A DNA stretch of 64,000 bases, taken from assembly GCA_945860595.1 (NCBI GenBank), contig CAMAQV010000007.1, positions 15,595 to 79,594 of the forward strand, written 5' to 3'. Position numbers and translations under genes: made by a program. The notes under the pieces are model-generated. The model ran no database searches. It had not been told where the DNA came from and worked only from the letters and a program-made list of their open reading frames with translations. The DNA comes from Comamonas sp. lk (lineage in GTDB: Bacteria; Pseudomonadota; Gammaproteobacteria; Burkholderiales; Burkholderiaceae_C). Shown here piece after piece: positions 1-64,000 of this stretch; within the stretch, counting starts at the first letter, position 1, and every line of letters begins with the position of its first letter.

Positions 1-54
1 TTTGAAGTGAAGTCATAGACGGCCTGATCAAAGCGCAAATGAACCGCAAGCCAT

Positions 55-72
55 GGGGCGGGGCGGGAGGGG
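55..72 (+). other. Intergenic G-quadruplex-type motif GGGG-C-GGGG-C-GGG-A-GGGG
   Basis: Four G-runs of 3 or more with 1-nt loops read directly from the sequence, about 90 bp upstream of the first CDS. Folding and function are untested. Confidence 0.4.
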
Positions 73-159
73 ATAGCGATTTTATCGGGGATGGTGGCTC
101 AGTTCCGATTTCGCGCATGATGCGTCTTTTTTCCAAAGGCCTGTGCCCCGGTCTATTCC

Positions 160-1281
160 ATGAGCTTGCTATTCGCGCCCTTCACCCTGCCATCCCCGCG
201 CGGCGGCCTGAGCCTGCCCAACCGGATCATCGTGGCCCCCATGTGCCAGTACGCCGCATCGGAGGGCCAAGCCACAGATTGGCATCTGATGCACTGGGGC
301 AATCTGCTCAACAGCGGTGCGGGCATGTTCACTATTGAAGCCACGGCGATCCTGCCGGAAGGCCGCATCACGCCGGGCTGTTTGGGCCTGTGGGACGCGG
401 CGACCGAAGCGGCACTGGCCGACACCTTGCACCGCGCCCGCAAGCTGGCCCCGCCGATGGCGGTCTGCATCCAGCTGGCGCACGCCGGGCGCAAAGCATC
501 CAGCGATGTGCCCTGGCGCGGCGGCCAATTGCTGTCTGCGGATGCAGGTGGTTGGTTGCCGTACGGCCCCTCCGCTGTGCCACAACTCCCAGCGGAGGCC
601 GCGCCGGCAGAAATGGACGCAGCCCAGTTGGCGCGGGTGCGCGAGGCCTTTGTCACAGCCGCCCGGCGCGCCGATGCCATGGGTATCGAGGCCATTGAAA
701 TCCACAACGCCCATGGCTATTTGTTGCATGAATTTTTATCCCCCATCGCCAACCAGCGCAGCGATGCCTATGGCGGCAGCCTGGACAACCGTATGCGCTA
801 TCCCCTGGAGGTTTTCGCAGCGGTCCGCGCGGCTTTCAAGGGCGCGCTGGGTATCCGCATTTCGGGGAGCGACTGGGTGGAGGGTGCTTGGGACATTGAC
901 CAGTGCAGCGTCTTCGGTCAGCGTCTGAAGGAACTGGGTTGCGACTTCATCCACATGTCCTCGGGCGGTGTGTCACCGCAGCAAAAAATCCCCCTTGCCC
1001 CGGGCTACCAGGTTCCTCTGGCGCGGACCATGCGGCAAGCGACCGATCTGCCCACCATCGCTGTCGGCCTGATCACGGAGCCCGCGCAGGCGGAGGCGAT
1101 TGTGCAAGCCGGTGATGCGGATCTGGTCGCGCTGGCCCGGGGCTTTTTGTACAACCCGCGCTGGGCCTGGCAGGCCGCAGTCGAACTCGGCGGGCAGGTG
1201 CAGGCCAACCCGGCGTATTGGCGTTGTTTGCCCCGGCAGGGACAGCAGGCCTTCGGCACCGTCACCATCGGCGGTCGCTAG
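160..1281 (+). CDS. NADH:flavin oxidoreductase, old yellow enzyme family (YqjM/XenA-like)
   Basis: 373-aa ORF with N-terminal APMCQY, IQLAHAGRKAS, catalytic HNAHGYLLHEFLSP and NQRSDAYGGSLDNRMR motifs. Confidence 0.93.
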   Translation: MSLLFAPFTLPSPRGGLSLPNRIIVAPMCQYAASEGQATDWHLMHWGNLLNSGAGMFTIEATAILPEGRITPGCLGLWDAATEAALADTLHRARKLAPPMAVCIQLAHAGRKASSDVPWRGGQLLSADAGGWLPYGPSAVPQLPAEAAPAEMDAAQLARVREAFVTAARRADAMGIEAIEIHNAHGYLLHEFLSPIANQRSDAYGGSLDNRMRYPLEVFAAVRAAFKGALGIRISGSDWVEGAWDIDQCSVFGQRLKELGCDFIHMSSGGVSPQQKIPLAPGYQVPLARTMRQATDLPTIAVGLITEPAQAEAIVQAGDADLVALARGFLYNPRWAWQAAVELGGQVQANPAYWRCLPRQGQQAFGTVTIGGR

Positions 1282-1290
1282 AGCGTAACC

Positions 1291-2040
1291 ATGGACAGCG
1301 CACAGGCCCAGGTGCTGTTGCTGGCGGCCGGTCGCGGCGAGCGCATGCGCCCGCTGACCGACCATACGCCCAAGCCTTTGCTATCTGTGCAGGGCAAGCC
1401 CCTGCTGCAATGGCATCTTGAAGCGGTGCAGCGCGCCGGTATGCGCAAGGTGTTGATCAACACGGCTTGGCTGGAAGAACAATTTGCCCAGACCCCCGGT
1501 GCACTTTTTGATGCGCCGCCGCTGCCGCCGGTGGCGATTGGCTATTCGCGGGAAGGGCTCGACTTCGGCGCGGCCCTGGAAACCGCCGGCGGCATTGTCC
1601 GTGCGCTGCCTCTGCTGGAGCCGGTGTTTTGGGTGGCTGCTGGCGATGTGTACGCACCGGAATTTGCCTTTTCCCCGCACGATTTCGCGCGTTTTGCCGC
1701 CAGCCCGGCGCTCGCCCACATCTGGCTGGTGGCCAACCCGCCCCACAATCCGGGCGGTGATTTCGGCTTGTCGGATACAGGCTATGCGCGCAATCTGCCC
1801 CCGCACGACAGCGCCCCACGCTACACCTTCAGCACCATCGCGCTGTACAAGCAGGCCTTTTTTGCTGACTGCGGCATTCCGCCCGGGAATCCGGCGGGCA
1901 TCAAAGCCCCGCTGGCCCCGCTTTTGCGCCGGGGTATGGACAATGGCGCAGTCAACGCCACGCTGTATGCGGGCACCTGGGTCGATGTGGGTACGCCGGC
2001 CCGGCTGGCTGAACTGAATTCCGGAGATAGCCCTTTATGA
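1291..2040 (+). CDS. murU: Nucleotidyltransferase, probable N-acetylmuramate alpha-1-phosphate uridylyltransferase
   Basis: LLAAGRGERMRPLTDHTPKPLL signature, LETAGGI and WVDVGTPARL. Sits directly upstream of pepP with a 4-bp overlap. Confidence 0.82.
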   Translation: MDSAQAQVLLLAAGRGERMRPLTDHTPKPLLSVQGKPLLQWHLEAVQRAGMRKVLINTAWLEEQFAQTPGALFDAPPLPPVAIGYSREGLDFGAALETAGGIVRALPLLEPVFWVAAGDVYAPEFAFSPHDFARFAASPALAHIWLVANPPHNPGGDFGLSDTGYARNLPPHDSAPRYTFSTIALYKQAFFADCGIPPGNPAGIKAPLAPLLRRGMDNGAVNATLYAGTWVDVGTPARLAELNSGDSPL

Positions 2041-3449
2041 ACACGATGACCGACCCCCTGGTGCGCATCGCACCCGATTACGCGGCCCGCCGTGCCGCCC
2101 TGGCACGCCACATCGGCCCCAAAGGTGTGGCCATCATCCCTACCGCGCCCGAGCAGCAGCGCAACCGCGACGCCGACTTTTTATACCGTGCAGACAGCTA
2201 CTTTTTCTACCTCTGCGGCTTTGCCGAACCGCACAGCTGCTTGGTGCTGCACGGCGATGGCCGCAGCACCTTGTTGTGCCGCCCCAAAGACCTGGAGCGC
2301 GAAATCTGGGATGGGTACCGCCTGGGTCCCCAGGCCGCGCCGCAGGAACTCGGCGTTACCGACGCGCACTCCGTGACCGAATTGGATACCCGCATGCCCG
2401 CCTTGCTGGATGGGTGTGACGCGGTGTGGTTTCCGTTTGCCACCCACAAGGGGCTGGAGACGCGGGTCGCAGGCTGGATGCAACCCCTGCGTGACCGGGT
2501 GCGCTACGGCACGCTCTGCCCGACCCAGTTGCGCGACCTGTGTGAGCCGCTGGACGAAATGCGCTTGGTCAAGGATGCCAGCGAACAAGACACCATGCGC
2601 CGGGCTGCGCGCATCAGCGCGGGTGGCCACATCCGCGCCATGCAGCTGAGCGCGCGCATGCTGCGCGCCGGGCAGGATGTGCGCGAATACCACCTGGATG
2701 CCGAGTTGTTGCACGAGTTCCGCCGCCACGGCTCGCAGTGCCCGGCGTACGGCTCCATCGTCGCCGCCGGCGCCAATGCCTGTGTGCTGCATTACCGCGC
2801 GGATGCCGGCGCGGTGCGCGACGGCGAGTTGGTGCTGATCGACGCGGGTTGCGAGCTCGATGGCTATGCCTCGGACATCACCCGTACCTTTCCGGCCAAT
2901 GGCCGCTTCAGCGGGCCGCAGCGCGCGCTCTACGAGCTGGTGCTGGCATCCCAAGTGGCTGCGGTGAACGCCACCCGCGCGGGGGCGCGTTTCACCGATC
3001 CGCACGAGGCCACGGTCAAGGTGCTGGCCCAGGGCATGTTGGATGTGGGTTTGCTCGACGCCAAAGTGGTCGGCACCGTCGATGACGTGATTGAAAAGCG
3101 TGCCTACTTCCCGTTTTACATGCACCGCACCGGCCATTGGCTGGGCATGGACGTGCACGACTGCGGGGCCTATACCGAGCCCTCCGAGATCGGCCAGACC
3201 AGTGTGCGGCGCGACGCGCTGACCGGGCAGGACATCATCAGCCGCCCGGCCCGCATCCTGCGCCCCGGCATGGTCCTGACGATCGAGCCCGGCATTTACG
3301 TGCGTGCAGCGCCCGGCGTGCCGGAGCAATTCCATGGCATCGGCATCCGCATCGAGGACGACGCCATCGTCACCGAAAGCGGCTGCGAGCTGATCAGCCG
3401 TGGCGTGCCGGTGGAACCCGATGCGATTGAGGCCTTGATGCGTGCGTAG
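2037..3449 (+). CDS. pepP: Xaa-Pro aminopeptidase (M24B)
   Basis: Metal-ligand motifs LIDAGCELDGYASDITRT, HRTGHWLGMDVHD, TIEPGIY and GIRIEDD. Confidence 0.93.
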   Translation: MNTMTDPLVRIAPDYAARRAALARHIGPKGVAIIPTAPEQQRNRDADFLYRADSYFFYLCGFAEPHSCLVLHGDGRSTLLCRPKDLEREIWDGYRLGPQAAPQELGVTDAHSVTELDTRMPALLDGCDAVWFPFATHKGLETRVAGWMQPLRDRVRYGTLCPTQLRDLCEPLDEMRLVKDASEQDTMRRAARISAGGHIRAMQLSARMLRAGQDVREYHLDAELLHEFRRHGSQCPAYGSIVAAGANACVLHYRADAGAVRDGELVLIDAGCELDGYASDITRTFPANGRFSGPQRALYELVLASQVAAVNATRAGARFTDPHEATVKVLAQGMLDVGLLDAKVVGTVDDVIEKRAYFPFYMHRTGHWLGMDVHDCGAYTEPSEIGQTSVRRDALTGQDIISRPARILRPGMVLTIEPGIYVRAAPGVPEQFHGIGIRIEDDAIVTESGCELISRGVPVEPDAIEALMRA

Positions 3450-3467
3450 TTCGGTTGGTGTTGGTCC

Positions 3468-3500
3468 ATAGCGCCTATCAATCAATTAGCCAATACCAAT
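3468..3500. promoter_or_regulatory. Possible LysR/OxyR-type binding site upstream of rubrerythrin
   Basis: ATAG-N7-CAAT-N3-TTAG-N7-CAAT in an AT-rich intergenic region. It resembles OxyR ATAG-N7-CTAT half-sites, but the spacing between them is non-canonical. Confidence 0.3.
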
Positions 3501-3568
3501 TGGCTTAGATTATTAATTTCTCCTATCATTCTTCCTGTTCCGATTTATTTCATTAATCACAGGAGTCC

Positions 3569-4054
3569 ATGATGACCGCCACGACCCGCCCCGAAATCAC
3601 CACCCTTGCCAACCTGGAGGCCGCCTTTGCCGGCGAGTCCATGGCGCACATCAAATACCGCTACTTCGCCCGGATCGCCCGTGCCGCTGGAGACGAAGAC
3701 ACCGCCCGTGTATTTGAAGAAACCGCCGACCAGGAGGTCATGCACGCTTTTGGCCACCTGGATTTGCTGTACCCCAAAGCCAGCCTGACCTCTGCTGCCG
3801 CCCTGCAAATCGCCATCGACGGCGAAACCTACGAATACAGCGAGATGTACCCCGGTTTTCGCGCTACCGCCGAGCGCGAGGGCAACGCCGCCGCCGTGGC
3901 CGAGATGGACGAACAAATTACCGAGTCCAAGCTGCACGCAGCCCAGTTCACGGCAACCCTGCGCACCGCGCAAAAACGCTTTGCCGCGCTGGCCAAAGTG
4001 GAAGAGCGCCACGCCAACCACTACAAAGCGCAACTGGCCAAAGTGGCCGCTTGA
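3569..4054 (+). CDS. rbr: Rubrerythrin (ferritin-like di-iron peroxidase) without a fused rubredoxin domain
   Basis: NLEAAFAGES, TADQEVMH, GETYEYSEMYPGF and ESKLH di-iron motifs. AGGAG RBS at 3561-3565. Confidence 0.9.
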   Translation: MMTATTRPEITTLANLEAAFAGESMAHIKYRYFARIARAAGDEDTARVFEETADQEVMHAFGHLDLLYPKASLTSAAALQIAIDGETYEYSEMYPGFRATAEREGNAAAVAEMDEQITESKLHAAQFTATLRTAQKRFAALAKVEERHANHYKAQLAKVAA

Positions 4055-4080
4055 GAAGCCGAGGCACACGGTCTTTTCGA

Positions 4081-4115
4081 ACCAACCTAAGCTCAGCTAA
4101 CCTAACCCAACCTAA
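4081..4115. repeat. Imperfect pentanucleotide tandem repeat (consensus CCTAA, 7 units)
   Basis: ACCAA CCTAA GCTCA GCTAA CCTAA CCCAA CCTAA between rbr and the rubredoxin gene. Confidence 0.7.
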
Positions 4116-4129
4116 ACAAGAAATTGACT

Positions 4130-4294
4130 ATGAAAACCTATATGTGCATCGTGTGTGGCTTTGTGTACGACGAGACCCTTGGCCGCCCCGAAGACGGTAT
4201 CGCCCCCGGGACCTTGTGGACGAATGTGCCCGATGACTGGGCCTGTCCGGATTGCGGTGTGGCTAAAGCGGACTTCGAAGCGGTACAGGTATGA
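4130..4294 (+). CDS. rubA: Rubredoxin (54 aa; absent from the ORF track because it is under 60 aa)
   Basis: Hand translation gives [54 protein letters not shown] with two CxxC motifs. The stop overlaps the next ATG (ATGA). Confidence 0.95.
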
Positions 4295-5508
4295 GCGCCA
4301 ACGGCGTAGCCCCAGTCGTGATCGTCGGGGCTGGTCTGGCGGCCTGGACCACGGCGCGCGAGTTGCGCAAGCTCGACCCGTCTGTGTCCATCGCCTTGGT
4401 CACCCGCGACAACGGTGACTTTTATGCCAAACCAACCCTGTCCAACGCCTTCGGACAAAAGCGCAGCCCGGATCAACTGGTCACCACCCCCGCGGCTGCC
4501 ATGGCCGCAAATCTGCACATCACCTTGCATGCGCACACCACGGTGCAGTCCATTGACACCGCATCCCGCACCGTGCGTGTGCACCAGGGCGACAGCACCC
4601 GCACCATGGCCTACAGCCGACTGGTGCTGGCCACGGGTGCCAACCCGATTCGCGTTCCCATGGCCGGAAACGCCACCCATGCGGTTCACACCGTCAACCA
4701 CTTGGATGACTTTCGCGGTTTGCACGCTGATTTGAGTGCCTTGCCGCAGCGCGCCGATGGCAGCCCGGCTACCGTGTTGCTGATCGGCGCAGGCCTGATC
4801 GGTTGCGAGTTTGCCAACGACCTGGCGCAAGGCGGGTTTGCCGTGCAGGTGGTCGACCCGGCGGCGCGGCCTCTGCCCGCTTTGCTGCCTGCTGCCGCCA
4901 GCGAACAGCTGCGCAACGCCTTGCAGACGCTGGGAGTGGCCTGGCATCTCGGATGTACCGTGGGCACCTTGGACGCCAGTCCGGGCGGCGCGCACCGGTA
5001 CGCGGCCACCCTGTCCGACGCGACGGTGATCGCAGCCGATGCCGTATTGAGCGCAGTCGGTTTGCGCGCGGACACGGCATTGGCAGCGGCGGCGGGACTG
5101 GCGTGTGAGCGCGGCGTGCTGGTGGACGCGCATTTGCAAACCAGTGTCCCGGATGTGTACGCCCTGGGCGACTGCGCCCAGTACAGCGCCGCCGGCGGGC
5201 GCACCCTGCCCTATGTCATGCCGATCATGAACGCTGCGCGGGCTTTGGCTGCAACCCTGGCGGGTACGCCCACGGCCCTGGTATTCCCTCTGATGCCGGT
5301 AGCGGTGAAGACACCGGTGCTGCCGATCACGGTGGCCGCACCGGATCCGGCCCTGCAAGGCCAATGGACTCAAGACCCCGCCACCATCGATTTACACGAA
5401 GGCGGCGCCTGGCGCTTTGTTGACGCGGCGGGCGTGCAACGGGGCTTTGTGCTGACGGGAAAGCAAACGGCCAAGCGCATGGAATGGAGCAAAGCCACCT
5501 TGGCCTGA
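4291..5508 (+). CDS. rubB: NAD(P)H:rubredoxin oxidoreductase
   Basis: [12 protein letters not shown] motif, [25 protein letters not shown] motif and YALGDCA. Translationally coupled to rubredoxin. Confidence 0.87.
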
Positions 5509-5616
5509 GTGCGCCGCCCCACTGGAAGGCCACCCCTACAATCCACCGCCTCCGGCAGCGCGGTCATACTGACTGGCACCCCGCACTCGATACCCGGTTC
5601 AAAAAGAGGATTCCCG

Positions 5617-7965
5617 ATGAGCACCAAGCCCCCCGCCACTGCCCCCGGGACTTCGGCTGAGCCGAGCAAGCCCGCCTCGCAACGCCAGGCCGCACTGGAC
5701 TACCACCAATTTCCCACGCCCGGCAAGATTTCCATTGCCGCCACCAAGCAGCTGATCAACCAGCATGATCTGGCGCTGGCGTATTCGCCTGGTGTGGCCG
5801 CGCCCTGTGAGGAGATCGTCAAGGACCCGAATAACGCGTTCAAATACACCAGCCGTGGCAATTTGGTGGCGGTCATCACCAACGGCACTGCGGTGCTTGG
5901 CTTGGGCGACATCGGCCCGCTGGCAGCCAAACCGGTGATGGAAGGCAAAGGGGTTTTGTTCAAGAAGTTTGCCGGCATCGACGTCTTTGACATCGAGATC
6001 AACGAAAAGCACGATCTGGACAAGCTGGTTGACATCATTGCCTCACTGGAGCCTACCTTCGGCGGCATCAACCTGGAAGACATCAAGGCGCCGGATTGTT
6101 TTTACGTCGAGCGCAAATTGCGCGAGCGCATGAAGATTCCGGTCTTCCACGACGACCAACACGGCACGGCGATTGTGGTCGGCGCGGCCCTGCTCAATGG
6201 CTTGCGCGTGGTAGGCAAAGACCCCCGCAAAGTCAAGCTGGTGACCTCCGGTGCGGGTGCTGCGGCGCTGGCCTGCCTGGGCCTGTTGGTCAAGCTGGGC
6301 ATTCCCCGCGAAAACATTTTTGTGACCGATCTGGCCGGCGTGGTGTACGAGGGCCGCACCGAACTGATGGACGAAGACAAAATTGTCTTTGCGCAAAAGA
6401 CCAGCGCACGCACGCTGCGTGAGGTCATTGTGGGTGCCGACATCTTTTTGGGCCTGTCTGCCGGCGGCGTGCTTAAGGCCGACATGGTGGCCTCCATGGC
6501 GACCAAGCCGCTGATCTTTGCGCTGGCCAACCCCAACCCAGAAATTTCGCCCGAAGAAGTTAAGGCCGTGCGTGACGACGCCATCATGGCCACCGGCCGC
6601 ACGGATTACCACAACCAGGTCAACAACGTCCTGTGTTTCCCCTACATCTTCCGCGGCGCGCTGGACGCGGGCGCGTCCACCATCACGGTCGAGATGGAAA
6701 TCGCCGCTGTGCATGCGATTGCCGAGCTGGCGCAGGCCGAGCAGAACGAGGTCGTTGCCGCTGCCTACGCCGGTGAACAACTGGCTTTCGGTCCGGAATA
6801 CCTGATTCCCAAGCCTTTTGATCCGCGCCTCATGATGGTGATTGCTCCAGCAGTGGCCCAGGCGGCCGTGGACAGCGGCGTGGCGCTGCGACCGATTGCC
6901 GATATGGACGCGTACCGCGAGCGCCTGCAAAGCTTTGTCTACGCGTCGGGCACCACCATGAAGCCGATTTTTTCGGCGGCCAAAACTGCGTTGAAAAAGC
7001 GCGTGGCCTTTGCGGAGGGCGAAGACGAGCGGGTGCTGCGCGCGGCGCAAATTGTGGTGGACGAGGGCTTGGCGCTGCCCACCCTGATCGGGCGCCCGGC
7101 CATCATCCGCGAGCGCATCGAAAAGTTCGGTCTGCGGCTGCGCGAAGGCCAGGATTACGCAGTGGTCAATGTGGAGCAGGACCACCGCTACCGCGACTTC
7201 TGGCAGACCTATTTCCAGATGACCCAGCGCAAGGGCGTCACCGTGCAAGTGGCCAAGATTGAGATGCGCCGCCGGCTCACGTTAATCGGCTCGATGTTGC
7301 TGCACAAGGGTGACGTGGACGGCCTGATCTGCGGCACCTGGGGCACCACGGCTTTGCACCTGCACTACGTGGACCAGGTCATCGGCAAGCGAACGCGCGC
7401 CGGGTCTGGGGACAAGGTCAACGCCTATGCCTGCATGAACGGATTGCTGCTGCCGGGGCGCCAGGTTTTTCTGGTTGACACCCATGTCAACTACGACCCC
7501 AGCGCCGCGCAGATTGCCGAGATCACCATCATGGCGGCCGAGGAAATGCTGCGTTTCGGATTCAAGCCCAAAGCGGCGCTGCTGAGCCACTCCAACTTTG
7601 GCAGCAGCAATGAGCCCAGCGCGCTGAAAATGCGCGAGGCCTTGGGACTGATCCAGGCCCAAGCGCCTTGGCTTGATGTGGACGGGGAGATGCATGGCGA
7701 CATCGCTCTGGACAGTGCGGCGCGGAGTGTGCAAATGCCGCAAAGCACCTTGCACGGCGACGCCAATCTGCTGGTTTGTCCGAATATCGATGCCGCCAAT
7801 ATCTCCTACAACCTGCTCAAGACGGCGGCGGGCGGCAACATCGCAATCGGGCCAGTTCTGCTGGGCGCTGCCAAGCCGGTTCATATCCTGACGGCGAGTA
7901 CCACGGTGCGGCGTATCGTCAACATGACCGCCCTCACCGTTGCCGAAGCCAACGCCTCCCGCTAA
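5617..7965 (+). CDS. maeB: NADP-dependent malic enzyme with C-terminal PTA-like domain
   Basis: [29 protein letters not shown] and FHDDQHGT, then a PTA domain ([15 protein letters not shown]). Start placed at ATG 5617 after a GAGGA RBS rather than at 5509. Confidence 0.95.
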
Positions 7966-8128
7966 TTCAAAACCTTTCGTTCAACGCATGGGCGTGTCGC
8001 GCCGCCTGAATGCGTGCAGGCACGCCGCATCGGGCCTGTTCGGCTTCGGGCTATGGCGCGTCTGACTCGCTGGGATGCCCGTCCTTAGAATGGGTCAACC
8101 CGTGCCTACTGCCGCGGGTCTGCAATCT

Positions 8129-9301
8129 ATGTCTTGCAACGACATCTTCGGGAGGAATGTGCGCGCGCTGTTTGCAACATACCAACGGTCTTTGGTTCGT
8201 GCCGTGCACGTCGGTTGGCTTGCGTGCGCCTTGCTCTTTCCGATGCGCGCATGGTGCCTGTCGGTCACCTTTATCAACCCGGGTAAGGCGAATGAGGTGT
8301 ACTGGGTCTCGGTAAGCCAGGTGATGCAAGCGGCAGCCTTCAAGTTGGGTATTGCGCTGGAGGTGACCTACCTCGAGCGCGACCACGCCAAAGCGGTTGA
8401 AGTAGCACGCGATATTGCCAACCGGCCCCCTGCCCGCCGCCCCGATTACGTCTTGTTGGATAACGAGGGCGGGTACGGGCCGGCCTGCTTACGCATTCTG
8501 GACGGGGCCGGCATTCCGGTGTTGATGGTCTTCAACGGAGTTTCGGACCTGTCCCAGCGCAAGCTCAGCGGCGCGCCGCGGGAACGCTACAAGCTGTGGC
8601 TCGGAACCCTGGAGCCGCGCGCCGATGACGCGGGGTACGTGACAGCCAAGGCCTTGATTGGCAAGGCGCGTGCCGCCGCCTGGGGACGCGGCACTGTGCA
8701 CATGCTGGCGCTCAGCGGGGATCGGTTGAGCTCTTCCTCGTATTTGCTCGCACAGGGTATGCGGCGCGCTGTAGTGGAGGCCGGCGACGTGGTGGTGGAT
8801 CAGGAGGTTTTCAGCGGTTTTAGCCGCGAAAAAGCAGCCGAGCAAATGCAGTGGCTGTTAAAGCGCCACCCGCAGGCCCGGTTGGTCTGGGCGGCCAATG
8901 ACCAGACGGCTTTGGGGGCGATGGATGCCGCGCGTAGCCATGACCTCAGGCCTGGGCAGGACTTGCTTTTCAGTGGTGTGAATACCTCGTCCGAAGCGCT
9001 GGACGCATTGCGCAGCGGCGAGCTCAGTGCAATGGCTGGCGGCCACTTCATGCTGGGCGCCTGGGCTTTGGTGGTCGTTTATGACCACTACAACGGGCGC
9101 GACTTTGCCGCAGCAGAAGGGCTGGAGATGACGCATCCGATGTTCAGTTTGCTCAGCCCGGAGCTGGCAGCGCGCTTTGGCCAGCGTTTCGGCGAGGGTC
9201 GCTTTGATGCCATCGACTTCAAGCGATTCAGCAAGTTCCAGAACCCCCAGGTCAAGCGCTACAACTTCGAATTTCAGCACTTGCTGAACAGAGGGGGCTG
9301 A
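8129..9301 (+). CDS. Periplasmic binding protein, class I sugar-binding/LacI-like fold (start uncertain)
   Basis: Signal-like segment before SVTFINPG..EVYW, and WAANDQTALGAMDA and LSAMAGGHF motifs typical of Peripla_BP-type proteins. No ABC permease nearby. Confidence 0.72.
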   Translation: MSCNDIFGRNVRALFATYQRSLVRAVHVGWLACALLFPMRAWCLSVTFINPGKANEVYWVSVSQVMQAAAFKLGIALEVTYLERDHAKAVEVARDIANRPPARRPDYVLLDNEGGYGPACLRILDGAGIPVLMVFNGVSDLSQRKLSGAPRERYKLWLGTLEPRADDAGYVTAKALIGKARAAAWGRGTVHMLALSGDRLSSSSYLLAQGMRRAVVEAGDVVVDQEVFSGFSREKAAEQMQWLLKRHPQARLVWAANDQTALGAMDAARSHDLRPGQDLLFSGVNTSSEALDALRSGELSAMAGGHFMLGAWALVVVYDHYNGRDFAAAEGLEMTHPMFSLLSPELAARFGQRFGEGRFDAIDFKRFSKFQNPQVKRYNFEFQHLLNRGG

Positions 9302-9304
9302 GCC

Positions 9305-10549
9305 GTGGCGGATGGTGCGATTCAATCGGTTACCCAGAGGCTGATCAAACGCATCACCGCGTACAGCGTGGTGTGTGTGCTGGCCATCTGTGTGGCGCAG
9401 GGCTGGTACTCCTGGCACCATATTTCCGAGGAATTTGACAAAAGTCTTTTGCTCATCGGTGAAACGCAGCTACCCCTTCTGGCCATTAGCGTGTGGGATG
9501 CCGAGCCCATGGCGATTGAACGCCAGCTGTCCCACATCAGCCAGCGGCCCTACATTGCCTATGCGCGCCTCACCGCCGATGTGGGCGCCGTCTTTGAGGC
9601 CGGTAACCCCGCGCTGCATGGTCGTTCGGATGCGCGCATCTTCAACCTGGCGCAGCCCAATGACCATGAAGTCTCCATCGGCACGCTGGAGCTCGTCCCC
9701 GATCCTGCATTTTTGTATTCGGAGATCGGGCGATCCGTGGGTTTTGCCCTGGTTGGCTATGTGATTTTGTGCTGCCTGATCATTCTTTTGCTCAAGCGGG
9801 AGGTTGAGCGTCCGCTGCGCCATGTCCTGGACTACGTCACGGGTTCGGCCCAGGATCGCAGCAACCAGATGCCGGCGGTCGGGCGCGGGCAGGATCACCG
9901 GAAGGACGAAATCGACATCGTCGTGGAGGGCTTCCAGACTTTGCACAAACAGATTGACCTGCGCATGCGCGAGCTTGACGCCGAAGTGGAGAGCCGCACC
10001 ACCGCCTTGCAGTCGGCCATGGAATCCATCCAGCAGCTCTCCATCATGGATCCGCTCACCGCCTGCTACAACCGCCGCCTGTTCAATGAGCGCATTGTGG
10101 AGGAGGCAGAGCGCGCACAGCGTCTGGCGCGCCCCCTGACCCTGGTGTTTGCGGATATTGATTTTTTCAAGCGCGTCAACGACAACCATGGTCACTCCGT
10201 GGGTGACCAGGTCTTGTGCCACGTGAGCGCCATCATGCGCCGGGAAATCCGCGAAAGCGTGGACTGGGTGGTTCGCTATGGCGGCGAGGAGTTCGTGCTG
10301 GTCCTGCCCGGCACCGACCAGGAGCAGGCCGTTGGTACCGCAGAGCGTGTGCGGGCGGCCATTGCTGCGGAGCCTTTGGCCGTAAGGGGGCAGGCCATCC
10401 GTTCGACTTGCAGTTTTGGCGTCGCGCAATACCAGCCCGGAGAGCCTACCTCGGTTTGGTTGGAGCGGGTCGACAAATGCCTGTACACCGCCAAGCAATC
10501 AGGTCGCAACCAAGTGTGTGCCTGGGAAAATCGCGACATACAAATTTGA
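9305..10549 (+). CDS. Membrane-anchored diguanylate cyclase (TM-periplasmic domain-TM-HAMP-GGDEF)
   Basis: Two hydrophobic segments, a HAMP-like DEIDIV, DPLTACYNRR, DIDFFKRVNDNHGHSVGD and RYGGEEF. GTG start 3 nt after the upstream stop. Confidence 0.9.
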   Translation: MADGAIQSVTQRLIKRITAYSVVCVLAICVAQGWYSWHHISEEFDKSLLLIGETQLPLLAISVWDAEPMAIERQLSHISQRPYIAYARLTADVGAVFEAGNPALHGRSDARIFNLAQPNDHEVSIGTLELVPDPAFLYSEIGRSVGFALVGYVILCCLIILLLKREVERPLRHVLDYVTGSAQDRSNQMPAVGRGQDHRKDEIDIVVEGFQTLHKQIDLRMRELDAEVESRTTALQSAMESIQQLSIMDPLTACYNRRLFNERIVEEAERAQRLARPLTLVFADIDFFKRVNDNHGHSVGDQVLCHVSAIMRREIRESVDWVVRYGGEEFVLVLPGTDQEQAVGTAERVRAAIAAEPLAVRGQAIRSTCSFGVAQYQPGEPTSVWLERVDKCLYTAKQSGRNQVCAWENRDIQI

Positions 10550-10581
10550 AGCAGTCCGGATCCGTGCACCAGCGGCGCCGC

Positions 10582-11532
10582 TTATGTGGCGTGCGATTGC
10601 GCCAGGCAGTGTTGAAACAGCCGGGTCGCGCGGGTCGGTGCCGGCGCGTGGCGGGTGATGGCAAAAAACGCGCAGTCGTAATGGAATTGCTGGGGCGCAA
10701 TAGCCTGCATCTGCCCTGCGGCCTCAAAGCTGGCGGCGTAATGGGCCGGTAAAAACCCCACAAACTGACCCGACAGAATGAAAGTCGCAATCGACTCCTG
10801 GTCAAAGCCCGTGGCCACCCGGCGCAGCCGCAGCCGCTGGCTCACCTCCATATTGGGCGAGTGGTAGCCCAGCCCGGCGAAACGCAAGGCCCGCATCGCG
10901 CCCCAGTCCAGGGCACCATGGTCAGCGCCGAAGAGGGGGTGTGTTGCGCCGCAATACAACAGCATGCCTTCGTCAAAAAGCGGCAGATAGTCCAGCGCGC
11001 TGGAGCTGCGGTGGCCGGGAATGATGCCCACCTGGAACTGTCCATCGAGTACCCCGCGCTCGATGGCCGTGAGCGTGCCCACATGCAGGCTCAGAGCCAC
11101 GTCCGGTGCGGCCTGGCTGAACAGCGCAATCGCGCGGGCAATCTGGGCCTTAGGGTTACTTGCCGTTTTGTCGAACACCGCCACCTGCAATTCGCCGCCC
11201 ATGCGCTGGTGGATGTCGTCCACCCCCGCCCGGAATGCGTCGGCGGCGGCAAACAGCTGCGTGGTTTGCGCGTAAATGTGCGCGCCTTCTTGCGTCAGCG
11301 CAAAGCCCGCTCTGCCCCGGCTGCATAAGCGCAAGCCCAAACGGGTCTCCAAGTCTTTGATGTGGCGGCTCACGGTGGATGCGCCGATATTGAGCTCCAG
11401 TTCTGCCGCCGCCATACCGCCGCAGTCAACCACCGTGCGGAACACCCGCAGAAGGCGCAAGTCCATGTCGCTGATCTGGCCCAAGGGCGCGCGCCGCGCC
11501 GAGGAGCCATCTGCCGTCGAAGTTGTTTGCAT
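10582..11532 (-). CDS. LysR-family regulator, BauR-like
   Basis: C-terminal 316 aa of the 811-aa track ORF. LysR HTH (DLRLLRVFRTVVDCGGMAAA...LETRLGLRLCSRGRAG). Divergent from the omega-aminotransferase. Confidence 0.88.
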   Translation of the reverse strand: MQTTSTADGSSARRAPLGQISDMDLRLLRVFRTVVDCGGMAAAELELNIGASTVSRHIKDLETRLGLRLCSRGRAGFALTQEGAHIYAQTTQLFAAADAFRAGVDDIHQRMGGELQVAVFDKTASNPKAQIARAIALFSQAAPDVALSLHVGTLTAIERGVLDGQFQVGIIPGHRSSSALDYLPLFDEGMLLYCGATHPLFGADHGALDWGAMRALRFAGLGYHSPNMEVSQRLRLRRVATGFDQESIATFILSGQFVGFLPAHYAASFEAAGQMQAIAPQQFHYDCAFFAITRHAPAPTRATRLFQHCLAQSHAT

Positions 11533-11634
11533 AAACCAGCAAGTAAATAGTGATAATCTGTTCTTTATAAGCGTAAACAGCCGCGAAAATGCGCCATCCG
11601 TGTTTGCACCCTCATTCTTATTCTTGGAGGCCTT

Positions 11635-13002
11635 ATGAAACTCAACGACACCACCGCAGGCGAACCCCTGTCCACCGCGAGCGACATCGCCCAAAGCCCT
11701 GCCTGGATGGACGCGCATTGGATGGCCTACACCGGCAACCGCAACTTCAAGGCCAACCCGCGCATGATGGTCAGCGCCGAAGGCATGTACTACACCGACG
11801 ACCACGGCCGCAAAATTCTGGACGGCCTGTCTGGTCTGTGGTGCTGCGGCCTGGGCCACTCGCGGCCCGAAATCACCGCAGCGGTCGCCAAGCAGTTGGG
11901 CACCATGGAATATTCCCCCGGCTTTCAGTACGGCCACCGCCTGTCGTTTGAATTGGCCAACAAAATCAAAGAACTCACGCCGGATGGCCTGGACAGCGTG
12001 TTCTTCACTGGTTCGGGCTCCGAGTCCGCCGATACCTCGCTGAAGATGGCGCGCGCTTACTGGCGCCTCAAAGGCCAGGGCAGCAAAACCCGTTTTATCG
12101 GCCGCGAGAAGGGCTACCACGGCGTGAACTTCGGCGGTATTTCGGTCGGCGGCCTGGTCATCAACCGCAAGATGTTCGGCCAAGGTGTCGAGGCTGACCA
12201 TTTGCCGCATACCCAACTGGCGTCCAACGCGTTCTCGCACGGCATGCCCAAGAACGGCGCGGAGCTGGCCGATGACCTGTTGCGTCTGATTGCCTTGCAC
12301 GATGCGTCCAACATCGCCGCCGTGATCGTCGAGCCCATGTCCGGTTCGGGTGGCGTGGTGGTGCCACCGGTGGGCTATTTGCAGCGCCTGCGCGAAATTT
12401 GCACGGCCAACAACATCTTGTTGATTTTTGATGAAGTCATCACCGGCTTTGGTCGTCTGGGTGCCTACACCGGTGCTGCCGCTTTTGGCGTGACGCCCGA
12501 CATCATGAACCTGGCCAAGCAGGTGACCAATGGCGCTGTGCCGCTGGGCTGCGTGGTGGCCAAAAAAGATATTTACGACACCTTCATGGAAGGCGGTGGT
12601 CCGGAGTACATGCTCGAATTCGCCCATGGCTACACCTACTCGGCGCACCCCGTGGCTTGTGCGGCGGGCATTGCCGCTTTGGATGTGCTGGTGCGCGAAA
12701 ATATGGTCGAGCGCGTCGCTGCCATTGCCCCGTATTTCGAAAAAGCGGTGTACAGCCTCAAGGGCAGCAAACACGTGGTGGACATCCGCAACTGCGGCCT
12801 GGCCGCAGGCTTCAGCCTGGCCCATGTGCCCGGCGAACCCGCCCGCCGGCCCTACGAGGTTGCCATGAAGTGCCTGGAAAAAGGCTTTTATGTGCGCTAC
12901 GGCGGCGACACCATACAAATCGCGCCGCCCTTCATCGTCACGCCAGCCCAAATCGACAGCCTGGTCAACGTCCTGGGCGAAGCCTTTAACGCCACGGCGT
13001 AA
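11635..13002 (+). CDS. bauA: Omega-amino acid (beta-alanine):pyruvate aminotransferase, class III PLP
   Basis: HWMAYTGNR, LDGLSGLWC, GYHGVNFGG, FDEVITGFGR and AKQVTNG (PLP lysine), plus HGYTYSAHP. Confidence 0.88.
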   Translation: MKLNDTTAGEPLSTASDIAQSPAWMDAHWMAYTGNRNFKANPRMMVSAEGMYYTDDHGRKILDGLSGLWCCGLGHSRPEITAAVAKQLGTMEYSPGFQYGHRLSFELANKIKELTPDGLDSVFFTGSGSESADTSLKMARAYWRLKGQGSKTRFIGREKGYHGVNFGGISVGGLVINRKMFGQGVEADHLPHTQLASNAFSHGMPKNGAELADDLLRLIALHDASNIAAVIVEPMSGSGGVVVPPVGYLQRLREICTANNILLIFDEVITGFGRLGAYTGAAAFGVTPDIMNLAKQVTNGAVPLGCVVAKKDIYDTFMEGGGPEYMLEFAHGYTYSAHPVACAAGIAALDVLVRENMVERVAAIAPYFEKAVYSLKGSKHVVDIRNCGLAAGFSLAHVPGEPARRPYEVAMKCLEKGFYVRYGGDTIQIAPPFIVTPAQIDSLVNVLGEAFNATA

Positions 13003-13031
13003 TCCACCACTTTTCAATTCCTTAGGTTTTT

Positions 13032-14537
13032 ATGTCATCTCTTCCTATCGTTGGCCATCTAATTGGCGGACAGTCCGTAACGACGGGCAGTCGCTCGCAA
13101 GACGTTTTCAACCCCGCCACGGGCAAAGCCGAAAAACGGGTTTTGCTGGCCGACAAGGCTACAGTTGAGCAAGCGATTGCCAACGCACAGGCCGCTTTTC
13201 CTGCCTGGCGTAACACGCCGCCGCTCAAGCGTGCCCGCGTCATGGGCAACTTGAAGGTGCTGCTGGAAAAGCATGCGGACGAGATCTGCCGCATGATTAC
13301 CGCCGAGCATGGCAAGGTGCTGAGCGACGCTCTGGGCGAATTGCAGCGCGGCATCGAAAACGTGGAGTACGCCAGCTATGCGCCCGAACTTCTCAAGGGA
13401 GAGCACAGTAAAAACGTGGGCCCGTCGATTGATTCGTGGAGCGAGTTCCAGGCCCTGGGCGTCACCGCCGGTATTACTCCGTTCAACTTCCCCGCCATGG
13501 TCCCTTTGTGGATGTGGCCCATGGCCGTGGCCTGTGGCAACTGCTTCATCTTGAAGCCCTCCGAGCGCGATCCGACCAGCACCCTGCGCATCGCCGAACT
13601 GGCGCTCGAAGCCGGTTTGCCGCCCGGCGTGCTCAACGTGGTCAACGGCGACAAAGAAGCCGTGGATACGCTGCTTACCGACCCGCGCGTCAAAGCGGTG
13701 AGCTTCGTCGGCTCCACACCGATTGCCGAGTACATCTACTCGGTCGGTTGCGCCCACGGAAAGCGGGTCCAGGCTTTAGGCGGCGCGAAGAACCACGCCG
13801 TGGTCATGCCTGACGCGGATGTGCCTAATGCGGTGAACGCCTTGATGGGCGCGGCATTCGGCTCTTGCGGCGAACGCTGCATGGCGATTCCCTTGGTGGT
13901 GGCGGTGGGTGACGCAACGGCGGATGCCGTGATTGCCGGCCTGAAAGCCGAAATCGCCAAGATGACCGTAGGGTCCGGCTTTGATGCCAAGAGCGATATG
14001 GGGCCGCTGGTCACCAAACCGCATTTCGAGAAGGTCAAGGGCTATGTCGACCAGGGTGTGGCTGAAGGCGCTACCTTGCTGGTCGATGGCCGTGGTGTGA
14101 AAGTTGCCGGACATGAAGACGGGTACTTTTTGGGCCCCTGCCTGTTTGACAACGTCAAGCCCGGCATGGTGATCTACCAGGAAGAAATTTTTGGACCCGT
14201 GCTCGGCGTGGTGCGCGTGAAGACGCTGCAAGAAGCGATGGACTTGATCGATGCCCATGAATATGGCAACGGCACCTGCATCTTCACCCGCGATGGTGAG
14301 GCGGCGCGCTACTTCACCGACAACATTCTGGTCGGCATGGTGGGTGTCAATGTGCCGCTGCCGGTACCCGTGGCCTACCACTCGTTCGGCGGCTGGAAGC
14401 GCAGCCTGTTTGGCGATTTGCACGCCTACGGCCCCGACGCGGTGCGCTTCTACACCAAGCGCAAAACCATCACCCAGCGCTGGCCATCGGCGGGCGTGCG
14501 CGAGGGCACGGTGTTCAGCTTCCCCAGCAGCAAGTAA
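13032..14537 (+). CDS. mmsA: CoA-acylating (methyl)malonate-semialdehyde dehydrogenase
   Basis: GITPFNFPAM, KPSERDP, FVGSTPIA, GGAKNH, AFGSCGERCMA (catalytic Cys) and EEIFGPV. Confidence 0.93.
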   Translation: MSSLPIVGHLIGGQSVTTGSRSQDVFNPATGKAEKRVLLADKATVEQAIANAQAAFPAWRNTPPLKRARVMGNLKVLLEKHADEICRMITAEHGKVLSDALGELQRGIENVEYASYAPELLKGEHSKNVGPSIDSWSEFQALGVTAGITPFNFPAMVPLWMWPMAVACGNCFILKPSERDPTSTLRIAELALEAGLPPGVLNVVNGDKEAVDTLLTDPRVKAVSFVGSTPIAEYIYSVGCAHGKRVQALGGAKNHAVVMPDADVPNAVNALMGAAFGSCGERCMAIPLVVAVGDATADAVIAGLKAEIAKMTVGSGFDAKSDMGPLVTKPHFEKVKGYVDQGVAEGATLLVDGRGVKVAGHEDGYFLGPCLFDNVKPGMVIYQEEIFGPVLGVVRVKTLQEAMDLIDAHEYGNGTCIFTRDGEAARYFTDNILVGMVGVNVPLPVPVAYHSFGGWKRSLFGDLHAYGPDAVRFYTKRKTITQRWPSAGVREGTVFSFPSSK

Positions 14538-14573
14538 AGCGTTTGCCGCGTCGGCGGCGCACCGCAGGCCTTC

Positions 14574-15341
14574 TTAAAAGGTCTCGGTGTGTCCGTCCAC
14601 CACCAGCTCCTGGCCGCTGATGCGCGCGCCGACGCTCGATGTGACAAACAAAGCCATGCTGGCGATATCTTGCGGCGCAATAAAGGTGCGCAGGGACGCT
14701 GCGCGCGTCAACTCCTCCCGCACTGCCTCCAGGGTCGCGCCGGTGGCGGCAGCTTGTGCGGCGACCACGCGGTCCATGCGATCGCCTGAAACGGAGCCTG
14801 GGCAAATGCAATTCACCCGCACACCGGCCGGTCCCAGTTCCTGCGCTAGCGCCTTGGTCAGGCCGCGAATCGCCCATTTAGCTGCCGTATAGGGCGCGCG
14901 CTGGGGCAGGCCAAACAGTCCGGCGGTGGAGGACATGTTGACGATGGAGCCGCTGCCCTGTGCTCGAAAAATCGGTGCGGCAAAGTGCGCGCATAAAAAT
15001 ACGGAATCCAGGTTCACCGCCAGGCAGCGCTGCCAGTCGGCAAAGGCCATGTCTTCCACATTGGCGGTGGGACCGGATACACCGGCGTTGCTGACCATGA
15101 TGTCCAGTCCGCCCAGGTGCGATGTGGCCTGCGAAAACAGTTCGCGAACCTGTGCCTCCTGGGCCACGTCGCACAGCATGCCGCGCAGATGGGGGCGTGT
15201 CTGTAGGGCGCTATGCAGCGCCGCTGCGTCGGTGTCGCAGATGTAGACGCGGGCACCTGCTGCCGTGAAGGCATCGGCCATCACCAACCCGATGCCGGAT
15301 GCGGCCGCGGTGATCAAGACTCTTTGGTTCTGGTGTGTCAT
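14574..15341 (-). CDS. Short-chain dehydrogenase/reductase
   Basis: TAAASGIG glycine-rich variant, NAG, YTAAK catalytic motif and VNCICPG. Start placed at MTHQNQRV. Confidence 0.88.
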   Translation of the reverse strand: MTHQNQRVLITAAASGIGLVMADAFTAAGARVYICDTDAAALHSALQTRPHLRGMLCDVAQEAQVRELFSQATSHLGGLDIMVSNAGVSGPTANVEDMAFADWQRCLAVNLDSVFLCAHFAAPIFRAQGSGSIVNMSSTAGLFGLPQRAPYTAAKWAIRGLTKALAQELGPAGVRVNCICPGSVSGDRMDRVVAAQAAATGATLEAVREELTRAASLRTFIAPQDIASMALFVTSSVGARISGQELVVDGHTETF

Positions 15342-15388
15342 GGCAGCGTCCGGTGGTGTAAAACACCCAAAGGATAATCCCCGCCAAC

Positions 15389-17332
15389 ATGGCATTGATT
15401 ACCCTTCTGGACGCCCAACTCGCTTTTGGGCACGTACCCCTGCTGGACCATGCAGGTTTTTCATTGGAAACAGCCGAGCGCGTCGGCCTCATCGGGCGCA
15501 ACGGCACGGGCAAATCGTCGATGCTCAAGATCCTGGCCGGCTTGGAGAAGCCCGACGACGGCTTGGTCCAGGTTCAAAGCGGCACCCGCATTGCCTATGT
15601 GGCCCAGGAGCCGCAGCTCGATGCGGCCTCCAGCGTTTTCGATGCGGTGGCCGAAGGCCTGCAGCGTGTGCGCTACCTGATCGACGAATACTCCCAGGGT
15701 CACGGTGACCTGGACGCCATGCAAAGCGAGATCGAGTCGCTGGACGGCTGGAACTGGGATCAGCGCGTCACCGAGACCTTGCAGCGACTGCACTTAAATC
15801 CCGAGGCTATCGTTAGCACCTTATCGGGCGGCACCAAAAAGCGCGTGGCACTGGCGCAAGCGCTGGTGGCGCAACCCGACGTACTGCTGCTCGATGAGCC
15901 GACCAACCATCTGGATCTCGACTCCATTGAATGGTTGGAGGGCCTGCTGGTGGACTTCAAGGGCAGCATCATCACCATCACCCACGACCGCTCGTTTCTG
16001 GACAACGTGGCCACCCGCATCGTGGAGTTGGACCGCGGCAAGCTGTTGTCTTATCCCGGCAACTTCGCTGCTTACCTGCTGCAAAAGGAAGAGCAACTGG
16101 CGCAAGAGGCCGTCATCAACGCCCGCGCCGACAAGCTGCTGGCGCAGGAAGAGGTGTGGATCCGCAAAGGCGTGGAAGCCCGGCGCACCCGCGCCACGGC
16201 GCGTATCGTGCGCCTGGACAATTTGCGCGCAGCCCGCGAGGCCCGCCGCGAGGTCGTCGGTAGCGTGAATATGGACGTTAACAGCGGTGCCGTCAGCGGC
16301 AAATTGGTGGCCGAGCTGACCCATGTGTCCAAGACTTTTGGCGAGCGCAAAATCGTGCACGACTTCTCAGCGACGATTTTGCGCGGCGACAAAATCGGAC
16401 TGCTTGGGCCCAACGGTGCGGGCAAAACCACGCTGCTCAAACTCATTCTGGGTGAGCTGCAGCCCGACCTGGCCCCCGCCAACGCCCCCGCGCCCGAACC
16501 CGGCCACAGCCCCTGGGGCACGGTGCGCCAGGGGGCGAATATTTCGGTGGCCTACTTCGACCAGATGCGCAACGCGCTGGACATGGACGCCACGCTGGAA
16601 GACTTCATCAGCCCGGGCAGCGAGTGGATCGAAATCGGCAACCGCCGCCAGCATGTCAAAAGCTATCTGGGTGACTTTTTGTTCTCACCCGCACGCGCCA
16701 ATTCGCCTGTGCGGTCCCTGAGCGGCGGCGAACGCAACCGCCTGCTGCTGGCGCGCCTGTTTGCCCGCCCGGCCAATGTGCTGGTGCTCGACGAGCCCAC
16801 CAACGACTTGGACATCGACACCCTGGAGCTGCTTGAAGACTTGCTGCAAAACTACGACGGCACGGTGTTTCTGGTCAGCCATGACCGTACTTTTTTGGAC
16901 AACGTGGTCACCAGCACCATTGCTTTTGAGGGCGATGCGCGCTGGCGCGAGTTTGAAGGTGGCGTGCAAGACTGGTTGATTCAAAGTAAGCGCGCCAACG
17001 CCATCGCCCAGGCCAAAGGGCAGAAAGGCGCGCAGGCCTTTCATTACGAGAGCAGCGAGGCCACAAAAGACCCGGCTCCTCCCCCGCCAGCACCTGCGGC
17101 GCCCGCCGCCAAAACCCGCAAGCTCAGCTACAAAGAGCAGCGCGAACTCGAAGCCCTGCCCGCGCACATCGCCACTCTGGAGGCCGAGCAAGCCGCCATC
17201 CACGCCGAGTTGGCCGATGGCAGCCTCTACGCCCGCGACAACGCGCTGGCCTTGCAACGGACCCAGCGCGCGGCGGATATCGACGCGGAGTTGATGGCGG
17301 CGCTGGAGCGCTGGGAGTTTCTGGGGGGTTGA
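15389..17332 (+). CDS. uup: ABC-F family ATPase Uup
   Basis: Two ABC cassettes (GRNGTGKS/LSGG/LLDEPTNHLD and GPNGAGKT/LSGGE/VLDEPTNDLD) and a C-terminal KLSYKEQREL coiled coil. No TM segments. Confidence 0.92.
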   Translation: MALITLLDAQLAFGHVPLLDHAGFSLETAERVGLIGRNGTGKSSMLKILAGLEKPDDGLVQVQSGTRIAYVAQEPQLDAASSVFDAVAEGLQRVRYLIDEYSQGHGDLDAMQSEIESLDGWNWDQRVTETLQRLHLNPEAIVSTLSGGTKKRVALAQALVAQPDVLLLDEPTNHLDLDSIEWLEGLLVDFKGSIITITHDRSFLDNVATRIVELDRGKLLSYPGNFAAYLLQKEEQLAQEAVINARADKLLAQEEVWIRKGVEARRTRATARIVRLDNLRAAREARREVVGSVNMDVNSGAVSGKLVAELTHVSKTFGERKIVHDFSATILRGDKIGLLGPNGAGKTTLLKLILGELQPDLAPANAPAPEPGHSPWGTVRQGANISVAYFDQMRNALDMDATLEDFISPGSEWIEIGNRRQHVKSYLGDFLFSPARANSPVRSLSGGERNRLLLARLFARPANVLVLDEPTNDLDIDTLELLEDLLQNYDGTVFLVSHDRTFLDNVVTSTIAFEGDARWREFEGGVQDWLIQSKRANAIAQAKGQKGAQAFHYESSEATKDPAPPPPAPAAPAAKTRKLSYKEQRELEALPAHIATLEAEQAAIHAELADGSLYARDNALALQRTQRAADIDAELMAALERWEFLGG

Positions 17333-17353
17333 GGTTTTACGGTGTTGTTCGGT

Positions 17354-17818
17354 CTAGGGCGCCACCACATCCAGATTCGGAAAATAGCTGCGGTAGCGCG
17401 CAGCGTCCCGCGTGAGCAGCCGCAGATTGCCGACCAGTGCGTGCGCGCCGATGTAGAAGTCCGGCATGGGTGAGGATTTTGTGCCCTGGGCCTGGCGGTA
17501 GACCTTGAAGGCCTGGCCCGCCAGAAAGGCTGCGTCCCAGGGCAGGGCTTCACGCACCAGCGGCAGGCCTGCCAGGGCTGCCTCCAGGTCGCTGGCCCGC
17601 TCAAAGCGCGGGCTGAGTTCGGCCAGGATCAGCGGGTTGATCACCAGCGGGCCCAACCCGGCGCAGCGTTCCAACTGGTCTAGCGACCAGTCGGCCCATT
17701 GGGCATCGTCAGCCAGCACGTCAATCACAACGCAGCTGTCCACCAGCGTGCCGCGCGGTAGCGCCTGGACCAGATAGCGCGCGTCGGGCTCTGCCACACG
17801 CGGGGTGGTGCGGGCCAC
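17354..17818 (-). CDS. vapC: PIN-domain toxin (VapC-like)
   Basis: LVDSCVVID, ILAELS, PDFYIGAHA and LLTRDAARYRSYFP PIN motifs. GTG start 3 nt after the antitoxin stop. Confidence 0.88.
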   Translation of the reverse strand: MARTTPRVAEPDARYLVQALPRGTLVDSCVVIDVLADDAQWADWSLDQLERCAGLGPLVINPLILAELSPRFERASDLEAALAGLPLVREALPWDAAFLAGQAFKVYRQAQGTKSSPMPDFYIGAHALVGNLRLLTRDAARYRSYFPNLDVVAP

Positions 17819-17821
17819 GAC

Positions 17822-18061
17822 TCAGGCCCGCAAAAATGCCATGAATTCGTCAGTCCCCATGTCCTTGAACTGCAGCGCATTGGCGCTGCCGCGCACGCGG
17901 GCGAAAGCGGCGCGGGCGCTGGTCGCCGGGGCGGTGATGGCGCGCAAGATGACCTCGCCGTTTTCGCGCACCTCGAATTCGACTTCACTGTGCGGATGCA
18001 AACCCGCCTTCTCGCGCACCGCCTGCGGAATCGTGACCTGCCCTTTGCTGGTGATTTTCAT
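17822..18061 (-). CDS. vapB: AbrB/MazE/SpoVT-family antitoxin (VapB-like)
   Basis: MKITSKGQVTIPQAVREKAGL AbrB-fold signature, directly upstream of the PIN gene. Confidence 0.88.
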   Translation of the reverse strand: MKITSKGQVTIPQAVREKAGLHPHSEVEFEVRENGEVILRAITAPATSARAAFARVRGSANALQFKDMGTDEFMAFLRA

Positions 18062-18069
18062 AGGAAATC

Positions 18070-18099
18070 CTTACTTTTACGTGGTAAGAATCTTACCGC
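18070..18099. promoter_or_regulatory. Probable vapBC autoregulatory operator
   Basis: Palindrome GGTAAGA-A-TCTTACC at 18083-18097, plus a further CTTAC half-site at 18070-18074, just upstream of the antitoxin start. Confidence 0.65.
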
Positions 18100-18120
18100 A
18101 ATGCCGGTCTTGCGTGCAAG

Positions 18121-19089
18121 CTAGCGTTCTTTGACATAGGGTTTGCCGCTGGCCTTGGGGGCGACGGCTTTGCCGATGAAGCCGGCCAGCAAGATGACCG
18201 TGAGCAGGTAGGGCAGGGCTTGGATGGCTTGCACCGGTACCACGCCGATGCCGGGCAGCGCCACACCTTGCAGCCGCATGGCGATAGCGTCCAAAAATCC
18301 AAACAACAGGCAGGCCCACAGCGCCCCTGCGGGCTGCCAGCGCCCAAAGATCAGTGCGGCCAGCGCCATGAAGCCGCGCCCGGCGGTCATGTGCGGCGAA
18401 AAACTTGCGCTTTGGGCCAACACCAGGTAGCTACCTGCCAGCCCGCACAACAGGCCGTTCAGCACAAGCGCGCGGTAGCGCAGCCCGGCCACAGAGACAC
18501 CGGCGGCGTCCACCATCTGCGGGTTCTCGCCCACCGCCCGAAGGCGCAGGCCAAAGCGGGTGCGAAACAGCAGCCACCCGCTTGCCGGCACCAGCGCATA
18601 GGCCGCGTAAACCAGCGCGCTGTGCCCCAGCAGCGCCTCGCCCACGACCCGTCCCAGCAGCGGCACAAAGGCCAGCGCGTCCCCGGCCTGCGGTAGCAGC
18701 GGCTGCAGGCGGACGCCGGAGGCCAATGGAGGGGTTTGTCCACCCTGGTGGAACCAGGCAATGCCCAGCACTACCGTCAGCCCGGCTGCAATGATGTTGA
18801 TGGCCACGCCCGAAACCACCTGGTCCCCGGGGTAGCTCACGCAGGCCACTCCGTGCAGCATGGACAGCGCCACGCCTACCGCCATAGCCGCGACCAGCGC
18901 CAGCATCCAAGAGCCGCTGGCCGCGCCTGCAGCACCTGCGGCAAATGCGGCGAAAAGCATCTTTCCTTCCAAGCCGATGTCCACCACGCCCGAGCGTTCT
19001 GCGAACATACCTGCCAGCGCGCACAAAATCAGCGGCGTGGCCAGGCGCACGCTCGAGGCCAGCACCGAGGCGACGAGTACTTCATCCAC
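18121..19089 (-). CDS. Nucleoside/BMP-type ABC transporter permease
   Basis: ERSGVVDIGLEGKML, LRAVGENP and GRGFMALAALIFGRW motifs; hydrophobic. Confidence 0.9.
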   Translation of the reverse strand: MDEVLVASVLASSVRLATPLILCALAGMFAERSGVVDIGLEGKMLFAAFAAGAAGAASGSWMLALVAAMAVGVALSMLHGVACVSYPGDQVVSGVAINIIAAGLTVVLGIAWFHQGGQTPPLASGVRLQPLLPQAGDALAFVPLLGRVVGEALLGHSALVYAAYALVPASGWLLFRTRFGLRLRAVGENPQMVDAAGVSVAGLRYRALVLNGLLCGLAGSYLVLAQSASFSPHMTAGRGFMALAALIFGRWQPAGALWACLLFGFLDAIAMRLQGVALPGIGVVPVQAIQALPYLLTVILLAGFIGKAVAPKASGKPYVKER

Positions 19090-20191
19090 GGTGTGCCTTT
19101 GCCAGACCGGCGCCGCGCAGCATCCAGGCCAGCGGCGGTGCGATCACATAGGTCATGGCCCCTGAGAACAGCACCACAAAACCCTGCAACATCACCACCA
19201 TGTCCCGGCTGAAACCCGGCACGTCAAAAGCCAACTCGGCCCCGCCCTGAAACAGCGCGCCGAATAACAGGCTGGACAGCAGGATGCCCAGCGGGTGGTT
19301 GCGCCCCATCAGCGCCACGGCAATGCCGGTAAAGCCCGCGCCGCTGACAAATTCCAGCACCAGCTTGCCGCTGACACCGGCGACCTCGTTCATCCCGACC
19401 AGACCGGCTAGCGCGCCGGAAATGGCCATGGCCAGAATCACCTGGCGCTGTGGTCGAATTCCGGCGTAGGCAGCGGCCTGCGGGCTAGCGCCAACCGCGC
19501 GCAGCCGGTAGCCCGCGCGGGTGTGCCACACAAACAGGTACACCGCCAAGCAGGCGAGCAGGGCCAGCAGAAAACTGGTATTGAGCGGTGACGACGGCCA
19601 TTGCACCCCCACCCAGGCCAAGGCCGTCTGCGCAGAGGGCAGCTGGGCCGACGGCGCAAAGGGCATGCTTTCAATCGCCATATTGCCCGGCGGGCGCATG
19701 TGGTTGACCAGCAGGTACACCAGCAAAGTACTGGCCAAAAAGTTGAACATGATGGTGGTGATCACTACATGGCTGCCCCGGTAGGCCTGCAAATACGCGG
19801 GTATGGCCGCCCATACCATGCCGAACAATGCGCCCGCCAGCACCATGAGCGGCAGCATGGCCCAGGCTGGCAGCAGCGGTGCCCAGGCCAAGGCCACCAG
19901 TGCCACCCCCAAGCCACCCAGCGTGGCCTGGCCTTCACCGCCGATATTGAATAAGCCGCCGTGAAAAGCCACTGCTACGGCCAGGCCGGTGAAGATGAAG
20001 CTGGTGGTGTAGTACAGCGTGTAACTCAGACCCCGCGCACTGCCGAACGCACCTTGCACCAAAGCCGCCAGCACCTGCGCCGGACTCTGGCCTACCAGCG
20101 CCACCACCACACCCGCCACCAGCAGGGCGACGCCGAGGCATACGGCCGGCAGCAGCGCCACATCCGCCCAGCGCGGCAGCGTCTGCCTCAT
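19082..20191 (-). CDS. Nucleoside/BMP-type ABC transporter permease
   Basis: GLFNIGGEGQ, HVVITTIMFN and GFTGIAVALMGRNHP motifs; overlaps both neighbours. Confidence 0.9.
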   Translation of the reverse strand: MRQTLPRWADVALLPAVCLGVALLVAGVVVALVGQSPAQVLAALVQGAFGSARGLSYTLYYTTSFIFTGLAVAVAFHGGLFNIGGEGQATLGGLGVALVALAWAPLLPAWAMLPLMVLAGALFGMVWAAIPAYLQAYRGSHVVITTIMFNFLASTLLVYLLVNHMRPPGNMAIESMPFAPSAQLPSAQTALAWVGVQWPSSPLNTSFLLALLACLAVYLFVWHTRAGYRLRAVGASPQAAAYAGIRPQRQVILAMAISGALAGLVGMNEVAGVSGKLVLEFVSGAGFTGIAVALMGRNHPLGILLSSLLFGALFQGGAELAFDVPGFSRDMVVMLQGFVVLFSGAMTYVIAPPLAWMLRGAGLAKAHRG

Positions 20192-21741
20192 GCCCCGCCC
20201 CCGGCCATCAGCAGGCCCAGGCGGGCCTCGGTGCAGTCGCCAATGGCCAGGCTGCCCGTGACGCGGCCCTGGCTCATCACCAGCACACGGTCTGCGAGGG
20301 CCAGAATTTCGTCGAGTTCGCTGGACACCAGCAATACCGCGCCGCCCGCATCGCGCAGCGCCCGCAGCTGGGCGTAGATGAACTCAATAGCGCCTATGTC
20401 TACTCCGCGTGTGGGCTGGCCCACCAGCACAACCCGAGGCGCTTGCCCGAGCTCGCGGGCGAGCACCAGTTTTTGCTGGTTACCCCCCGAAAACTTGCTG
20501 CTCTGGAGGCGCACGTTGCGGGGGCGCACGTCAAAGCGTTCCATCAGCGCGGCCGTTGCGGTGTGCATAGCGTGTCTGCGCATCCACGGGCCGTGGCTGT
20601 ACTGGGGCGTGTCTTCGTAGCCCAGCACGGCCGACTCCCAGGCCGCAAACTCCATCACCAGCGCGCGCGCATGGCGGTCTTCGGGCACATGCGCCAGGCC
20701 CAGTGCACGGGCCTGGTGCGGGTCCAGCCAGGTGGGCGCTGCGTAGTGCATCCCGCCCAGCTCCAGGCCACCGCTCTGGGGCACGCGCAGGCCGCACAAG
20801 ACATCCAGCAGTTCACTCTGGCCGTTGCCAGCGACCCCGGCCACACCCACGATTTCTCCGGGGAAAAGGTCCACATCTACCGCGTGCATGCGCTGCACGC
20901 CCATTGCGTCACGCACGGTCAAGCCGCGCGCACGCAGCAAAGGCGCTGCGCTGGATTGCGGCGTGCCGGGTGCGGTGCCTTCCGAGCGCCCGGTGTGGAC
21001 TGTGCGTCCAACCATGGCTTGCGCCAGCGTCTCGATGCTGGCCTGCGTAATCGGCATGTCCTGCACCACCCGCCCGCCCCGCATGACCGTCACCCAGTCG
21101 CACAAGGCCATCACCTCTTTGAGCTTGTGGGTGATCAAAATCACTGTGGTGCCCTGCGCCCGCAGTTGCCGCAGCATTGCAAACAATTGCAGGGTTTCCT
21201 GCGGCGTCAGCACTGCGGTGGGCTCGTCCAAAATCAAGATGCGTGCGCCCCGGTACAAGGCTTTCAAAATCTCCAGCCTTTGCCGGTCGCCTACCGCCAG
21301 ATCAGCGACCAGAGCGTCTAACGGAACAAGCAGCCCGGTGGATTGCATCAGGGACTCCAGGCGTGCACGCACAGGCCGTGCCGCTTGGTTCAAGAGCCAA
21401 TGCGGCTCGGCACCCAGCATCACGTTGTCCAGCGCGCTCAGGGTGTCGACCAGCATGAAGTGCTGGTGCACCATGCCGATACCCAGGGCGATCGCATCGT
21501 CCGCATTACGGATATCCGCAGGCACACCAAACACCGCCACCGTGCCACTGTCTGCTGGGTAAAAGCCGTAGAGCACCGACATCAGCGTGCTTTTGCCGGC
21601 GCCGTTTTCACCCACGATGCCGTGCACCGTGCCCGCCCGAACCGTTAGGTCGACATCGGCATTGGCCGCGACTGCAGCAAAACGCTTGCAGATGCCATGC
21701 ATCTGCACCGCGAGAGATTGTTCTGCATCAGCCGGGTTCAT
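20188..21741 (-). CDS. Nucleoside ABC transporter ATP-binding protein (two cassettes)
   Basis: GENGAGKST, LILDEPTAVL, FSGGNQQK and QPTRGVDIGA. Confidence 0.92.
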   Translation of the reverse strand: MNPADAEQSLAVQMHGICKRFAAVAANADVDLTVRAGTVHGIVGENGAGKSTLMSVLYGFYPADSGTVAVFGVPADIRNADDAIALGIGMVHQHFMLVDTLSALDNVMLGAEPHWLLNQAARPVRARLESLMQSTGLLVPLDALVADLAVGDRQRLEILKALYRGARILILDEPTAVLTPQETLQLFAMLRQLRAQGTTVILITHKLKEVMALCDWVTVMRGGRVVQDMPITQASIETLAQAMVGRTVHTGRSEGTAPGTPQSSAAPLLRARGLTVRDAMGVQRMHAVDVDLFPGEIVGVAGVAGNGQSELLDVLCGLRVPQSGGLELGGMHYAAPTWLDPHQARALGLAHVPEDRHARALVMEFAAWESAVLGYEDTPQYSHGPWMRRHAMHTATAALMERFDVRPRNVRLQSSKFSGGNQQKLVLARELGQAPRVVLVGQPTRGVDIGAIEFIYAQLRALRDAGGAVLLVSSELDEILALADRVLVMSQGRVTGSLAIGDCTEARLGLLMAGGGA

Positions 21742-21784
21742 CGCGGGCCGGTCTCAGCGTGCGTGTGCGTGCCGGCCCGCATGA
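21738..21784 (-). promoter_or_regulatory. Intercistronic stem-loop between the BMP gene and the ATPase gene, pairing the ATPase start codon
   Basis: GCGGGCCGG (21743-21751) and CCGGCCCGC (21772-21780) form a perfect 9-bp inverted repeat, extended by TCAT/ATGA across a 1-nt bulge. Confidence 0.5.
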
Positions 21785-21794
21785 GCGCAAGCAG

Positions 21795-22775
21795 TCAGTA
21801 CTTGCAGGCGTTATCGGCCATGTAGTCGGCCACTTTGATCTTGCCGCTGATGATGTCGGCCTTGGCAGCGTCGACCTTCTTCTTCATATCGGCGGTCACC
21901 AGCTTGGCGTTGTTGGCATCCATGGCGTAGTCCACGCCACCTTCTTTCAAGCCCAGCACCGTGATGCCGGGGGCGAACGATTTGGAGACGTTGTAAACCG
22001 CCACGTCGACGCGCTTGAGCATGGAGGTCAGCATGGTGCCCGGCTGCAGGTGGTTCTGGTTGCTGTCCACGCCGACGGCAAGTTTGCCGCTGTCTTTGGC
22101 GGCCTGGTAGACGCCGACGCCGGTGCCGCCTGCTGCGGCAAACACCACGTCTGCGCCTTTGGCGAATTGCGCCTTGGCCAGCTCACCGCCACGGCTTGGG
22201 TCGTTCCAGGCCGCGCCAGTGGTACCGGTCATGTTGGCGAATACTTCGGCTTTGGCGTTGGCAAATTTGGCACCCTGCTCGTAGCCGCACTGAAACCGGC
22301 GGATGAGCGGAATGTCCATGCCGCCCACAAAGCCGACCTTGCCGGTTTTACTGGCCATGGCGGCCATGGCGCCGACTAGAAAACTGCCTTCCTGCTCCTT
22401 GAATACCACCGACTGCACATTGGGCAGGCCGACTACCATGTCGACGATCACAAAGTTGAGCTTGGGAAATTCCTTGGCGACTTTTTCAATGGCCGAGGCC
22501 TGCGAAAAGCCCACGCCGATGATGGGGCTAGCGCCTTTTTCGGCCATGCGGCGGATCGCCTGTTCGCGCTGCGATTCATTGGCAATTTCGAACTCCAGAT
22601 ACTGCTTGCCGGTTTCTTTTTTCCAGGCTTCCATGCCGACAAAAGCGGCCTCGTTGAACGACTTGTCGAATTTGCCCCCCATGTCGTAGACGATGGCGGG
22701 TTCGGCGGCAGCGGCAAACGATGCCGCTGTTGCGACGCTGACAAGCGTTAAGCGGGCGAGGGTGGAAAACTGCAT
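21795..22775 (-). CDS. BMP-family ABC substrate-binding protein (purine/nucleoside type)
   Basis: GGKFDKSFNE, FKEQEGSFLVG, VFAAAGGTG and GVDSNQNHL. Signal peptide from MQFSTLARL. Confidence 0.9.
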   Translation of the reverse strand: MQFSTLARLTLVSVATAASFAAAAEPAIVYDMGGKFDKSFNEAAFVGMEAWKKETGKQYLEFEIANESQREQAIRRMAEKGASPIIGVGFSQASAIEKVAKEFPKLNFVIVDMVVGLPNVQSVVFKEQEGSFLVGAMAAMASKTGKVGFVGGMDIPLIRRFQCGYEQGAKFANAKAEVFANMTGTTGAAWNDPSRGGELAKAQFAKGADVVFAAAGGTGVGVYQAAKDSGKLAVGVDSNQNHLQPGTMLTSMLKRVDVAVYNVSKSFAPGITVLGLKEGGVDYAMDANNAKLVTADMKKKVDAAKADIISGKIKVADYMADNACKY

Positions 22776-22955
22776 GAGAGAACTCCCTGAAAAATGGGTG
22801 GATGAACAGAGTGGCTGGGTGCAAATAGTATCCACAAACCCGCGCCGCACGCGCAAACTTTGGCGCCTGCTGCGCGGGGTCATCCGTCACAATAGCCAGA
22901 CACGCTGCGTGGCGCTTGAGTCCGCTGCGCAATTTTTCACCGGAAAGTGGGCCCC

Positions 22956-23843
22956 ATGATTCTGATTGCCGGTTCTGCCAACCTGGACTTTGTGGTGCGG
23001 GCGCACCATATTCCCGCGCCGGGGGAGACGGTGCTGGGGCAAAGTTTTCAGACTTTTCCCGGTGGCAAGGGGGCGAACCAGGCAGTGGCCTGCGCGCGAG
23101 CGGGCGGGGCCGTTACCCATTTTTTGACCGGGCTGGGCGCGGATGCTTTTGCGATGCCACTCGAGGCGTCGTTGCGGGACGCGGGGGTGCAGCTCCATGC
23201 CGTGCGGCCCGAGGGCCAGCCCACCGGAACCGCGTTCATCTGCGTCTCGGATGCGGGCGAAAACGCCATCACTGTTGCACCCGGCGCCAACAGCAGTCTG
23301 CGGCCCGAACACCTGTTGTCGCTGGACGGCTTTAGCCACCTGCTCATGCAGCTTGAGATTCCGCTGGAGACGGTACAGGCCTATGCGCAGGCAGCGCGCG
23401 CGGCTGGTATGGCTGTGGTGCTGAATGCAGCGCCGGCACGCGCCCTGCCGCAAAGCCTGCTGGATGTAGTGGACGTTTTAATCGTCAACGAGGGTGAGCT
23501 TGCTGCGCTGACGGGCCCGTCTGGTGATGTTGCCCAGCGCATGGCCATGCTGACTTTGCCGACGCTGGTGGTGACCTTGGGCGCACGCGGATGTGTGGCG
23601 CGCCACCACGGGGCTCTGTACGAACAAGCCGCCTTTGCTGTGGATGTGGTGGACAGCACCGGCGCGGGCGACACCTTTTGTGGCACGCTGCTGGCCGCTT
23701 GGAGCGCGGGTGCCGATATGGCTGCCGCGCTGCGCCGCGCCAGTGCGGCGGCTGCCCTGGCCTGCACCCGCATGGGCGCGCAGTCCAGCGTTCCTACTGT
23801 GGACGAAGTCGATCAATTCTTGGAAAGCCATCCCCAGCCATGA
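22956..23843 (+). CDS. rbsK: Ribokinase (PfkB family)
   Basis: GSANLD, PGGKGANQAVA, LNAAPA, VNEGE and VDSTGAGDTF. Confidence 0.88.
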   Translation: MILIAGSANLDFVVRAHHIPAPGETVLGQSFQTFPGGKGANQAVACARAGGAVTHFLTGLGADAFAMPLEASLRDAGVQLHAVRPEGQPTGTAFICVSDAGENAITVAPGANSSLRPEHLLSLDGFSHLLMQLEIPLETVQAYAQAARAAGMAVVLNAAPARALPQSLLDVVDVLIVNEGELAALTGPSGDVAQRMAMLTLPTLVVTLGARGCVARHHGALYEQAAFAVDVVDSTGAGDTFCGTLLAAWSAGADMAAALRRASAAAALACTRMGAQSSVPTVDEVDQFLESHPQP

Positions 23844-24844
23844 GCAACTCTGCGCCCCGCAAAGTGATTTACGACACCGACCCGGGTGTGGACGACGCCA
23901 TGGCGCTGTACTACGCGCTGGCGCATCCGGGTATCGATGTCGTCGGCATTACTACCACGTTCGGCAATGTGACGGTGGAGCAGGCCGCGACTAACGCCCT
24001 CTACCTGTGTGCGCTGGCGCAGCAGGCTTTACCGGTTACGCGGGGCGTGGCGCGGCCCTGGGTCAAGCCCGGCGAAGCGCCGCCCGCCCACATCCACGGC
24101 GCGGACGGCTTGGGTAATTTGCCGCAGCGCGCACCGCATGGGATGATGCTGGATCCGCGCCCGTCGGCGCAGTTCATCGTGGATATGGCGCGCGCCCATC
24201 CCGGTGAGATCACGCTGGTGGCGGTGGGGCCGCTGGGCAATGTAGCGGCTGCGCTGCTGCTGGAGCCGCGGCTGCCGCAGTTGCTGCAGGAAGTGATCAT
24301 CATGGGCGGCACCGTGCTGGAGCCGGGCAATGTGTCGCCGGTAGCCGAAGCCAATGTCTGGAACGACCCGCACGCCGCCGACATCGTCTTCAACGCCGGC
24401 TGGAAGATCACCATGGTGGGCTTGGATGTGACGCACCGCCTGATCCTGCCAGTCAGCCTGTTTGCGCGCATCGCCGCCCACCATCAGCATTCAGCTACTG
24501 ACACGCTCTTGCATGCGGTCAATTTTTACGCCGGCTTTTACAGCGACTTGTATCCGCACGTGGCCGCTATCTACGGCTGCTTCGGACACGATGTGCTGGC
24601 CTTTATTTACCTCAGCAACCCGGAGCTCTTTAGCCTGGAGCATGGCCGTGTGCGCGTGGTCACCGAGGGGCTGGCGCAGGGGCAAACCGTGCTGCGGCGC
24701 AAAACCATTCCCTACCCCCAAGCCGGTTGGGATCCCCAGACACCCGCTACCGCTGTATGCATGCAGGTCGACCATGCAGGGGCGGCCGATGTGTTCACCC
24801 GCACCATGCTCGGCGACTGGCTGCGCCCCGCGCATCCGGCTTGA
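23840..24844 (+). CDS. Nucleoside hydrolase (IU-NH family)
   Basis: DTDPGVDD Ca-binding motif, IHGADGLG, GPLGN, AEANVWNDP and GHD. ATG 23840 overlaps the rbsK stop. Confidence 0.92.
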   Translation: MSNSAPRKVIYDTDPGVDDAMALYYALAHPGIDVVGITTTFGNVTVEQAATNALYLCALAQQALPVTRGVARPWVKPGEAPPAHIHGADGLGNLPQRAPHGMMLDPRPSAQFIVDMARAHPGEITLVAVGPLGNVAAALLLEPRLPQLLQEVIIMGGTVLEPGNVSPVAEANVWNDPHAADIVFNAGWKITMVGLDVTHRLILPVSLFARIAAHHQHSATDTLLHAVNFYAGFYSDLYPHVAAIYGCFGHDVLAFIYLSNPELFSLEHGRVRVVTEGLAQGQTVLRRKTIPYPQAGWDPQTPATAVCMQVDHAGAADVFTRTMLGDWLRPAHPA

Positions 24845-24857
24845 AAGACTGCACACC

Positions 24858-25724
24858 ATGCGCACACCGCCCGCTTCTGACCCGCACCTGCCCATCGTGG
24901 ACTTCGCTGACGCGGACGCGCCCCGCGCCTTTGTGGCCAGCCTGCACCACACCGGGTTTGCGGTCCTGAAAAACCACCCGCTGGATCAGGCGCTGGTGGA
25001 CGGAATTTACGCCGAATGGTTGAATTTTTTCCACAGCGCGGCGAAGTTTGATTACCCCTTCAACACCCAGACGCACGACGGCTACTTTTCCACTGCCGTG
25101 TCGGAGACGGCCAAAAACCACAGCACCAAAGACGTCAAAGAGTTTTTTCATGTTTACCCATGGGGCCAGTACCCGGCGCAGGTCAGTGATGCCGCACTGC
25201 GCTACTACGCGCGCGGCAAAGAACTCGCCACCACCCTGTTGCAGTGGGTGCAAGACGGCTCACCGCCGGACGTGCGTGCGCGGTATTCGCAGCCTTTGCC
25301 CGCGATGCTCGAGGGCAGCGAACACACGCTGCTGCGGGTGCTGCATTACCCGCCATTGAGCGGCCAGGAGGAGCCGGGTGCTATGCGGGCTGCGCCGCAC
25401 GGCGACATCAATTTGCTCACCATCCTGCCGGCCGCTACCGAGCCGGGTTTGCAGGTTCTGGGCACCAATGGCGACTGGCACGACGTGCCCTGTGACTTCG
25501 GCCTTTTGATCGTCAACATCGGTGACATGTTGGAGGAGGCATCAGGCCGCTACTTTCCGTCCACGGTACACCGCGTGCTCAATCCGGTGGGCGAAGCGGC
25601 GCGCAAGTCCCGGGTCTCGCTGCCGCTGTTTTTGCACCCGCGCAAAGAGGTCGTTCTGTCAGACCGCTACACCGTGGGCAGCTATTTTGAGGAGCGCATC
25701 CGCGAGCTGCGCATCAACGGCTAA
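24858..25724 (+). CDS. 2-oxoglutarate/Fe(II)-dependent oxygenase (IPNS/DIOX-like)
   Basis: LRVLHYPP, HGD (HxD), STVHRV (distal His) and RVS (RxS 2OG-binding). Start placed at ATG 24858. Confidence 0.88.
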   Translation: MRTPPASDPHLPIVDFADADAPRAFVASLHHTGFAVLKNHPLDQALVDGIYAEWLNFFHSAAKFDYPFNTQTHDGYFSTAVSETAKNHSTKDVKEFFHVYPWGQYPAQVSDAALRYYARGKELATTLLQWVQDGSPPDVRARYSQPLPAMLEGSEHTLLRVLHYPPLSGQEEPGAMRAAPHGDINLLTILPAATEPGLQVLGTNGDWHDVPCDFGLLIVNIGDMLEEASGRYFPSTVHRVLNPVGEAARKSRVSLPLFLHPRKEVVLSDRYTVGSYFEERIRELRING

Positions 25725-25744
25725 GCGCGGCGCGGGCGGCCTGC

Positions 25745-26941
25745 TCAGCCCGCAAATGCGGCGATGCCGGTCATCGCACGGCCCAAGATCAGGGCGTGGA
25801 TGTCGTGCGTGCCCTCGTAGGTGTTGACCACTTCAAGGTTGACCAAGTGGCGCGCCACACCGAACTCGTCGCTGATGCCGTTGCCACCCATCATGTCGCG
25901 CGCCATGCGGGCGATGTCCAGGGCTTTGCCGCAGGAGTTGCGCTTCAAGATGGAGGTGATTTCCACGCTGGCCGTGCCTTCGTCTTTCATGCGCCCCAGG
26001 CGCAAGCAGCCTTGCAGACCGAGCGAGATTTCGGTTTGCATGTCGGCCAACTTCTTTTGAATCAACTGGTTGGCGGCCAAGGGGCGGCCAAACTGCTGAC
26101 GGTCCAGCGTGTATTGACGGGCGCGGTGCCAGCAGTCTTCGGCGGCACCCAAGGCGCCCCAGGCGATGCCGTAGCGCGCGCTGTTCAAGCAGGTGAACGG
26201 GCCTTTCAAGCCTTGCACGTCGGGGAAGGCGTTTTCTTCGGGCACAAACACGCCGTCCATCACGATTTCACCAGTGATCGAGGCTCGCAAACCCACCTTG
26301 CCGTGGATGGCGGGGGCGCTCAAGCCCTTCATGCCTTTTTCCAAAATGAAGCCGCGGATAGGGCCCACTTGACCGCCTTCGCTGACCTCTTTGGCCCACA
26401 CCACAAACACGTCCGCAATCGGGCTGTTGGAGATCCACATCTTGGAGCCGCTCAATGTGTAGCCGCCCGGCACTTTCTGCGCGCGGGTCACCATGCTTTG
26501 CGGGTCCGAGCCGTGGTCGGGCTCGGTTAGGCCGAAGCAGCCTATGGTCTGGCCGGTGGCGAGTTGGGGCAGGTATTTCTGGCGCTGTGCTTCGGTGCCG
26601 AATTCAAAAATCGGCAGCATCACCAGCGAGCTTTGTACGCTCATCATGGAGCGGTAACCGCTGTCCACGCGCTCCACTTCGCGCGCAATCAGGCCGTAGG
26701 CCACGTAACCCAGCGCCGGGCCGCCGTAGGCTTCGGGGATGGTGGGGCCGAGCAGGCCGAGCTCGCCCATTTCACGGAAGATGGCCGGATCCGTGGTTTC
26801 GTTGCGAAAGGCCTGTGTGACGCGCGGCAGCAGTTTGTCCTGGCAGTAGGCGGCGGCGGCATCGCGCACCATGCGCTCGTCGTCGCTGAGTTGGGCGTCC
26901 AGCAAAAAAGGGTCTTGCCATTGGAATGCGGCGTGGGCCAT
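25745..26941 (-). CDS. gcdH: Glutaryl-CoA dehydrogenase
   Basis: [45 protein letters not shown] and TYEGTHDIH. Start at MAHAAFQW. Confidence 0.92.
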
Positions 26942-27021
26942 GAAAAGGGTCTCCGAAAGCGCAAACCCGCCGACATGGCGGGTCGTGGCATGGCTTGAAG
27001 TGTACTGAGGCCCCGCCCGGC

Positions 27022-27858
27022 ATGGGCGACACTTGGGGCTTGCCATTCACCCTGTCCGTGCTGAACCGATTGACCTCTTTCGCCTCTTGGGCGTCTACTT
27101 ACGCCGCTCTCGCCACGGGGCTCGCTGCCGCACTGCTCCCGTGCGGCGTGGCGCAGGCCTGGGGTCCGGTGGGTCACCAAACTGTAGCGATGGCCGCCCG
27201 CGCCCAGCTCACCCCCGAGGCCTTGGTTCATTTGCAGGAACTCATGGCCCTGGAGCCCGGCACCATTCTGGCGGAGCTTGCCACCTGGGCCGACGAACAT
27301 CGCAGCCCCGAGACCGGTCCCTGGCATTACGTCAACTTGCCCCCTGGTGATTGCAATTACCGCCCCGCCCGCGATTGCCCGGACGGACAGTGCATCGTCG
27401 CCGTGCTGGACGCACAGCTGCGGATATTGGATTCCCGGGCACCGCCGACCGAGCGCTTGCAGGCGCTGAAATGGGTGGTGCATCTGGTCGCAGACCTGCA
27501 CCAGCCGCTGCACGCCGGCATGGCCGAAGACCGGGGCGGCAACCGCTACCAGCTGCAGTTTTTGCTGCGCTGGAGCAATTTGCACGCGCTGTGGGATTCG
27601 GGCCTGATCCACCATATGGGTGAGGACGCGCCGACCCTGGCGGCGCGCCTGGCCCGCCAGTTCTGGCCATCCTCGCCGGGGAGTTTGAGCGTGCGTGCCG
27701 CAGCGGAGGAGTCCTGCAAGATAGCCCGCCAACCCGGCTTTTACCCCTCGGATACCGTGGGGCAGGACTACATCAGGGCCTACACGCCCATCGTGGAGCA
27801 GCGACTCTGGCTTGCCAGCGTGCGCCTGGCAGCGCTGTTGAACCGGGCTTTGCGGTAG
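27022..27858 (+). CDS. Secreted S1/P1-family nuclease (start uncertain)
   Basis: Signal-like stretch ending AQA followed by WGPVGH, then [18 protein letters not shown] and LHALWD, which supply the tri-zinc ligands. Confidence 0.88.
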
Positions 27859-27894
27859 ATTGGCCTTATTCAGACTTTGCGAGCCCCACACGCC

Positions 27895-29034
27895 ATGACC
27901 CACACAACAAGTCCCGCCGACTCCGGCATTGTCCAGCTCACCATCAGCCCGCGCATCCGGCGCTCGGCTTTTTATGCGGCCACGGTGCGCGATGGCGTCA
28001 GCCATTTCACGGTCTACAACAAGATGCTGATGCCTCTGTCCTTCGGCCACTTATCAGCCGAATACCAGCGCCTGATGCACGGTGTGGCCATGTGGGACGT
28101 GGCGGTGGAGCGCCAGGTGGAAGTCAGCGGCCCCGACGCGCATGCGCTGGTGCAGGCCCTGAGCGCGCGTGATCTCAGCCGCATGCAAGTCGGGCAGGGC
28201 AAATACGTGGCCATGTGCGACCACAGCGGGCGCTTGCTCAACGACCCGGTGCTGCTCAAGCTGTCGGACCGCTACTGGTTTTCGCTAGCCGACAGCGACA
28301 TGCTGATGTGGGTGCGTGCGGTGGCCGCCGAGCGGGGCTTCAACGTGGCCGTCTGCGAGCCGGACGTCTCGCCCCTGGCGATCCAGGGCCCCAAGGCCGA
28401 GGCGCTGGCGGCCAAGCTGTTTGGCGCGCATGTGCGGGCCATCAAATACTTCGGCTGCATTGAGACTGATTTGCAGGGCATCCCCTTGGTCTTGTGCCGT
28501 TCGGGCTGGAGCAAGCAAGGCGGCTTTGAGCTGTTTTTGCGCGACGGCAGCCGGGGTGATGAACTCTGGGAACTGGTCAAAGCGGCGGGCCAGGAATTCG
28601 GCATCGGCCCGGGCGCGCCCAACCACATTGAGCGTGTGGAAAGTGGCCTGCTGTCCTGGGGCGGCGACACCACGGCGGACACCAACCCGTTTGAAGCCAA
28701 TATGGCCAAATTTGTCGATGTGGACTGCGCAGCGGATTACATCGGCAAAGCCGCTTTGCAAAAAATCGCAGCGAATGGCCCGGCGCGTTTGATGGTGGGT
28801 TTGCGTCTGGATGGGCAGGCCCCGTCGGACTGGCCCCTGATTGAGCGTGCGCCGGTTTTGCTGAACGGCAGTCAGGTTGGCACCCTGTCGGCGGTGGTCT
28901 TCTCACCTGCCTTGAAATGCACCATCGGCATCGCCCAGGTCCAGCGCGAAGTCGTGCAGGCGGGGCAGCGGGTGCAGGTGCTCACGCCCATCGGCCTGCA
29001 AGGCGCTGTGACCCAGGCCTTGCCCTTTATTTAA
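27895..29034 (+). CDS. GcvT-family THF-dependent methyltransferase, DMSP demethylase (DmdA)-like
   Basis: VYNKMLMP, WDVAVERQV, LNDPV, SLADSD, EPDVSPLAIQGP, RSGWSKQGGFE and PNHIERVESGLLSWG match my recollection of DmdA rather than GcvT. No gcvH or gcvP nearby. Confidence 0.8.
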   Translation: MTHTTSPADSGIVQLTISPRIRRSAFYAATVRDGVSHFTVYNKMLMPLSFGHLSAEYQRLMHGVAMWDVAVERQVEVSGPDAHALVQALSARDLSRMQVGQGKYVAMCDHSGRLLNDPVLLKLSDRYWFSLADSDMLMWVRAVAAERGFNVAVCEPDVSPLAIQGPKAEALAAKLFGAHVRAIKYFGCIETDLQGIPLVLCRSGWSKQGGFELFLRDGSRGDELWELVKAAGQEFGIGPGAPNHIERVESGLLSWGGDTTADTNPFEANMAKFVDVDCAADYIGKAALQKIAANGPARLMVGLRLDGQAPSDWPLIERAPVLLNGSQVGTLSAVVFSPALKCTIGIAQVQREVVQAGQRVQVLTPIGLQGAVTQALPFI

Positions 29035-29959
29035 CCGCAGCGTCCACCCGGCGCGGCCAGGGCAGGCTGCCCCACATGCCGCTGGACATCGACGTGCCCG
29101 CCACGATGACCAGCGCGCAGGTCACCATCCAGGGCGTGACCACTTCGCCGAAAAACACCACGCCGTAGAGCACTGCAAACATGGGGATGGCAAAGGTCAC
29201 CGACAGCGTGCGCGCGGGTCCAGCGCGCTGGATCAAGCGGAAAAATAGCAAATACGCCGATCCGGTGCACAAGACCCCCAGCGTCAACGCCGACAGCCAA
29301 GCTGCGTGCGACACCGCTTGTTCTGGCCAGTAATAGAAGGTCAAAGGCGCCATCGCTACGCTGGCGCCGAGCTGGCTGCCCGCCGCCATCACCAGCGGCG
29401 GTACACCCGTGGCAAAGCGCTTGGTGATGCTGGCGGCTAGTCCGTAGCAGACGCAGGCAAACAGGCAGGCCACCACGGCCCAACCGGTGGCAGTACCACC
29501 CGGCACCGGCTCGAAGCTGACCTTATCCCAGGCCAGCATGGCAACGCCGCCAAAGCCGATAGCCAGCCCCAGCATGCGCGTTGCATTCGGCCGGTCCTTG
29601 AGCCAGACCCAGGCCACCAGCGCCCCGAACAGCGGGACGGTGGCGTTCAAGATGGATGACAGACCGATAGAAATCGACAAGAGCGCAAAGGTAAAGCAGG
29701 CAAAAGGAATCGCCGAATTCAGCAGGCCAATCGACAAAGCCAGTTTCCAGTGCGTCCGCAAATCCCGTAGCAGACCGCGCATCGCCAGCAGCGGCACCAG
29801 CATCAAAGCAGCGATGCCAACACGCAGACCCGCGGTGGGCAGCGCGCCGAACTCCACCGTGGCGATGCGCATGAACATAAATGAGGCACCCCAAATCGCC
29901 GCCAGCAACACAAACTCCACCTGCCAGGGCGGCGAAAAATTCTTCAAGGGGAAATTCAT
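29027..29959 (-). CDS. DMT/EamA-family transporter
   Basis: About 10 TM segments; IWGASFMFMRIA, LLNSAIPF and ILNATVPLF. ATG overlaps the ogt stop. Confidence 0.88.
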   Translation of the reverse strand: MNFPLKNFSPPWQVEFVLLAAIWGASFMFMRIATVEFGALPTAGLRVGIAALMLVPLLAMRGLLRDLRTHWKLALSIGLLNSAIPFACFTFALLSISIGLSSILNATVPLFGALVAWVWLKDRPNATRMLGLAIGFGGVAMLAWDKVSFEPVPGGTATGWAVVACLFACVCYGLAASITKRFATGVPPLVMAAGSQLGASVAMAPLTFYYWPEQAVSHAAWLSALTLGVLCTGSAYLLFFRLIQRAGPARTLSVTFAIPMFAVLYGVVFFGEVVTPWMVTCALVIVAGTSMSSGMWGSLPWPRRVDAAVK

Positions 29960-30459
29960 AAAGCCTTTTCGAGTTGCAGCAAGGCGACTTTGCGCTCCAA
30001 GCCACCGGCGTAACCGGTCAGCGCACCCGTGCTGCCCACCACACGGTGGCAGGGCACGATGATACTGAGCGGGTTGCGCCCCACCGCCGCGCCCACCGCG
30101 CGCGATGCCGCAGGCTGCCCCAGGTAGCGCGCAATGTCGCCGTAGCTTTGGGTCACGCCATAGGGAATCGCCCGCAGCCGCTCCCACACGCTTTGCTGAA
30201 ACGGCGTGCCCAAAGACAGATCCAAGGGCAGCTCAAAGCGGGCGCGCTGCGCGGCGAAATAGGCTGCGAGTTGCGTGGCGGCGGCTTGCAGAACCGGGTG
30301 CGTGGGCACGAATTCCCAGTGCTGCGGATCGGGCTGGTGCGCTTGCCCATCAAACCACAGGCCACACAGGCCTTGTGCGCTGGCGGCCAGGGTCATGGCA
30401 CCCAATGGGCTGTTGTATTTGGCGCGGACCCATCGTGGCGTGGCGGCGGTGTTTGTCAT
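29956..30459 (-). CDS. ogt: Methylated-DNA--protein-cysteine methyltransferase
   Basis: TPFQQSVW, IPYG..SYG, RAVGAA and active-site IVPCHRV. Start placed at MTNTAATP. Confidence 0.92.
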   Translation of the reverse strand: MTNTAATPRWVRAKYNSPLGAMTLAASAQGLCGLWFDGQAHQPDPQHWEFVPTHPVLQAAATQLAAYFAAQRARFELPLDLSLGTPFQQSVWERLRAIPYGVTQSYGDIARYLGQPAASRAVGAAVGRNPLSIIVPCHRVVGSTGALTGYAGGLERKVALLQLEKAL

Positions 30460-30746
30460 GGGGATGGTCCTTTCTGCGGGTTGGGTGGCGACGGGAATCG
30501 CGGGCGCGCCAGCATCAGCAACAACGCTGCCGCTGATCCGCAGCGAAGCCAGGGGCAAATCATAGTTAGTAAACAGTGATTGCGCTGGATGTTTTGGGGC
30601 GTGCGCAACGGCCTTTGCCCACCCAAGTCGCAGACCATCGCTCCGCGGCATGCCATTGGCTGTGGGCCCCGACCTAAAATCGATGCGCTGGCGCATGGGC
30701 TTCCCGTTCCCAGCTGCGCCCAGTTCCGTCCTTACCAAAGTACCGC

Positions 30747-32129
30747 ATGCAACTCTCAGCCAGCATCTTCAAAGCCTACGACATCCGTGGCATCGTGCCT
30801 TCCACGCTCACCGAAGAAGTGGCGTTCGATTTGGGTCGGACGTTTGGCACCGTAGCCCGTGCGCAAGGCGAAACCACGGTGGCGGTGGGGCGCGACGGGC
30901 GCCTGAGCGGACCGGTACTGGCCGAGGCCTTGATGCGCGGCTTGCAAGAGGCGGGCATGCAGGTGATTGACGTGGGTATGGTGACCACGCCCATGCTGTA
31001 TTTCGCCGCCAACACGCTGTGCGCCAGCGGCATACAGGTCACCGGCAGCCACAACCCCAAGGATTACAACGGCTTCAAGATGGTGATGGCGGGCAAGGCG
31101 ATTTATGGCGACGAAATCCAGGCCCTGCGGCAGATGATGGTCGATGAATCCTGGACCTTGCGCAGCGGCGGTTCGCGCAGCGTGGCCGATGTCCTGCCCG
31201 CATACACCGCGCGCATCGTCGGCGACATCCGCCTGGCACGGCCTTTGAAAATTGTGGTGGACTGCGGCAATGGTGTAGCCGGTGCCAGCGCACCGGGCAT
31301 CTTGCGCGCGGTGGGCTGCGAGGTCATCGAGCTGTTCAGCGAAGTCGACGGTACCTTCCCCAACCACCATCCAGACCCGAGCAAACCGGAGAACCTTCGC
31401 GACCTGATCGCCGCTTTGCATACCAGTGATGCCGAACTCGGTCTGGCCTTTGACGGCGACGGCGACCGCCTGGGCATCGTCACCAAAGACGGTACGAATA
31501 TTTTTCCGGACCGGCAGATGATGCTGTTTGCGCAGGACGTGCTGTCCCGCGTGCCTGGCGGAACTATTCTGTTTGACGTGAAATGTTCCCAGCGTCTGGC
31601 CCCGGCCATCACGGCGGCGGGCGGTGTGCCCATGATGTTCAAGACTGGCCATTCGCTGATCAAGGCGCAAATGAAAGCCATCAACTCGCCGCTGGGCGGC
31701 GAGATGAGTGGGCACATTTTTTTCAAGGAACGCTGGTACGGGTTCGATGACGGCACCTACGCCGGCTGCCGCTTGCTGGAAATTGTCAGCAAGGTCTCGG
31801 ACGCGAATGTGCTGCTGAATGGATTGCCGTCGAGCTTTTCCACGCCCGAACTCAATGTGCTGTGCGCCGAGGGCGAACCACCGACCGTGGTGGCGCAGCT
31901 GGTCGCGCGTGCAGCTTTTGCAGCCCCTGCGGTCGTCAACACCATCGATGGCTTGCGCGTCGATTGGCCGGACGGCTTCGGGCTGGTGCGCGCATCCAAC
32001 ACCACACCGGTTCTGGTGCTGCGGTTTGAGGGCCACACGCAGGCGGCGCTGGAGCGTATTGAGAACGCCATGCTGGCGCTGCTGCGCGAGGTCAAGCCTG
32101 GCGCGCAGATACAGAGCGCGGCGCATTGA
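30747..32129 (+). CDS. Phosphomannomutase/phosphoglucomutase (AlgC-like)
   Basis: IFKAYDIRG, TGSHNP (phosphoserine), FDGDGDR, GEMSGH and RASNT. Confidence 0.94.
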   Translation: MQLSASIFKAYDIRGIVPSTLTEEVAFDLGRTFGTVARAQGETTVAVGRDGRLSGPVLAEALMRGLQEAGMQVIDVGMVTTPMLYFAANTLCASGIQVTGSHNPKDYNGFKMVMAGKAIYGDEIQALRQMMVDESWTLRSGGSRSVADVLPAYTARIVGDIRLARPLKIVVDCGNGVAGASAPGILRAVGCEVIELFSEVDGTFPNHHPDPSKPENLRDLIAALHTSDAELGLAFDGDGDRLGIVTKDGTNIFPDRQMMLFAQDVLSRVPGGTILFDVKCSQRLAPAITAAGGVPMMFKTGHSLIKAQMKAINSPLGGEMSGHIFFKERWYGFDDGTYAGCRLLEIVSKVSDANVLLNGLPSSFSTPELNVLCAEGEPPTVVAQLVARAAFAAPAVVNTIDGLRVDWPDGFGLVRASNTTPVLVLRFEGHTQAALERIENAMLALLREVKPGAQIQSAAH

Positions 32130-33133
32130 CGAGTAGGCCGCGCGTGGCCTTGCAACTGCTGATCGTCAAACTCTCTTCGCTGGGCGATGTGGTGCAGACC
32201 GCTGCGGTAGTGCAGGATGTGCTGCGCCGCTTTCCCGACGCGCAAATCGATTGGGTCGTCGAAGAAGCATTCGCCCCGCTGGTCGCTTTGGTAGGCGGCG
32301 TGCGCCGGGTGATACCGGTGGCCCAGCGGCGCTGGCGCAAGTCGCGCTGGAGCGTGGTGACCCGACGTGAGCGCGCAGCCTTTCTGCGCGACCTGCGTAC
32401 CGAAGCCTATGACGTCGTGCTGGACTTCCAGGGCCTCATCAAGTCGGCGCTGGTAGCGCGGCAGGCGCGGCTGCGTCCCGCTGGCTTCAGCGCCAGCTAT
32501 GCCAATGGCAGCGACGCCTGTTCTTACGAATGGCCGGTGCGCTGGCTGCTGCGCCGCAGCTTTGCCATGCCGCAGCGCATCCATGCGGTGGCGCGTTACC
32601 GCCTGCTGGCCGCTTTGGCGCTGGGCTACAGCGCACAGGAGCCTGCGGCGGTGCGTTGGCTGCTGCCGCACGCGGTCACGCCGAGCAAGACCCTGGTTTT
32701 TGCCCATGGCACCACACGCGCCGACAATGAATGGAGTCCTTCAAACTGGCTCGCGCTGGGACATCAGCTGATCGCACAAGGCTTTGCCTTGGCCCTGCCC
32801 CAATCGAATAATGCGGAACTGGCGCGCGCCCAGACTTTGGCGCAGGCCTGGGGGCCGCAGACTAGCGTTTGGCCGCGTGAATCGCTGGCCGATGTGACAC
32901 GGCGTATGGCTGCCTGTGTGGGCGTGGTCGGAGTGGATTCGGGCCTGAGCCATATTGCTGTTGCGCTGGGCTTGCCGCATGTGCAAATCTTCAGTCAGGA
33001 TCGCGCCTGGCGCGCCGGGCCGGTGGGCTGCGCGCACCAGCTTGCGGTCGGTGGCAGTACTGCGCCCGATGTGGCGGCGGTCTTGGAGGCCTGGAATACG
33101 GTTTGGGCCACCCGTCCGCAGGAGCCGATGTGA
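32126..33133 (+). CDS. waaC: Lipopolysaccharide heptosyltransferase I (GT9)
   Basis: VKLSSLGDVV, IDWVVEEAF, DFQGLIKSA and GVDSGLSHIAVAL. Lies between pmm and waaA. Confidence 0.87.
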   Translation: MTSRPRVALQLLIVKLSSLGDVVQTAAVVQDVLRRFPDAQIDWVVEEAFAPLVALVGGVRRVIPVAQRRWRKSRWSVVTRRERAAFLRDLRTEAYDVVLDFQGLIKSALVARQARLRPAGFSASYANGSDACSYEWPVRWLLRRSFAMPQRIHAVARYRLLAALALGYSAQEPAAVRWLLPHAVTPSKTLVFAHGTTRADNEWSPSNWLALGHQLIAQGFALALPQSNNAELARAQTLAQAWGPQTSVWPRESLADVTRRMAACVGVVGVDSGLSHIAVALGLPHVQIFSQDRAWRAGPVGCAHQLAVGGSTAPDVAAVLEAWNTVWATRPQEPM

Positions 33134-34449
33134 AAGCCCCCGCTGCTTTGTCTGCGCGGCTAGCGTTGGCGATCTACGGTGTTGTGTGCTGGGTGGTGAT
33201 TCCGCTGCTGCGCTGGCGCTTGTACCGCCGCGCCCGTGCTGAGCCGCTGTACGGTCAGCGGGTGTCCGAGCGCTTCGGGCACTACGACGCGGATGTGCCG
33301 GACGCGAGGGCCCAGGGGCCGGGCCTTCGGGTCTGGGTGCACGCGGTGTCGCTGGGCGAGACCCGGGCCGCAGCCTTATTGGTAGCGGCTTTGCGGGAGG
33401 CCATCCCCGGCATGCGCTTGGTGCTCACCCACGGTACCGCCACGGGACGCGCGGCCGGTGCGGCCCTGCTGCAGCCCGGCGATGTGCAGGTCTGGCAACC
33501 CTGGGATTCGCCGGGCGCGGTGCGGCGTTTTTTACAGCACACCGCGCCGCATATGGGCCTGTTGATCGAAACCGAAGTGTGGCCGCAGCTTCTGGCGGGC
33601 TGCGCACAAGCCGGGGTTCCGGTGTACCTGGTGAATGCCCGCTTGAGCGCAGCATCCTTGCGCGCCTACCAGCGTGCGCCCTGGCTGAGCGGACCGGCCT
33701 TTAGCGCGCTGGCCGGTGTCTGGGCCCAAAGCGCTGCCGATGCGGATCGCTTGCGCGCACTGGATGCCCCGGTGCGTGGCGTTCCGGGTAACTTCAAATT
33801 TGACGCCCGCCCGGATGCTGCCCAGGTGGCGCTGGGCAGCGCACTGCGCACCCGCCTGCATAAGCCCGTGCTGATGTTGGCCAGCAGCCGGGAGGGGGAG
33901 GAGGCCATGTGGCTACAGGCCATACAGGCCTCGCGGGGGCGCACGCCTGATTGCCACTGGCTGGTGGTGCCGCGCCACCCGCAGCGTTTTGAGACCGTGG
34001 CCGATGCGGTGCAGCAGGCGGGCCTGACCTTGGCGCGCCGCAGTGCGCATGCTGACCTTGGAGCTTGGGTTGCTGCGCCCGACGCGGTCTGGCTGGGAGA
34101 CAGCCTGGGCGAGATGGCGCTGTATTACAGCCTCGCTGATGTGGCCTTGTTGGGCGGAAGTTTTGCGCCCTTGGGGGGACAGAATTTGATCGAGGCAGCG
34201 GCCTGCGGATGCAGTGTGGTCATGGGTCCGCACACCTTCAATTTCGCCGAGGTCGCCGAACGTGCCGAGGCCGCAGGCGCTGCAGTACGGGCGGCGGATA
34301 TGCCTGTCGCGTTGGTTGAGGCTGCAGCGCTGCTGGCGCTGGATCCGGGTGTGCGCCGTCAGCGTGCCTTGGACTTTGCAGCGGAATCGGGTGGCGCGGT
34401 GCGCCGTACGGTGGATGCGTTACTGGCCTCAGGGCCAGTTTTTACTTAA
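33130..34449 (+). CDS. waaA: 3-deoxy-D-manno-octulosonate transferase
   Basis: VHAVSLGET, ETEVWP, NARLS, PRHPQRF, GDSLGEM and GGQNLIE. GTG 33130 overlaps the waaC stop. Confidence 0.92.
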   Translation: MKAPAALSARLALAIYGVVCWVVIPLLRWRLYRRARAEPLYGQRVSERFGHYDADVPDARAQGPGLRVWVHAVSLGETRAAALLVAALREAIPGMRLVLTHGTATGRAAGAALLQPGDVQVWQPWDSPGAVRRFLQHTAPHMGLLIETEVWPQLLAGCAQAGVPVYLVNARLSAASLRAYQRAPWLSGPAFSALAGVWAQSAADADRLRALDAPVRGVPGNFKFDARPDAAQVALGSALRTRLHKPVLMLASSREGEEAMWLQAIQASRGRTPDCHWLVVPRHPQRFETVADAVQQAGLTLARRSAHADLGAWVAAPDAVWLGDSLGEMALYYSLADVALLGGSFAPLGGQNLIEAAACGCSVVMGPHTFNFAEVAERAEAAGAAVRAADMPVALVEAAALLALDPGVRRQRALDFAAESGGAVRRTVDALLASGPVFT

Positions 34450-35821
34450 GCAGCAGGCCGTCGACTTCTTCCAGGTTGCTCTCGGCCAGGGTGCCGGCGG
34501 ATTGCCGCAGTTTGAGGTTGTTGACCAGCATGTCGTAGCGCGCCTTGGCCAGTTTGGCCTTGGTGTCGTAGAGCTGGCTCTGGGCGTTGAGCACGTCAAT
34601 ATTGATCCGCACACCGACCTCGTAACCCAAGCGGTTGGCGTCCAGCGCACTCTGGCTAGACGCCTCAGCCGCCTCAAAGGCCTTAACCTGGCCGGCCAGC
34701 GAATGCAAGCCGAAGAACACCGTGCGGGTGGCTTGCTGGGCGTTGCGCTTAGCGGCTTCAAGATCGTTGCGGGTTTTGTCTTCCAGCGCCAGGGTCTCCC
34801 GCAGCTTGGCAGAGCGGACGGTTCCCGTGAAGAGGGGAATGTTGACCACAACGCCCATCGACGCGCTTTGGGAATCGCGGTTGCGGGTGTAGGTGTTGAC
34901 GCCGGTGGTGTCATTGGAGCTGTTGGAGCCGCCAAAGGGGTAAAAACCTTTGCCCAATGAGCCGGTCAGGGACACGGTGGGTGAGGTATCGGCGCGCGCT
35001 TTCTCGGTTTCAATGCGCGCCAATTCCAGCTCGGTGCGCTTGCTCTGGATCTGGGGCAAATACTGCTCGGTCAGCGCGGCCCATTCGTTGTCGGTTCCCA
35101 GCACTGTGGGCATTTGCAGGGGTAAGCGCAGACTCTTGGGCTTCAGATTGCTGCGCCCCACTAACTGATCCAGCAGACTGTTCTTCACCGTCAATTCGTT
35201 TTGAGCGGCGATTTCCTGCGCAATCACCAGGTCGAACTTGGCCTGCGCCTCTCGGGTGTCGGTGATGGTGGTGGTGCCGACTTCAAAGTTGCGTTTGGCC
35301 GCCGCCAATTGTTCGGCAACCGCCGCTTTCTGGGCACGGACAAATTCCAAGCTGTCACGCGCTGCCAGCACGTCGAAATAGGCGCTGCTCACCCGCACCA
35401 TCAAATCTTGCCGCGCGGCGACCAGTGTCAGCTCTTCCAGCGCTGCGCTGCGCTGGGCGGACGTGAGGGACAGTTCGTTGAGGCGGTTGTAGATCGTCTG
35501 GCTGAACGACAGGCTGAGCGCACCATTGGTCTCATATTTCTCGCTGGTGGCGTCATAGGTTTCGGTGTAGGACTTGCTTTGCTGCCAGTCTTGCTTCACG
35601 GTGCCTTGCAGGCTGACCACTGGCGCGTACAGCGCCTGCACCTGTTCCGACTTGGCCGATGTGGCGTCAAACCGGGCTTGTGCGGACTGGTAGCTCGCGT
35701 CATAGCCCTGCGCGGCCTGGTACAGCTCCAAAAGACTTTGGGCTTGCGCGCTGAACCCCGGTGCCAGCCCCATCAAAGTGCAAAGCAGCAGGCGTTGAAA
35801 TGGCGCGCGGGTCCGGGGCAT
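34442..35821 (-). CDS. tolC: TolC-family outer membrane channel
   Basis: Signal peptide, QSLLELYQAA, RVSSAYFDVL, KRNFEVG and GYEVGVRINIDVLNAQ. Confidence 0.9.
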   Translation of the reverse strand: MPRTRAPFQRLLLCTLMGLAPGFSAQAQSLLELYQAAQGYDASYQSAQARFDATSAKSEQVQALYAPVVSLQGTVKQDWQQSKSYTETYDATSEKYETNGALSLSFSQTIYNRLNELSLTSAQRSAALEELTLVAARQDLMVRVSSAYFDVLAARDSLEFVRAQKAAVAEQLAAAKRNFEVGTTTITDTREAQAKFDLVIAQEIAAQNELTVKNSLLDQLVGRSNLKPKSLRLPLQMPTVLGTDNEWAALTEQYLPQIQSKRTELELARIETEKARADTSPTVSLTGSLGKGFYPFGGSNSSNDTTGVNTYTRNRDSQSASMGVVVNIPLFTGTVRSAKLRETLALEDKTRNDLEAAKRNAQQATRTVFFGLHSLAGQVKAFEAAEASSQSALDANRLGYEVGVRINIDVLNAQSQLYDTKAKLAKARYDMLVNNLKLRQSAGTLAESNLEEVDGLLLK

Positions 35822-35845
35822 AGGAGGGCTTTCGGTGAACGCAAA

Positions 35846-36514
35846 TCAGAAATGAAAACGTGGCAGTTCGGCAAAACCGTGCAGCCGCGGTGCCACGGTA
35901 TCCCATGGCTGTGTCGTCGTGAAGTCCTTGCCACTGTTACGGCGCACAAAAGTCGCCCGCATCACGGGCAGGTCGCCCACAATGGCGGCCAGGCGCCCGC
36001 CCACACGCAACTGCTGGAGCAGCGCGGTCGGAATTTGCGCCACCGATCCGCTGAGCACAATCACGTCAAAGGGGCCGCCCTCAACGCCCTCACCCGGCGC
36101 AGCTCCGTCGGCAATGCGGACTTCCACGTTGCGCACTCCGGCTTCGCGCAGTCTGTGGTGCGCAGCATCCGCCAGAGCCGGCACGATCTCCAGCGAGATC
36201 ACATGGTGGGCACGGTGGCCAAGCAGCGCGGCCATATAGCCCGAACCGGTGCCGATTTCCAGGACCGAGTCCGTTGGCTCAATGTGGAGGTCTTGCAAGA
36301 TGCGCGCCTCCACCCGTGGCGCGAGCATGTGCTCGCCACAGCCGATGGGCAATTCCATATCGGCAAAAGCCAGGGCGCGGTGCGCTTCGGGAACGAAATC
36401 TTCGCGCCGAACCACGCTCAGCGCGTCCAGAATATCGCCCTCCAGCACGTTCCAGGGCCGGATCTGTTGCTCGATCATGTTGAAGCGGGCGGTTCGGGTA
36501 TCGGTGATTTGCAT
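35846..36514 (-). CDS. pcm: Protein-L-isoaspartate O-methyltransferase
   Basis: ARFNMIEQQIRPW, VRREDFVP and VLEIGTGSGYMAALL. Start placed at MQITDTRT. Confidence 0.88.
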   Translation of the reverse strand: MQITDTRTARFNMIEQQIRPWNVLEGDILDALSVVRREDFVPEAHRALAFADMELPIGCGEHMLAPRVEARILQDLHIEPTDSVLEIGTGSGYMAALLGHRAHHVISLEIVPALADAAHHRLREAGVRNVEVRIADGAAPGEGVEGGPFDVIVLSGSVAQIPTALLQQLRVGGRLAAIVGDLPVMRATFVRRNSGKDFTTTQPWDTVAPRLHGFAELPRFHF

Positions 36515-36567
36515 AGGGTGGTTGGATGGAAGCGCGCAGATATCGAGGGCATCCGTTGCCCTTGGCA

Positions 36568-39500
36568 TCATACCGTTTCAGGTGCAGGACGCGGCTCCAA
36601 ACCCAGCAGACGGCGACTCCAGCGGGCTGCATCGTCCACATAGCAGTACACCACGGGCACCACCACCAGGGTCAGCAAGGACGAGGTAATCACCCCGCCA
36701 ATCACCGCCTGCCCCATCGGGGCGCGCATCTCCGAACCCTCGCTCAGGGCAAAAGCCAGCGGTACCATGCCGAAAATCATGGCCAGGGTGGTCATCAAAA
36801 TCGGGCGTAGGCGCACCCGCGCCGCCATCAGCAAGGCTTCGGTGCGCTCCATACCGTCCAGGCGCGCGCGGTTAGCAAAGTCGACCAGCAAAATCGCGTT
36901 TTTGGTGACCAGGCCCATCAGCATGATCACGCCGATCACGGAAAACATGGAAATTGCCGAACCAAATGCCATCAGCGACAGCACCACCCCGATCAAGGTC
37001 AGCGGCAGCGCTGTCATCAAAGCCAGGGGTTGCAAAAAGCTTTTGAACTGGCTGGCCAGAATCATATAAATGAAGATGACCGCCAGCGCCAGCGCCGAGA
37101 TGGCGTAGGCAAAGGATTCGCCCATGTCTTTGGTCGAACCGCTGAACTGGTAGCCGTAGCCGGCGGGCATGGTCACACCGTCCATGACCTTGCGGATGTC
37201 GGCGGACACCTCACCGGCGGAGCGGCCGCTGACGTTGGCGCTGATGGATACCTCGCGCTGCAACGCGCGCCGGTTGATCTGATTGGAGCCGGTGGCGGCC
37301 ACGACCTGCGCCACCTGGTTCAGGCGCACGACGCGGCTGCTGCCGTCTGGGTTACTGCCCATAGCAAAAGGCAGGCGCTCCATATCTTGCGGCTGCATGC
37401 GTGCCTGCGGGTCGAGTTGCAGGTTCACATCGTAGGTCTGGTCGTCGGGTGCGCGCCAAGTGCCCACGGTTTTGCCCGCCACCAGAATGCGCAGGCTGTT
37501 GCCAATCTGTGCCAATCCCAGTCCCATGTCTGCGGCCACACCGCGTTTGATGCGCACCTCCAGCGTGGGCTTGTCTGGCTTGGCGCTGGAATCCAGGTCC
37601 ACCAGCCCGGGCACCTGGCGCAGCAGCGGCATGGCGGTCTGGGCCAGACGCTCCAGCTCGCGCCCGTCCGGGCCTTGCAAAGAAAACTGGATTTGCTTGG
37701 CCCCGCCCGCCGAGTCGCCCAGCCCGACCTGCGTCACCGTGATGCCGGGCACGCTGCGCAGTCGATCACGCAGCACAACCGCAATTTCCTCAATGCCGCG
37801 CTGGCGCAATTGCCGGTCCGAGAGGCGCACATAGGTGCTGCCATACATCTTGCCCTGCGCGTTGCCGGTGTTGATGGTGGTCAGCGTGTAGCGCACTTCG
37901 GGGAAGCTGCGGATGATGGCCTCCACCTGCCGCGCCCGGGCCTCGGTGACCTCCAGAGAGGAGCCCACCGGCGTGTAAAAGTTGACTGTGGTCTCAGAGA
38001 AATCCGACTTGGGCATGAACTCAGTACCCAGCAGCGGCACCAGCGCCACGCTGGACGCAAAAACACCGATCGCCAACAGCACGGTGGCAATTTTGTGCAG
38101 CAGCGCCCAGCGCAGGATCTCCTGGTATCCGCCGGCCAGGCTATCGGTGGCGCGGTCAAACCAGCCGGTCACCCGGCCTATCGTGTTTCCGTACCAGCCG
38201 GAGGGCCTCCCTCTGCTGTGGGCGTCCAGCGCAGGGTCGTGCCAGACGCTGGAGAGCATGGGGTCTAGGGTGAAGCTGACAAACATCGAGATCAGCACCG
38301 CCACCACAATCGTGAGGCCGAATTCATGGAAAAACTTGCCGATGATTCCGCCCATAAAGCCGATGGGTAAAAACACGGCGACGATAGACAAGGTGGTGGC
38401 AAGCACCGCCAGCCCGATCTCCTCGGTGCCCTCCAGCGCCGCCTGATAAGGCGTTTTACCCATGGCAATGTGGCGCACGATGTTCTCGCGTACCACGATT
38501 GCATCATCAATCAGCAAGCCTACGCACAGGCTGAGCGCCATCAGCGTGATCATGTTGATGGTGAAGCCCAGCAAGTACATGAACAAAAAGCTGCCGATGA
38601 TGGCAATCGGCAGCGTAAGCCCCGTGATCACGGTGGAGCGCCAGCTGTTGAGGAACAAAAAAACAATCAGAACCGTCAGCAGAGCACCTTCAATCAGCGT
38701 GCGGCGCACGTTCTCCACCGAGACCCGGATTTGCCGCGAGCCGTCGGTTATCTGCGTCAGGCGCACGCCCGCCGGGGCCTGTTGCTGCATCTCGTCCAGG
38801 GCTTTGCGCAGACCGTCGACCACGGCAATGGTGTTCTCATCCTGCGCTTTTTGTACCGTCACCAGCAGTGTGCGCTGGCCGTTGTACAGCGCCAGGCTTT
38901 CGGCTGCCTGCGCCCCGTCGCTGATGTGGGCCACTTGATGCAGACGCACCGGCCCAGCGGTGCGCTGCACCACGGTGATCTGGCCGAAATCTTCGGGCCG
39001 CTGGATGCGCCCTTGCACCTGCAGGACCCGGTCCTGCTCCAACGATCGGATGCTGCCCACCGGCAGATCCTGGTTCTCGTTTTCTACGGCGGTTGCCACC
39101 TGTTCTGGCGTGACACCAAAGGCCTCCAGCGCGGCGGGTTGCAGGTACAGATTGATTTGCCGGGGCATGCCGCCGACTACGGTGGCCGAGCCGACGCCGC
39201 GCACATTTTCCAGTCGGCGTTTGACGACCTGGTCAGCCCAGCGCGTCAACTCCACCGGGCTGGGGACGCCCGCTACGCCTTCGGCCGTGATGGCCATGGA
39301 CCAGATGGCTTTGGCCGACGGGTCAAAGCGCAGCACCCGCGAATCTTTTACTTCGGGTCGCAGCAGGGGTTTGATGCCGGCCACTTTTTCCCGCACATCG
39401 TCTGCCGCCTTGCGTCCTTCGGACTGCAGACCGAACTCAATAACCACCACCGACTGGCCTTCGTAGCTGCGCGAGGTCAGGTTGCTGATGCCGCCGATCG

Positions 39501-39717
39501 GGTTCACGGCCTCTTCTATTTTCTTGCTGACCTCGCTCTCCACGATTTCCGGTGAGGCCCCCGGGTATTCGGTCACCACCACCACCGTGGGCACGTCGAT
39601 ATTGGGGAACTGGTCAATTTGCAGCCGCTGCAGCGAAAACCAGCCCAGCACCACCAGCGCCAGCATGGCCATGGTCGCAAAGACCGGGTTATGCAGGCTG
39701 ACGCGGGTAAACCACAT
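36568..39717 (-). CDS. RND efflux permease (AcrB family)
   Basis: 1049 aa; FPNIDVP, GLLIDDAIVVRENI, GLVTKNAILLVD and RLRPILMTT. Confidence 0.95.
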   Translation of the reverse strand: MWFTRVSLHNPVFATMAMLALVVLGWFSLQRLQIDQFPNIDVPTVVVVTEYPGASPEIVESEVSKKIEEAVNPIGGISNLTSRSYEGQSVVVIEFGLQSEGRKAADDVREKVAGIKPLLRPEVKDSRVLRFDPSAKAIWSMAITAEGVAGVPSPVELTRWADQVVKRRLENVRGVGSATVVGGMPRQINLYLQPAALEAFGVTPEQVATAVENENQDLPVGSIRSLEQDRVLQVQGRIQRPEDFGQITVVQRTAGPVRLHQVAHISDGAQAAESLALYNGQRTLLVTVQKAQDENTIAVVDGLRKALDEMQQQAPAGVRLTQITDGSRQIRVSVENVRRTLIEGALLTVLIVFLFLNSWRSTVITGLTLPIAIIGSFLFMYLLGFTINMITLMALSLCVGLLIDDAIVVRENIVRHIAMGKTPYQAALEGTEEIGLAVLATTLSIVAVFLPIGFMGGIIGKFFHEFGLTIVVAVLISMFVSFTLDPMLSSVWHDPALDAHSRGRPSGWYGNTIGRVTGWFDRATDSLAGGYQEILRWALLHKIATVLLAIGVFASSVALVPLLGTEFMPKSDFSETTVNFYTPVGSSLEVTEARARQVEAIIRSFPEVRYTLTTINTGNAQGKMYGSTYVRLSDRQLRQRGIEEIAVVLRDRLRSVPGITVTQVGLGDSAGGAKQIQFSLQGPDGRELERLAQTAMPLLRQVPGLVDLDSSAKPDKPTLEVRIKRGVAADMGLGLAQIGNSLRILVAGKTVGTWRAPDDQTYDVNLQLDPQARMQPQDMERLPFAMGSNPDGSSRVVRLNQVAQVVAATGSNQINRRALQREVSISANVSGRSAGEVSADIRKVMDGVTMPAGYGYQFSGSTKDMGESFAYAISALALAVIFIYMILASQFKSFLQPLALMTALPLTLIGVVLSLMAFGSAISMFSVIGVIMLMGLVTKNAILLVDFANRARLDGMERTEALLMAARVRLRPILMTTLAMIFGMVPLAFALSEGSEMRAPMGQAVIGGVITSSLLTLVVVPVVYCYVDDAARWSRRLLGLEPRPAPETV

Positions 39718-39720
39718 GCT

Positions 39721-40872
39721 TTACAGGCCGGACGGCGCCAGGCTGACCGCGCTGCCGGGGCGCAAAGGCCCCACGCTTCCAGCCAGAACCTGCGCACCCG
39801 CTGCAATGCCCTCGACCGCCACCAGCTGCGCCGAATTCGGGGTGCCCGTCGTTGCTGCCGTACCGCGCACACCCAGCGTCACGCTCAGGTGCTGCACTGT
39901 GCCGTCTACCAGCACTTGCACATAGGGCAGCGGCTTGTCGGTGCGCACGGCGCTGACCGGCAGCGCAAGCGCCGTGACGCTGGACACCGCGACCCTGCCC
40001 TGTGCGAACAAGCCCTGGCGCAGGCCCGCGCTGTCGGCCAGTGCCAAGTAGGCGATCACTGAACGGTTGCCTGGCGCGGCGTTGGGGTTGATGCGGATCA
40101 CCCGCGCGGCAATCGGTGCGGCAATGCCGTCCACTGTCAGTGCTGCGCTTTGGCCGACCTGAAGCTGCACCGAGTCGGCGGCCCCGACCGAGGCCTCCAG
40201 TTCCAGTTTGGACAGGTCCACAATTTCCACAATGCGCGCGTCCACCGCGGCCCGCTCGCCTGGCTGTGTCAGGCGCTGCGCGACATAGCCGCTGATGGGC
40301 GCGCGCAGCACGCGGTCGTCCAGCACCTTTTGGGAAATCTCCACCGCCGCCTGCGCCGCGCGGTACAGGGCTTGGGCGCTGGTCAGCGCCGAGGTGGACG
40401 ATTCCAGCGCCGTCTTGGAAATAAAGCCCTGTTCGACCAGTGCGCGGTTGTTGTCAAAGTTGCGCTGCGCCACATCAATTTGTGTTTTGCTGGACTCGGC
40501 CTGCTGCTGCGCCTGGCGCAGGCGCGCGCCGGATTCGCTGTTCTCGATGTGCCCGATCACTTGTCCGGCTTTCACCAGATCGCCCTCGCGGACCTGCAGC
40601 CCCTGAACCTCACCGGCCACCCGGGCTTTGACAAAAGCCGCGTTGGCCGCCTTGATGGGCCCGGACACTTCCACGCCTACCGCCAGCGTCTGGCTTTGTA
40701 GCGTCAGCACGTCGGCGGCGCTCAGCAGCGTGGGCGGAACGACCTTTGCGGCTTCGGTCTGCGCGGCGGCTTTGGTGCGTTCGGTCTGGCGCTTATCCAC
40801 CACCCTGTAGGCCCCGGCGGCCAGGGCCAGCACCACCACGCCCGCAATCACCCAACCGTAACGCACCCGCAT
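39721..40872 (-). CDS. RND efflux periplasmic adaptor (MFP); start may extend to 40971
   Basis: N-terminal TM anchor, VKARVAGEV..VREGDLVKAGQ lipoyl motif, alpha-hairpin and LRAPISG. Confidence 0.9.
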   Translation of the reverse strand: MRVRYGWVIAGVVVLALAAGAYRVVDKRQTERTKAAAQTEAAKVVPPTLLSAADVLTLQSQTLAVGVEVSGPIKAANAAFVKARVAGEVQGLQVREGDLVKAGQVIGHIENSESGARLRQAQQQAESSKTQIDVAQRNFDNNRALVEQGFISKTALESSTSALTSAQALYRAAQAAVEISQKVLDDRVLRAPISGYVAQRLTQPGERAAVDARIVEIVDLSKLELEASVGAADSVQLQVGQSAALTVDGIAAPIAARVIRINPNAAPGNRSVIAYLALADSAGLRQGLFAQGRVAVSSVTALALPVSAVRTDKPLPYVQVLVDGTVQHLSVTLGVRGTAATTGTPNSAQLVAVEGIAAGAQVLAGSVGPLRPGSAVSLAPSGL

Positions 40873-41148
40873 GGCTACGCCGTCACTCCAAGGCGACCCG
40901 GTAGGGGCAAGTGTCCCGTGGTGTGGGGTGACCGCGCCACCGGTGCCGCCGACACGGTGTGCGGCAGGCATAAAGGGGGATTTTTCATGGCCATAAGGTG
41001 CGTGGTACGGGTCGGGTGGGCAGTGTAGCCGCGCCTGATTGCGTGCGATTGCACCCGCCCAATACCCCTGCGCTGGACGCCATCGGCGGCAGGGCGTCTA
41101 TGCTTACGACCGCTTCCACATTTTTGGGCATCGCCCGTTTTTGACCTT

Positions 41149-41694
41149 ATGCAAACACCTTCCCACCCCACCATCGCCCTGGGCGCGGGCTGCTTCTGGT
41201 GCAGCGAGGCGGTTTTCGTTCAGGTGCGCGGCGTGCTCGACGTCGAGTCCGGCTACAGCAACGGCCATGTGCAGCAGCCCCGCTACGAAGATGTCTGCAG
41301 CGGAGCCAGCGGCCACAACGAAGTCATCAAACTGGTCTTTGATCCCGCGCAGATCAGCTTGCGCGAGATCCTGGAAATCATGTTCCTGATCCACGACCCC
41401 ACCAGCCTGAACCGCCAGGGCAACGACGTCGGACCCCAGTACCGTAGCGGCATTTACTGCTCCGACGCCGCGCAACTCGCCGACGTCCAGGCCTTTGTGG
41501 ACGAGGTCCAAACCAGCGGTGCCTTCAGCCGCCCCATCGTCACCGAGCTGGCGCTGCTGGACAATTACTGGGCTGCAGAGGATTACCACCAGGACTTCTT
41601 TGCGCGCAACCCCAACCAGGGCTACTGCATGGCGGTGGCCGCGCCCAAGGTCGACAAGTTCCGCAAAACCTTTGCGCGCCTGGCCAAGGCCTGA
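41149..41694 (+). CDS. msrA: Peptide methionine sulfoxide reductase A
   Basis: GAGCFWC, HDPTSLNRQGNDVGPQYRS and AEDYHQ. Confidence 0.96.
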   Translation: MQTPSHPTIALGAGCFWCSEAVFVQVRGVLDVESGYSNGHVQQPRYEDVCSGASGHNEVIKLVFDPAQISLREILEIMFLIHDPTSLNRQGNDVGPQYRSGIYCSDAAQLADVQAFVDEVQTSGAFSRPIVTELALLDNYWAAEDYHQDFFARNPNQGYCMAVAAPKVDKFRKTFARLAKA

Positions 41695-41716
41695 GCGCTA
41701 GCCGCCCGCGCACCGC

Positions 41717-42094
41717 TCACTCTGCGGCTTTGCCGGGCTTGCCCGGAGGGCTGGGCTGGCAGTGGGCCACCAACTGTTTGACGATGCCGGTGATCCACTC
41801 GCGGTCTGCTTGTGACAGCGTGGACAGCCAGATGCCGATGCGGTCCGCCTGCGGCACCGGCGCGACGGTGCGGTCGCCAATCAGTTCCATCATGGTCGTA
41901 TTCAACAGCAGCGAAATCGTCTCAATCGTGGTCAATGGGGGCAGGATGTTGCCGGTCTCATAACGCGAGACGGTCAGCGTGTCCACGTCCAGCAAATCGG
42001 CCAGGCGGCCCTGCGTCAGGCCCGCGGCCTTGCGGCGCGCAGCAATGTTGCGGCCCAGATTCTTGGCCAGTGCGCGGGGAGCTAGTTTTTCCAT
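41717..42094 (-). CDS. XRE-family HTH transcriptional regulator
   Basis: GRNIAARRKAAGLTQGRLADLLDV..TVSRYETG is a Cro/C1-type HTH, followed by a short C-terminal helical domain. Confidence 0.88.
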   Translation of the reverse strand: MEKLAPRALAKNLGRNIAARRKAAGLTQGRLADLLDVDTLTVSRYETGNILPPLTTIETISLLLNTTMMELIGDRTVAPVPQADRIGIWLSTLSQADREWITGIVKQLVAHCQPSPPGKPGKAAE

Positions 42095-42201
42095 ACCAAT
42101 CTTTCCAATAGTTCAGAGAAGATTCGGTTTGATGGCATAAAACTTGAGTGGTTTTCAGCGTGATCGGCCCCGCGCGCAGGGCATAAGGCCGCTGTTCGCT
42201 G

Positions 42202-42900
42202 TCACGCGCCCCGCACATAGGTCAGCATGCGTCCCCGGTAAGGGGTTTCGCCCGCCGCCTGTCCCTGAACCAGCGCTTGCTCGTGCACCGAAAAGCCCAG
42301 CAGCCGCATATGGCGGTGAAACTGCGGCCGGTTGCTGCGGTTGGGGTCGACCAGCCAGACCTCGGCGCTGGCGCTGGCGTGCGCTTCAATAAACGCGGCC
42401 AGGTCGCCGCGCTCGTCGCGCTCATACAGCACGTCGCTGGCCACAATCAGGCCAAAGCGCCCGCTCAAACCCGTCTCATTGGCGCTAGCCTGCAGCCCCT
42501 CGCCCCACTGCCCGTGCCGGTAGTCCAGCGGCGGCAGCTGGTTAAGCGCCACGTTGGCGCGCAAAAACACGCCCGACAGCGGATGGCAGTCGCTGGCCGT
42601 CATATCCGCCCCGCGCCGGTGCGCCACCAGACTGGCCAGCGCCAGCCCGCAGCCGATCTCCAAAATCCGCTCCCCCGCCCGCACCGGATGCGCTGCCATG
42701 CGCTGCGCCAACCGCAGGCCTGACGGCCACAACAAGCCGAACAGCGGCCAGTGCGCCGAAGAAATCCCCAGCCGCAGCGCCGCCCCCAGCGGGTCGTGGA
42801 ACTGCTGCTTGTCCAGCAGCGAGCGGATCACCACGTCGGCTACGCCGGTGACGGCAATGTTTTCTTGCTTGGTTGAGTAGCCCAGGGGGGTGTGCGGCAT
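42202..42900 (-). CDS. Class I SAM-dependent methyltransferase (Methyltransf_16/METTL21-like, probably protein N-methylating)
   Basis: WPLFGLLWPSG, ILEIGCGLALASL (motif I), TASD and IVASDVLYE. No DNA-MTase catalytic motif (DPPY/NPPY/PC). Confidence 0.8.
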   Translation of the reverse strand: MPHTPLGYSTKQENIAVTGVADVVIRSLLDKQQFHDPLGAALRLGISSAHWPLFGLLWPSGLRLAQRMAAHPVRAGERILEIGCGLALASLVAHRRGADMTASDCHPLSGVFLRANVALNQLPPLDYRHGQWGEGLQASANETGLSGRFGLIVASDVLYERDERGDLAAFIEAHASASAEVWLVDPNRSNRPQFHRHMRLLGFSVHEQALVQGQAAGETPYRGRMLTYVRGA

Positions 42901-42926
42901 GGGGCCTTTTTTGTATCCCTGCCCCA

Positions 42927-42945
42927 GGGCGGGGCGGGTGGGGGG
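42927..42945 (+). other. Intergenic G-quadruplex-type motif GGG-C-GGGG-C-GGG-T-GGGGGG
   Basis: Read directly from the sequence, between the divergent methyltransferase and DUF6516-like starts. Confidence 0.4.
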
Positions 42946-43008
42946 ATTAGGCGCGTTTTATTTGCTCGGCAGATAAAGGCTCTTATCTGACGCGAGATGC
43001 ATTCACGC

Positions 43009-43032
43009 CATGTTGGCATAATAGCCAACATG
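43009..43032. promoter_or_regulatory. Perfect operator-like palindrome overlapping a -10-like box and the start codon
   Basis: CATGTTGGC-ATAATA-GCCAACATG: 9-bp arms. It contains CATAAT, and the right arm ends in the ATG at 43030. Confidence 0.7.
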
Positions 43033-43314
43033 ACTGCGCAACTCGTTACCCGCTTTAAAGACATCACAACAGATGGCGCAATTTTGGAGCTTGTGATTTG
43101 GAAGGTCCCTAAGCCCGTGCCACCCACTCAGCATGGGTACAAGTACCGCGCGGCTTATGTGGTGAATGGTGTGCGTGTCGTTGGTTTCGATAACGAGCGC
43201 GGCAAGGGCGACCACTGCCACTTGAACGGTGTCGAGAAGCCGTATGTGTTTATCAGCGTTGAGCAACTCGTGGAAGACTTTATCGCCGCCGTAGCGGCCC
43301 GGAGACCAATATGA
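43030..43314 (+). CDS. Small DUF6516-like protein, putative toxin of a two-gene module
   Basis: 94 aa; IWKVP..P..HGYKYR..Y and FDNERGKGDHCH resemble the DUF6516 family as I recall it. 4-bp overlap with the downstream HTH gene. Confidence 0.65.
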   Translation: MTAQLVTRFKDITTDGAILELVIWKVPKPVPPTQHGYKYRAAYVVNGVRVVGFDNERGKGDHCHLNGVEKPYVFISVEQLVEDFIAAVAARRPI

Positions 43315-43664
43315 CCGAGCGCTTTCTAACCATCACCCTTCAGCCGGATTGGAAGGGCGCTTTGCGCGCGATAGCCAAGGTTGCGCAAGCCGACAGCTAT
43401 CAGGGCGAGGTGCTGAACTTCGAAAGCCCGGCGCACTTCTTCGGCCGCCTCACAGAGAAGCGCTGGGACATTGTTCGCGCCGCCCAGGGCAAGGGCGAGT
43501 TATCGGTGCGCGAACTGGCCCGTACCGTGGGCCGCGACGTCAAGCGCGTTCATGAAGACGTGCAAGCCCTGGCGGAACTCGGGCTGCTGGAGCGCACCGA
43601 CAGCGACGGTCTGGTCTGCCCTTTTGAGTCCATGCATATTGATATGCATTTGAAGGCAGCTTGA
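43311..43664 (+). CDS. Winged-HTH DNA-binding protein (HVO_A0114/COG4190-like), putative antitoxin
   Basis: LTEKRWDIV...LSVRELARTVGRDVKRVHEDVQALAELGLL winged helix. ATGA coupling to the upstream gene. Confidence 0.75.
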   Translation: MTERFLTITLQPDWKGALRAIAKVAQADSYQGEVLNFESPAHFFGRLTEKRWDIVRAAQGKGELSVRELARTVGRDVKRVHEDVQALAELGLLERTDSDGLVCPFESMHIDMHLKAA

Positions 43665-43761
43665 GGTTGATTGCTTATCTGCACCGGCGGACTTGTGGCA
43701 CCTTGTGGTGCGACCCACGGTACTGCCCCCCAAGCGCCCGGTGCTCGCTCCAAAAATATTT

Positions 43762-43783
43762 CCCAACTCCCGCCCCCCGCCCC
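43762..43783 (-). other. Intergenic G-quadruplex-type motif on the minus strand (GGGG-C-GGGGGG-C-GGG-AGTT-GGG)
   Basis: CCC-AACT-CCC-G-CCCCCC-G-CCCC on the plus strand, upstream of the sugar isomerase gene. Confidence 0.35.
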
Positions 43784-43859
43784 TCAGCCTTGGTTAGCAT
43801 GTCAGCAGGCGCGCCCCATCAGCCCGCCCGAAAGTGACAAACCCACAACGAGGAGCACC

Positions 43860-44915
43860 ATGAAAACGATCAAAGGACCGGCTATTTTTTTGGCCCAGTT
43901 TGCGGGGGATACCGCGCCTTTTAATTCGCTGGATTCGATTGCCGCCTGGGCGGCGGGTCTGGGCTACAAGGGGGTGCAGATTCCCAGCTGGGACGCGCGC
44001 CTGTTTGACCTGAAGAAGGCGGCGCAGAGCAAAACCTATTGCCAGGAGGTGCAGGGCATTCTGGCAAGCCACGGGCTGGAAATCACTGAGTTGTCCACCC
44101 ATTTGCAGGGCCAGTTGGTGGCGGTGCATCCGGCATATGACGCGGGCTTTGACGGCTTTGCCGCGCCCGAGGTGCGGGGCAACCCGGCGCTACGGCAGAA
44201 GTGGGCGGTCAAGCAGATGATGCTGGCGGCCAAGGCTTCGGCGAACCTGGGGCTGACCGCGCATGTGACCTTCTCGGGCGCGCTGGCCTGGCCCTACTTG
44301 TATTCCTGGCCGCCGCGCCCGGCCGGTTTGATCGAGACCGCGTTTGATGACTTGGCCAAGCGCTGGACGCCGATCCTGGACGCGTTTGACCACGCGGGCG
44401 TGGACGTCTGTTACGAGGTGCACCCCGGCGAAGACCTGCACGACGGCGTCAGCTACGAGATGTTTTTGGACCGTGTGCACGGCCACAAGCGCGCCTGCTT
44501 GCTGTACGACCCCAGCCACTTTGTGCTGCAGCAACTCAATTACCTGGAGTACATCGACCACTACCACGAGCGCATCAAAATCTTCCACGTCAAAGACGCC
44601 GAGTTCAATCCCAGCGGCAAGCAGGGTGTGTACGGCGGCTTTCAGCCCTGGTTGCAGCGCGCCGGGCGCTTCCGTTCGCTGGGCGACGGGCAGGTGGACT
44701 TCAAAGGCATCTTCAGCAAGCTGGCCGGTTACGACTACAGCGGCTGGGCGGTGCTGGAGTGGGAGTGCTGCCTCAAGCACCCGGAAGACGGCGCGCGCGA
44801 AGGCGCGGTCTTCATCCGCGACCACATCATCCGCGTGGCCGAGCGTGCCTTTGACGACTTTGCCGGTAGCGCCGTGGACGCTAAAGCCAACCGCAAGATG
44901 CTCGGCATCAAATAA
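43860..44915 (+). CDS. Sugar phosphate isomerase/epimerase family TIM-barrel protein (AP_endonuc_2 fold)
   Basis: MKTIKGPAIFLAQF start after a GAGGAG RBS. Metal-site motifs YEVHPGE, YDPSH, FHVKDAE and VLEWEC. Confidence 0.85.
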   Translation: MKTIKGPAIFLAQFAGDTAPFNSLDSIAAWAAGLGYKGVQIPSWDARLFDLKKAAQSKTYCQEVQGILASHGLEITELSTHLQGQLVAVHPAYDAGFDGFAAPEVRGNPALRQKWAVKQMMLAAKASANLGLTAHVTFSGALAWPYLYSWPPRPAGLIETAFDDLAKRWTPILDAFDHAGVDVCYEVHPGEDLHDGVSYEMFLDRVHGHKRACLLYDPSHFVLQQLNYLEYIDHYHERIKIFHVKDAEFNPSGKQGVYGGFQPWLQRAGRFRSLGDGQVDFKGIFSKLAGYDYSGWAVLEWECCLKHPEDGAREGAVFIRDHIIRVAERAFDDFAGSAVDAKANRKMLGIK

Positions 44916-44950
44916 ACCAACGGCATAGCGCAGGCACAAAGGACAGATTT

Positions 44951-46129
44951 ATGGCAATCGAAGCAAGCAGCAGCACCGGCGTGACCCGGCGTATCCGCCT
45001 CGGCATGGTGGGTGGCGGGCAGGGGGCCTTCATCGGCGCGGTGCACCGCATCGCTGCGCGCATGGACGACCGCTATGCACTCGTGGCGGGCGCCCTGTCG
45101 GCCAACCCCGAGCGCGCCCGCGCCAGTGCCGCCGGGCTGCATATCGCGCCCGATCGTGCCTACAGCGATTACCGCGCCATGGCGCAAGCTGAAGCGAAGC
45201 GCCCCGACGGCATCGACGCGGTCGCGATCGTCACGCCCAACCACCTGCACGCGCCCATGGCGCAGGCTTTTCTGGAGGCGGGCATCCATGTCATTTGCGA
45301 CAAGCCGCTGACCTCGACGTTGGCCGACGCGCAGGCGCTGGTGGCCAGTGTGCGCGCCAGCAACTGCCTGTTCGCGCTGACCCACAATTACAGCGGCTAC
45401 CCCATGGCGCGCCAGGCCCGGGCCATGGTGGCGGCGGGCGATTTAGGCGAGATTCGTTTGGTGCACGCCGAGTATGTGCAAGACTGGTTGAGCACCCCGC
45501 TGGAAGCCACAGGCCAAAAGCAAGCCGCGTGGCGCGTGGATCCGGCGCAGGCCGGTGCGGGTGGATCGCTGGGCGACATCGGCACCCACGCCGAACACCT
45601 GGCGCGCTTCATCAGCGGCCAGCAGCTGCACGAGGTCTGCGCGGATGTGTCGACTTTTGTGGACGGCCGCCAGCTCGATGACAACGCCCATGTGCTGATG
45701 CGCTACCGCAATGGTGCGCGCGGCATGCTGTGGTCTAGCCAGGTTGCGCCGGGGAACGAGAACGGTTTGAAGGTGCGCGTTTACGGCACCAAGGCTGGCC
45801 TCGAATTCCGCCAGGAACATCCCAACCAGCTCTGGTTCACGCCCCTGGGCGGCGCGCCGCAGCTGATCACCCGCGCAGGTGCCGCGGCGGGGCCCGCGGC
45901 GGCGCATGCCAGCCGGATTCCGGCCGGTCATCCCGAAGGTTATTTAGAGGCTTTTGCCCAGCTCTACACCGACTTTGCCGAACAGTTGCATGCGCGCTGG
46001 GAACAGCGTGCGCCCAACCCGCTCGCCTGCCAGGTGCCGACGATTGAGGACGGTTTGCGCGGCATGCAGTTCATCGAGGCGGTGGTGGCCTCCAGCCGCG
46101 CCGGTGGGCGCTGGACCGCAGTCGCTTAA
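44951..46129 (+). CDS. Gfo/Idh/MocA-family NAD-dependent oxidoreductase
   Basis: RLGMVGGGQGAFIGAVHR, IVTPNHLH, ICDKP and DIGTHA. Confidence 0.9.
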   Translation: MAIEASSSTGVTRRIRLGMVGGGQGAFIGAVHRIAARMDDRYALVAGALSANPERARASAAGLHIAPDRAYSDYRAMAQAEAKRPDGIDAVAIVTPNHLHAPMAQAFLEAGIHVICDKPLTSTLADAQALVASVRASNCLFALTHNYSGYPMARQARAMVAAGDLGEIRLVHAEYVQDWLSTPLEATGQKQAAWRVDPAQAGAGGSLGDIGTHAEHLARFISGQQLHEVCADVSTFVDGRQLDDNAHVLMRYRNGARGMLWSSQVAPGNENGLKVRVYGTKAGLEFRQEHPNQLWFTPLGGAPQLITRAGAAAGPAAAHASRIPAGHPEGYLEAFAQLYTDFAEQLHARWEQRAPNPLACQVPTIEDGLRGMQFIEAVVASSRAGGRWTAVA

Positions 46130-46201
46130 GCAGCAGCCCCCACCTACAATGTTTGCAGCTGCCGGCGCCGGGCCGGCCGCCCCCCTGGAGCCGCAGCACC
46201 C

Positions 46202-47851
46202 ATGAATCAAGCGTCCGCAGCGCGGGCTGACACACCGGATTGGTGGCGCGGCGGCATCATCTACCAGATCTACCCACGCTCCTTCCAGGACAGCAACGGC
46301 GACGGCGTGGGCGACCTGCCGGGTATCACGCAGCGCCTTGCCCATGTCGCAGCCCTCGGTGCTGACGCGGTGTGGCTGTCGCCGGTGTTCAAAAGCCCGA
46401 TGAAGGACTTCGGTTACGACGTCAGCGACTACCGTGACATCGATCCGCTCTTTGGCACCCTGGACGACTTTCGCGAATTGGTGCGCCACTCGCACAGCCT
46501 GGGCCTCAAAGTCATGATCGACCAGGTGCTGTCGCACACCTCCGATCAACACCCTTGGTTCATCGAGAGCCGCGCCAGCCAAGACAACCCGCGCGCAGAC
46601 TGGTATGTGTGGGCGGATGCGCGCGACGACGGCACGCCGCCCAATAACTGGCTCTCCATTTTTGGCGGCAGCGCCTGGCAGTGGGACACCCGGCGCTTGC
46701 AGTACTACCTGCACAACTTTCTGGTCTCGCAGCCCGACCTGAATTTCCACAACCCGCAGGTGCGCGCCGCCGTGCTCGACGATGTACGCTTCTGGCTCGA
46801 GCTCGGGGTGGACGGCTACCGGCTCGACACCGCGAATTTTTATTTCCATGACCAGGCGCTGCGCAACAACCCGGGGCGCGGCCAGCCCGATCCCGCAGAC
46901 GCCTCGGTTGACCCGGTCAACCCCTACAGCCGCCAGCACCATGTGTACGACAAAAGCCGGCCCGAAAACCTCGGTTTTTTGAAGGAACTGCGTGCCCTGC
47001 TGGACCACTACCCCGGAAGCACCATGGTCGGTGAAATCGGCGACGACGACAGCCTGGCCCGCATCGCTGAATACACCCAAGGCGGCGACAAGCTGCACAT
47101 GGCCTATTCCTTTGACCTGCTTGGAGCCAAGCACAGCGCCACGTTTTTGCACGGACTTCTTGAAAAATTCATGGCCACCGTGGGCGATGGCTGGCCAAGC
47201 TGGGCCTTGTCCAACCACGACGTGATGCGGGTCGCCACGCGCTGGGGCGGTGCAGAGCCCGATGCGCGCCTGCTGCGCCTGGCAGCAGCCTTTCAAATGA
47301 GCATGCGCGGCAGTCCCTGCATCTACCAAGGCGATGAGTTGGGTCTCACCCAGGTGGACATTTCGTTTGAGCAATTGCAAGATCCCTTTGGTAAAGCCAT
47401 GTGGCCCGAGTTCAAGGGCCGTGACGGATGCCGCACCCCGATGCCGTGGGAAGCGCAGCCGGCGCAGGCCGGTTTCAGCAGCGCCGAGCCCTGGCTCCCT
47501 TTGCCGCCCCAGCACCGGGCGTTGGCGGTTGATGCGCAGCATGCCGATCCGCACAGCTTGCTGAACTTCTACATCGTCCTGATCCGTTGGCGCGCGCAGC
47601 ACCCTGTGCTGGTGCACGGCGCAATGCGGCTGCTGCCGCTGCACCCGCAGGTGCTGGCCTTTGAGCGCAGCCATGCCGGGGAGTGCGTGCTGTGCGTTTT
47701 CAATTTCAGCGATGTGGCGGTGGACTGGCCGCTGCCGCCTGGGCACTACGGCTCACAGGCGCTGCAGGGCAGCGGTCTGGACGGTGCTTTGCTGATTGAG
47801 GGCTACGTGGCACTGCAGCCCTGGGGTGGCTATTTCGGTTTGGCGCGCTGA
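46202..47851 (+). CDS. Alpha-glucosidase (GH13)
   Basis: WWRGGIIYQIYPRSFQDSNGDGVGDL, QYYLHNF, GYRLDT (nucleophile), GEIG (acid/base), NHD and GRDGCRTPM. Confidence 0.9.
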   Translation: MNQASAARADTPDWWRGGIIYQIYPRSFQDSNGDGVGDLPGITQRLAHVAALGADAVWLSPVFKSPMKDFGYDVSDYRDIDPLFGTLDDFRELVRHSHSLGLKVMIDQVLSHTSDQHPWFIESRASQDNPRADWYVWADARDDGTPPNNWLSIFGGSAWQWDTRRLQYYLHNFLVSQPDLNFHNPQVRAAVLDDVRFWLELGVDGYRLDTANFYFHDQALRNNPGRGQPDPADASVDPVNPYSRQHHVYDKSRPENLGFLKELRALLDHYPGSTMVGEIGDDDSLARIAEYTQGGDKLHMAYSFDLLGAKHSATFLHGLLEKFMATVGDGWPSWALSNHDVMRVATRWGGAEPDARLLRLAAAFQMSMRGSPCIYQGDELGLTQVDISFEQLQDPFGKAMWPEFKGRDGCRTPMPWEAQPAQAGFSSAEPWLPLPPQHRALAVDAQHADPHSLLNFYIVLIRWRAQHPVLVHGAMRLLPLHPQVLAFERSHAGECVLCVFNFSDVAVDWPLPPGHYGSQALQGSGLDGALLIEGYVALQPWGGYFGLAR

Positions 47852-47863
47852 GCGCTGCCCCCT

Positions 47864-50065
47864 ATGCTCAGCGACCACGACGTTTCCGCCCTGATGGCGG
47901 CCCGGCACGCCGACCCCTTTGGCGTTCTGGGCATGCACTTGCAGGGCGGGCGCTTATGGGTCAACGCCCTGCTGCCTGATGGCCACGCGGTGGACGTGGT
48001 GGAGCGCAGCACGCAGCGGCTGGTGGGCAGCCTGCCGCGCCGTGGGGACAGCGGTGTTTTCAGCGGCGCATTGGCCGGGCGCAGCGTCCCCTTTGATTAC
48101 CAGTTGCGGGTCTATTGGCACCAAGGCGCGGGCAGTACCGCCAGCAGCACGCTGCTCGATGACCCTTACGCTTTCACCGAGCTGCTGTCCGACGCCGACG
48201 CCTGGCTGCTCGCTGAAGGCTCGCACCAACGGCCCTACGAATGCCTGGGCGCGCATCCCGATACCCGCGCCGGTATTCCCGGAACCCGCTTTGCCGTGTG
48301 GGCGCCCAACGCGAAACGGGTATCGGTGGTCGGCAATTTCAACCAGTGGGACGGGCGGCGCCACCCGATGCGCTTGCGCCACGGCTGCGGCGTGTGGGAA
48401 ATTTTTCTGCCCCGGGTGGCGCGTGGCGATGTGTACAAATTTGAAATTCTGGGCGCGCACGATAAGGTCACGCTCAAAGCCGATCCCTACGCATTCCAAT
48501 CGGAATTGCGGCCCGGCACCGCCAGCGTGGTGTGTGGCCTGCCGGCCCGGCGCGCGATGCAGCCTGCGCGCGCAGCCGCCAACGCTCTGGGTGCGCCGAT
48601 GTCCATGTACGAAGTGCATCTGGGTTCCTGGCGCAAGGCCGATGGCTGGCGCTGGTTGAATTACCGCGAACTTGCCGACACGCTGGTGCCTTATGCCCGC
48701 GACCTGGGCTTCACCCACCTGGAGCTGCTGCCGGTGAGCGAGCATCCCTTCGATGCGTCCTGGGGTTATCAGCCGCTGGGGCTTTTTTCACCGACCGCGC
48801 GCTTTGGCAGCCCGGAAGATTTTCAGTACTTTGTGGACGCGGCCCATGCGGCTGGACTGGGCGTGATTCTGGATTGGGTGCCCGCGCACTTTCCCAGCGA
48901 CGCGCACGGCCTGGCCGATTTCGATGGCACGCACCTGTACGAGTACGCCGACCCCAAAGAAGGTTTCCACCAGGACTGGAATACGCTGATCTACAACTTC
49001 GGCCGCTCGGAGGTGCGCAACTTTTTGATCGGCAACGCCTTCTATTGGCTGGAGCGTTTTGGTATTGACGGCCTGCGGGTGGACGCCGTGGCCTCCATGC
49101 TCTACCGCGATTACAGCCGGGGCCCTGGTCAGTGGATACCCAACCGCCACGGTGGGCGCGAAAACCTGGAGGCTATGGATTTCCTGCGCCGACTGAACCA
49201 CCAGATCGGCGTGGAGCGGCCCGGCACTTTGATGATTGCCGAAGAGTCCACCGCCTTTCCCGGCGTGAGCCGCCCGCCTGCGCCGGACCTGGCCAGCGGC
49301 GGCCTGGGCTTTCACTTCAAATGGAATATGGGCTGGATGCACGATGCGCTGGACTACATGCAGCTCGACCCGGTGTACCGCCGCCACCACCAGAACCTTC
49401 TGACCTTCGGGCTGATGTACGCCTTCAGCGAAAACTTTGTGCTTCCCCTCTCGCACGACGAGGTGGTGCACGGTAAGCGTTCGCTGCTGGGCAAGATGAC
49501 GGGCGACCCGTGGCAGCAATTTGCCAACTTGCGCACGCTCTACGGCTTGATGTGGGCCTACCCGGGTAAGAAGCTGCTGTTCATGGGGAGCGAGTTCGCG
49601 CAGCCCACGGAATGGGCCGATGCCGATAGCCTGCCCTGGCATTTGCAAGACCAGCCGGCCCATGCCGGTGTGCAGCGTCTGGTGCATGACCTCAACCGCG
49701 TGTACTGCGCTTTTCCTGCTTTGCACGAGCAGGACGTAGAGCCGGGCGGATTCAGCTGGATTGCGCACCAAGACCATGCCCAGTCGGTGCTGGCATTTGC
49801 CCGCTGGTCGCGCAGCGGCCAGTGCGCGGTGGTGGTCTGCAATTTCACGCCCTTGCCACGCGCCGGGTACCGGCTGGGTGTGCCGCAGGGCGGCGCGTGG
49901 CGCGAACTCATCAACACCGATGCAGCCGTGTACGGCGGCAGCGGTATCGGCAATGGCAGCCTGCATACCGACGCACAGTGGGCGCACGGGCATGGGCAAT
50001 CCTTGGTTCTGCATTTGCCGCCGCTGTCCTGTCTGGTGTTGGAGCCAGGTTTGATGCCGACGTGA
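47864..50065 (+). CDS. glgB: 1,4-alpha-glucan branching enzyme
   Basis: [48 protein letters not shown] and [10 protein letters not shown]. Confidence 0.96.
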
Positions 50066-52176
50066 TGGACGTGGTGCTGAGGCCCTTGCACGGTGCGCCT
50101 GCACTGGGCGCATCGGTAGTCGAGGGCGGTGTGGCCTTCGCCTTGGCCGCACCGAATGCGCAGGCGGTCGACTTGTGCTTGTTTGACACCGAAGGACAGA
50201 CCGAAGTCCGGCGCTTGCCGATGCCTGCGGCGGTGGACGGCGTCTGGCAAGCCCTTCTGCCAGGCGCAGCGCCGGGGCTGGTGTACGGCTGGCGCGTGCA
50301 TGGTCCCTGGAACCCGGCGCAAGGGCAGCGCTTCAATCCGCACAAACTTTTGCTTGACCCGAGCGCAGCCGCGGTCCTTGGCGCGTACGGCGGGCAGGAT
50401 ATCCACCTCGGCCACCAAGTCGATTCGCCACTGCGCCAGGACACGCGGGACAATGCGCAAACGGCCATGAAGGCCCTTGTGGTGGAGCCCATCAAACCCG
50501 CAGCGCGCGGCCCGGCGATAGACCCCGCGCAGCGGCTGATCTGCGAGTTGCACGTCAAGGGCTTCACCGCGCTGCACCCCGATATTCCTCGGGCCTTGCG
50601 CGGCACCTACGCCGGTTTGGCCCACCCGGCGGCGATCGCACACCTACAAAAAATGGGCGTGAACACGGTCAGCCTGATGCCCTTGGCTACCTGCGCCGAT
50701 GAACTGCGGTTGCTGAAACTGAACTTGCGCAACTACTGGGGCTACAGCCCGGTTGCCTGGAGTGCACCGACCGCGCGCTACTGGAGCGGCCAGCCCGGCA
50801 GCAGCCCGCGCAGCGAGTTGCGCGACATGGTTGGCGCTTTGCACGCTGCCGGGTTGGAGGTGCTGCTCGATGTGGTCTACAACCACAGCGGCGAGACCGA
50901 TGAACACGGCCCGACGCTGGGCTTGCGCGGTATCGACAACGCCACCTACTACCACCTGGATCCGGACAACCCTGCGCAATACCGCAACTGGACCGGCTGC
51001 GGCAACTGCTTGCGGCTGGACCATCCGCTGGTTGTGCGCATGGTGCTGCAAAGCCTGCGCAGCTGGGTACTGGACTTTGGTATCGATGGTTTTCGCTTCG
51101 ATCTGGCACCGGCGCTGGGGCGCGGTGCGGCGGCGCAGGGCCACGCATTCTCTGCCCGCGCACCTTTGTTTCAAGCCTTGGCGGACGACCCGGTGGTGTC
51201 GCGCTGCACGCTGGTTGCGGAGCCCTGGGACATCGGCGAAGGCGGCTACCAGCTGGGGCAGTTTCCGCCCGGCTGGCTGGAGTGGAATGACCGCTTCCGC
51301 GATACACAGCGCGGCTTCTGGTTGCACCGCCATGGAGGCCTGGGCGAATGGGCTACGCGGCTGGCCGGCTCCAGCGACACCTTTGACACCCGCGCGCGGG
51401 CAACCCACAGCAGTGTGAATTTTGTGGCCGCGCACGACGGCTTCACCCTGGCCGACCTGCTGCGCTATGCCGAACGGCGTAACCAGGCCAATGGCGAGGA
51501 CAACCGCGACGGACATGGCCACAACCTGAGCATCAACTGCGGCGTCGAAGGTGAGACCGGTGACCCGAAGATTCAGGCGCAGCGCAACCAGTGGCAGCGC
51601 CTGCTGCTGGCCGTGACACTGCTGTCGGTAGGCACCCCGATGGTGCAGGCGGGCGACAGCATCGGCCACAGCCAGGGTGGCAATAACAACGCCTACTGCC
51701 AGGACAACGCCATCAGCTGGTTGGCTTGGGAGCGGGCCGATGTGGGCTTCGCGGATTTCATCGGCGCAGTCCAGGCGCTACGCCGCAACCGTGCCGTGCT
51801 GCGCAGTGCCTGCTGGTGGCAGACAGATGGTGCAGAGTCGGGAGAAGAGCAGGGCGTGGTGGCGCGCTGGTTTTTGGCCGATGGAACCTGTCCGCAGCCC
51901 CAGGACTGGAACGATCCGGCGCAGCGCACGATCGCCGTACAGCTCGACCGGGCCAACGGCCCTGGCGGCGCGCGCCAGACGGATGCGCTGAACGCGAGTT
52001 GCCTGCTGCTGTGTAACGGTACGTCTGAGACGCTGCGTTGTGTGCTGCCGCCCGGGGCGTGGTTTCTTCTTATTGACACGGCTGGCGGCCACAGCCTTAA
52101 TAGACGCTTGCACGATGCCGAAATGCTGCCGCCGGAGAGTTTGTGGCTTGCCAGCGCGGCGCCGGTATCAACCTAA
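50065..52176 (+). CDS. glgX: Glycogen debranching enzyme
   Basis: [40 protein letters not shown] and [11 protein letters not shown] overlaps the glgB stop. Confidence 0.92.
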
Positions 52177-52201
52177 CAAGAACCAAGTCAGGAGAGACCC
52201 C

Positions 52202-53491
52202 ATGTCCACCACAGATGCCGCGCACAAGGCCTCCACGCAGCCCCACATGCTGGTGCGTCGCACCATTGCACTGGTGCTGGCTGGCGGACGCGGTTCCCGT
52301 CTGAAGCAGCTCACCGACCGGCGCGCCAAACCGGCGGTGTATTTCGGTGGCAAATTCCGCATCGTCGATTTCGCGCTGTCCAACTGCGTCAACTCCGGCA
52401 TCCGGCGGATTGGCGTCATCACCCAGTACAAGTCGCATTCCCTGTTACGCCATTTGCAGCGCGGCTGGAGTTTTTTGCGCGCCGAGCTCAACGAGATGGT
52501 GGACCTGCTGCCGGCGCAGCAACGGCTCAACGAAGAGCATTGGTACCGTGGCACGGCGGATGCCATCTACCAGAACCTGGACATCATCCAAAGCAGCCAT
52601 CCGGAATACGTGGTGATCCTGGCCGGTGACCATGTGTACAAAATGGATTATTCGCTGATGCTCAAGGACCATGTGGACAGCGGCATGGATTGCACGGTGG
52701 GCTGTATCGAGGTGCCCTTGGCCGAAGCCACCGCGTTCGGGGTGATGGCGGTCAACGCGGCGCGCACCATCGTCAGTTTTGCTGAGAAGCCTGAGCACCC
52801 CGAAGCCATGCCGGACCACCCGGACATGGCCTTGGCCAGCATGGGGATTTACATATTCAACGCAGCGTATTTGTACCGGGTGCTCGATGAAGATCTGGCC
52901 AACCCCGACTCCAGCCACGACTTTGGCAAAGACGTGATTCCCCGCGTGGTGGAAGAGGGGCGGGCCATTGCCCATCCGTTTTCCATGTCCTGCGTGTCGT
53001 CTACCCAGGAGTCCCAGCCCTATTGGCGGGACGTGGGAACGATTGACGCCTTCTGGGAGGCCAACCTTGACCTTGCATCGGTCACGCCGGCGCTGGATAT
53101 TTACGACACCAGTTGGCCCATCTGGACCAACCAACGCCAGCTTCCGCCGGCCAAGTTTGTACAGGATGTGCGGGGCAAGCACGGGCAGGCCATCAACACT
53201 ATGGTTTCGGGTGGCTGCATTGTGTCGGGCTCGGTGGTCAGCAATTCGGTCTTGTTCTCCGGCGTGCGGGTGCATTCGTTTTGCGTCGTCGATCAGGCGG
53301 TGTTTTTGCCCGACGTGACGGTCGGGCGCGGCTGCCGATTGAGCAAGGTGGTGGTGGACCGTGGCTGCGAATTGCCGGAGGGCCTGGTCGTCGGTGAAGA
53401 TGCCGCGCTTGACGCAGCGCGTTTTGAGCGCACTGACAACGGCGTGGTACTCATCACCAAGGCTATGCTCGACGCATTGAAGGCTTCTTAA
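52202..53491 (+). CDS. glgC: Glucose-1-phosphate adenylyltransferase
   Basis: [31 protein letters not shown] and HDFGKD. Confidence 0.96.
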
Positions 53492-53514
53492 TCCCCCCAT
53501 CCGGGGTCCTGCAC

Positions 53515-54975
53515 ATGCGCATTCTCCAGGTCAGCGCCGAACTCTTTCCCTTGCTCAAAACGGGTGGGCTTGCCGATGTGGCCGGGGCTCTGCCCGCAGC
53601 GCTGGGCGCGCAGGGTTGCGCGGTGCGGGCCTTGCTGCCCGGATTCCCCGCCGTCGTCGCTGGGCTTCGCGCGCCGGAAAAAGTCGGCAGCTTCACGACG
53701 CCCTGGGGTGAGGGCGTGGACATCGTACTCGGTGAATTGCCCGGACTGGGTACCGCCGGTGGCGCGTTGCAGGCCTATGTGCTGATGGCGCCCGGCCTGT
53801 ATGACCGGCCCGGCAACCCGTACCACGATACGCAGCACAACCCCTATGCGGACAACCACCGCCGCTTCGCCGCACTGGCCTGGGGCGCGGCGCACCTGGC
53901 CTACGGCTTGGACGCGGGCTGGAGCCCCCAATTGGTGCATTGCCATGACTGGCACGCCGGGCTGTCACCGGCCTGCATGGCCTACTGGGACAGCCCGCAG
54001 CGGGTTCCCACCCTGTTCACCATCCACAACCTGGCCTACCAGGGCTGCTTTGCCGCCGCTTGTTTTGCCGATCTGGGTCTGCCTGCCAGTGCCTTTGGTG
54101 TCAATGGCTTGGAGTTTTACGGCCAGGTTTCGTTCATGAAAGCCGCCCTAGTCTATGCCGACCACATCAGCACCGTCAGCCCCAGCTACGCCCGCGAAAT
54201 CCAGACCCCGGAACAAGGATTCGGTCTGGACGGGCTGTTGCGCAGCCGCGCCGCGCAGTTGAGCGGCATCTTGAACGGCGTGGACGCAAGCGTCTGGGAT
54301 CCGGGCTACGATGCCCTGCTGGCCCATCCTTTTGACGGGCGCAAACTGACTGGCAAGGCGCTGAACAAAGCGGCCTTGCAAGCCGAGACCGGTTTGGATC
54401 TGCTGCCCGACGCCCCGTTGTTTTCGCTGGTCGGCAGACTCACCGAACAAAAAGGCCTGCCGCTGGTGCTCGGCGGCGTCGAGGAGGTGGTGGGCGGTGG
54501 CGGGCAGCTGCTAGTTTTGGGCAGCGGCGATACCGCCCTGGAACATGCGCTGGCAGCGCAAGCGCAAGCGCACCCGGGGCGCATGGCGGTGCGGCTGGAC
54601 TACGACGAGGCGCTGGCGCACCGCATCTTTGGCGGCAGCGACGTCACCCTGGTTCCCTCGCGCTTCGAGCCCTGCGGCCTGACCCAGCTCTACGGCTTGA
54701 AATACGGCAGCCTGCCGCTGGTGCGCCGCGTCGGAGGCCTGGCCGACACCGTGGTCGACACCGACCTGGAGTCGCTGGATGACCGCAGCGCCACCGGTTT
54801 TGTTTTTGATAACTTTGATACCACCGACTACCGCCGCGCAGTGCGCCGGGCCTTTGCGCTGTACCGCCGCCGCGCCGATTGGAGCCGTGTGCGCCAAAAC
54901 GGCATGCGAATTGCATCGGGTTGGGAGCAATCCGCCTTGCGCTACCGCGATCTGTATGCGTCGCTTCTCTCTTAA
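53515..54975 (+). CDS. glgA: Glycogen synthase
   Basis: KTGGLADV, HCHDWH, TIHNLAYQG and PSRFEPCGLTQL. Confidence 0.96.
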   Translation: MRILQVSAELFPLLKTGGLADVAGALPAALGAQGCAVRALLPGFPAVVAGLRAPEKVGSFTTPWGEGVDIVLGELPGLGTAGGALQAYVLMAPGLYDRPGNPYHDTQHNPYADNHRRFAALAWGAAHLAYGLDAGWSPQLVHCHDWHAGLSPACMAYWDSPQRVPTLFTIHNLAYQGCFAAACFADLGLPASAFGVNGLEFYGQVSFMKAALVYADHISTVSPSYAREIQTPEQGFGLDGLLRSRAAQLSGILNGVDASVWDPGYDALLAHPFDGRKLTGKALNKAALQAETGLDLLPDAPLFSLVGRLTEQKGLPLVLGGVEEVVGGGGQLLVLGSGDTALEHALAAQAQAHPGRMAVRLDYDEALAHRIFGGSDVTLVPSRFEPCGLTQLYGLKYGSLPLVRRVGGLADTVVDTDLESLDDRSATGFVFDNFDTTDYRRAVRRAFALYRRRADWSRVRQNGMRIASGWEQSALRYRDLYASLLS

Positions 54976-55011
54976 CCCCTCTTCACCCCTTTTTGCACTT
55001 TGACACCGTCC

Positions 55012-57480
55012 ATGAATTCACTTGATTCCATCGCCCCCGTGGCCGCATTTCCATTCGACAGCCCCAAGCGGGACCTGGAGTCGCTCAAACGCGCCATCGC
55101 CAACAAGCTGATGTTCAGCGTGGGCAAAGACCCGCAGGCCGCCAGCGCCCAGGATTGGCTCAACGCCGCAGCCTTCGCTGTGCGTGACCAATTGATCGAG
55201 CGCTGGATGAAAACCACCCGCGCGCAGTACGCCCAGGATTCCAAGCGGGTGTATTACCTGTCCATGGAATTTTTGGTGGGGCGCACTTTTGGCAACGCCT
55301 TACTGGCCTTGGGCCTGCGTAGCCGGGTGCGGCAGGCGCTGCTGGACTTCGGCGTGGATATGGCGGCCATCAGCGAACTCGAGCCGGATGCGGCTTTGGG
55401 CAACGGCGGCCTGGGGCGGCTGGCGGCCTGTTTTCTGGACGCCATGGCCACGCTGAATATCCCGGGTTTTGGCTACGGAATCCGCTACGACTACGGCATG
55501 TTCCGCCAGACCATTGTGGACGGTCGGCAGGTCGAGGTTCCCGACTACTGGCTGACCCAGGGCAATCCATGGGAATTCGCCCGGCCCGAGGTCGTCTACC
55601 GGGTGCAGTTCGGCGGGCATGTGGTTGAAGAACATGGCAGGTGCCAGTGGATCAGCGCCCATGAGGTGCAGGCCATGGCCTACGACACCATCATCCCCGG
55701 CTACGACACGCAGGCCACCAACACGCTGCGTCTGTGGTCGGCCAAGGCAACCCACGAAATTGATCTTGGCGCATTCAACCGGGGCAATTACTTTGCTGCG
55801 GTGGAGAGTAAAAACCACTCGGAAAACGTCAGCCGTGTGCTGTACCCCGATGACTCCACCCCCGCCGGGCGCGAACTGCGGCTGCACCAGGAATATTTTT
55901 TTGTGAGCGCCAGCGTGCAGGATTTGTTGCGCCGCTACCACCAGACGCACACCGATTTCAGCCAGTTGCCTGCCAAGGTCAGCATCCACCTCAACGACAC
56001 CCATCCGGTACTGGCCATTCCCGAGCTTATGCGCCTGCTGCTGGACGAGCATGCGCTGCCCTGGGACCAGGCCTGGGCTCTGTGCCAGGGGGTTTTCTCT
56101 TACACCAACCACACGCTGATGCATGAGGCGCTGGAGACCTGGCCGGTGGAGATGTTCGGGCGCATCCTGCCGCGCCATTTGCAGATCATCTTCGGCATCA
56201 ACGCCCGTTTTCTGGGTGATCTGAGCGCGCAGGGCGCCACGCCTGAACTGTTGCAGCGCGTCTCCCTGGTCGATGAACAAGGCGAGCGCAGGGTGCGCAT
56301 GGCCTATCTGGCGGTGGTGGCCAGCCACTCGGTCAATGGCGTTTCGGCTCTGCACTCGGCGCTCATGCAGCAATCGATATTTGCTGAATTTGCGCAGCTA
56401 TGGCCTGCGCGCTTTAACAACAAAACCAATGGCATCACACCGCGGCGCTGGCTGGCACAGGCTAATCCCGCTCTGTCCGGGGTGCTCGACAAATACATCG
56501 GCACCGGCTGGCGACGCGACCTCACCCAGCTCGGTGGTTTGGCGCCCTTGGGCCACCAACCCGCTCTGATCAAGGCGTTGCAAGATGCTAAACGCGCCAA
56601 TAAGCAGCGCTTGGCAGACTGGGTGCAAACGAACATGGGGCTGCAGTTACCGGTCCATGCCATGTTTGATGTGCAGGTCAAGCGCATCCACGAATACAAA
56701 CGCCAGCTTCTCAATGTGCTGCATGTGATTGCGCGCTACCAGCGCATCCTGCGCGCGCCGCAGGCCGACATGGTCCCGCGGGTGGTGATATTTGCCGGTA
56801 AAGCGGCCTCGGCCTACCACATGGCCAAGCTGATCATCCAGCTCATCAATGATCTGGCCACAACGATCAACAATGACCCCCGCGTGGGCGACAAGCTCAA
56901 GGTGGTCTTCATTCCCAATTACAGCGTCAGCCTGGCCGAGCGCATCATCCCGGCCGCCGACTTGTCCGAACAAATTTCCACCGCCGGGACCGAGGCATCG
57001 GGCACCGGCAATATGAAGCTTGCACTCAACGGGGCTTTGACCATCGGTACGCTCGATGGCGCGAATGTGGAAATTCTGGACGGTGTGGGCGAGGACAACA
57101 TTTTCATCTTCGGGCTGACCGCGCCCGAAGTCGCGGCCACACGCGCTGCCGGATACCAAGCCGCCGAGGCGCTGAAAAATTGTCCGGAGTTGCAGGAGGT
57201 GTTGCTGGCGATTCGCGACGGATTTTTTAACCCGGATGAGCCACAGCGTTACCAGAGCATCTACGACGCGCTGGTGAACTGGGGTGACCATTACCTGCTG
57301 CTGGCCGATTACCCCGGCTACGCCGCCGCCCAGGACGCCGCCGACGCCGCTTACCGCAACTCGGACGCCTGGACCCTCAAGACCCTGCACAACATTGCAG
57401 CCATGGGCCCGTTTTCAGCAGACCGCACGATTGAGCAGTACGCCCGCGAGATCTGGAAAACCAAGCCGGTTAGCGTTTGA
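55012..57480 (+). CDS. glgP: Glycogen/alpha-glucan phosphorylase
   Basis: [37 protein letters not shown] and EASGTGNMK (PLP lysine). Confidence 0.96.
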
Positions 57481-57497
57481 GCGGGGATCCGGGCAAC

Positions 57498-58487
57498 TTA
57501 CATGCCCCAGCGCAGCGCGGCGGTGTGCACCGGCGCATCCCACAGCGCTAAAAACTCCGGCGTGACGGCCGTGACCGTGATCGAGCAGCCGGCCATCTCG
57601 AGCGAGGTGACGTAAGACCCGGTGAGGTGGCGCACCACGCGGATGCCGTGGCGGTCCAGCACCTTGCGGGCGGCGTTGACCATCAGGTACAGCTCTACCA
57701 GCGGCGTGCCACCAAAGCCGTTGACCAGCAAAATCACTTCTTGCCCGGATTGCAGGGCCAGGTCTTTGAGCACCGCGCCGGTGAGTTCTTCGGCAATCGC
57801 GTCTGCGCTGGCCAGGGGCACGCGGCGGCGGCCCGGCTCGCCGTGTATGCCCACGCCGACTTCCATCTCGTTCATGCCGATCTGGAACGTGGGTTTGCCC
57901 GCTGCGGGAACGGTGCAGGAGGTCAGCGCCACGCCCATGGACGCGGTGGCTTTGTTCACTGCGTCGCCCAGCGCCTTGAGTGCGGCCAGTTTGTCGCCGC
58001 GCTCGGCAGCAGCGCCCAGAATCTTTTCGACGATCAGGGTACCTGCTACGCCACGCCGCCCGGTGGTGTAGGTGGAGTCCTCCACCGCCACATCGTCGTT
58101 GACGACCACCACCGCGTTCTCCTGGTCCAGCATCTCGGATGCCATCTGGAAATTCATCATGTCGCCGGAATAGTTCTTGACGATGAACAGCACCCCGGCG
58201 CCGCCATCAACAGCTTGCGCGGCATTCATCATCTGGTTGGGCGTGGGCGAAGTGAAGATCTGGCCCGGGCAGGCCGCGTCGAGCATGCCATGGCCGACAA
58301 AACCCGCGTGCAGCGGCTCATGCCCGGCACCGCCACCGGAGATCAGCGCGACCTTGCCCGGCTTGTTGCGCTTGCGGCGCACAAACTCGTGTTCTGCGCC
58401 GAGCGCAACGATGTCGGCATGCGCGGCGGCAAAGCCGTCCAGCGATTCGGTCAACACGTTGTCGACGTTGTTCATCAGATTTTTCAT
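57498..58487 (-). CDS. dhaK: Dihydroxyacetone-kinase family, substrate-binding subunit
   Basis: SGGGAGHEP, KNYSGD, RRGVAG and GIHGEPG. Confidence 0.9.
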   Translation of the reverse strand: MKNLMNNVDNVLTESLDGFAAAHADIVALGAEHEFVRRKRNKPGKVALISGGGAGHEPLHAGFVGHGMLDAACPGQIFTSPTPNQMMNAAQAVDGGAGVLFIVKNYSGDMMNFQMASEMLDQENAVVVVNDDVAVEDSTYTTGRRGVAGTLIVEKILGAAAERGDKLAALKALGDAVNKATASMGVALTSCTVPAAGKPTFQIGMNEMEVGVGIHGEPGRRRVPLASADAIAEELTGAVLKDLALQSGQEVILLVNGFGGTPLVELYLMVNAARKVLDRHGIRVVRHLTGSYVTSLEMAGCSITVTAVTPEFLALWDAPVHTAALRWGM

Positions 58488-58528
58488 GGTGCGCCTTGTG
58501 CGTCAAAAAAGTGGGGATGCGGGTATTT

Positions 58529-59125
58529 TCAGGCTGTCTGCAGGCTGTCGCAGACCGCGCCGATGATGAGCGCCATGGAGCGGGAGCCGGGGTCCACATG
58601 GCCCTTGGCGCGGTCGCCCAGAAAAGACGAGCGCCCGCGCGTGGCGTCCATGTTGGCGGTTGCCTGCGCGCTGTCAAACGCACATTGGCGCACGCGCGCG
58701 ATCAAATCGGGTCCGCCTGCAGCAAGCACTTTTTGCACCGGGTCGAGTACGTCCAAGAGCGTTTTTTGCCCGACCTCGGCTTTGCCCAAACGCGTCAGCG
58801 CTTCGATGCTGGCGCGCAGGGCCACGGCGAAATCCTGGGACGCGGGCTCGGGCGGCAGCGCTTTGCCCAGCGTCATCAACAAGGTGCCAAAGACCGGGCC
58901 GGAGGAGCCGCCGATCATGGCCACGCAGGTCTTGCCCATGGTTTTGAGCGATTCATGTAGGCCTTTGCCTTCCATCTCGGCCAGCTTGGCCTGAATGGCT
59001 TGCGCGCCCCGGCGCATATTCAGGCCGTGGTCGCCGTCGCCAATGGCCTGGTCCAGGGCGGTTAGTTCGTCGAGGTGGTCTACCAGCGTTTGGGTGGCGT
59101 TTTGGATGAGTGGAGTGAAGGACAT
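58529..59125 (-). CDS. dhaL: Dihydroxyacetone-kinase family, ADP-binding subunit
   Basis: LDQAIGDGDHG, GGSSGPVFG, KTLLDVL and GHVDPG. Start MSFTPLIQ. Confidence 0.9.
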   Translation of the reverse strand: MSFTPLIQNATQTLVDHLDELTALDQAIGDGDHGLNMRRGAQAIQAKLAEMEGKGLHESLKTMGKTCVAMIGGSSGPVFGTLLMTLGKALPPEPASQDFAVALRASIEALTRLGKAEVGQKTLLDVLDPVQKVLAAGGPDLIARVRQCAFDSAQATANMDATRGRSSFLGDRAKGHVDPGSRSMALIIGAVCDSLQTA

Positions 59126-59154
59126 GGTCGGTTTTCCCTTGGGGCAATGGTCTC

Positions 59155-60177
59155 TCAGCCGCGCACACGCAGCCCGGCGGCGTCGAACCACAGGCTGTGC
59201 GCGATGTGCACGCCGACGCTTTGGCCAAGGTGGGCCACTTGTTCCGGGGGCGCGGCAACGATTAACTCGGTATCGCTGCCTGCCAGACGCAGGTGCAGCA
59301 GGTACTGGTCGCTCAGGCGTTCGATGCGTTGTACCTGGGCATGGAGCTGTGCGCTGGTGGCGTCTGTCAATTGCACATGCTCGGCCCGAACGCCGATGGT
59401 TTGCACCGTGGGCGGCAAGGCCGCTTGACCCAGCGCTGCACGCGGCAGCAAATTAATGCGCGGCGAACCCAGACGGCTGGCCACAGCCACCGTATGCGGG
59501 TCTTCGTAGACTTGTTGCGGTGTGCCGAGCTGCACCAGGCGGCCCTGGTCGAGTACGCCGATGCGGTTGGCCAGCGTGAGCGCCTCCACCTGGTCGTGCG
59601 TCACATAGAGCATAGTGGCGCCGGTGTCCTGCTGGATGCGCTTGAGCTCCAGCCGCAGGTCATTGCGCAGCTTGGCGTCCAGCGAGGAGAGCGGCTCGTC
59701 CATCAGGTAGACCGCCGGGTTGCGCACTAAGGCGCGGCCGATGGCTACGCGCTGCATCTGTCCGCCCGAGAGTTTGGTCGCCGGGTTGTTGAGCTTGTCT
59801 TCCATGCGCAGCATGCGCGCCACTTCCAGTACCTTGGTTTTCACATCCGCCTCATTGGTTTTGCGCAGCGGCGAGCGCAGCGGAAAGGCCAGGTTGTCAT
59901 AGACGCTCAGGTGCGGATAGAGCGAATACTGCTGGAACACAAAGGTCACATCGCGCAGGGCCGGGGCCAAGCGGGTGACATCGCGTCCGCCGATGGACAC
60001 GCTGCCGCTGTCGGGTACTTCGAGCCCCGCGGCCAGCCGTAAGGTCGTGGTTTTGCCCGCTCCGCTGGGGCCGAGCAAGACCACCAACTCACCGCTGGCA
60101 ATGTCGATATGCAGGTCGCTGACAGCGGTCTGCATGCCAAAGCGCTTGCTGACATGGGAGAGCGAGAGATCAGCCAT
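59155..60177 (-). CDS. Sugar/polyol ABC transporter ATP-binding protein (CUT1)
   Basis: GPSGAGKTT, LSGGQMQRVA, MDEPLSSLD and YVTHDQ; TOBE-like C-terminus. Confidence 0.92.
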   Translation of the reverse strand: MADLSLSHVSKRFGMQTAVSDLHIDIASGELVVLLGPSGAGKTTTLRLAAGLEVPDSGSVSIGGRDVTRLAPALRDVTFVFQQYSLYPHLSVYDNLAFPLRSPLRKTNEADVKTKVLEVARMLRMEDKLNNPATKLSGGQMQRVAIGRALVRNPAVYLMDEPLSSLDAKLRNDLRLELKRIQQDTGATMLYVTHDQVEALTLANRIGVLDQGRLVQLGTPQQVYEDPHTVAVASRLGSPRINLLPRAALGQAALPPTVQTIGVRAEHVQLTDATSAQLHAQVQRIERLSDQYLLHLRLAGSDTELIVAAPPEQVAHLGQSVGVHIAHSLWFDAAGLRVRG

Positions 60178-61297
60178 GGGCGGCTCCGGTGCGTGCGGCA
60201 CCCGTCAGCGGCAGTGCGTCGCGGGCGGTGCGGATGGCGCGTCCGCTGGATTGGTCAAACAAGGTGATCTGGGCGCTGTCAAAAGCCAAGCCGGTTTGGT
60301 CGCCGCGCTGGGTGCGGGTATGCACGTCAATCTTGGCGCGAACCACGCTGTCCTGCGCGGTTTTGAGGGTGACGATCTGGCAGTTGCCCAGGTATTCCAC
60401 ACCCAGCACTTCAGCGCGCAAAGCAGCGTCGGCTTCCAGCCGGACATGCTCAGGGCGCACGCCGTAGAGCAGGGCGCGCGTGCTGACGTCCTCTTGCACA
60501 GCAGGCAAGCCCAGTGAGGCCGTACCAAGCGGTAGTTGGGTCGCGCCGCGCGCCAGCGCGGCATGGGCAGGAATGAAGTTCATCGAAGGCGAGCCCATAA
60601 AGTCAGCCACAAAGACGCTGACCGGGCGCTCGTAAATTTCCTGCGGCGCACCGAGTTGCTCGATCACGCCCTGGTTCATGATGGCAATCTTGTCGGCCAT
60701 GGCCATGGCCTCGCGCTGGTCGTGGGTCACATACACCGTGGTCGCGCCCAAGCGGTCATGCAGGGCGCGTAATTCGAGGCACATCAGTTCGCGGAACTCC
60801 GCATCCAGCGCCCCCAGCGGCTCGTCCATCATGAAAGCCAGGGGCTGGCGCACGATGGCGCGCCCCAACGCCACGCGTTGGCGGTCGCCGCTGGTCAGGC
60901 CGGAGACAGAATGTTGAAGCAAATGCGTGATGTGCAAGGTAGCGGCAGCCTGGGCCACACGGGCGTCGATTTCGGCGCGCGGCATGCCTTGCGAGACCAG
61001 CGGAAAAGCGATGTTCTGCCGCACCGACATGTGCGGGTAGAGCGCAAACATCTGGAACACGAACGCAATGTCCCGGGCCGAGGCACGCTTGAACGTGACG
61101 TCTTCGCCGCCCAAAAATATGTGGCCCTCGGTGGGCAGCTCCAGCCCAGCAATCATGCGCAGGGTGGTAGTTTTGCCGCAGCCTGAGGGGCCCAGCAGGC
61201 AGAAAAATTCGCCGTCATTGACCACGAAGGACGAGTCTTTGACAGCCACAAAATCGCCAAAGGCTTTGTGCAGTTGTTGAACGCGGATTTCAGCCAT
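60170..61297 (-). CDS. Sugar/polyol ABC transporter ATP-binding protein (CUT1)
   Basis: GPSGCGKTT, LTSGDRQRVA (variant signature), MDEPLGALD and YVTHDQ. Confidence 0.92.
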   Translation of the reverse strand: MAEIRVQQLHKAFGDFVAVKDSSFVVNDGEFFCLLGPSGCGKTTTLRMIAGLELPTEGHIFLGGEDVTFKRASARDIAFVFQMFALYPHMSVRQNIAFPLVSQGMPRAEIDARVAQAAATLHITHLLQHSVSGLTSGDRQRVALGRAIVRQPLAFMMDEPLGALDAEFRELMCLELRALHDRLGATTVYVTHDQREAMAMADKIAIMNQGVIEQLGAPQEIYERPVSVFVADFMGSPSMNFIPAHAALARGATQLPLGTASLGLPAVQEDVSTRALLYGVRPEHVRLEADAALRAEVLGVEYLGNCQIVTLKTAQDSVVRAKIDVHTRTQRGDQTGLAFDSAQITLFDQSSGRAIRTARDALPLTGAARTGAAHG

Positions 61298-61301
61298 GGT
61301 C

Positions 61302-61523
61302 TTACTCGGGAAACTTCGAAACCACCATGAACATCACCGTGCCGCCCAGCATGGTGAGGAAAGACCAGGTGTACAAAAACAGCGCAAAAGGCTGCAGCAG
61401 CATGAACAGCCCCAGGCCGATCACGCCGCAGGCCACCAGTTCCATGGTGTTGCGGCGCAAGTAGCGTGGCCAGTTGCTGGTGCGCGCAGCGGGGACAGAA
61501 GAGGATGGCTCGGTGTAGGACAT
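61302..61523 (-). CDS. Small two-TM membrane protein within the ABC operon
   Basis: 73 aa with two hydrophobic segments; fits the gap between permease and ATPase with 14-nt and 4-nt spacing; GAGG RBS upstream. Confidence 0.75.
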   Translation of the reverse strand: MSYTEPSSSVPAARTSNWPRYLRRNTMELVACGVIGLGLFMLLQPFALFLYTWSFLTMLGGTVMFMVVSKFPE

Positions 61524-61537
61524 GGCTATCGCACCTC

Positions 61538-62494
61538 TTACTTGCGCACTGCGCCGAAGGTGATGCCGCGCAGCAGGTGTTTGCGCAACAGCACGGTGAA
61601 GACCAGGATGGGCACTAGGAACAAGGTGGTACCCGCCGCCACGGCGGGCCAGTCCATGCCGCCTTCGCCGATGATGATGGGAATAAAGGGCGGCGCGGTT
61701 TGCGCTTCGCCCGAGGTCAGCAGCACGGCGAAGGCGTATTCGTTCCAGGCAAAGATCAGGCAGAAGATCGCCGTGGCCACGATACCCGTCACCGCCTGCG
61801 GCAAGACGACTTTGCGGAAGGCCTGCAAGCGGGTGTAGCCGTCCACCATGGCGGCCTCTTCGTATTCGCGCGGAATCTCGTCAATAAAGCCCTTGAGCAG
61901 CCACACCGACAAGGAGACATTGACCGCGCTGTACAACAAGATCATGCCCAGCCGGGTGTCCGACAGGCCCAGCTCGCGGTACATCAGGTAGATGGGAATG
62001 GCCACCGCAATCGGCGGCATCATGCGGGTGGACAAAATGAAGAAGAGCAAATCGTCTTTCAGCGGCACCTTGAAGCGCGAAAACGCATACGCCGCCATCA
62101 CCCCGAAGCCCACCGACAAAATTGTGGAGCCAAAGGCGATGATCAGGGAGTTGGTGAAGCGCGGGGCGAAATTCGACGGGCCGGCCACGGCCATGTGCTG
62201 CGCGCGGGCGATTTCCTCGCAGCGTCCTTGCGCCGGCGGCAGGCTGGCCAGGTATTCATCGGTCTGGCGCGAGCGCGTGGTAAACAAATTGCAATAGCCC
62301 TCCACCGATGGGCTGAAGACGATTTTGGGTGGGTAGCTGATGGAGTCGGCCGGGGTTTTGAAGCCGGTCATGATGATCCAGACCAGCGGGATCATGGTGA
62401 CCAGGGCGTAGAACACGACTACGACGCTGGCAAACCACTGGCTGCCGGATGAGGGGTCGACTACCGAATGGGCGGTGCTGATACCTTTGCGCAT
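61538..62494 (-). CDS. Carbohydrate ABC permease (MalG-like)
   Basis: EAA loop FIDEIPREYEEAAMVDG, RMMPPIAVAIP and WNEYAFA. Confidence 0.92.
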   Translation of the reverse strand: MRKGISTAHSVVDPSSGSQWFASVVVVFYALVTMIPLVWIIMTGFKTPADSISYPPKIVFSPSVEGYCNLFTTRSRQTDEYLASLPPAQGRCEEIARAQHMAVAGPSNFAPRFTNSLIIAFGSTILSVGFGVMAAYAFSRFKVPLKDDLLFFILSTRMMPPIAVAIPIYLMYRELGLSDTRLGMILLYSAVNVSLSVWLLKGFIDEIPREYEEAAMVDGYTRLQAFRKVVLPQAVTGIVATAIFCLIFAWNEYAFAVLLTSGEAQTAPPFIPIIIGEGGMDWPAVAAGTTLFLVPILVFTVLLRKHLLRGITFGAVRK

Positions 62495-62503
62495 GCGGAA
62501 GTC

Positions 62504-63457
62504 CTAGCGGTTCTTGATGTGGTTGAGGGCTTTGACGTAGATGTTGGCCAACCCGAACACCGCTACGAACAAAATAATCGCGAATGCCGAGGAATAGCCG
62601 GTGCGCCATTTTTCGAAGGCCTCGCGCTTGAGCGTGATCGAGGCGACCTCGGTGGTTGAGCCCGGCCCGCCCGAGGTCAGTAGATTGACCATGTCAAACA
62701 TCTTGAAGTTCTCGATGCCACGGAACAAGACCGCCAGCATGATGAAGGGCAAGACCATGGGCAGGGTGATAGACCAGAACTGCCGCCACTTGGAGGCGCG
62801 GTCCACTTCGGCGGCTTCGTAGATGTAATCGGGAATCGAGCGCAGGCCGGCCAGGCAGATCAGCATGACGTAAGGCGTCCACATCCAGACATCCACGATG
62901 ACGATGGCCCAGGGCGCGAGCGGCACTTCACCGAGCATGGAAAACGACGAGGGTGAGACACCGCTGATGAAGGAGGCGATGACATTGAACAAGCCCGTTT
63001 GGGGCTGGTACAAAAAGGCCCAGAAGTTGCCCACCACGGCGGGCGACAGCATCATGGGAATCAGAATCAGGGTGGTCCAAAAACCGTGGCCGCGGAATTT
63101 GCGGTCAAGCAGGTAGGCCAGGGTAAAACCGATCAGGGTTTGCAGAAAAATGGTCCAAAACACAAAGTGCGCGGTGGTCTGCATAGCGGCCCACACATCG
63201 GGGTCGGTGAGCACCGAGACATAGTTGTCGATCCCGACATCGATGGGTGTGGCATTGGGGCGGTTGGCGCGGAAATTGGTGAACGAGAGTTTGATCGTCC
63301 AGATCAGCGGAAAAATATTGATGGCCAGCAGCAGCAGCATGGTCGGGCCGATGAAGAGCCAGGCAATCGAGCGATCCGACAAGCCGCGCATGCGCTGCGC
63401 CAGCGGCGCGGGGGTGGCGCGTGCCAAGCGGTCAGCCAGTGGATTCGTGGTGGACAT
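62504..63457 (-). CDS. Carbohydrate ABC permease (MalF-like)
   Basis: LRSIPDYIYEAAEVDRA EAA loop, PMMLSPAVVG and WMWTPYVML. Confidence 0.92.
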   Translation of the reverse strand: MSTTNPLADRLARATPAPLAQRMRGLSDRSIAWLFIGPTMLLLLAINIFPLIWTIKLSFTNFRANRPNATPIDVGIDNYVSVLTDPDVWAAMQTTAHFVFWTIFLQTLIGFTLAYLLDRKFRGHGFWTTLILIPMMLSPAVVGNFWAFLYQPQTGLFNVIASFISGVSPSSFSMLGEVPLAPWAIVIVDVWMWTPYVMLICLAGLRSIPDYIYEAAEVDRASKWRQFWSITLPMVLPFIMLAVLFRGIENFKMFDMVNLLTSGGPGSTTEVASITLKREAFEKWRTGYSSAFAIILFVAVFGLANIYVKALNHIKNR

Positions 63458-63505
63458 AGGGGCTTGCAGTCAGTGAGCCGGGAAGGGCGTTACAGCCGGT
63501 GAAGG

Positions 63506-63541
63506 GCACCCGTCTTCCATGCGCGCATGAAAGACAGGTGC
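63506..63541 (-). other. Intercistronic RNA stem-loop downstream of the binding-protein gene
   Basis: The minus strand reads GCACCUGUCUUUCAUG-CGCG-CAUGGAAGACGGGUGC, a 16-bp stem. Its two plus-strand mismatches become G-U pairs on the transcribed strand. Confidence 0.7.
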
Positions 63542-63563
63542 AAGGGTTTACCGAAGGAGCAAG

Positions 63564-64000
63564 TTACTTGATCTTGCCGTCTTCTTTGAACACTTTCTTC
63601 CAGTCTGCCACCAGGCCGTCCAGTGCTTCCTTGGCGGTGCCTTTGTCGGCCACCACAAAGTCATGCACCCGCTTTTGCTCAGCCAGCATCAGCTGCGCGT
63701 AGGACGGATCAGCCCAGAAGTCGACCACCTGGTTCATAGACTCCTGGAACGCCGCCGCATACGGTGCGCTCTTCAGATAGCCAGGGTCTTTGAGCACTGC
63801 GTTGTGTGCCGAAGAGCCGCCAATGGCCTGCCATTTTTTCTGCACCTCGGGGTTCGCAAACCACTTGATGTACTGCAGCGCTTCGGTGCGGTTCGGCGAG
63901 TACGACACCACCGAGATGCCCTGGCCGCCCAGTTGCACACCCTTGGCTTTGTCCGACGGGTTCACAAAGTAACCAATCTTCGCGCCACCGACTTGCGGGT
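63564..64000 (-). CDS. Carbohydrate ABC substrate-binding protein (3' part; start lies beyond the window)
   Basis: Open frame to the window edge with QLGGQGISV, YIKWFA, QKKWQAIGG and KEALDGLVADW. Directly upstream of the permeases. Confidence 0.85.
   Translation of the reverse strand, partial: PQVGGAKIGYFVNPSDKAKGVQLGGQGISVVSYSPNRTEALQYIKWFANPEVQKKWQAIGGSSAHNAVLKDPGYLKSAPYAAAFQESMNQVVDFWADPSYAQLMLAEQKRVHDFVVADKGTAKEALDGLVADWKKVFKEDGKIK

Follow-up and report, generated by a model that had tools for sequence, protein, structure and literature searches.

Organization of the gene cluster

In the window, i.e. the whole analysed stretch of 64,000 nucleotides from Comamonas sp. lk, an ABC importer operon on the minus strand and three genes on the plus strand diverge from a 72-bp intergenic region (22884-22955 by sequence reading, assigned to neither strand). 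This region matches no Rfam family, and a simple scan detected no sigma-70 consensus in it. The first gene of the importer operon encodes a Bmp/PnrA-like periplasmic substrate-binding protein of 362 aa (21795-22883; Pfam Bmp, PF02608, E 2.8e-55), followed by an ATPase with two nucleotide-binding domains (517 aa, 20188-21741; Pfam ABC_tran in two stretches, E 9.2e-42) and two permease subunits of 369 aa (19082-20191; Pfam BPD_transp_2, E 1.2e-36) and 322 aa (18121-19089; BPD_transp_2, E 1.6e-31). The ATPase gene overlaps the adjacent permease gene by 4 nt, and the two permease genes share 8 nt. The importer is conserved in relatives, with the gene for the 322-aa permease adjoining the same importer genes in Rhodoferax and Undibacterium loci and a 78-86% identical copy of the binding protein being present in the Rhodoferax-type loci.

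On the plus strand, a PfkB-family ribokinase-like kinase of 295 aa (22956-23843; Pfam PfkB, E 2.3e-58; start at the ATG at 22956, versus a longer ORF beginning with GTG at 22947) is followed by an inosine-uridine-type nucleoside hydrolase (NH) of 334 aa (23840-24844; Pfam IU_nuc_hydro, E 3.8e-86) and, as last gene, by an Fe(II)/2-oxoglutarate (2OG) oxygenase of 288 aa (24858-25724; Pfam DIOX_N and 2OG-FeII_Oxy). The stop codon of the kinase gene overlaps the hydrolase start in an ATGA, exactly 13 nt (24845-24857) lie between the hydrolase stop and the ATG of the oxygenase, and 20 nt past the stop codon of the oxygenase gene lies a convergent gene for an acyl-CoA dehydrogenase. A simple scan of 17800-27200 revealed no promoter-like site, nor any terminator-like site on the plus strand between the hydrolase and oxygenase genes. 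Hence, the three plus-strand genes look like a single, probably co-transcribed unit. Pfam searches and sequence reading bear out the preliminary description of the locus regarding the families of all seven genes, their divergent arrangement, the 4-bp overlap and the 13-nt gap.

The kinase aligns over its full length with the NCBIfam ribokinase model TIGR02152, by far its best model, however, the name rbsK is only likely and not certified, because the score of 262.5 bits stays under the cut-off of 299.65. The hydrolase carries the calcium/ribose-binding motif DxDxxxDD as DTDPGVDD near its N-terminus (residues 12-19), matches positions 1-294 of the 297 positions of the IU_nuc_hydro profile and possesses a His-Asp pair in the aligned catalytic region. 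Among solved structures, it best matches entries named RihA and nucleoside N-ribohydrolases 1 and 3, with IU-NH entries next. It reaches no NCBIfam equivalog cut-off that would assign a substrate preference.

The oxygenase and its family

The Pfam scan of the oxygenase returned DIOX_N (PF14226, E 9.7e-9) and 2OG-FeII_Oxy (PF03171, E 1.6e-16), both over cut-off, as the only domains, and detected neither a TauD nor a PhyH domain. The HxD...H iron triad is intact, with H181, D183 and H238 invariant in 35 diverse relatives (alignment A1) as well as in 81 orthologs. All 81 orthologs share the RxS 2OG-binding motif (R252 and S254) and Y164. In the alignment of diverse relatives, R252 and Y164 do not vary either, and R160 is invariant like Y164. 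R252, S254 and Y164 align with R286, S288 and Y194 of fungal thymine-7-hydroxylase (T7H), which bind the C5 carboxylate of 2OG (PMC4787775). The AlphaFold model (pLDDT 93.8) displays the double-stranded beta-helix fold, and all of its top fold matches are 2OG oxygenases. Triad, RxS plus Tyr, domains and fold place the protein in the DIOX_N plus 2OG-FeII_Oxy (IPNS-like) class.

SO_2589 from Shewanella oneidensis (PDB 3ON7) matches the oxygenase over its full length (~55-60% identity, E 3.2e-108 over residues 11-285), is of equal length, carries the same invariant residues and superimposes on the oxygenase model with a TM of 0.87. Because of the full-length match and the common invariant residues, the oxygenase is assigned to the SO_2589/3ON7 orthologous group. 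3ON7 is a structural-genomics "putative oxygenase", which a 2023 review places among enzymes "with still undefined functions" (PMC10467617). The candidate pocket residues D74, E83, D92, E95, H98, R177, I184, N185 and H260 show no or hardly any variation across the 81 orthologs, whatever the gene context, and this constancy speaks in favour of one function across gene contexts.

Gene neighbourhoods and distribution

The neighbourhood survey covered the 80 closest orthologous loci; together with the window these form the set of 81 orthologs used for tree and conservation. An NH gene is found nearby in 16 of the 80 loci. It lies directly upstream of the oxygenase in 14 (Rhodoferax and Undibacterium types), while the remaining two come from Kaistia, where NH genes flank the oxygenase on both sides, and Rhizobium, where NH is located ~8 kb downstream. 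Three distinct BMP/ribokinase arrangements occur among the NH-linked loci, and the adjacency of hydrolase and oxygenase was retained while the gene order changed several times. A cytidine deaminase gene follows the oxygenase in four Undibacterium-type loci, genes for pseudouridine kinase and glycosidase are inserted in the loci of Rhodoferax aquaticus and Curvibacter, and a 5'-nucleotidase gene comes after the oxygenase in locus L009. In a further 10 of the 80 loci (Alteromonadaceae, Pseudoalteromonas), the oxygenase stands directly behind uridine kinase and the NupC transporter on one strand, and a nucleotide phosphodiesterase comes next in three of these loci. When flanking ORFs were clustered without bias, NH emerged as the commonest neighbour family. 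Co-occurrence with nucleoside genes had been proposed as a check on the initial reading of the cluster, and it turned out positive: the orthologs recurrently adjoin nucleoside uptake and salvage genes. Because this linkage is repeated, occurs in different gene orders and involves non-homologous partners (NH, ribokinase and BMP importer in some loci, uridine kinase and NupC in others), the comparison of gene contexts indicates that the oxygenase is not a chance neighbour of nucleoside genes.

Of the 81 orthologs in the tree, 53 have no nucleoside gene within about 8 kb. Neighbours in such loci are DUF2238 and DnaJ-related genes in Vibrio, RNase G in Chromobacteriaceae, and, in Roseateles, a family-5 binding protein together with genes of the size of TonB-dependent receptors (~950 aa, judged by their size). 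Unlike the NH-linked relatives, the sole Shewanella locus among the 80 (L043, from another species than the source of 3ON7) shows no nucleoside neighbours. Two more distant subfamily members on informative contigs have no nucleoside context, and a third is located on an uninformative contig of 939 bp.

The phylogenetic tree of the oxygenases groups the NH-linked genes into a single clade, apart from an alphaproteobacterial pair, and those linked to udk and nupC into two separate clades. One or two ancestral events could already account for the NH linkage. A family sample of 150 genera contains an ortholog in about 17. NH is encoded in the window's own genome and in 17 of 17 other ortholog-bearing genomes versus 34 of 133 without ortholog, a contrast that overstates the signal because related genomes are not independent. 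One of these 34 is the unpublished genome G145, and the claim is independent of it.

The same linkage exists in a sister subfamily likewise without assigned function, represented by CC_0200 from Caulobacter (PDB 3OOX). In two Comamonadaceae-family genomes, 3OOX-like oxygenases follow NH in BMP-ABC-ribokinase-NH operons, i.e. in the slot that the oxygenase occupies in the window. They differ in length (326-339 aa) and are closer to T7H (E 9e-32); local matches to the window's oxygenase reach 37% identity over residues 29-267 and 45% over residues 157-268 only. Orthologs of this type are rare, with 2 among the 150 sampled genomes.

Discussion

From the gene content and spacing, the intact Fe/2OG site, the 3ON7-like membership, the recurrent linkage and the invariant pocket residues, we infer that the oxygenase is functional, co-transcribed with its neighbours and engaged in nucleic-acid scavenging, where it makes an ordinary ribonucleoside from a recalcitrant pyrimidine nucleoside; we consider this reading somewhat likelier to be right than wrong. 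The BMP-type ABC importer would bring nucleosides into the cell, the hydrolase would cleave ribonucleosides to base and ribose, the kinase would convert the latter to ribose-5-phosphate, and Upp, which is present in the genome, would recycle uracil. The oxygenase would take the step ahead of the hydrolase (in other bacteria, ahead of uridine kinase), using O2 and 2OG on a pyrimidine nucleoside that is refractory to the ribonucleoside-acting enzymes, and would release an ordinary ribonucleoside. Pyrimidines are the probable substrate class, judging from the accessory genes (uridine kinase, cytidine deaminase, pseudouridine genes).

Alternatively, the oxygenase might use a non-nucleoside substrate such as an amino acid, an amine or a small acid, and might merely have been captured at the ends of nucleoside operons in a few lineages. 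Such a capture would agree with the unrelated neighbours of about two thirds of the orthologs, with the two more distant subfamily members outside nucleoside contexts, and with the occurrence in only ~17 of 150 sampled genera, as expected of a mobile accessory gene. Nevertheless, it appears unlikely, given that two non-homologous nucleoside gene sets flank the oxygenase in separate clades, that its adjacency to the hydrolase survived several rearrangements, that NH accompanies the ortholog throughout the family sample and leads the unbiased clustering, and that the paralogous 3OOX-like subfamily displays the same linkage.

The preliminary description had also considered a T7H-like step, and regarding kinship this was well founded, since T7H is indeed the closest characterised relative of the oxygenase (profile E 1.4e-31; Foldseek E 3e-22, TM 0.76). 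The Neurospora crassa enzyme (PDB 5C3P-5C3S) shares the DIOX_N plus 2OG-FeII_Oxy architecture and the metal and 2OG ligands, and its R190 and base-stacking F292 are kept as R160 and F258, although the identity amounts to only ~22% and the T7H protein is longer (333 versus 288 aa). After the hydrolase, the oxygenase could attack the released pyrimidine base, either oxidizing thymine to 5-hydroxymethyl-, 5-formyl- and 5-carboxyuracil as T7H does, or hydroxylating the uracil or thymine ring otherwise and thereby opening a catabolic route. The T7H pathway likewise comprises a nucleoside hydrolase (PMC4787775). In addition, NH would release thymine from 5-methyluridine, and the 3OOX-like paralog, which takes this operon slot in two genomes, resembles T7H still more closely. 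However, four of the six T7H residues in contact with thymine (Y217, F292, R190, N87, E122, N294; PMC4787775) are replaced in the oxygenase by other, invariant residues, namely Y217 by I184, N87 by H/Q at position 73, E122 by H98 and N294 by H260. Moreover, iso-orotate decarboxylase was not found in the 99%-complete genome, whose only two Amidohydro_2 matches are a clear one to a protein resembling PDB 4DLF ("Amidohydrolase 2") and no decarboxylase entry, and a weak one (26 bits, L093); neither does its gene recur among the annotated neighbour-gene clusters of the 80 loci. The shared residues R160 and F258 presumably belong to generic motifs of the DIOX_N plus 2OG-FeII_Oxy class, and the context of uridine kinase and NupC frees no base. 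The replaced contacts and the missing decarboxylase disfavour a T7H-like step, and base-directed oxidation as a whole is decidedly unlikely.

Very improbable is a purine-directed reaction, i.e. hydroxylation of xanthine or hypoxanthine or demethylation of methylated purine nucleosides imported by the PnrA-like system. In its favour, the first ligands described for BMP/PnrA-type binding proteins were purine nucleosides, the 3OOX-like paralog in L088 has a TRZ/ATZ-type aminohydrolase behind it, and the surroundings of the ortholog in L077 include an Amidohydro_1 gene (assigned by Pfam). Against it, the accessory genes next to orthologs are either generic or specific to pyrimidines (uridine kinase, cytidine deaminase, pseudouridine kinase and glycosidase, NupC), and XanA, the known xanthine dioxygenase, is a TauD-family enzyme, whereas no TauD domain was detected in the oxygenase, which leaves the xanthine-hydroxylase-like step suggested earlier without support.

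If the oxygenase indeed converts a recalcitrant pyrimidine nucleoside to an ordinary ribonucleoside, two types of reaction come into consideration. The first is an oxidative "repair" of RNA-derived modified pyrimidine nucleosides by N- or O-demethylation or by desaturation of dihydrouridine to uridine, in keeping with the salvage of modified nucleosides suggested in the preliminary description; all these variants taken together are quite possible, if short of probable. In favour, pseudouridine catabolic genes lie within the cluster in relatives, and 2'-O-methyl nucleosides in free form have been recognized as substrates of a 2OG oxygenase (PMC12709175). The FJS/PHYHD1 demethylases follow the same logic, since they convert free modified nucleosides, not nucleotides or RNA, to canonical ribonucleosides for catabolism (PMC12709175), however, they belong to the phytanoyl-CoA dioxygenase (PhyH) family, a domain that the window's oxygenase does not have. 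On the other side, no result singles out a specific modified nucleoside. To our knowledge, the only known free-nucleoside demethylase is of the PhyH family, which also argues against this type of reaction.

The second, which goes beyond the reactions named in the preliminary description, is 2'-hydroxylation of deoxyuridine, thymidine or deoxycytidine, in analogy to the fungal pyrimidine deoxynucleoside 2'-hydroxylase (PDN2'H of Neurospora crassa, EC 1.14.11.3; Genz et al., ACS Catal 2025, cited in PMC12709175). The likeness to this 2OG oxygenase on free nucleosides is drawn from its functional description, and no chain named PDN2'H is among the PDB sequence or fold matches of the oxygenase. 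The PDN2'H product is a nucleoside hydrolase substrate in organisms that lack thymidine kinase and thymidine phosphorylase. The window's genome (99% complete) likewise gave no match for thymidine kinase or the C-terminal domain of thymidine phosphorylase, nor for DeoC, and DeoC is also absent in four of five other family genomes with NH-adjacent oxygenase. Further points in favour are that IU-type hydrolases and uridine kinase act on ribonucleosides, and that the sequence and fold matches of the oxygenase include AdaV, which halogenates dAMP at C2'. In contrast to the fungal situation, other ortholog-bearing bacteria have thymidine kinase and often DeoC: five further genomes encode thymidine kinase in all five cases, DeoC in two and thymidine phosphorylase in one. 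DeoC is present in 13 of the 17 ortholog-bearing genomes of the family sample, including 12 of 12 with unlinked oxygenase, therefore the oxygenase is not a general replacement for the Deo route. That this particular oxygenase, and the 3ON7-like oxygenases in general, may be bacterial nucleoside 2'-hydroxylases turning DNA-derived deoxynucleosides into ribonucleosides is possible but rather doubtful.

Crystal structures of 3ON7-like and 3OOX-like proteins have existed since 2010, and both widespread oxygenase subfamilies without assigned function are now tied to nucleoside uptake and salvage by recurrent, partly independent linkage. This narrows the search for the substrate from anything to a short panel of purchasable nucleosides. 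Stereospecific oxidation of nucleoside C-H bonds is also of interest for the production of nucleoside analogues. If the proposed role holds true, these enzymes would be a bacterial counterpart to the recently found free-nucleoside oxygenases, fungal PDN2'H and FJS/PHYHD1. If they make deoxy- or modified nucleosides usable, they would fill a gap in the recycling of dissolved DNA and RNA by common aquatic heterotrophs such as Rhodoferax, Undibacterium, Alteromonas, Pseudoalteromonas, Vibrio and Shewanella. We know of the deoxy-to-ribo route so far only from fungi; should 2'-hydroxylation prove true, it would open extracellular DNA as food to bacteria dependent on ribo-specific hydrolases, ribokinase or uridine kinase which, like the one analysed here, do without thymidine kinase, thymidine phosphorylase and deoxyribose-phosphate aldolase.

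Gene organization around the oxygenase

The arrangement given in the preliminary description, i.e. a four-gene importer of the BMP type on the minus strand and a divergent group of kinase, nucleoside hydrolase and oxygenase genes, was borne out by Pfam assignments and by the spacing in the sequence. The minus-strand importer comprises two BPD_transp_2 permeases (18121-19089 and 19082-20191), an ATPase with a double ABC_tran domain (20188-21741) and a Bmp/PnrA-like binding protein (21795-22883). A gap of 72 bp separates it from the plus-strand genes, which encode a PfkB ribokinase-like protein (22956-23843), an IU-type nucleoside hydrolase (23840-24844) and the 288-aa oxygenase with DIOX_N and 2OG-FeII_Oxy domains (24858-25724). 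The ribokinase model is the best match of the kinase, yet the score stays below the curated cut-off of this model. The kinase stop overlaps the hydrolase start in the motif ATGA, and 13 nt lie between the hydrolase stop and the oxygenase ATG. Simple scans revealed neither a promoter-like site nor, between hydrolase and oxygenase, a plus-strand terminator-like site, and the Rfam scan, run over the whole window, gave no match to a riboswitch or any further RNA family. A spacer of 20 nt separates the oxygenase from the end of a convergently oriented acyl-CoA dehydrogenase gene.

Some other genes of the region were also recorded. Behind the acyl-CoA dehydrogenase gene, about 1.3 kb past the oxygenase, an S1/P1-type nuclease is encoded on the plus strand (26995-27858), which could be a source of nucleotides from single-stranded DNA or RNA; such a gene was found beside the oxygenase in none of 80 related loci. 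Just past the last importer gene lies a minus-strand gene for a PIN-domain protein (17354-17818), likely the toxin of a toxin-antitoxin pair, which is overlapped by a small plus-strand ORF (17805-18134). An 811-aa ORF (10582-13017, minus strand) has LysR-type domains confined to its last 290 residues and is overlapped by a 455-aa ORF on the opposite strand; it is probably over-extended at its start.

Gene neighborhoods of related oxygenases

The scan of one genome per species yielded 80 loci, the encoded proteins being 56-93% identical to the query. The co-occurrence with nucleoside genes, which the preliminary description had proposed to test, proved to be a real linkage. Using tblastn with the window's proteins, a nucleoside hydrolase was located near the oxygenase in 16 of the 80 loci. 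Unbiased clustering of all flanking ORFs also identified this hydrolase as the most widespread neighbor family. In 14 of the 16 loci, which are of the Rhodoferax and Undibacterium types, the hydrolase gene is directly upstream of the oxygenase, and three arrangements occur: a divergent importer as in the window, the single-strand order importer-kinase-hydrolase-oxygenase (locus L009), and the order kinase-importer-hydrolase-oxygenase (Undibacterium). The remaining two are alphaproteobacterial, with hydrolase genes on both sides in Kaistia and with importer and hydrolase genes 3-8 kb downstream in Rhizobium. A second, non-homologous set was found in 10 loci of Alteromonas, Salinimonas, Bowmanella and Pseudoalteromonas, where two genes, for uridine kinase and for a nucleoside transporter of the NupC type, immediately precede the oxygenase in the same orientation. 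In the oxygenase tree, the hydrolase-linked proteins of the Rhodoferax and Undibacterium types group in a single clade with good support, besides the alphaproteobacterial pair, and the udk/nupC-linked proteins fall into two separate clades.

The further accessory genes beside the oxygenase all belong to nucleic-acid scavenging and lean towards pyrimidines. Four loci of the Undibacterium type have a cytidine deaminase gene 3' of the oxygenase, three loci of Alteromonadaceae contain one for a nucleotide phosphodiesterase, and L009 has one for a 5'-nucleotidase. Moreover, in Rhodoferax aquaticus and Curvibacter sp. CHRR-16 the importer is separated from the kinase by genes for pseudouridine kinase and pseudouridine-5'-phosphate glycosidase (loci L090, 6025-7971, and L091, 5993-7906, each a PfkB kinase plus an Indigoidine_A-family gene on the minus strand). 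The glycosidase family had no match in the window's genome.

An ortholog of the oxygenase is present in 17 of the 150 genomes that make up the sample of the window's family. All 17 of these, as well as the window's own genome, encode the nucleoside hydrolase, compared to 34 of the 133 genomes without ortholog; the 34 include the unpublished genome G145, on which the co-occurrence does not depend. Since the sampled related genomes are not independent, this co-occurrence is supportive and provides no clean statistic. The same-genus genome G128 retains the ribokinase-like and hydrolase genes (67-68% identical) side by side (locus L094, 9756-11707, minus strand), with neither the oxygenase nor an adjoining BMP importer; hence, the oxygenase behaves like an optional supplement to a kinase-hydrolase pair that is conserved.

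In two genomes a different subfamily holds the position after the hydrolase, namely proteins of 326-339 aa related to PDB entry 3OOX (CC_0200 of Caulobacter), which are closer to thymine-7-hydroxylase (T7H). Both cases (L088, 9679-10659, and L089, 9233-10252, plus strand) stem from other genomes of the window's family and lie in BMP-ABC-ribokinase-hydrolase operons; in L088 the next gene encodes a TRZ/ATZ-type aminohydrolase (10663-11985). Such 3OOX-like orthologs are rare, with 2 of 150 genomes in the family sample; an order-level search, in which the cut-off was too strict and few family members were sampled, gave no match and is thus uninformative.

Sequence and predicted structure of the oxygenase

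Over its whole length the oxygenase matches PDB entry 3ON7 (E 3e-108), the structural genomics entry for SO_2589 from Shewanella oneidensis. A 2023 review (PMC10467617) lists 3ON7 and 3OOX as enzymes of undefined function. In our literature search 3ON7 was mentioned only in this sense, and we found no paper on SO_2589, on a function of 3ON7-like or 3OOX-like proteins, or on their linkage to nucleoside genes. Across 35 aligned relatives with identities down to 35%, the residues H181, D183, H238, R252, R160 and Y164 do not vary, which indicates that the iron and 2-oxoglutarate sites are intact. The AlphaFold model is confident (pLDDT 93.8), and its fold matches rank 3ON7 (TM 0.87) before 3OOX and the Neurospora T7H (E 3e-22), with the dAMP C2' halogenase AdaV at a lower rank. 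In the PDB profile search T7H is the nearest characterized enzyme (E 1.4e-31). The subfamily is large: one collection contains 6640 of its proteins at E<=1e-10, and another holds 231 clusters (50% identity) at E<=1e-30. Matches in the ESM Atlas were unnamed 2OG oxygenase clusters only, and among longer or fused relatives the only partners were a KTSC domain and an M90 peptidase, which is uninformative. Candidate pocket residues are invariant or almost so among the 81 orthologs whatever the neighborhood; hence, one substrate is most likely common to them.

Discussion

The recurrent partners of the oxygenase, the IU-type hydrolase, ribokinase and uridine kinase, act on ribonucleosides or ribose. 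Most economically, the oxygenase would convert a pyrimidine nucleoside that these enzymes are unable to use into an ordinary ribonucleoside, and we lean towards this reading. It might do so by oxidative normalization of RNA-derived modified pyrimidine nucleosides, through demethylation or dihydrouridine desaturation; taken jointly, such reactions are a tentative possibility. The pseudouridine genes in related clusters fit this variant, and PhyH-family 2'-O-methyl nucleoside demethylases offer a precedent (PMC12709175). None of the results singles out one particular modified nucleoside. In four genomes of the family sample (G008:C5, G054:C206, G099:C105 and G133:C10) a DeoC-type aldolase gene is situated 2-6 kb from a nucleoside hydrolase gene, which recalls the reported hydrolase-plus-aldolase cluster for 2'-O-methyluridine breakdown (mentioned in PMC12709175).

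In a second variant of this reading, the oxygenase might 2'-hydroxylate deoxynucleosides, a similarly tentative possibility that we rate slightly lower. 2OG oxygenases are known to carry out this reaction, and in fungal species devoid of thymidine kinase or phosphorylase it supplies a nucleoside hydrolase. The gene for the fungal 2'-hydroxylase has been known since 2025 (cited in PMC12709175). The window's genome contains Upp and gave no match to the thymidine phosphorylase C-terminal domain, thymidine kinase or DeoC. A replacement of these three enzymes by the oxygenase would fit this genome, but it fails in five others and in the family sample. Thymidine kinase occurs in all five other ortholog-bearing genomes checked, some of which also have DeoC or thymidine phosphorylase. 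Of the five further family genomes in which the oxygenase adjoins the hydrolase gene, four lack DeoC; it is present in 13 of the 17 ortholog-bearing family genomes, including all 12 with an unlinked oxygenase, hence, the oxygenase is no general substitute for the Deo route.

Among the competing explanations, a substrate unrelated to nucleosides, with an incidental linkage, is unlikely. In its favor, unrelated genes flank 53 of the 81 orthologs in the tree, which counts against linkage, and of three distant subfamily members (P0121, P0127 and P0139) the two with usable contigs lack nucleoside genes, the third contig being too short. The preliminary description had also considered a T7H-like step on the released base, for which the similarity to T7H speaks. 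Published thymine contacts of T7H (PMC4787775) were mapped onto the oxygenase via profile alignment. Four of them are replaced (Y217 by I184, N87 by H/Q73, E122 by H98, N294 by H260), and across the 81 orthologs the substituting residues vary little or not at all. The two conserved contacts, R190 (here R160) and F292 (here F258), are probably part of generic motifs of this oxygenase class. Moreover, a search for an iso-orotate decarboxylase in the window's genome (99% complete) was negative; the single clear Amidohydro_2 protein matches PDB entry 4DLF ('Amidohydrolase 2') and none of the decarboxylase entries. Judged by its sequence, the oxygenase is a T7H-like protein and not a T7H, and a T7H-like reaction at the base level appears quite improbable. 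The proposed connection to nucleoside genes stands, whereas the T7H-like step is disfavored and the likewise proposed xanthine-hydroxylase-like step found no support; a purine-directed reaction in general is very improbable.

Free-nucleoside 2OG oxygenases are already a known kind of enzyme. If the conversion of an otherwise unusable pyrimidine nucleoside into an ordinary ribonucleoside holds true, the oxygenase would be a bacterial free-nucleoside 2OG oxygenase in a subfamily different from those known.

Follow-up and report, generated by a model that had tools for sequence, protein, structure and literature searches.

A stand-alone gene of the DmdA family in a subclade of freshwater Comamonadaceae

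Introduction

The demethylation of DMSP is regarded as a marine trait, at home in the Alphaproteobacteria, in SAR11 and in some Gammaproteobacteria. One review even confines the demethylation pathway to the Alphaproteobacteria (PMC5395565). What, then, is a gene that looks like dmdA doing, all by itself, in the genome of a freshwater member of the Comamonadaceae? A reading of the DNA without database searches (the sequence-only reading) had seen two possible answers: DMSP demethylation in an unexpected betaproteobacterial lineage, or a DmdA paralog that acts on another methylated onium compound. We have followed this gene in a window of 64,000 nucleotides (the whole stretch of DNA that was analysed), in the rest of its genome and in its relatives elsewhere. 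Both answers are still standing and the protein is indeed DmdA-like, but it lies outside the clade of the proven enzymes and scores below the cut-off of the family model.

The locus

Three genes define the immediate setting:

27022 to 27858, plus strand: S1/P1 nuclease gene (Pfam PF02265 on the identical public contig)
27895 to 29034, plus strand: predicted THF-dependent methyltransferase gene of the DmdA family (group II, "F-clade"), 379 aa (translation, Pfam, trees)
29027 to 29959, minus strand: EamA/DMT-family transporter gene (Pfam EamA; TIGR00950/YedA-like, below cut-off)

The dmdA-like gene is a stop-free ORF, whose ATG start was chosen by gene callers on the identical public contig; a second possible start is a TTG at 27877. 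On the same strand, the nuclease ORF ends 36 nt upstream of the ATG. No promoter-like site lies between these two genes, and neither a promoter-like nor a terminator-like site stands out around the dmdA-like gene. We infer that the two genes probably share one transcript, in which the nuclease would be context and stand outside the function. On the other side, the EamA gene is convergent and, as read from the stop codons, its 3' end overlaps that of the dmdA-like gene by 8 nt. Ogt and a glutaryl-CoA-dehydrogenase-like ACAD are the other neighbours.

The sequence-only reading had described a 379-aa GcvT-fold protein with no gcvH or gcvP beside it, and this is borne out by the translation, by Pfam and by the flanking DNA: within 10 kb on either side there is no gcvH or gcvP, nor is there any dmdB, dmdC, dmdD/acuH, acuI or dmdR, and no oxidase partner adjoins the gene. 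Its remark that the window holds no dmdB/C/D also stands, the best homologs being on other contigs; DmdC queries match a single protein in the window, the GcdH-like ACAD, with 26-28% identity. This protein, encoded 0.9 kb upstream, was considered as a DmdC and rejected, being 398 aa long, glutaryl-CoA-dehydrogenase-like and devoid of the PF12806 tail.

Fold and family scores

Could the protein be just another T-protein? Pfam finds GCV_T (138 bits) and GCV_T_C domains, most homologs are named "aminomethyltransferase" or "glycine cleavage system T", and nine further genes of the GcvT fold exist in the genome. All this would suit an ordinary aminomethyltransferase, either a spare T-protein or a protein that binds THF in partnership with an oxidase or dehydrogenase, that makes 5,10-methylene-THF and has no sulfonium role. 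However, a first-pass alignment gives the query only 18-26% identity to the other GcvT-fold proteins of the genome; several of the paralog rows in it were read from the wrong strand, but that of the true GcvT (L005), at 26%, was sound. All later trees root the query far from these proteins. The true GcvT, on contig C6, scores 529 bits on NF010093 (cut-off 459) and adjoins a 1032-aa GcvP-like ORF, whereas the query stands apart from any such partner and falls short of every GcvT model, with cut-offs of 236-459 bits: it reaches 131-164 bits on NF001567 (163.5 against 300) and TIGR00528 (131.4 against 235.85), and 110.5 against 459 on NF010093. In addition, the GYTGE of GcvT is replaced by GWSKQ, the DmdA motif. 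Judged from the sequence evidence, the aminomethyltransferase reading is already contradicted, and we hold it to be very improbable.

The best solved relative is instead the DmdA of P. ubique, with 278 bits for 3tfh against 123 for the next match, a GcvT. An AF2 model of the protein (pLDDT 89.9) retrieved 3tfh_A with Foldseek at a TM of 0.92/0.94 and an rmsd of 1.7 Å, against 0.87 for GcvT. The protein has the GcvT-type three-domain fold and is nearer to the solved DmdA than to GcvT. Its closest named records, at 74-91% identity, come from Comamonadaceae and Burkholderiales MAGs.

Does this make it a DmdA in the strict sense? Against the NCBIfam equivalog model NF009133 it reaches 389.3 bits and remains below the cut-off of 410. 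In the groups defined by the tree described below, group I rows score 431-681, with 613 for the SAR11 gene and 634 for the Ruegeria alba gene L135 as representatives of the proven types, group II rows score 376-423 and outside lineages 343-391. In fact, lineages without the DmdA motif come near the query (P0123 at 391, L133 at 378). The idea that proven DmdAs bracket the query, which would make the NCBIfam cut-off meaningless, was rejected on a tree with L135 and on the scores: the cut-off does set group I apart. Taken broadly, the query is a member of the DmdA family, and it is not an ordinary GcvT.

A sister group of the proven enzymes

In the tree, SPO1913 of R. pomeroyi DSS-3 (clade A) is represented by its Ruegeria alba ortholog, L135. 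The R. alba genome has three family members; L056, the best Ruegeria match, was rejected as the SPO1913 ortholog, since it is L135 that shows the linkage to dmdR and acuI: a GntR (dmdR-like) regulator gene lies upstream of it, and downstream follows an AcuI-like gene. All the Ruegeria motifs that the sequence-only reading had named for comparison (VYNHMLLP, WDVACERQV, EPDVSPLAVQGP, RSGWSKQGGFE, PNNIERVESGLLSYG) occur in L135, so the comparison was accurate. The eight blocks quoted for the query are likewise all found in its translation (SPRIRRSAF, VYNKMLMP, WDVAVERQV, LNDPV, SLADSD, EPDVSPLAIQGP, RSGWSKQGGFE, PNHIERVESGLLSWG).

Group I (17 rows, support 100/100) contains both proven types, that of SAR11_0246 and that of SPO1913. 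The query sits in its sister, group II (22 rows, 98/83), and the two groups jointly form a clade (99/95) that leaves out the more distant lineages with other motifs; the SAR92 and HTCC2080 enzymes are not among the rows. Thus, the query lies outside the smallest clade that holds biochemically proven enzymes. The sequence-only reading had set against itself a position outside the DmdA clade, among GcvT-like paralogs. Half of this was found, because the query is in the sister group and below the NCBIfam cut-off, but it does not keep company with the GcvT paralogs.

This position brings in the main competitor of a DMSP demethylase: a DmdA paralog whose substrate has shifted. Group II, or the query's own sub-clade within it, would have diverged to perform the same onium-to-THF methyl transfer from another sulfonium or quaternary ammonium donor, such as S-methylmethionine, dimethylsulfonioacetate, DMSOP, gonyol-type compounds or a betaine. 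We know of no group II member that has been biochemically tested. Groups I and II often occur together in single Roseobacter genomes, and in the genus of R. alba all five of five species carry group I, while two of the five carry group II. This co-occurrence of a core and an accessory group suggests that the two may be non-redundant, which would favour a shifted substrate. On the other hand, both proven enzymes are reported by Reisch et al. in 2008 to have been strictly DMSP-specific when offered a set of betaines and sulfonium compounds. Gene neighbourhoods also argue against the shift: group II operons end in a gene that PGAP names methylthioacryloyl-CoA hydratase, and ECH, ACAD, ligase and MetY genes adjoin group II genes (in L078, L061, L068, L047, L083 and L063). 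With this hydratase and MetY at their side, a thioether product such as MMPA fits.

The sub-clade of the query, which we call the F-clade, consists of freshwater Burkholderiales nested within Acidimicrobiia, and its surroundings speak for the shifted substrate. Every F-clade locus examined is stand-alone, with no linkage to dmdB/C/D, acuI or dmdR in five contexts other than that of the query. In one Acidimicrobiia locus (L098), the neighbours include osmolyte and quaternary-amine genes, encoding a GBBH/TauD-like protein, a BKACE, a creatinase/M24 protein and a PhnD-like binding protein.

Conserved columns and signature residues

The sequence argues against a change of substrate. The query keeps all 49 columns that are conserved in both groups I and II, and only 6 columns, mostly with conservative changes, discriminate the two groups. 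Measured against 51 other DmdA-like rows, it keeps 108 of 114 conserved columns. What it keeps includes RSGWSKQGGFE, a strand-loop-strand and a form of the family motif RSGWSKQGG(F/Y)E, in which more distant lineages replace SGWSKQ by TGWSGE, SGWSPE or TGYTGE. W205 and E212 of the query correspond to W197 and E204 of the P. ubique enzyme. The former is W171 in the numbering of another study, which describes it as the key DMSP-interaction residue and lists Y180 (Y206 in 3TFH) as folate-binding (PMC7487153).

At this last position the query departs from the proven enzymes: it has F214 in place of Tyr206, and C201 in place of Ala193. The whole F-clade shares these changes, with Phe at position 206 in 23 of 23 rows, against Tyr in 50 of 51 other rows, and Cys or Ser replacing Ala at position 193. 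Y206F lies two residues from the folate-binding Glu, which lends the shifted substrate some weight; however, group I has Phe206 as well, in a few representatives other than the proven enzymes (P0149, P0151, P0154). The notion that A193C and Y206F form a compensating cross-strand pair found no support in the model: with AF2 strands at 196-202 and 210-215, a simple hairpin register would put C201 and F214 on opposite faces.

A single-gene transfer

How did the gene get there? The lineage is less unexpected than the sequence-only reading had supposed. DmdA-family genes, of at least three types, are found in 21 of the 159 species of the genus, and MAGs from lakes and soil commonly carry them, as do Acidimicrobiia; annotation of dmdA in Acidimicrobiia has already been published (PMC4337565, PMC7887784). 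A cultured betaproteobacterium, Hydrogenophaga sp. RWCD_12, likewise has a group II gene. Within this freshwater Comamonadaceae genus, the dmdA-like gene is a horizontal acquisition, made as a single gene by one subclade, and its source appears to be a clade otherwise made of Acidimicrobiia. The insertion point is beside a resident EamA gene, which 55 of 61 genomes from this genus carry, the Ogt-EamA order being kept with or without dmdA. The sister species G306 and G351 retain the resulting order S1P1-dmdA-EamA.

Homologs from Acidimicrobiales and from a Rhodobacteraceae MAG likewise have an EamA gene beside them. We rejected a co-transfer of EamA and dmdA as a two-gene module, the EamA of the window being resident in the genus and only 26% identical to the one that flanks the Acidimicrobiales homolog. 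Composition gives no transfer signal, because the GC (0.636) and GC3 (0.803) of the dmdA-like gene equal those of its neighbours.

Pathway genes elsewhere in the genome

The search for dmdB/C/D and for transporters that had been proposed as a check gave a mixed answer across the genome. A DmdC-type ACAD is present, 56% identical to the enzyme of a Marivivens operon, and it adjoins etfAB, which is a housekeeping arrangement. The best DmdB-like ligase reaches 33% identity, and the genome search returned no DmdD-like hydratase. On the transport side there are four OpuAC-type binding proteins and no BCCT carrier. The genome further has two MetY copies and a DMSP_lyase-family cupin (PF16867, 188.7 bits) that few genomes of the genus have and that occurs together with this dmdA-like gene. 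The genome is specialised in methylated-amine demethylation, with Tdm, a DMGDH-like enzyme and several SoxA-family (sarcosine-oxidase-type) demethylases, a background that could also suit the shifted substrate.

A candidate DMSP demethylase in lakes

Taken together, we judge it reasonably probable that the protein is a DMSP:tetrahydrofolate methyltransferase. The shifted substrate, for its part, strikes us as rather unlikely. As a DMSP demethylase, the protein would be a cytoplasmic, THF-dependent enzyme that moves one S-methyl group from DMSP, its presumed substrate, to THF, giving MMPA (3-methylmercaptopropionate) and 5-methyl-THF. DMSP might enter through one of the four OpuAC-type ABC systems, since a BCCT carrier is absent. 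The 5-methyl-THF could feed methionine synthesis or the C1-oxidation network that the genome uses heavily through Tdm, the DMGDH-like enzyme and the SoxA family. MMPA may be excreted, or handled by generic enzymes (the 33% ligase, the 56% DmdC-type ACAD, crotonases), and the methanethiol then released would be captured by MetY. The substrate itself can be plentiful, as DMSP in lake water can reach ocean-like levels (PMC10674015).

More speculatively still, and with little confidence, we envision the F-clade, found in freshwater Acidimicrobiia and in several freshwater Burkholderiales, as a functionally distinct freshwater branch of DmdA that could be the main bacterial sink of lake DMSP, or else the demethylase for some other sulfonium or onium metabolite of freshwater algae. 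The Comamonadaceae subclade may then have assembled a non-canonical kit through separate transfers: the stand-alone demethylase, plus an operon with an MttB-family methyltransferase, an OYE/FadH-type reductase and the DMSP-lyase-family cupin.

The find extends a known family via horizontal transfer and brings no new mechanism. What the locus does is to name candidate consumers of lake DMSP: small-genome planktonic Comamonadaceae, together with Acidimicrobiia as the apparent source of the gene. It also draws attention to a large sister branch of DmdA that pipelines label "glycine cleavage T", even though some of its members lie in dmdBCD operons. Surveys with the strict model will therefore miss group II, while loose surveys would also catch clearly different lineages with equal scores.

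Comparison with known systems

GcvT, whose product is 5,10-methylene-THF, has the fold and the THF-binding domain in common with the query at 26% identity, but it carries GYTGE and is linked to gcvP, where the query carries GWSKQ and stands alone. The biochemically characterised DmdA of P. ubique HTCC1062 (PDB 3TFH/3TFI/3TFJ) is closer in kind: the GcvT-type fold of three domains, the RSGWSKQGG(F/Y)E motif, W197, E204 and all 49 family-wide columns are common to both. Even so, the two are only 37-38% identical, the P. ubique enzyme is in group I, and Phe and Cys of the query stand at the positions of its Tyr206 and Ala193. The R. pomeroyi SPO1913 type, seen through L135, is another group I member, 44% identical to the query, with the sequence blocks of the sequence-only reading in common and a place in the same superclade of groups I and II; L135 is found in a regulated dmdR/dmdA/acuI locus, whereas the query stands alone behind a nuclease gene.

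Within group II, a relative lies on a plasmid of Marivivens sp. LCG002 (NZ_CP127166). This gene shares 51% identity with the query and 71% with the group II copy of R. alba, and it is followed by genes for an AMP-binding protein, an acyl-CoA dehydrogenase and dmdD (PGAP name), with a LysR gene on its other side. Here a group II gene shares an operon with the other demethylation genes in a marine Roseobacter-type host, in contrast to the single insert of a freshwater host. It also falls in the Tyr206/Ala193 part of group II, unlike the query. PGAP calls it [quoted passage not shown], a name so generic that this gene must also be below the equivalog cut-off.

How far from the reference enzymes can a working DmdA be? 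The SAR92 DmdAs (HTCC2207, H921, H231) enabled an R. pomeroyi dmdA mutant to produce methanethiol again, although they share 38-40% identity with the enzyme of R. pomeroyi and 35-39% with that of P. ubique and are described as "peripheral to clades A-E" (PMC10746254). The SAR92 gene is marine, gammaproteobacterial and part of a dmdA-acuH-dmdB-dmdC cluster, and the query is stand-alone. Still, with 44% and 38% identity to the R. pomeroyi and P. ubique types, the query is no more remote from them than the SAR92 enzymes, which are similarly or more distant. By this analogy, DmdA activity does reach the distance at which the query lies from the reference enzymes.

A stand-alone gene of the DmdA family

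The query gene encodes a 379-aa protein of the GcvT fold and is set among genes of other functions:

27895-29034, + strand: query gene, open reading frame with 379 codons
same strand, ending 36 nt upstream of the query gene: S1/P1 nuclease
opposite strand, neighbour: glutaryl-CoA-dehydrogenase-like enzyme, 398 aa
convergent with the query gene, 3' ends overlapping by 8 nt: EamA transporter
neighbour: Ogt

An alternative TTG start lies 18 nt upstream, and the ATG is used in the gene call on an identical public contig. The sequence-only reading had described a stand-alone GcvT-fold gene, which is borne out: its eight quoted sequence blocks all occur in the translated protein, Pfam detects GCV_T (138 bits) and GCV_T_C, and neither gcvH nor gcvP occurs among the neighbours. 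The true GcvT of this 2.8-Mb, 99% complete genome is on contig C6, adjoining a 1032-aa GcvP-like ORF. Among named records, the nearest are MAGs of Comamonadaceae and Burkholderiales.

Upstream, 18121-25724 holds a nucleoside-scavenging cluster (a BMP-family lipoprotein, an ABC ATPase and two permeases, with ribokinase and nucleoside hydrolase after them); next comes a 311-aa 2OG-Fe(II) oxygenase for which the NCBIfam search gave no match. The secreted S1/P1 nuclease directly 5' of the query gene may serve nucleic-acid scavenging as well.

Among NCBIfam models, NF009133, the DMSP demethylase equivalog, scores best, with 389.3 bits, short of its cut-off of 410; TMAO demethylase (172 bits) and GcvT (164 bits) follow far lower. 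By sequence, the best solved structure is the DmdA of P. ubique (3tfh, 278 bits), the next being a GcvT (123 bits). In superposition, the AlphaFold2 model (pLDDT 89.9, pTM 0.87) matches 3tfh_A with TM 0.92/0.94 and an rmsd of 1.7 A, as against about 0.87 for GcvT structures. An ordinary GcvT role is effectively excluded.

We consider it probable that the protein is a DMSP:THF methyltransferase. It would transfer a methyl group of DMSP to THF, giving MMPA and 5-methyl-THF, and this methyl group would then enter methionine synthesis or C1 oxidation. The main alternative, a possibility to which we give distinctly less weight, keeps the same methyl-transfer chemistry with a related onium compound as the donor; the lack of pathway neighbours around the query gene speaks for it.

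A sister group of the proven enzymes

In a first tree of 81 rows, the query fell between P. ubique DmdA and a clade with one Ruegeria alba protein that scores 384 bits with NF009133. The cut-off of this model was then taken as uninformative, which proved wrong once L135, the R. alba copy of the SPO1913 type, and its relatives were added. In fact, R. alba has three DmdA-family members, and L135 lies between a gene for a GntR-type regulator on its 5' side and one for an AcuI-like reductase on its 3' side. The motifs that the sequence-only reading gave for R. pomeroyi DmdA are exactly those of L135.

The later tree (IQ-TREE, LG+C20+F+G4, 61 rows, L135 and relatives included) resolves two sister groups, jointly supported at 99/95. 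Group I (17 rows, 100/100) contains both proven types, that of P. ubique and the SPO1913 type; group II (22 rows, 98/83) contains the query, SAR116, other Roseobacter copies, Hydrogenophaga and many lake and soil MAGs. More distant lineages, with TGWSGE, SGWSPE or TGYTGE in the active-site strand, lie outside. NF009133 scores track this split, at 431-681 bits in group I, 376-423 in group II and 343-391 outside. The query scores within the range of the outside lineages, so the HMM score alone cannot tell it from non-DmdA lineages. The proposed DmdA placement thus stands in part: the query groups with the DmdA family but is not nested among the proven enzymes. Judged from the tree, it is a sister-group relative of the proven DmdAs, a position that also suits a related onium donor.

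All 49 columns conserved in both groups are kept by the query. Six columns in all discriminate between the groups, mostly conservatively (T/S, D/E, H/R, C/G, G/A, L/V). When 51 other DmdA-like rows serve as the comparison, the query retains 108 of the 114 columns conserved in them. Its W205 and E212 are the counterparts of W197 and E204 in P. ubique DmdA, numbered W171 and E178 in PMC7487153 and assigned there to DMSP interaction and folate binding. Two departures stand out, F214 for Tyr206 and C201 for Ala193. Within the query's own sub-clade, residue 206 is Phe in 23 of 23 rows (Tyr in 50 of the 51 others) and residue 193 is Cys in 21 of 23. This clade-wide Y206F is a further point for another onium donor. 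Phe206 is also seen in some uncharacterised group I representatives, and the role of Tyr206 is taken from a secondary source (PMC7487153). We considered Y206F and A193C as a cross-hairpin compensating pair; the predicted strand register gives no support for this.

Clues to the role of group II genes

A plasmid of Marivivens sp. LCG002 carries a group II gene after a divergent LysR gene; this group II gene shares 51% identity with the query and 71% with its R. alba group II counterpart. Next in line are genes for an AMP-binding protein and an acyl-CoA dehydrogenase, then one that PGAP annotates as dmdD, methylthioacryloyl-CoA hydratase. In Rhizobium sp. FKL33 and Limoniibacter, an enoyl-CoA hydratase and a long DmdC-type dehydrogenase are directly 3' of the group II gene. 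Short and long dehydrogenases lie near group II genes in gammaproteobacterial MAGs and Rhodobacteraceae SAT2. In the lake MAGs KR1 and Ki2-D3, and in others, the gene has O-acetylhomoserine sulfhydrylase (MetY), an enzyme able to fix methanethiol, nearby. To our knowledge, no group II enzyme has been assayed.

In the KR1 (L047, 7989-13682) and Ki2-D3 (L083) loci, the gene after group II dmdA encodes a long DmdC-type dehydrogenase and runs convergent to it; beyond lie MetY, an alpha/beta hydrolase gene and one for a peroxiredoxin (Redoxin/AhpC-TSA). Such an enzyme, which removes peroxide, close to genes of demethylation is reminiscent of the link to the DmdF peroxidase reported for Roseobacters (PMC12992908). 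Plasmid CP104104.1 of the Emiliania huxleyi-associated Phaeobacter sp. G2 carries a stand-alone group II gene (51% identity to the query), with an MttB-like 'trimethylamine methyltransferase family' gene 2.3 kb off.

DmdAs of SAR92, described as 'peripheral' to clades A-E, restored methanethiol formation to an R. pomeroyi dmdA mutant (PMC10746254). Their identity is 38-40% with R. pomeroyi DmdA and 35-39% with that of P. ubique; the query has 44% and 38% identity to these two types. The published result shows that DmdA activity reaches at least the query's distance from the reference enzymes. Single Roseobacter genomes hold both groups, and in the genus of R. alba all 5 of 5 species have group I but only 2 of 5 have group II. 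This points away from simple redundancy of the two groups, and their co-occurrence is a point in favour of an onium donor other than DMSP.

A probably transferred gene in freshwater lineages

DMSP can be abundant in lakes (PMC10674015) and dmdA-like genes have already been reported from lake metagenomes (PMC7887784), so to find a DMSP demethylase in fresh water is plausible and no more than moderately surprising. That the query itself comes from fresh water is judged from how its closest MAG records and samples are named. The query's clade (23 rows, support 99-100) has six freshwater Burkholderiales rows (74-93% identity to the query) nested among Acidimicrobiia (61-67%), plus single rows from Gaiellales and Chthoniobacterales; DmdA was annotated earlier in marine and lake Acidimicrobiia (PMC4337565; PMC7887784). 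No conserved neighbour gene was found in the loci examined across this clade: the location differs in each Burkholderiales genome, and Acidimicrobiia contexts differ too. One Acidimicrobiia homolog (L098, 1-11107, on a 4.16-Mb contig) is behind a PhnD-like binding protein, in an island with GBBH/TauD-like, BKACE, IclR, EamA and creatinase/M24-type genes, the M24 protein being DddP-sized; this neighbourhood is one of osmolyte or quaternary-amine catabolism. The chromosome of the cultured betaproteobacterium Hydrogenophaga sp. RWCD_12 carries a group II gene (1352728-1353810, 73% identity to the R. alba group II copy), and thus a second, independent DmdA-family type exists in Comamonadaceae.

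A close homolog is found in only 2 of 301 sampled genomes of the GTDB family. Within the genus, 21 of 159 species have a DmdA-family gene, patchily and in at least three or four types: 91-94% identity to the query (7 genomes, its own included), 70-82% (4), 54-55% (6) and 45% (4). Most carriers are MAGs with sizes of 2-2.6 Mb; no closed genome among those listed (3.6-4.7 Mb) has such a gene, 118 other non-matching genomes being outside that list. This pattern suggests repeated acquisition by planktonic lineages. The Ogt-EamA order holds genus-wide, only the closest species have S1P1-dmdA inserted next to it, DNA past EamA is variable elsewhere, and the gene's composition is that of its neighbours; together, these features fit the transfer of this gene alone into a subclade's ancestor.

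Predicted demethylation genes elsewhere in the genome

The genome was searched for dmdB/C/D with the Marivivens operon proteins as reference. A DmdC-type long dehydrogenase (56% identity along its entire length) adjoins etfAB, a housekeeping arrangement, and a CoA ligase reaches 33%; DmdD was not found, only generic crotonases at 31-35%. In functional SAR92 strains, the corresponding enzymes are 31-33%, 43-45% and 30-35% identical to those of R. pomeroyi (PMC10746254). The query genome also has two copies of MetY and four OpuAC-type binding proteins, and no BCCT carrier.

Outside the window, an operon lies behind a divergent LysR gene whose product resembles GcvA and a choline-sulfate regulator:

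contig C26, about 23043-28345 (3043-8345 of locus L140): MttB-OYE-cupin operon
one product: MttB-family methyltransferase, 555 aa, PF06253 745 bits
another product: OYE/FadH-type FMN and FAD oxidoreductase, 681 aa
last product: DMSP_lyase-family cupin, 212 aa, PF16867 about 188.7 bits against a cut-off of 27

Between the final two genes there is an overlap of 4 nt. The cupin keeps the cupin metal motif, but its likeness to solved DddQ enzymes is only weak (27-31 bits). With its lyase-family cupin, ene-reductase-type flavoprotein and non-Pyl MttB homolog (the family seen in Phaeobacter sp. G2), the operon has the look of a pathway for onium compounds that is as yet uncharacterised. A PF16867 cupin occurs in only 6 of the genus's 159 genomes, and three of the four high scorers carry query-type dmdA, an association confounded by shared ancestry.

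The genome is unusually rich in THF-linked demethylases, with ten GcvT-fold genes. GcvT-fold and demethylase genes are at:

C73, 875-1852
C20, 27553-28530
C20, 23084-24031
C5, 60670-61677
also on C45, C71, C17 and C47

They include a TMAO demethylase (1124 bits, above the NCBIfam cut-off, its gene truncated at the edge of a contig), a DMGDH-like enzyme, three or four proteins of the SoxA family, of which a pair are near-identical copies on different contigs, and two more GcvT-like proteins. With such a range of demethylases for methylated amines, the genome brings SAR11 and Roseobacter to mind.

Follow-up and report, generated by a model that had tools for sequence, protein, structure and literature searches.

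Do two short, overlapping genes behind a perfect inverted repeat form a toxin-antitoxin (TA) module, and if they do, to which family does the toxin belong and how is the pair controlled? The question is raised by a locus in the 64-kb stretch of DNA analysed here (the window), for which a preliminary description had proposed a TA module with an unassigned toxin. The first half of that proposal is upheld by the Pfam family of the first protein (PF20126) and by the published work on this family (PMC10584680), while the second half is superseded, as the toxin family has already been named and validated. From the comparison of sequences we consider it very probable that the locus is a self-repressed, mobile, toxin-first type II TA cassette of the TumE-TumA superfamily.

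The tumE gene and its winged-helix partner

The first gene, tumE, is located on the plus strand at 43030-43314, with its ATG at 43030 and its TGA at 43312-43314, and encodes a predicted toxin of 94 aa. The protein matches the Pfam family PF20126, "Toxin TumE" (formerly DUF6516), with 47.0 bits against a cut-off of 23.4 (E 2.6e-12), the alignment extending over profile positions 4-79 of 81. The window tumE was also recovered when the whole genome was scanned with PF20126. A database search returned 2016 homologs of gene 1, mostly from Burkholderiales metagenomes; 94 aa is a common length among them, and one is named by NCBI 'toxin-antitoxin system TumE family protein'. By this match gene 1 is assigned to the TumE family. 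A longer reading of the gene from the in-frame ATG at 42997, which would give 105 aa, was considered and rejected, as relatives align an ATG or GTG on 43030 in 74 of the 80 related loci described below, where 94-95 aa is the rule.

The gene is followed, on the same strand and with a four-nucleotide ATGA overlap, by a tumA-type partner at 43311-43664 which encodes 117 aa, a predicted antitoxin and autorepressor. The two small genes and their overlap had been given correctly in the preliminary description. A Shine-Dalgarno sequence for the second gene, GGAGA (43301-43305, plus strand), stands 6 nt ahead of the start codon at 43311, inside the 3'-terminal part of tumE. The partner matches PF25212 (HVO_A0114), a winged-helix family, with 88 bits; weaker matches, all below threshold, were found to MarR, ArsR, TrmB and IclR-type HTH models. 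In its structural model, a winged helix-turn-helix (wHTH) spans approximately residues 40-105 (about 43428-43625) with pLDDT of 80-96, and the fold of this wHTH matches ArsR/SmtB/MarR-type repressors (Foldseek probability 1.00, E ~1e-3). Thus, the second protein does look like the DNA-binding wHTH that had been proposed. Residues 1-39 are modelled with low confidence (pLDDT 48-55); this is the usual look of a toxin-binding antitoxin segment, and the N-terminus probably folds on binding. Comparison of the TumA sequence with PDB gave nothing useful, and a literature search on HVO_A0114 found no papers.

The AF2 model of TumE is of high confidence (pLDDT 95.4) and consists of six strands and a C-terminal helix. 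However, neither the sequence nor the model led to a known structure: no relative was found in PDB by sequence, and Foldseek returned no PDB match below E 0.3, the best being at E 0.31. No solved structure resembles TumE, in agreement with the 2023 paper on the family (PMC10584680), so the fold offers no mechanism. Searches of NCBIfam and PADLOC gave no match to TumE either.

The motif FDNERGKGDHCH (43186-43221, plus strand), which comprises residues 53-64, is marked out by conservation as the candidate active site. Among 75 close relatives of TumE, the motif residues N55, E56, R57, G58, K59, G60 and H62 never vary, and at least 90% of the sequences keep each of D54, D61 and H64. More distant homologs (37 sequences, 39-56% identity) show no change at D54 and K59, and N55, E56, G58, G60, D61, H62 and H64 are each retained in at least 90% of them. 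Outside the motif, G16, E20, W24, H35, K38, Y39, R49, G52, Y72, F74 and L80 are also invariant in the 75 sequences. The sequence DNERGKGDHCH had attracted attention earlier as compact and conserved-looking; over both sets (75 and 37 sequences) it proves to be the most conserved feature of the clade, and it is both the signature of this clade of TumE and the best candidate for the active site.

Pairing, toxin loss and mobility in relatives

A search through genomes that represented each species once gave at least 464 loci with a relative, of which 80 were kept. The possibility that homologs do not occur as a pair, raised in the preliminary description as one that would speak against a module, was examined and is not so: a tumA homologue is present directly downstream of tumE, on the same strand, in 79 of the 80 loci. 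The sole unpaired locus (L072) ends at a contig edge, and in one of the paired loci (L079) tumA is truncated. The ATGA overlap of four nucleotides is kept in 67 of the 79 tumE-tumA loci, and the length of tumE in the 80-locus set is 94-95 aa.

Three related genomes (G005, G011 and G337) carry a tumA that is 65-82% identical to the window tumA and have no tumE; in two of them a 3' remnant of the toxin gene, its last ~15 codons (…IEDFIAAV…), is still readable just upstream. Absence of tumE was checked by tblastn on the regions themselves, a quick genome search having missed the gene in three other genomes (G246, G277 and G299). The reverse case, that is an intact toxin without antitoxin, was not seen in the loci surveyed. 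In L079, where tumA is cut to 33 aa, TumE carries both D54G and D61G. This is the only one of the 75 TumE sequences with Gly at both positions, and these glycines are the only non-conservative changes at D54 or D61 in the whole set. Although it is a single case from a metagenome bin, the pattern in L079 would be expected if the toxin depended on both aspartates and the antitoxin were dispensable once the toxin had failed. Taken together, toxin loss with retention of the antitoxin and the L079 case appear to fit addiction, and not co-regulation.

In the window the neighbours are a minus-strand methyltransferase gene and a xylose-isomerase-like TIM-barrel gene, and the flanking genes also include those for an XRE-type HTH protein and a Gfo/Idh/MocA oxidoreductase. 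Not one of these flanking genes recurs in the 3 kb around the module at the 80 related loci, and in genomes of the same genus the two genes that flank it here are on different contigs or absent. The module had been described as sitting between unrelated genes, and this is correct. The GC content is 54% over tumE and 62-70% around it. A homolog is present in only 4 of 41 related genomes, and within the genus a close one was found in just one further genome. Homologs at 50-59% identity were found on 74 plasmids, 18 of them typed as conjugative. The conjugative plasmid pRL7 of Rhizobium johnstonii has the same two-gene arrangement beside an IS3 transposase, and one TumE homolog of 40% identity comes from an E. 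coli phage record. A second TumE/wHTH pair, which also matches PF20126 and PF25212, is encoded on another contig of the same genome, its TumE being 48% identical to that of the window; it neighbours genes which, recognised by eye, we take to be BrnT/BrnA-like and Phd/YefM-like. Compared across these loci, the tumE-tumA pair moves as a unit between unrelated contexts and onto plasmids, and its distribution is patchy and mobile.

Such a distribution raises the matter of biological role. The main role of the cassette could be abortive infection or phage defence, in which TumA turnover or a shut-off of transcription upon infection would free TumE and translation would halt before phage release. 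Protection against phage is a role of many type II TA modules, and besides the patchy, mobile distribution with its plasmid homologs, both the homolog in an E. coli phage record and the paralog amid what we take by eye to be other TA genes may be counted in favour of this role. However, the genes beside the window copy include none recognised as defence genes, phage-challenge data for TumE systems were not found in the literature searched, and, beyond the missing PADLOC match of TumE, the wHTH protein has only weak matches to Cas-associated wHTH models in PADLOC-DB 2.0 (best E 6.6e-6). We regard phage defence as a rather unlikely main role. This reading is compatible with the TA mechanism and differs from it in the biological role only.

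The dyad and the predicted promoter over the tumE start

A putative operator dyad (O2) is located at 43009-43032, with arms CATGTTGGC (43009-43017) and GCCAACATG (43024-43032) separated by the spacer ATAATA. The existence of a perfect palindrome which contains CATAAT and includes the first ATG, as the preliminary description had it, is confirmed. By itself, this palindrome does not stand out from chance over 64 kb: of perfect inverted repeats whose arms are 9 nt or longer and whose spacers do not exceed 10 nt, there are 4 in the window and, on average, 6.7 in first-order Markov resamplings. The expected count of such a repeat inside the intergenic stretch of ~130 nt is ~0.014. We take the dyad as real because it is conserved at a fixed position in relatives.

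This conservation was assessed by aligning 74 distinct upstream regions of relatives, anchored on the start codon. In 63 of the 74, the core TGTTGGC-N6-GCCAACA stands at exactly -19 to +1 and brackets a CATAAT -10 box; the pattern GTTGKC-N6-GMCAAC likewise begins at exactly -18 in 63 of 74. The consensus over these positions is T-GTTG(G/T)C-A(T/C)AAT(N)-GCCAAC-A, with 85-97% conservation at most of them, and no conservation is seen upstream at -60 to -49 and at -28 to -20. In the window the conserved core, TGTTGGC...GCCAACA, corresponds to 43011-43030, with the first base of the tumE start codon as the last position of its right arm. The outer 'CATG...CATG' arm bases of the window palindrome, on the other hand, are at background frequency in relatives. 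Of the perfect operator with two nine-nucleotide arms that had been proposed, the core dyad is therefore retained and the outer bases are not. In two loci (L025 and L032) both arms have changed together, to GATGTCA...TGACATC, so that the symmetry is kept. The recognition helix of TumA in these two loci reads RDMRRVHDDV, compared with RDVKRVHEDV in the majority. The arm change and the helix change as a matched pair are suggestive, though confounded by relatedness of the loci.

Conservation of the spacer takes the form of a -10 box: positions -13 to -8 read C-A-T-A-A-T, the A at -12 being present in 92% and the T at -8 in 95%, and a TG at -16/-15, as in extended -10 promoters, is present in 66 of the 74 upstream regions. 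In the window the predicted extended -10, TGgCATAAT, is located at 43014-43022 of the plus strand, inside the dyad, with CATAAT at 43017-43022. Roughly half of the relatives carry a second dyad, built from the same half-sites, at -46/-47. It holds a TTGACA -35 hexamer, which sits exactly 17 nt upstream of the -10; the hexamer is perfect in 29 of 74. The window has no such upstream dyad and its -35 is poor (GAGATG, 2/6 matches), so the promoter would depend on TGgCATAAT. A generic sigma-70 promoter scan of the window found no promoter here, because the scan requires a -35.

The end of the -10 is 7 nt from the ATG, which places the predicted transcription start at or next to 43030. Of 64 loci, none has a Shine-Dalgarno core of 4 nt or more ahead of tumE, and 63 have one ahead of tumA. 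This geometry, together with the missing Shine-Dalgarno sequence, suggests that the tumE mRNA is leaderless. A similar layout is found in more distant copies. In the paralog with 48% identity the geometry (TTGACA, 17 nt, TAGATT, 6 nt, ATG) is the same although the dyad, TATGGT-N7-ACCATA, is not, and the pRL7 homolog reads TTGACA, 17 nt, CATAAA, 7 nt, ATG. Conservation supports a putative operator that overlaps the predicted promoter, through which the pair may be autoregulated in the manner of type II modules. A loose form of the dyad pattern occurs twice in the genome, and since a reversed control pattern occurs equally often, there is no evidence of a regulon.

An operator and a winged-helix protein would also be expected of a non-toxic pair, consisting of a winged-helix repressor and a small co-regulator or sensor that tunes its DNA binding. 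These are in fact the best-supported parts of the locus, whereas TumE activity in the toxin-first/wHTH clade is deduced from the family, and the TumE fold has no solved relative. However, the only apparent target of the operator is the pair itself, as the loose pattern is no more frequent than its control, and a motif so rich in D, E, H, K and R and so nearly invariant is what would be expected of a catalytic site. Moreover, the orphan tumA genes and the D54G/D61G toxin beside a broken partner fit addiction, the Pfam score of TumE is well above the cut-off, and relatives of TumE are toxic in experiment (PMC10584680). We consider a non-toxic pair improbable. Still less probable is that the inverted repeat is no protein operator at all and forms an RNA hairpin in a longer 5' leader, masking the tumE start: the repeat does abut the start codon of a gene without Shine-Dalgarno sequence, and pairing is kept in most relatives, including the two loci with both arms changed, but the supposed loop is itself the conserved -10 box, the half-sites recur 28 bp upstream in the second dyad around the TTGACA -35, for which a hairpin has no need, the commonest variant (T at -14 opposite C at -5, 17/73) breaks the RNA pair and would be tolerable in a protein site, and the left arm would not be transcribed if the -10 inside the repeat is used.

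Possible mode of action and place among known systems

For the self-repressed TA cassette, which is the reading that we favour, the following sequence of events may be proposed. Transcription would proceed from the extended -10 inside the dyad and begin at the first base of the tumE start codon or right beside it, so that the tumE mRNA would be leaderless and weakly translated; tumA, which has its own GGAG ribosome site, would be made in excess. A TumA dimer, alone or together with TumE, would bind the dyad through its wHTH and block RNA polymerase, while the disordered N-terminal ~40 residues of TumA would become ordered on TumE, neutralising the toxin. Degradation of TumA or loss of the cassette would leave TumE free to inhibit translation. 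TumE is probably an RNase, predicted to use DNERGKGDHxH together with H35, K38, Y39 and R49. More tentatively, and as a possibility that we would not call likely, the leaderless tumE start under the operator arm and the Shine-Dalgarno-led tumA may set the toxin:antitoxin ratio, and DNExGKGDHxH may be an RNase active site in a fold with no solved relative. If this were true, conditions which favour leaderless translation, or which remove TumA, would tip the balance toward the toxin.

One more cassette of this kind matters little by itself, the superfamily being already named, validated and annotated by both Pfam and NCBI. The residual interest lies in the toxin-first/wHTH sub-architecture, in the predicted leaderless start inside an operator and in the biochemistry of TumE. 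To specialists the locus and its relatives offer a defined putative operator, the predicted leaderless start, a natural double mutant beside a broken antitoxin, and a set of candidate catalytic residues (D54, N55, E56, K59, D61, H62 and H64). A compact TumE of 94 aa would also be a convenient subject for studies of TumE activity and structure.

The wHTH core of the partner shares its fold with repressors of the ArsR/SmtB and MarR types (CadC 1u2w, NolR 4omz, SmtB 1r22), which bind dyad operators as dimers. The likeness is limited to that core. The Pfam matches of gene 2 to these families are below their cut-offs, it has no metal- or ligand-sensing domain, and it carries an additional N-terminal segment which is the predicted toxin binder.

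With regard to organisation, the closest parallels are higBA, hicAB and mqsRA, in which the toxin is encoded first, the antitoxin has an N-terminal toxin-binding part and a C-terminal DNA-binding domain, and the operator overlaps the promoter. The window cassette is similar in being toxin-first, in the C-terminal position of its DNA-binding domain and in its predicted promoter-overlapping operator. However, TumE is related neither in sequence nor in fold to HigB, HicA or MqsR, and the partner has a wHTH in place of the XRE-HTH or RHH of those systems. We know of no description of a leaderless toxin start with an operator arm ending on the start codon for higBA, hicAB or mqsRA.

The TumE-TumA superfamily itself was described by Durairaj et al. 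(Nature 2023, PMC10584680), who validated it as a type II TA group that inhibits translation. In E. coli BW25113, six gammaproteobacterial DUF6516/TumE proteins showed toxicity, which the cognate TumA encoded next to each of them counteracted (PMC10584680). The TumE of Allochromatium tepidum lowered 35S-methionine incorporation and is the only member for which an effect on translation was shown; RNase activity was proposed in that work without demonstration (PMC10584680). The window module resembles these systems in the Pfam family of its toxin, in being a two-gene cassette and in its small predicted DNA-binding partner. As in the family at large, its toxin has no solved structural relative and translation is the expected target. 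The family fold is described as alpha+beta, a seven-stranded antiparallel sheet with two helices (PMC10584680), whereas the model of the window TumE has six strands and one helix, a difference that comes from comparing descriptions. DUF6516 genes are 'predominantly located downstream' of their partner, and the validated pairs come from subcluster 1a, with a short antitoxin, RelB-like or unassigned, encoded upstream (PMC10584680). The window module, in contrast, is toxin-first, its toxin is shorter at 94 aa, and its partner is a 117-aa HVO_A0114 wHTH protein. No bench test of the short (~94 aa), toxin-first, wHTH-partnered clade was found in the literature searched. Judged by the described gene order and partner, the window module is a member of the TumE-TumA superfamily that stands outside the validated subcluster 1a.

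tumA genes with a lost or altered tumE

Among the related genomes, tumA without tumE was found at 1387-1839 of locus L089 (genome G011), at 565-960 of L099 (G337) and at 1435-1809 of L088 (G005), and ahead of two of the tumE-less tumA genes the final approximately 15 codons of tumE persist. G011 also carries an additional tumA copy whose own N-terminus is gone (L091, 1424-1744). Absence calls of the fast first-pass genome search are reliable only after checking. The search scored genomes G246, G277 and G299 as TumE-free; however, tblastn on the fetched regions (L095, L096 and L097, respectively) contradicted this, revealing an intact tumE directly 5' of tumA in all three.

The opposite partner is broken at L079 (3001-3383), the sole locus with a truncated tumA, where the gene encodes 33 amino acids followed by unrelated sequence. 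The TumE protein encoded beside it carries Gly at both D54 and D61, the near-invariant aspartates of the DNERGKGDHxH motif, a double substitution present at this locus only. This looks like a natural toxin-inactivation event, although it comes from a single metagenome bin.

Other inverted repeats and matches to the operator pattern

A second inverted repeat, CGGCAGATAA-N6-TTATCTGACG, lies in the divergent intergenic region of the window (42967-42992), its centre 41 bp upstream of that of the tumE operator. Its arms are 10 nt long with 90% complementarity, its sequence is unrelated to that of the TumA dyad, and the flank which holds it is common to no relatives. The repeat may be a site of another regulator, serving the divergent methyltransferase gene, or it may be a chance match.

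Within the 3' end of tumA there is also a perfect 8+8 palindrome, ATGCATAT-TG-ATATGCAT (43632-43649). Since this stretch codes for the conserved peptide MHIDMH (ATG CAT ATT GAT ATG CAT), the palindrome is probably incidental to the coding sequence rather than a site. The sole other match to the loose operator pattern in the genome, GTTGTCGTTATTGCCAAC (contig C1, 131968-131985), is probably due to chance, because a reversed control pattern gave as many genome matches as the operator pattern itself.

Further possible toxin-antitoxin genes in the same genome

On the minus strand of the window (41717-42094) an XRE-type HTH protein of 125 aa is encoded, with no obvious toxin partner adjoining the gene. 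Its match to the MqsA antitoxin family is weak and sub-threshold (21.7 bits, against a cut-off of 30 bits).

The genome possesses a second toxin-first TumE/wHTH pair, located on contig C40 (locus L090, 395-1034, minus strand). Its TumE (97 aa) is 48% identical to that of the window and its wHTH protein is 120 aa long; the pair has a separate dyad of its own, which spans a TAGATT -10 box. The adjoining genes (3-248 and 1517-2033) form with it a small cluster, and, identified by eye, we take them to be BrnT/BrnA-like and Phd/YefM-like.
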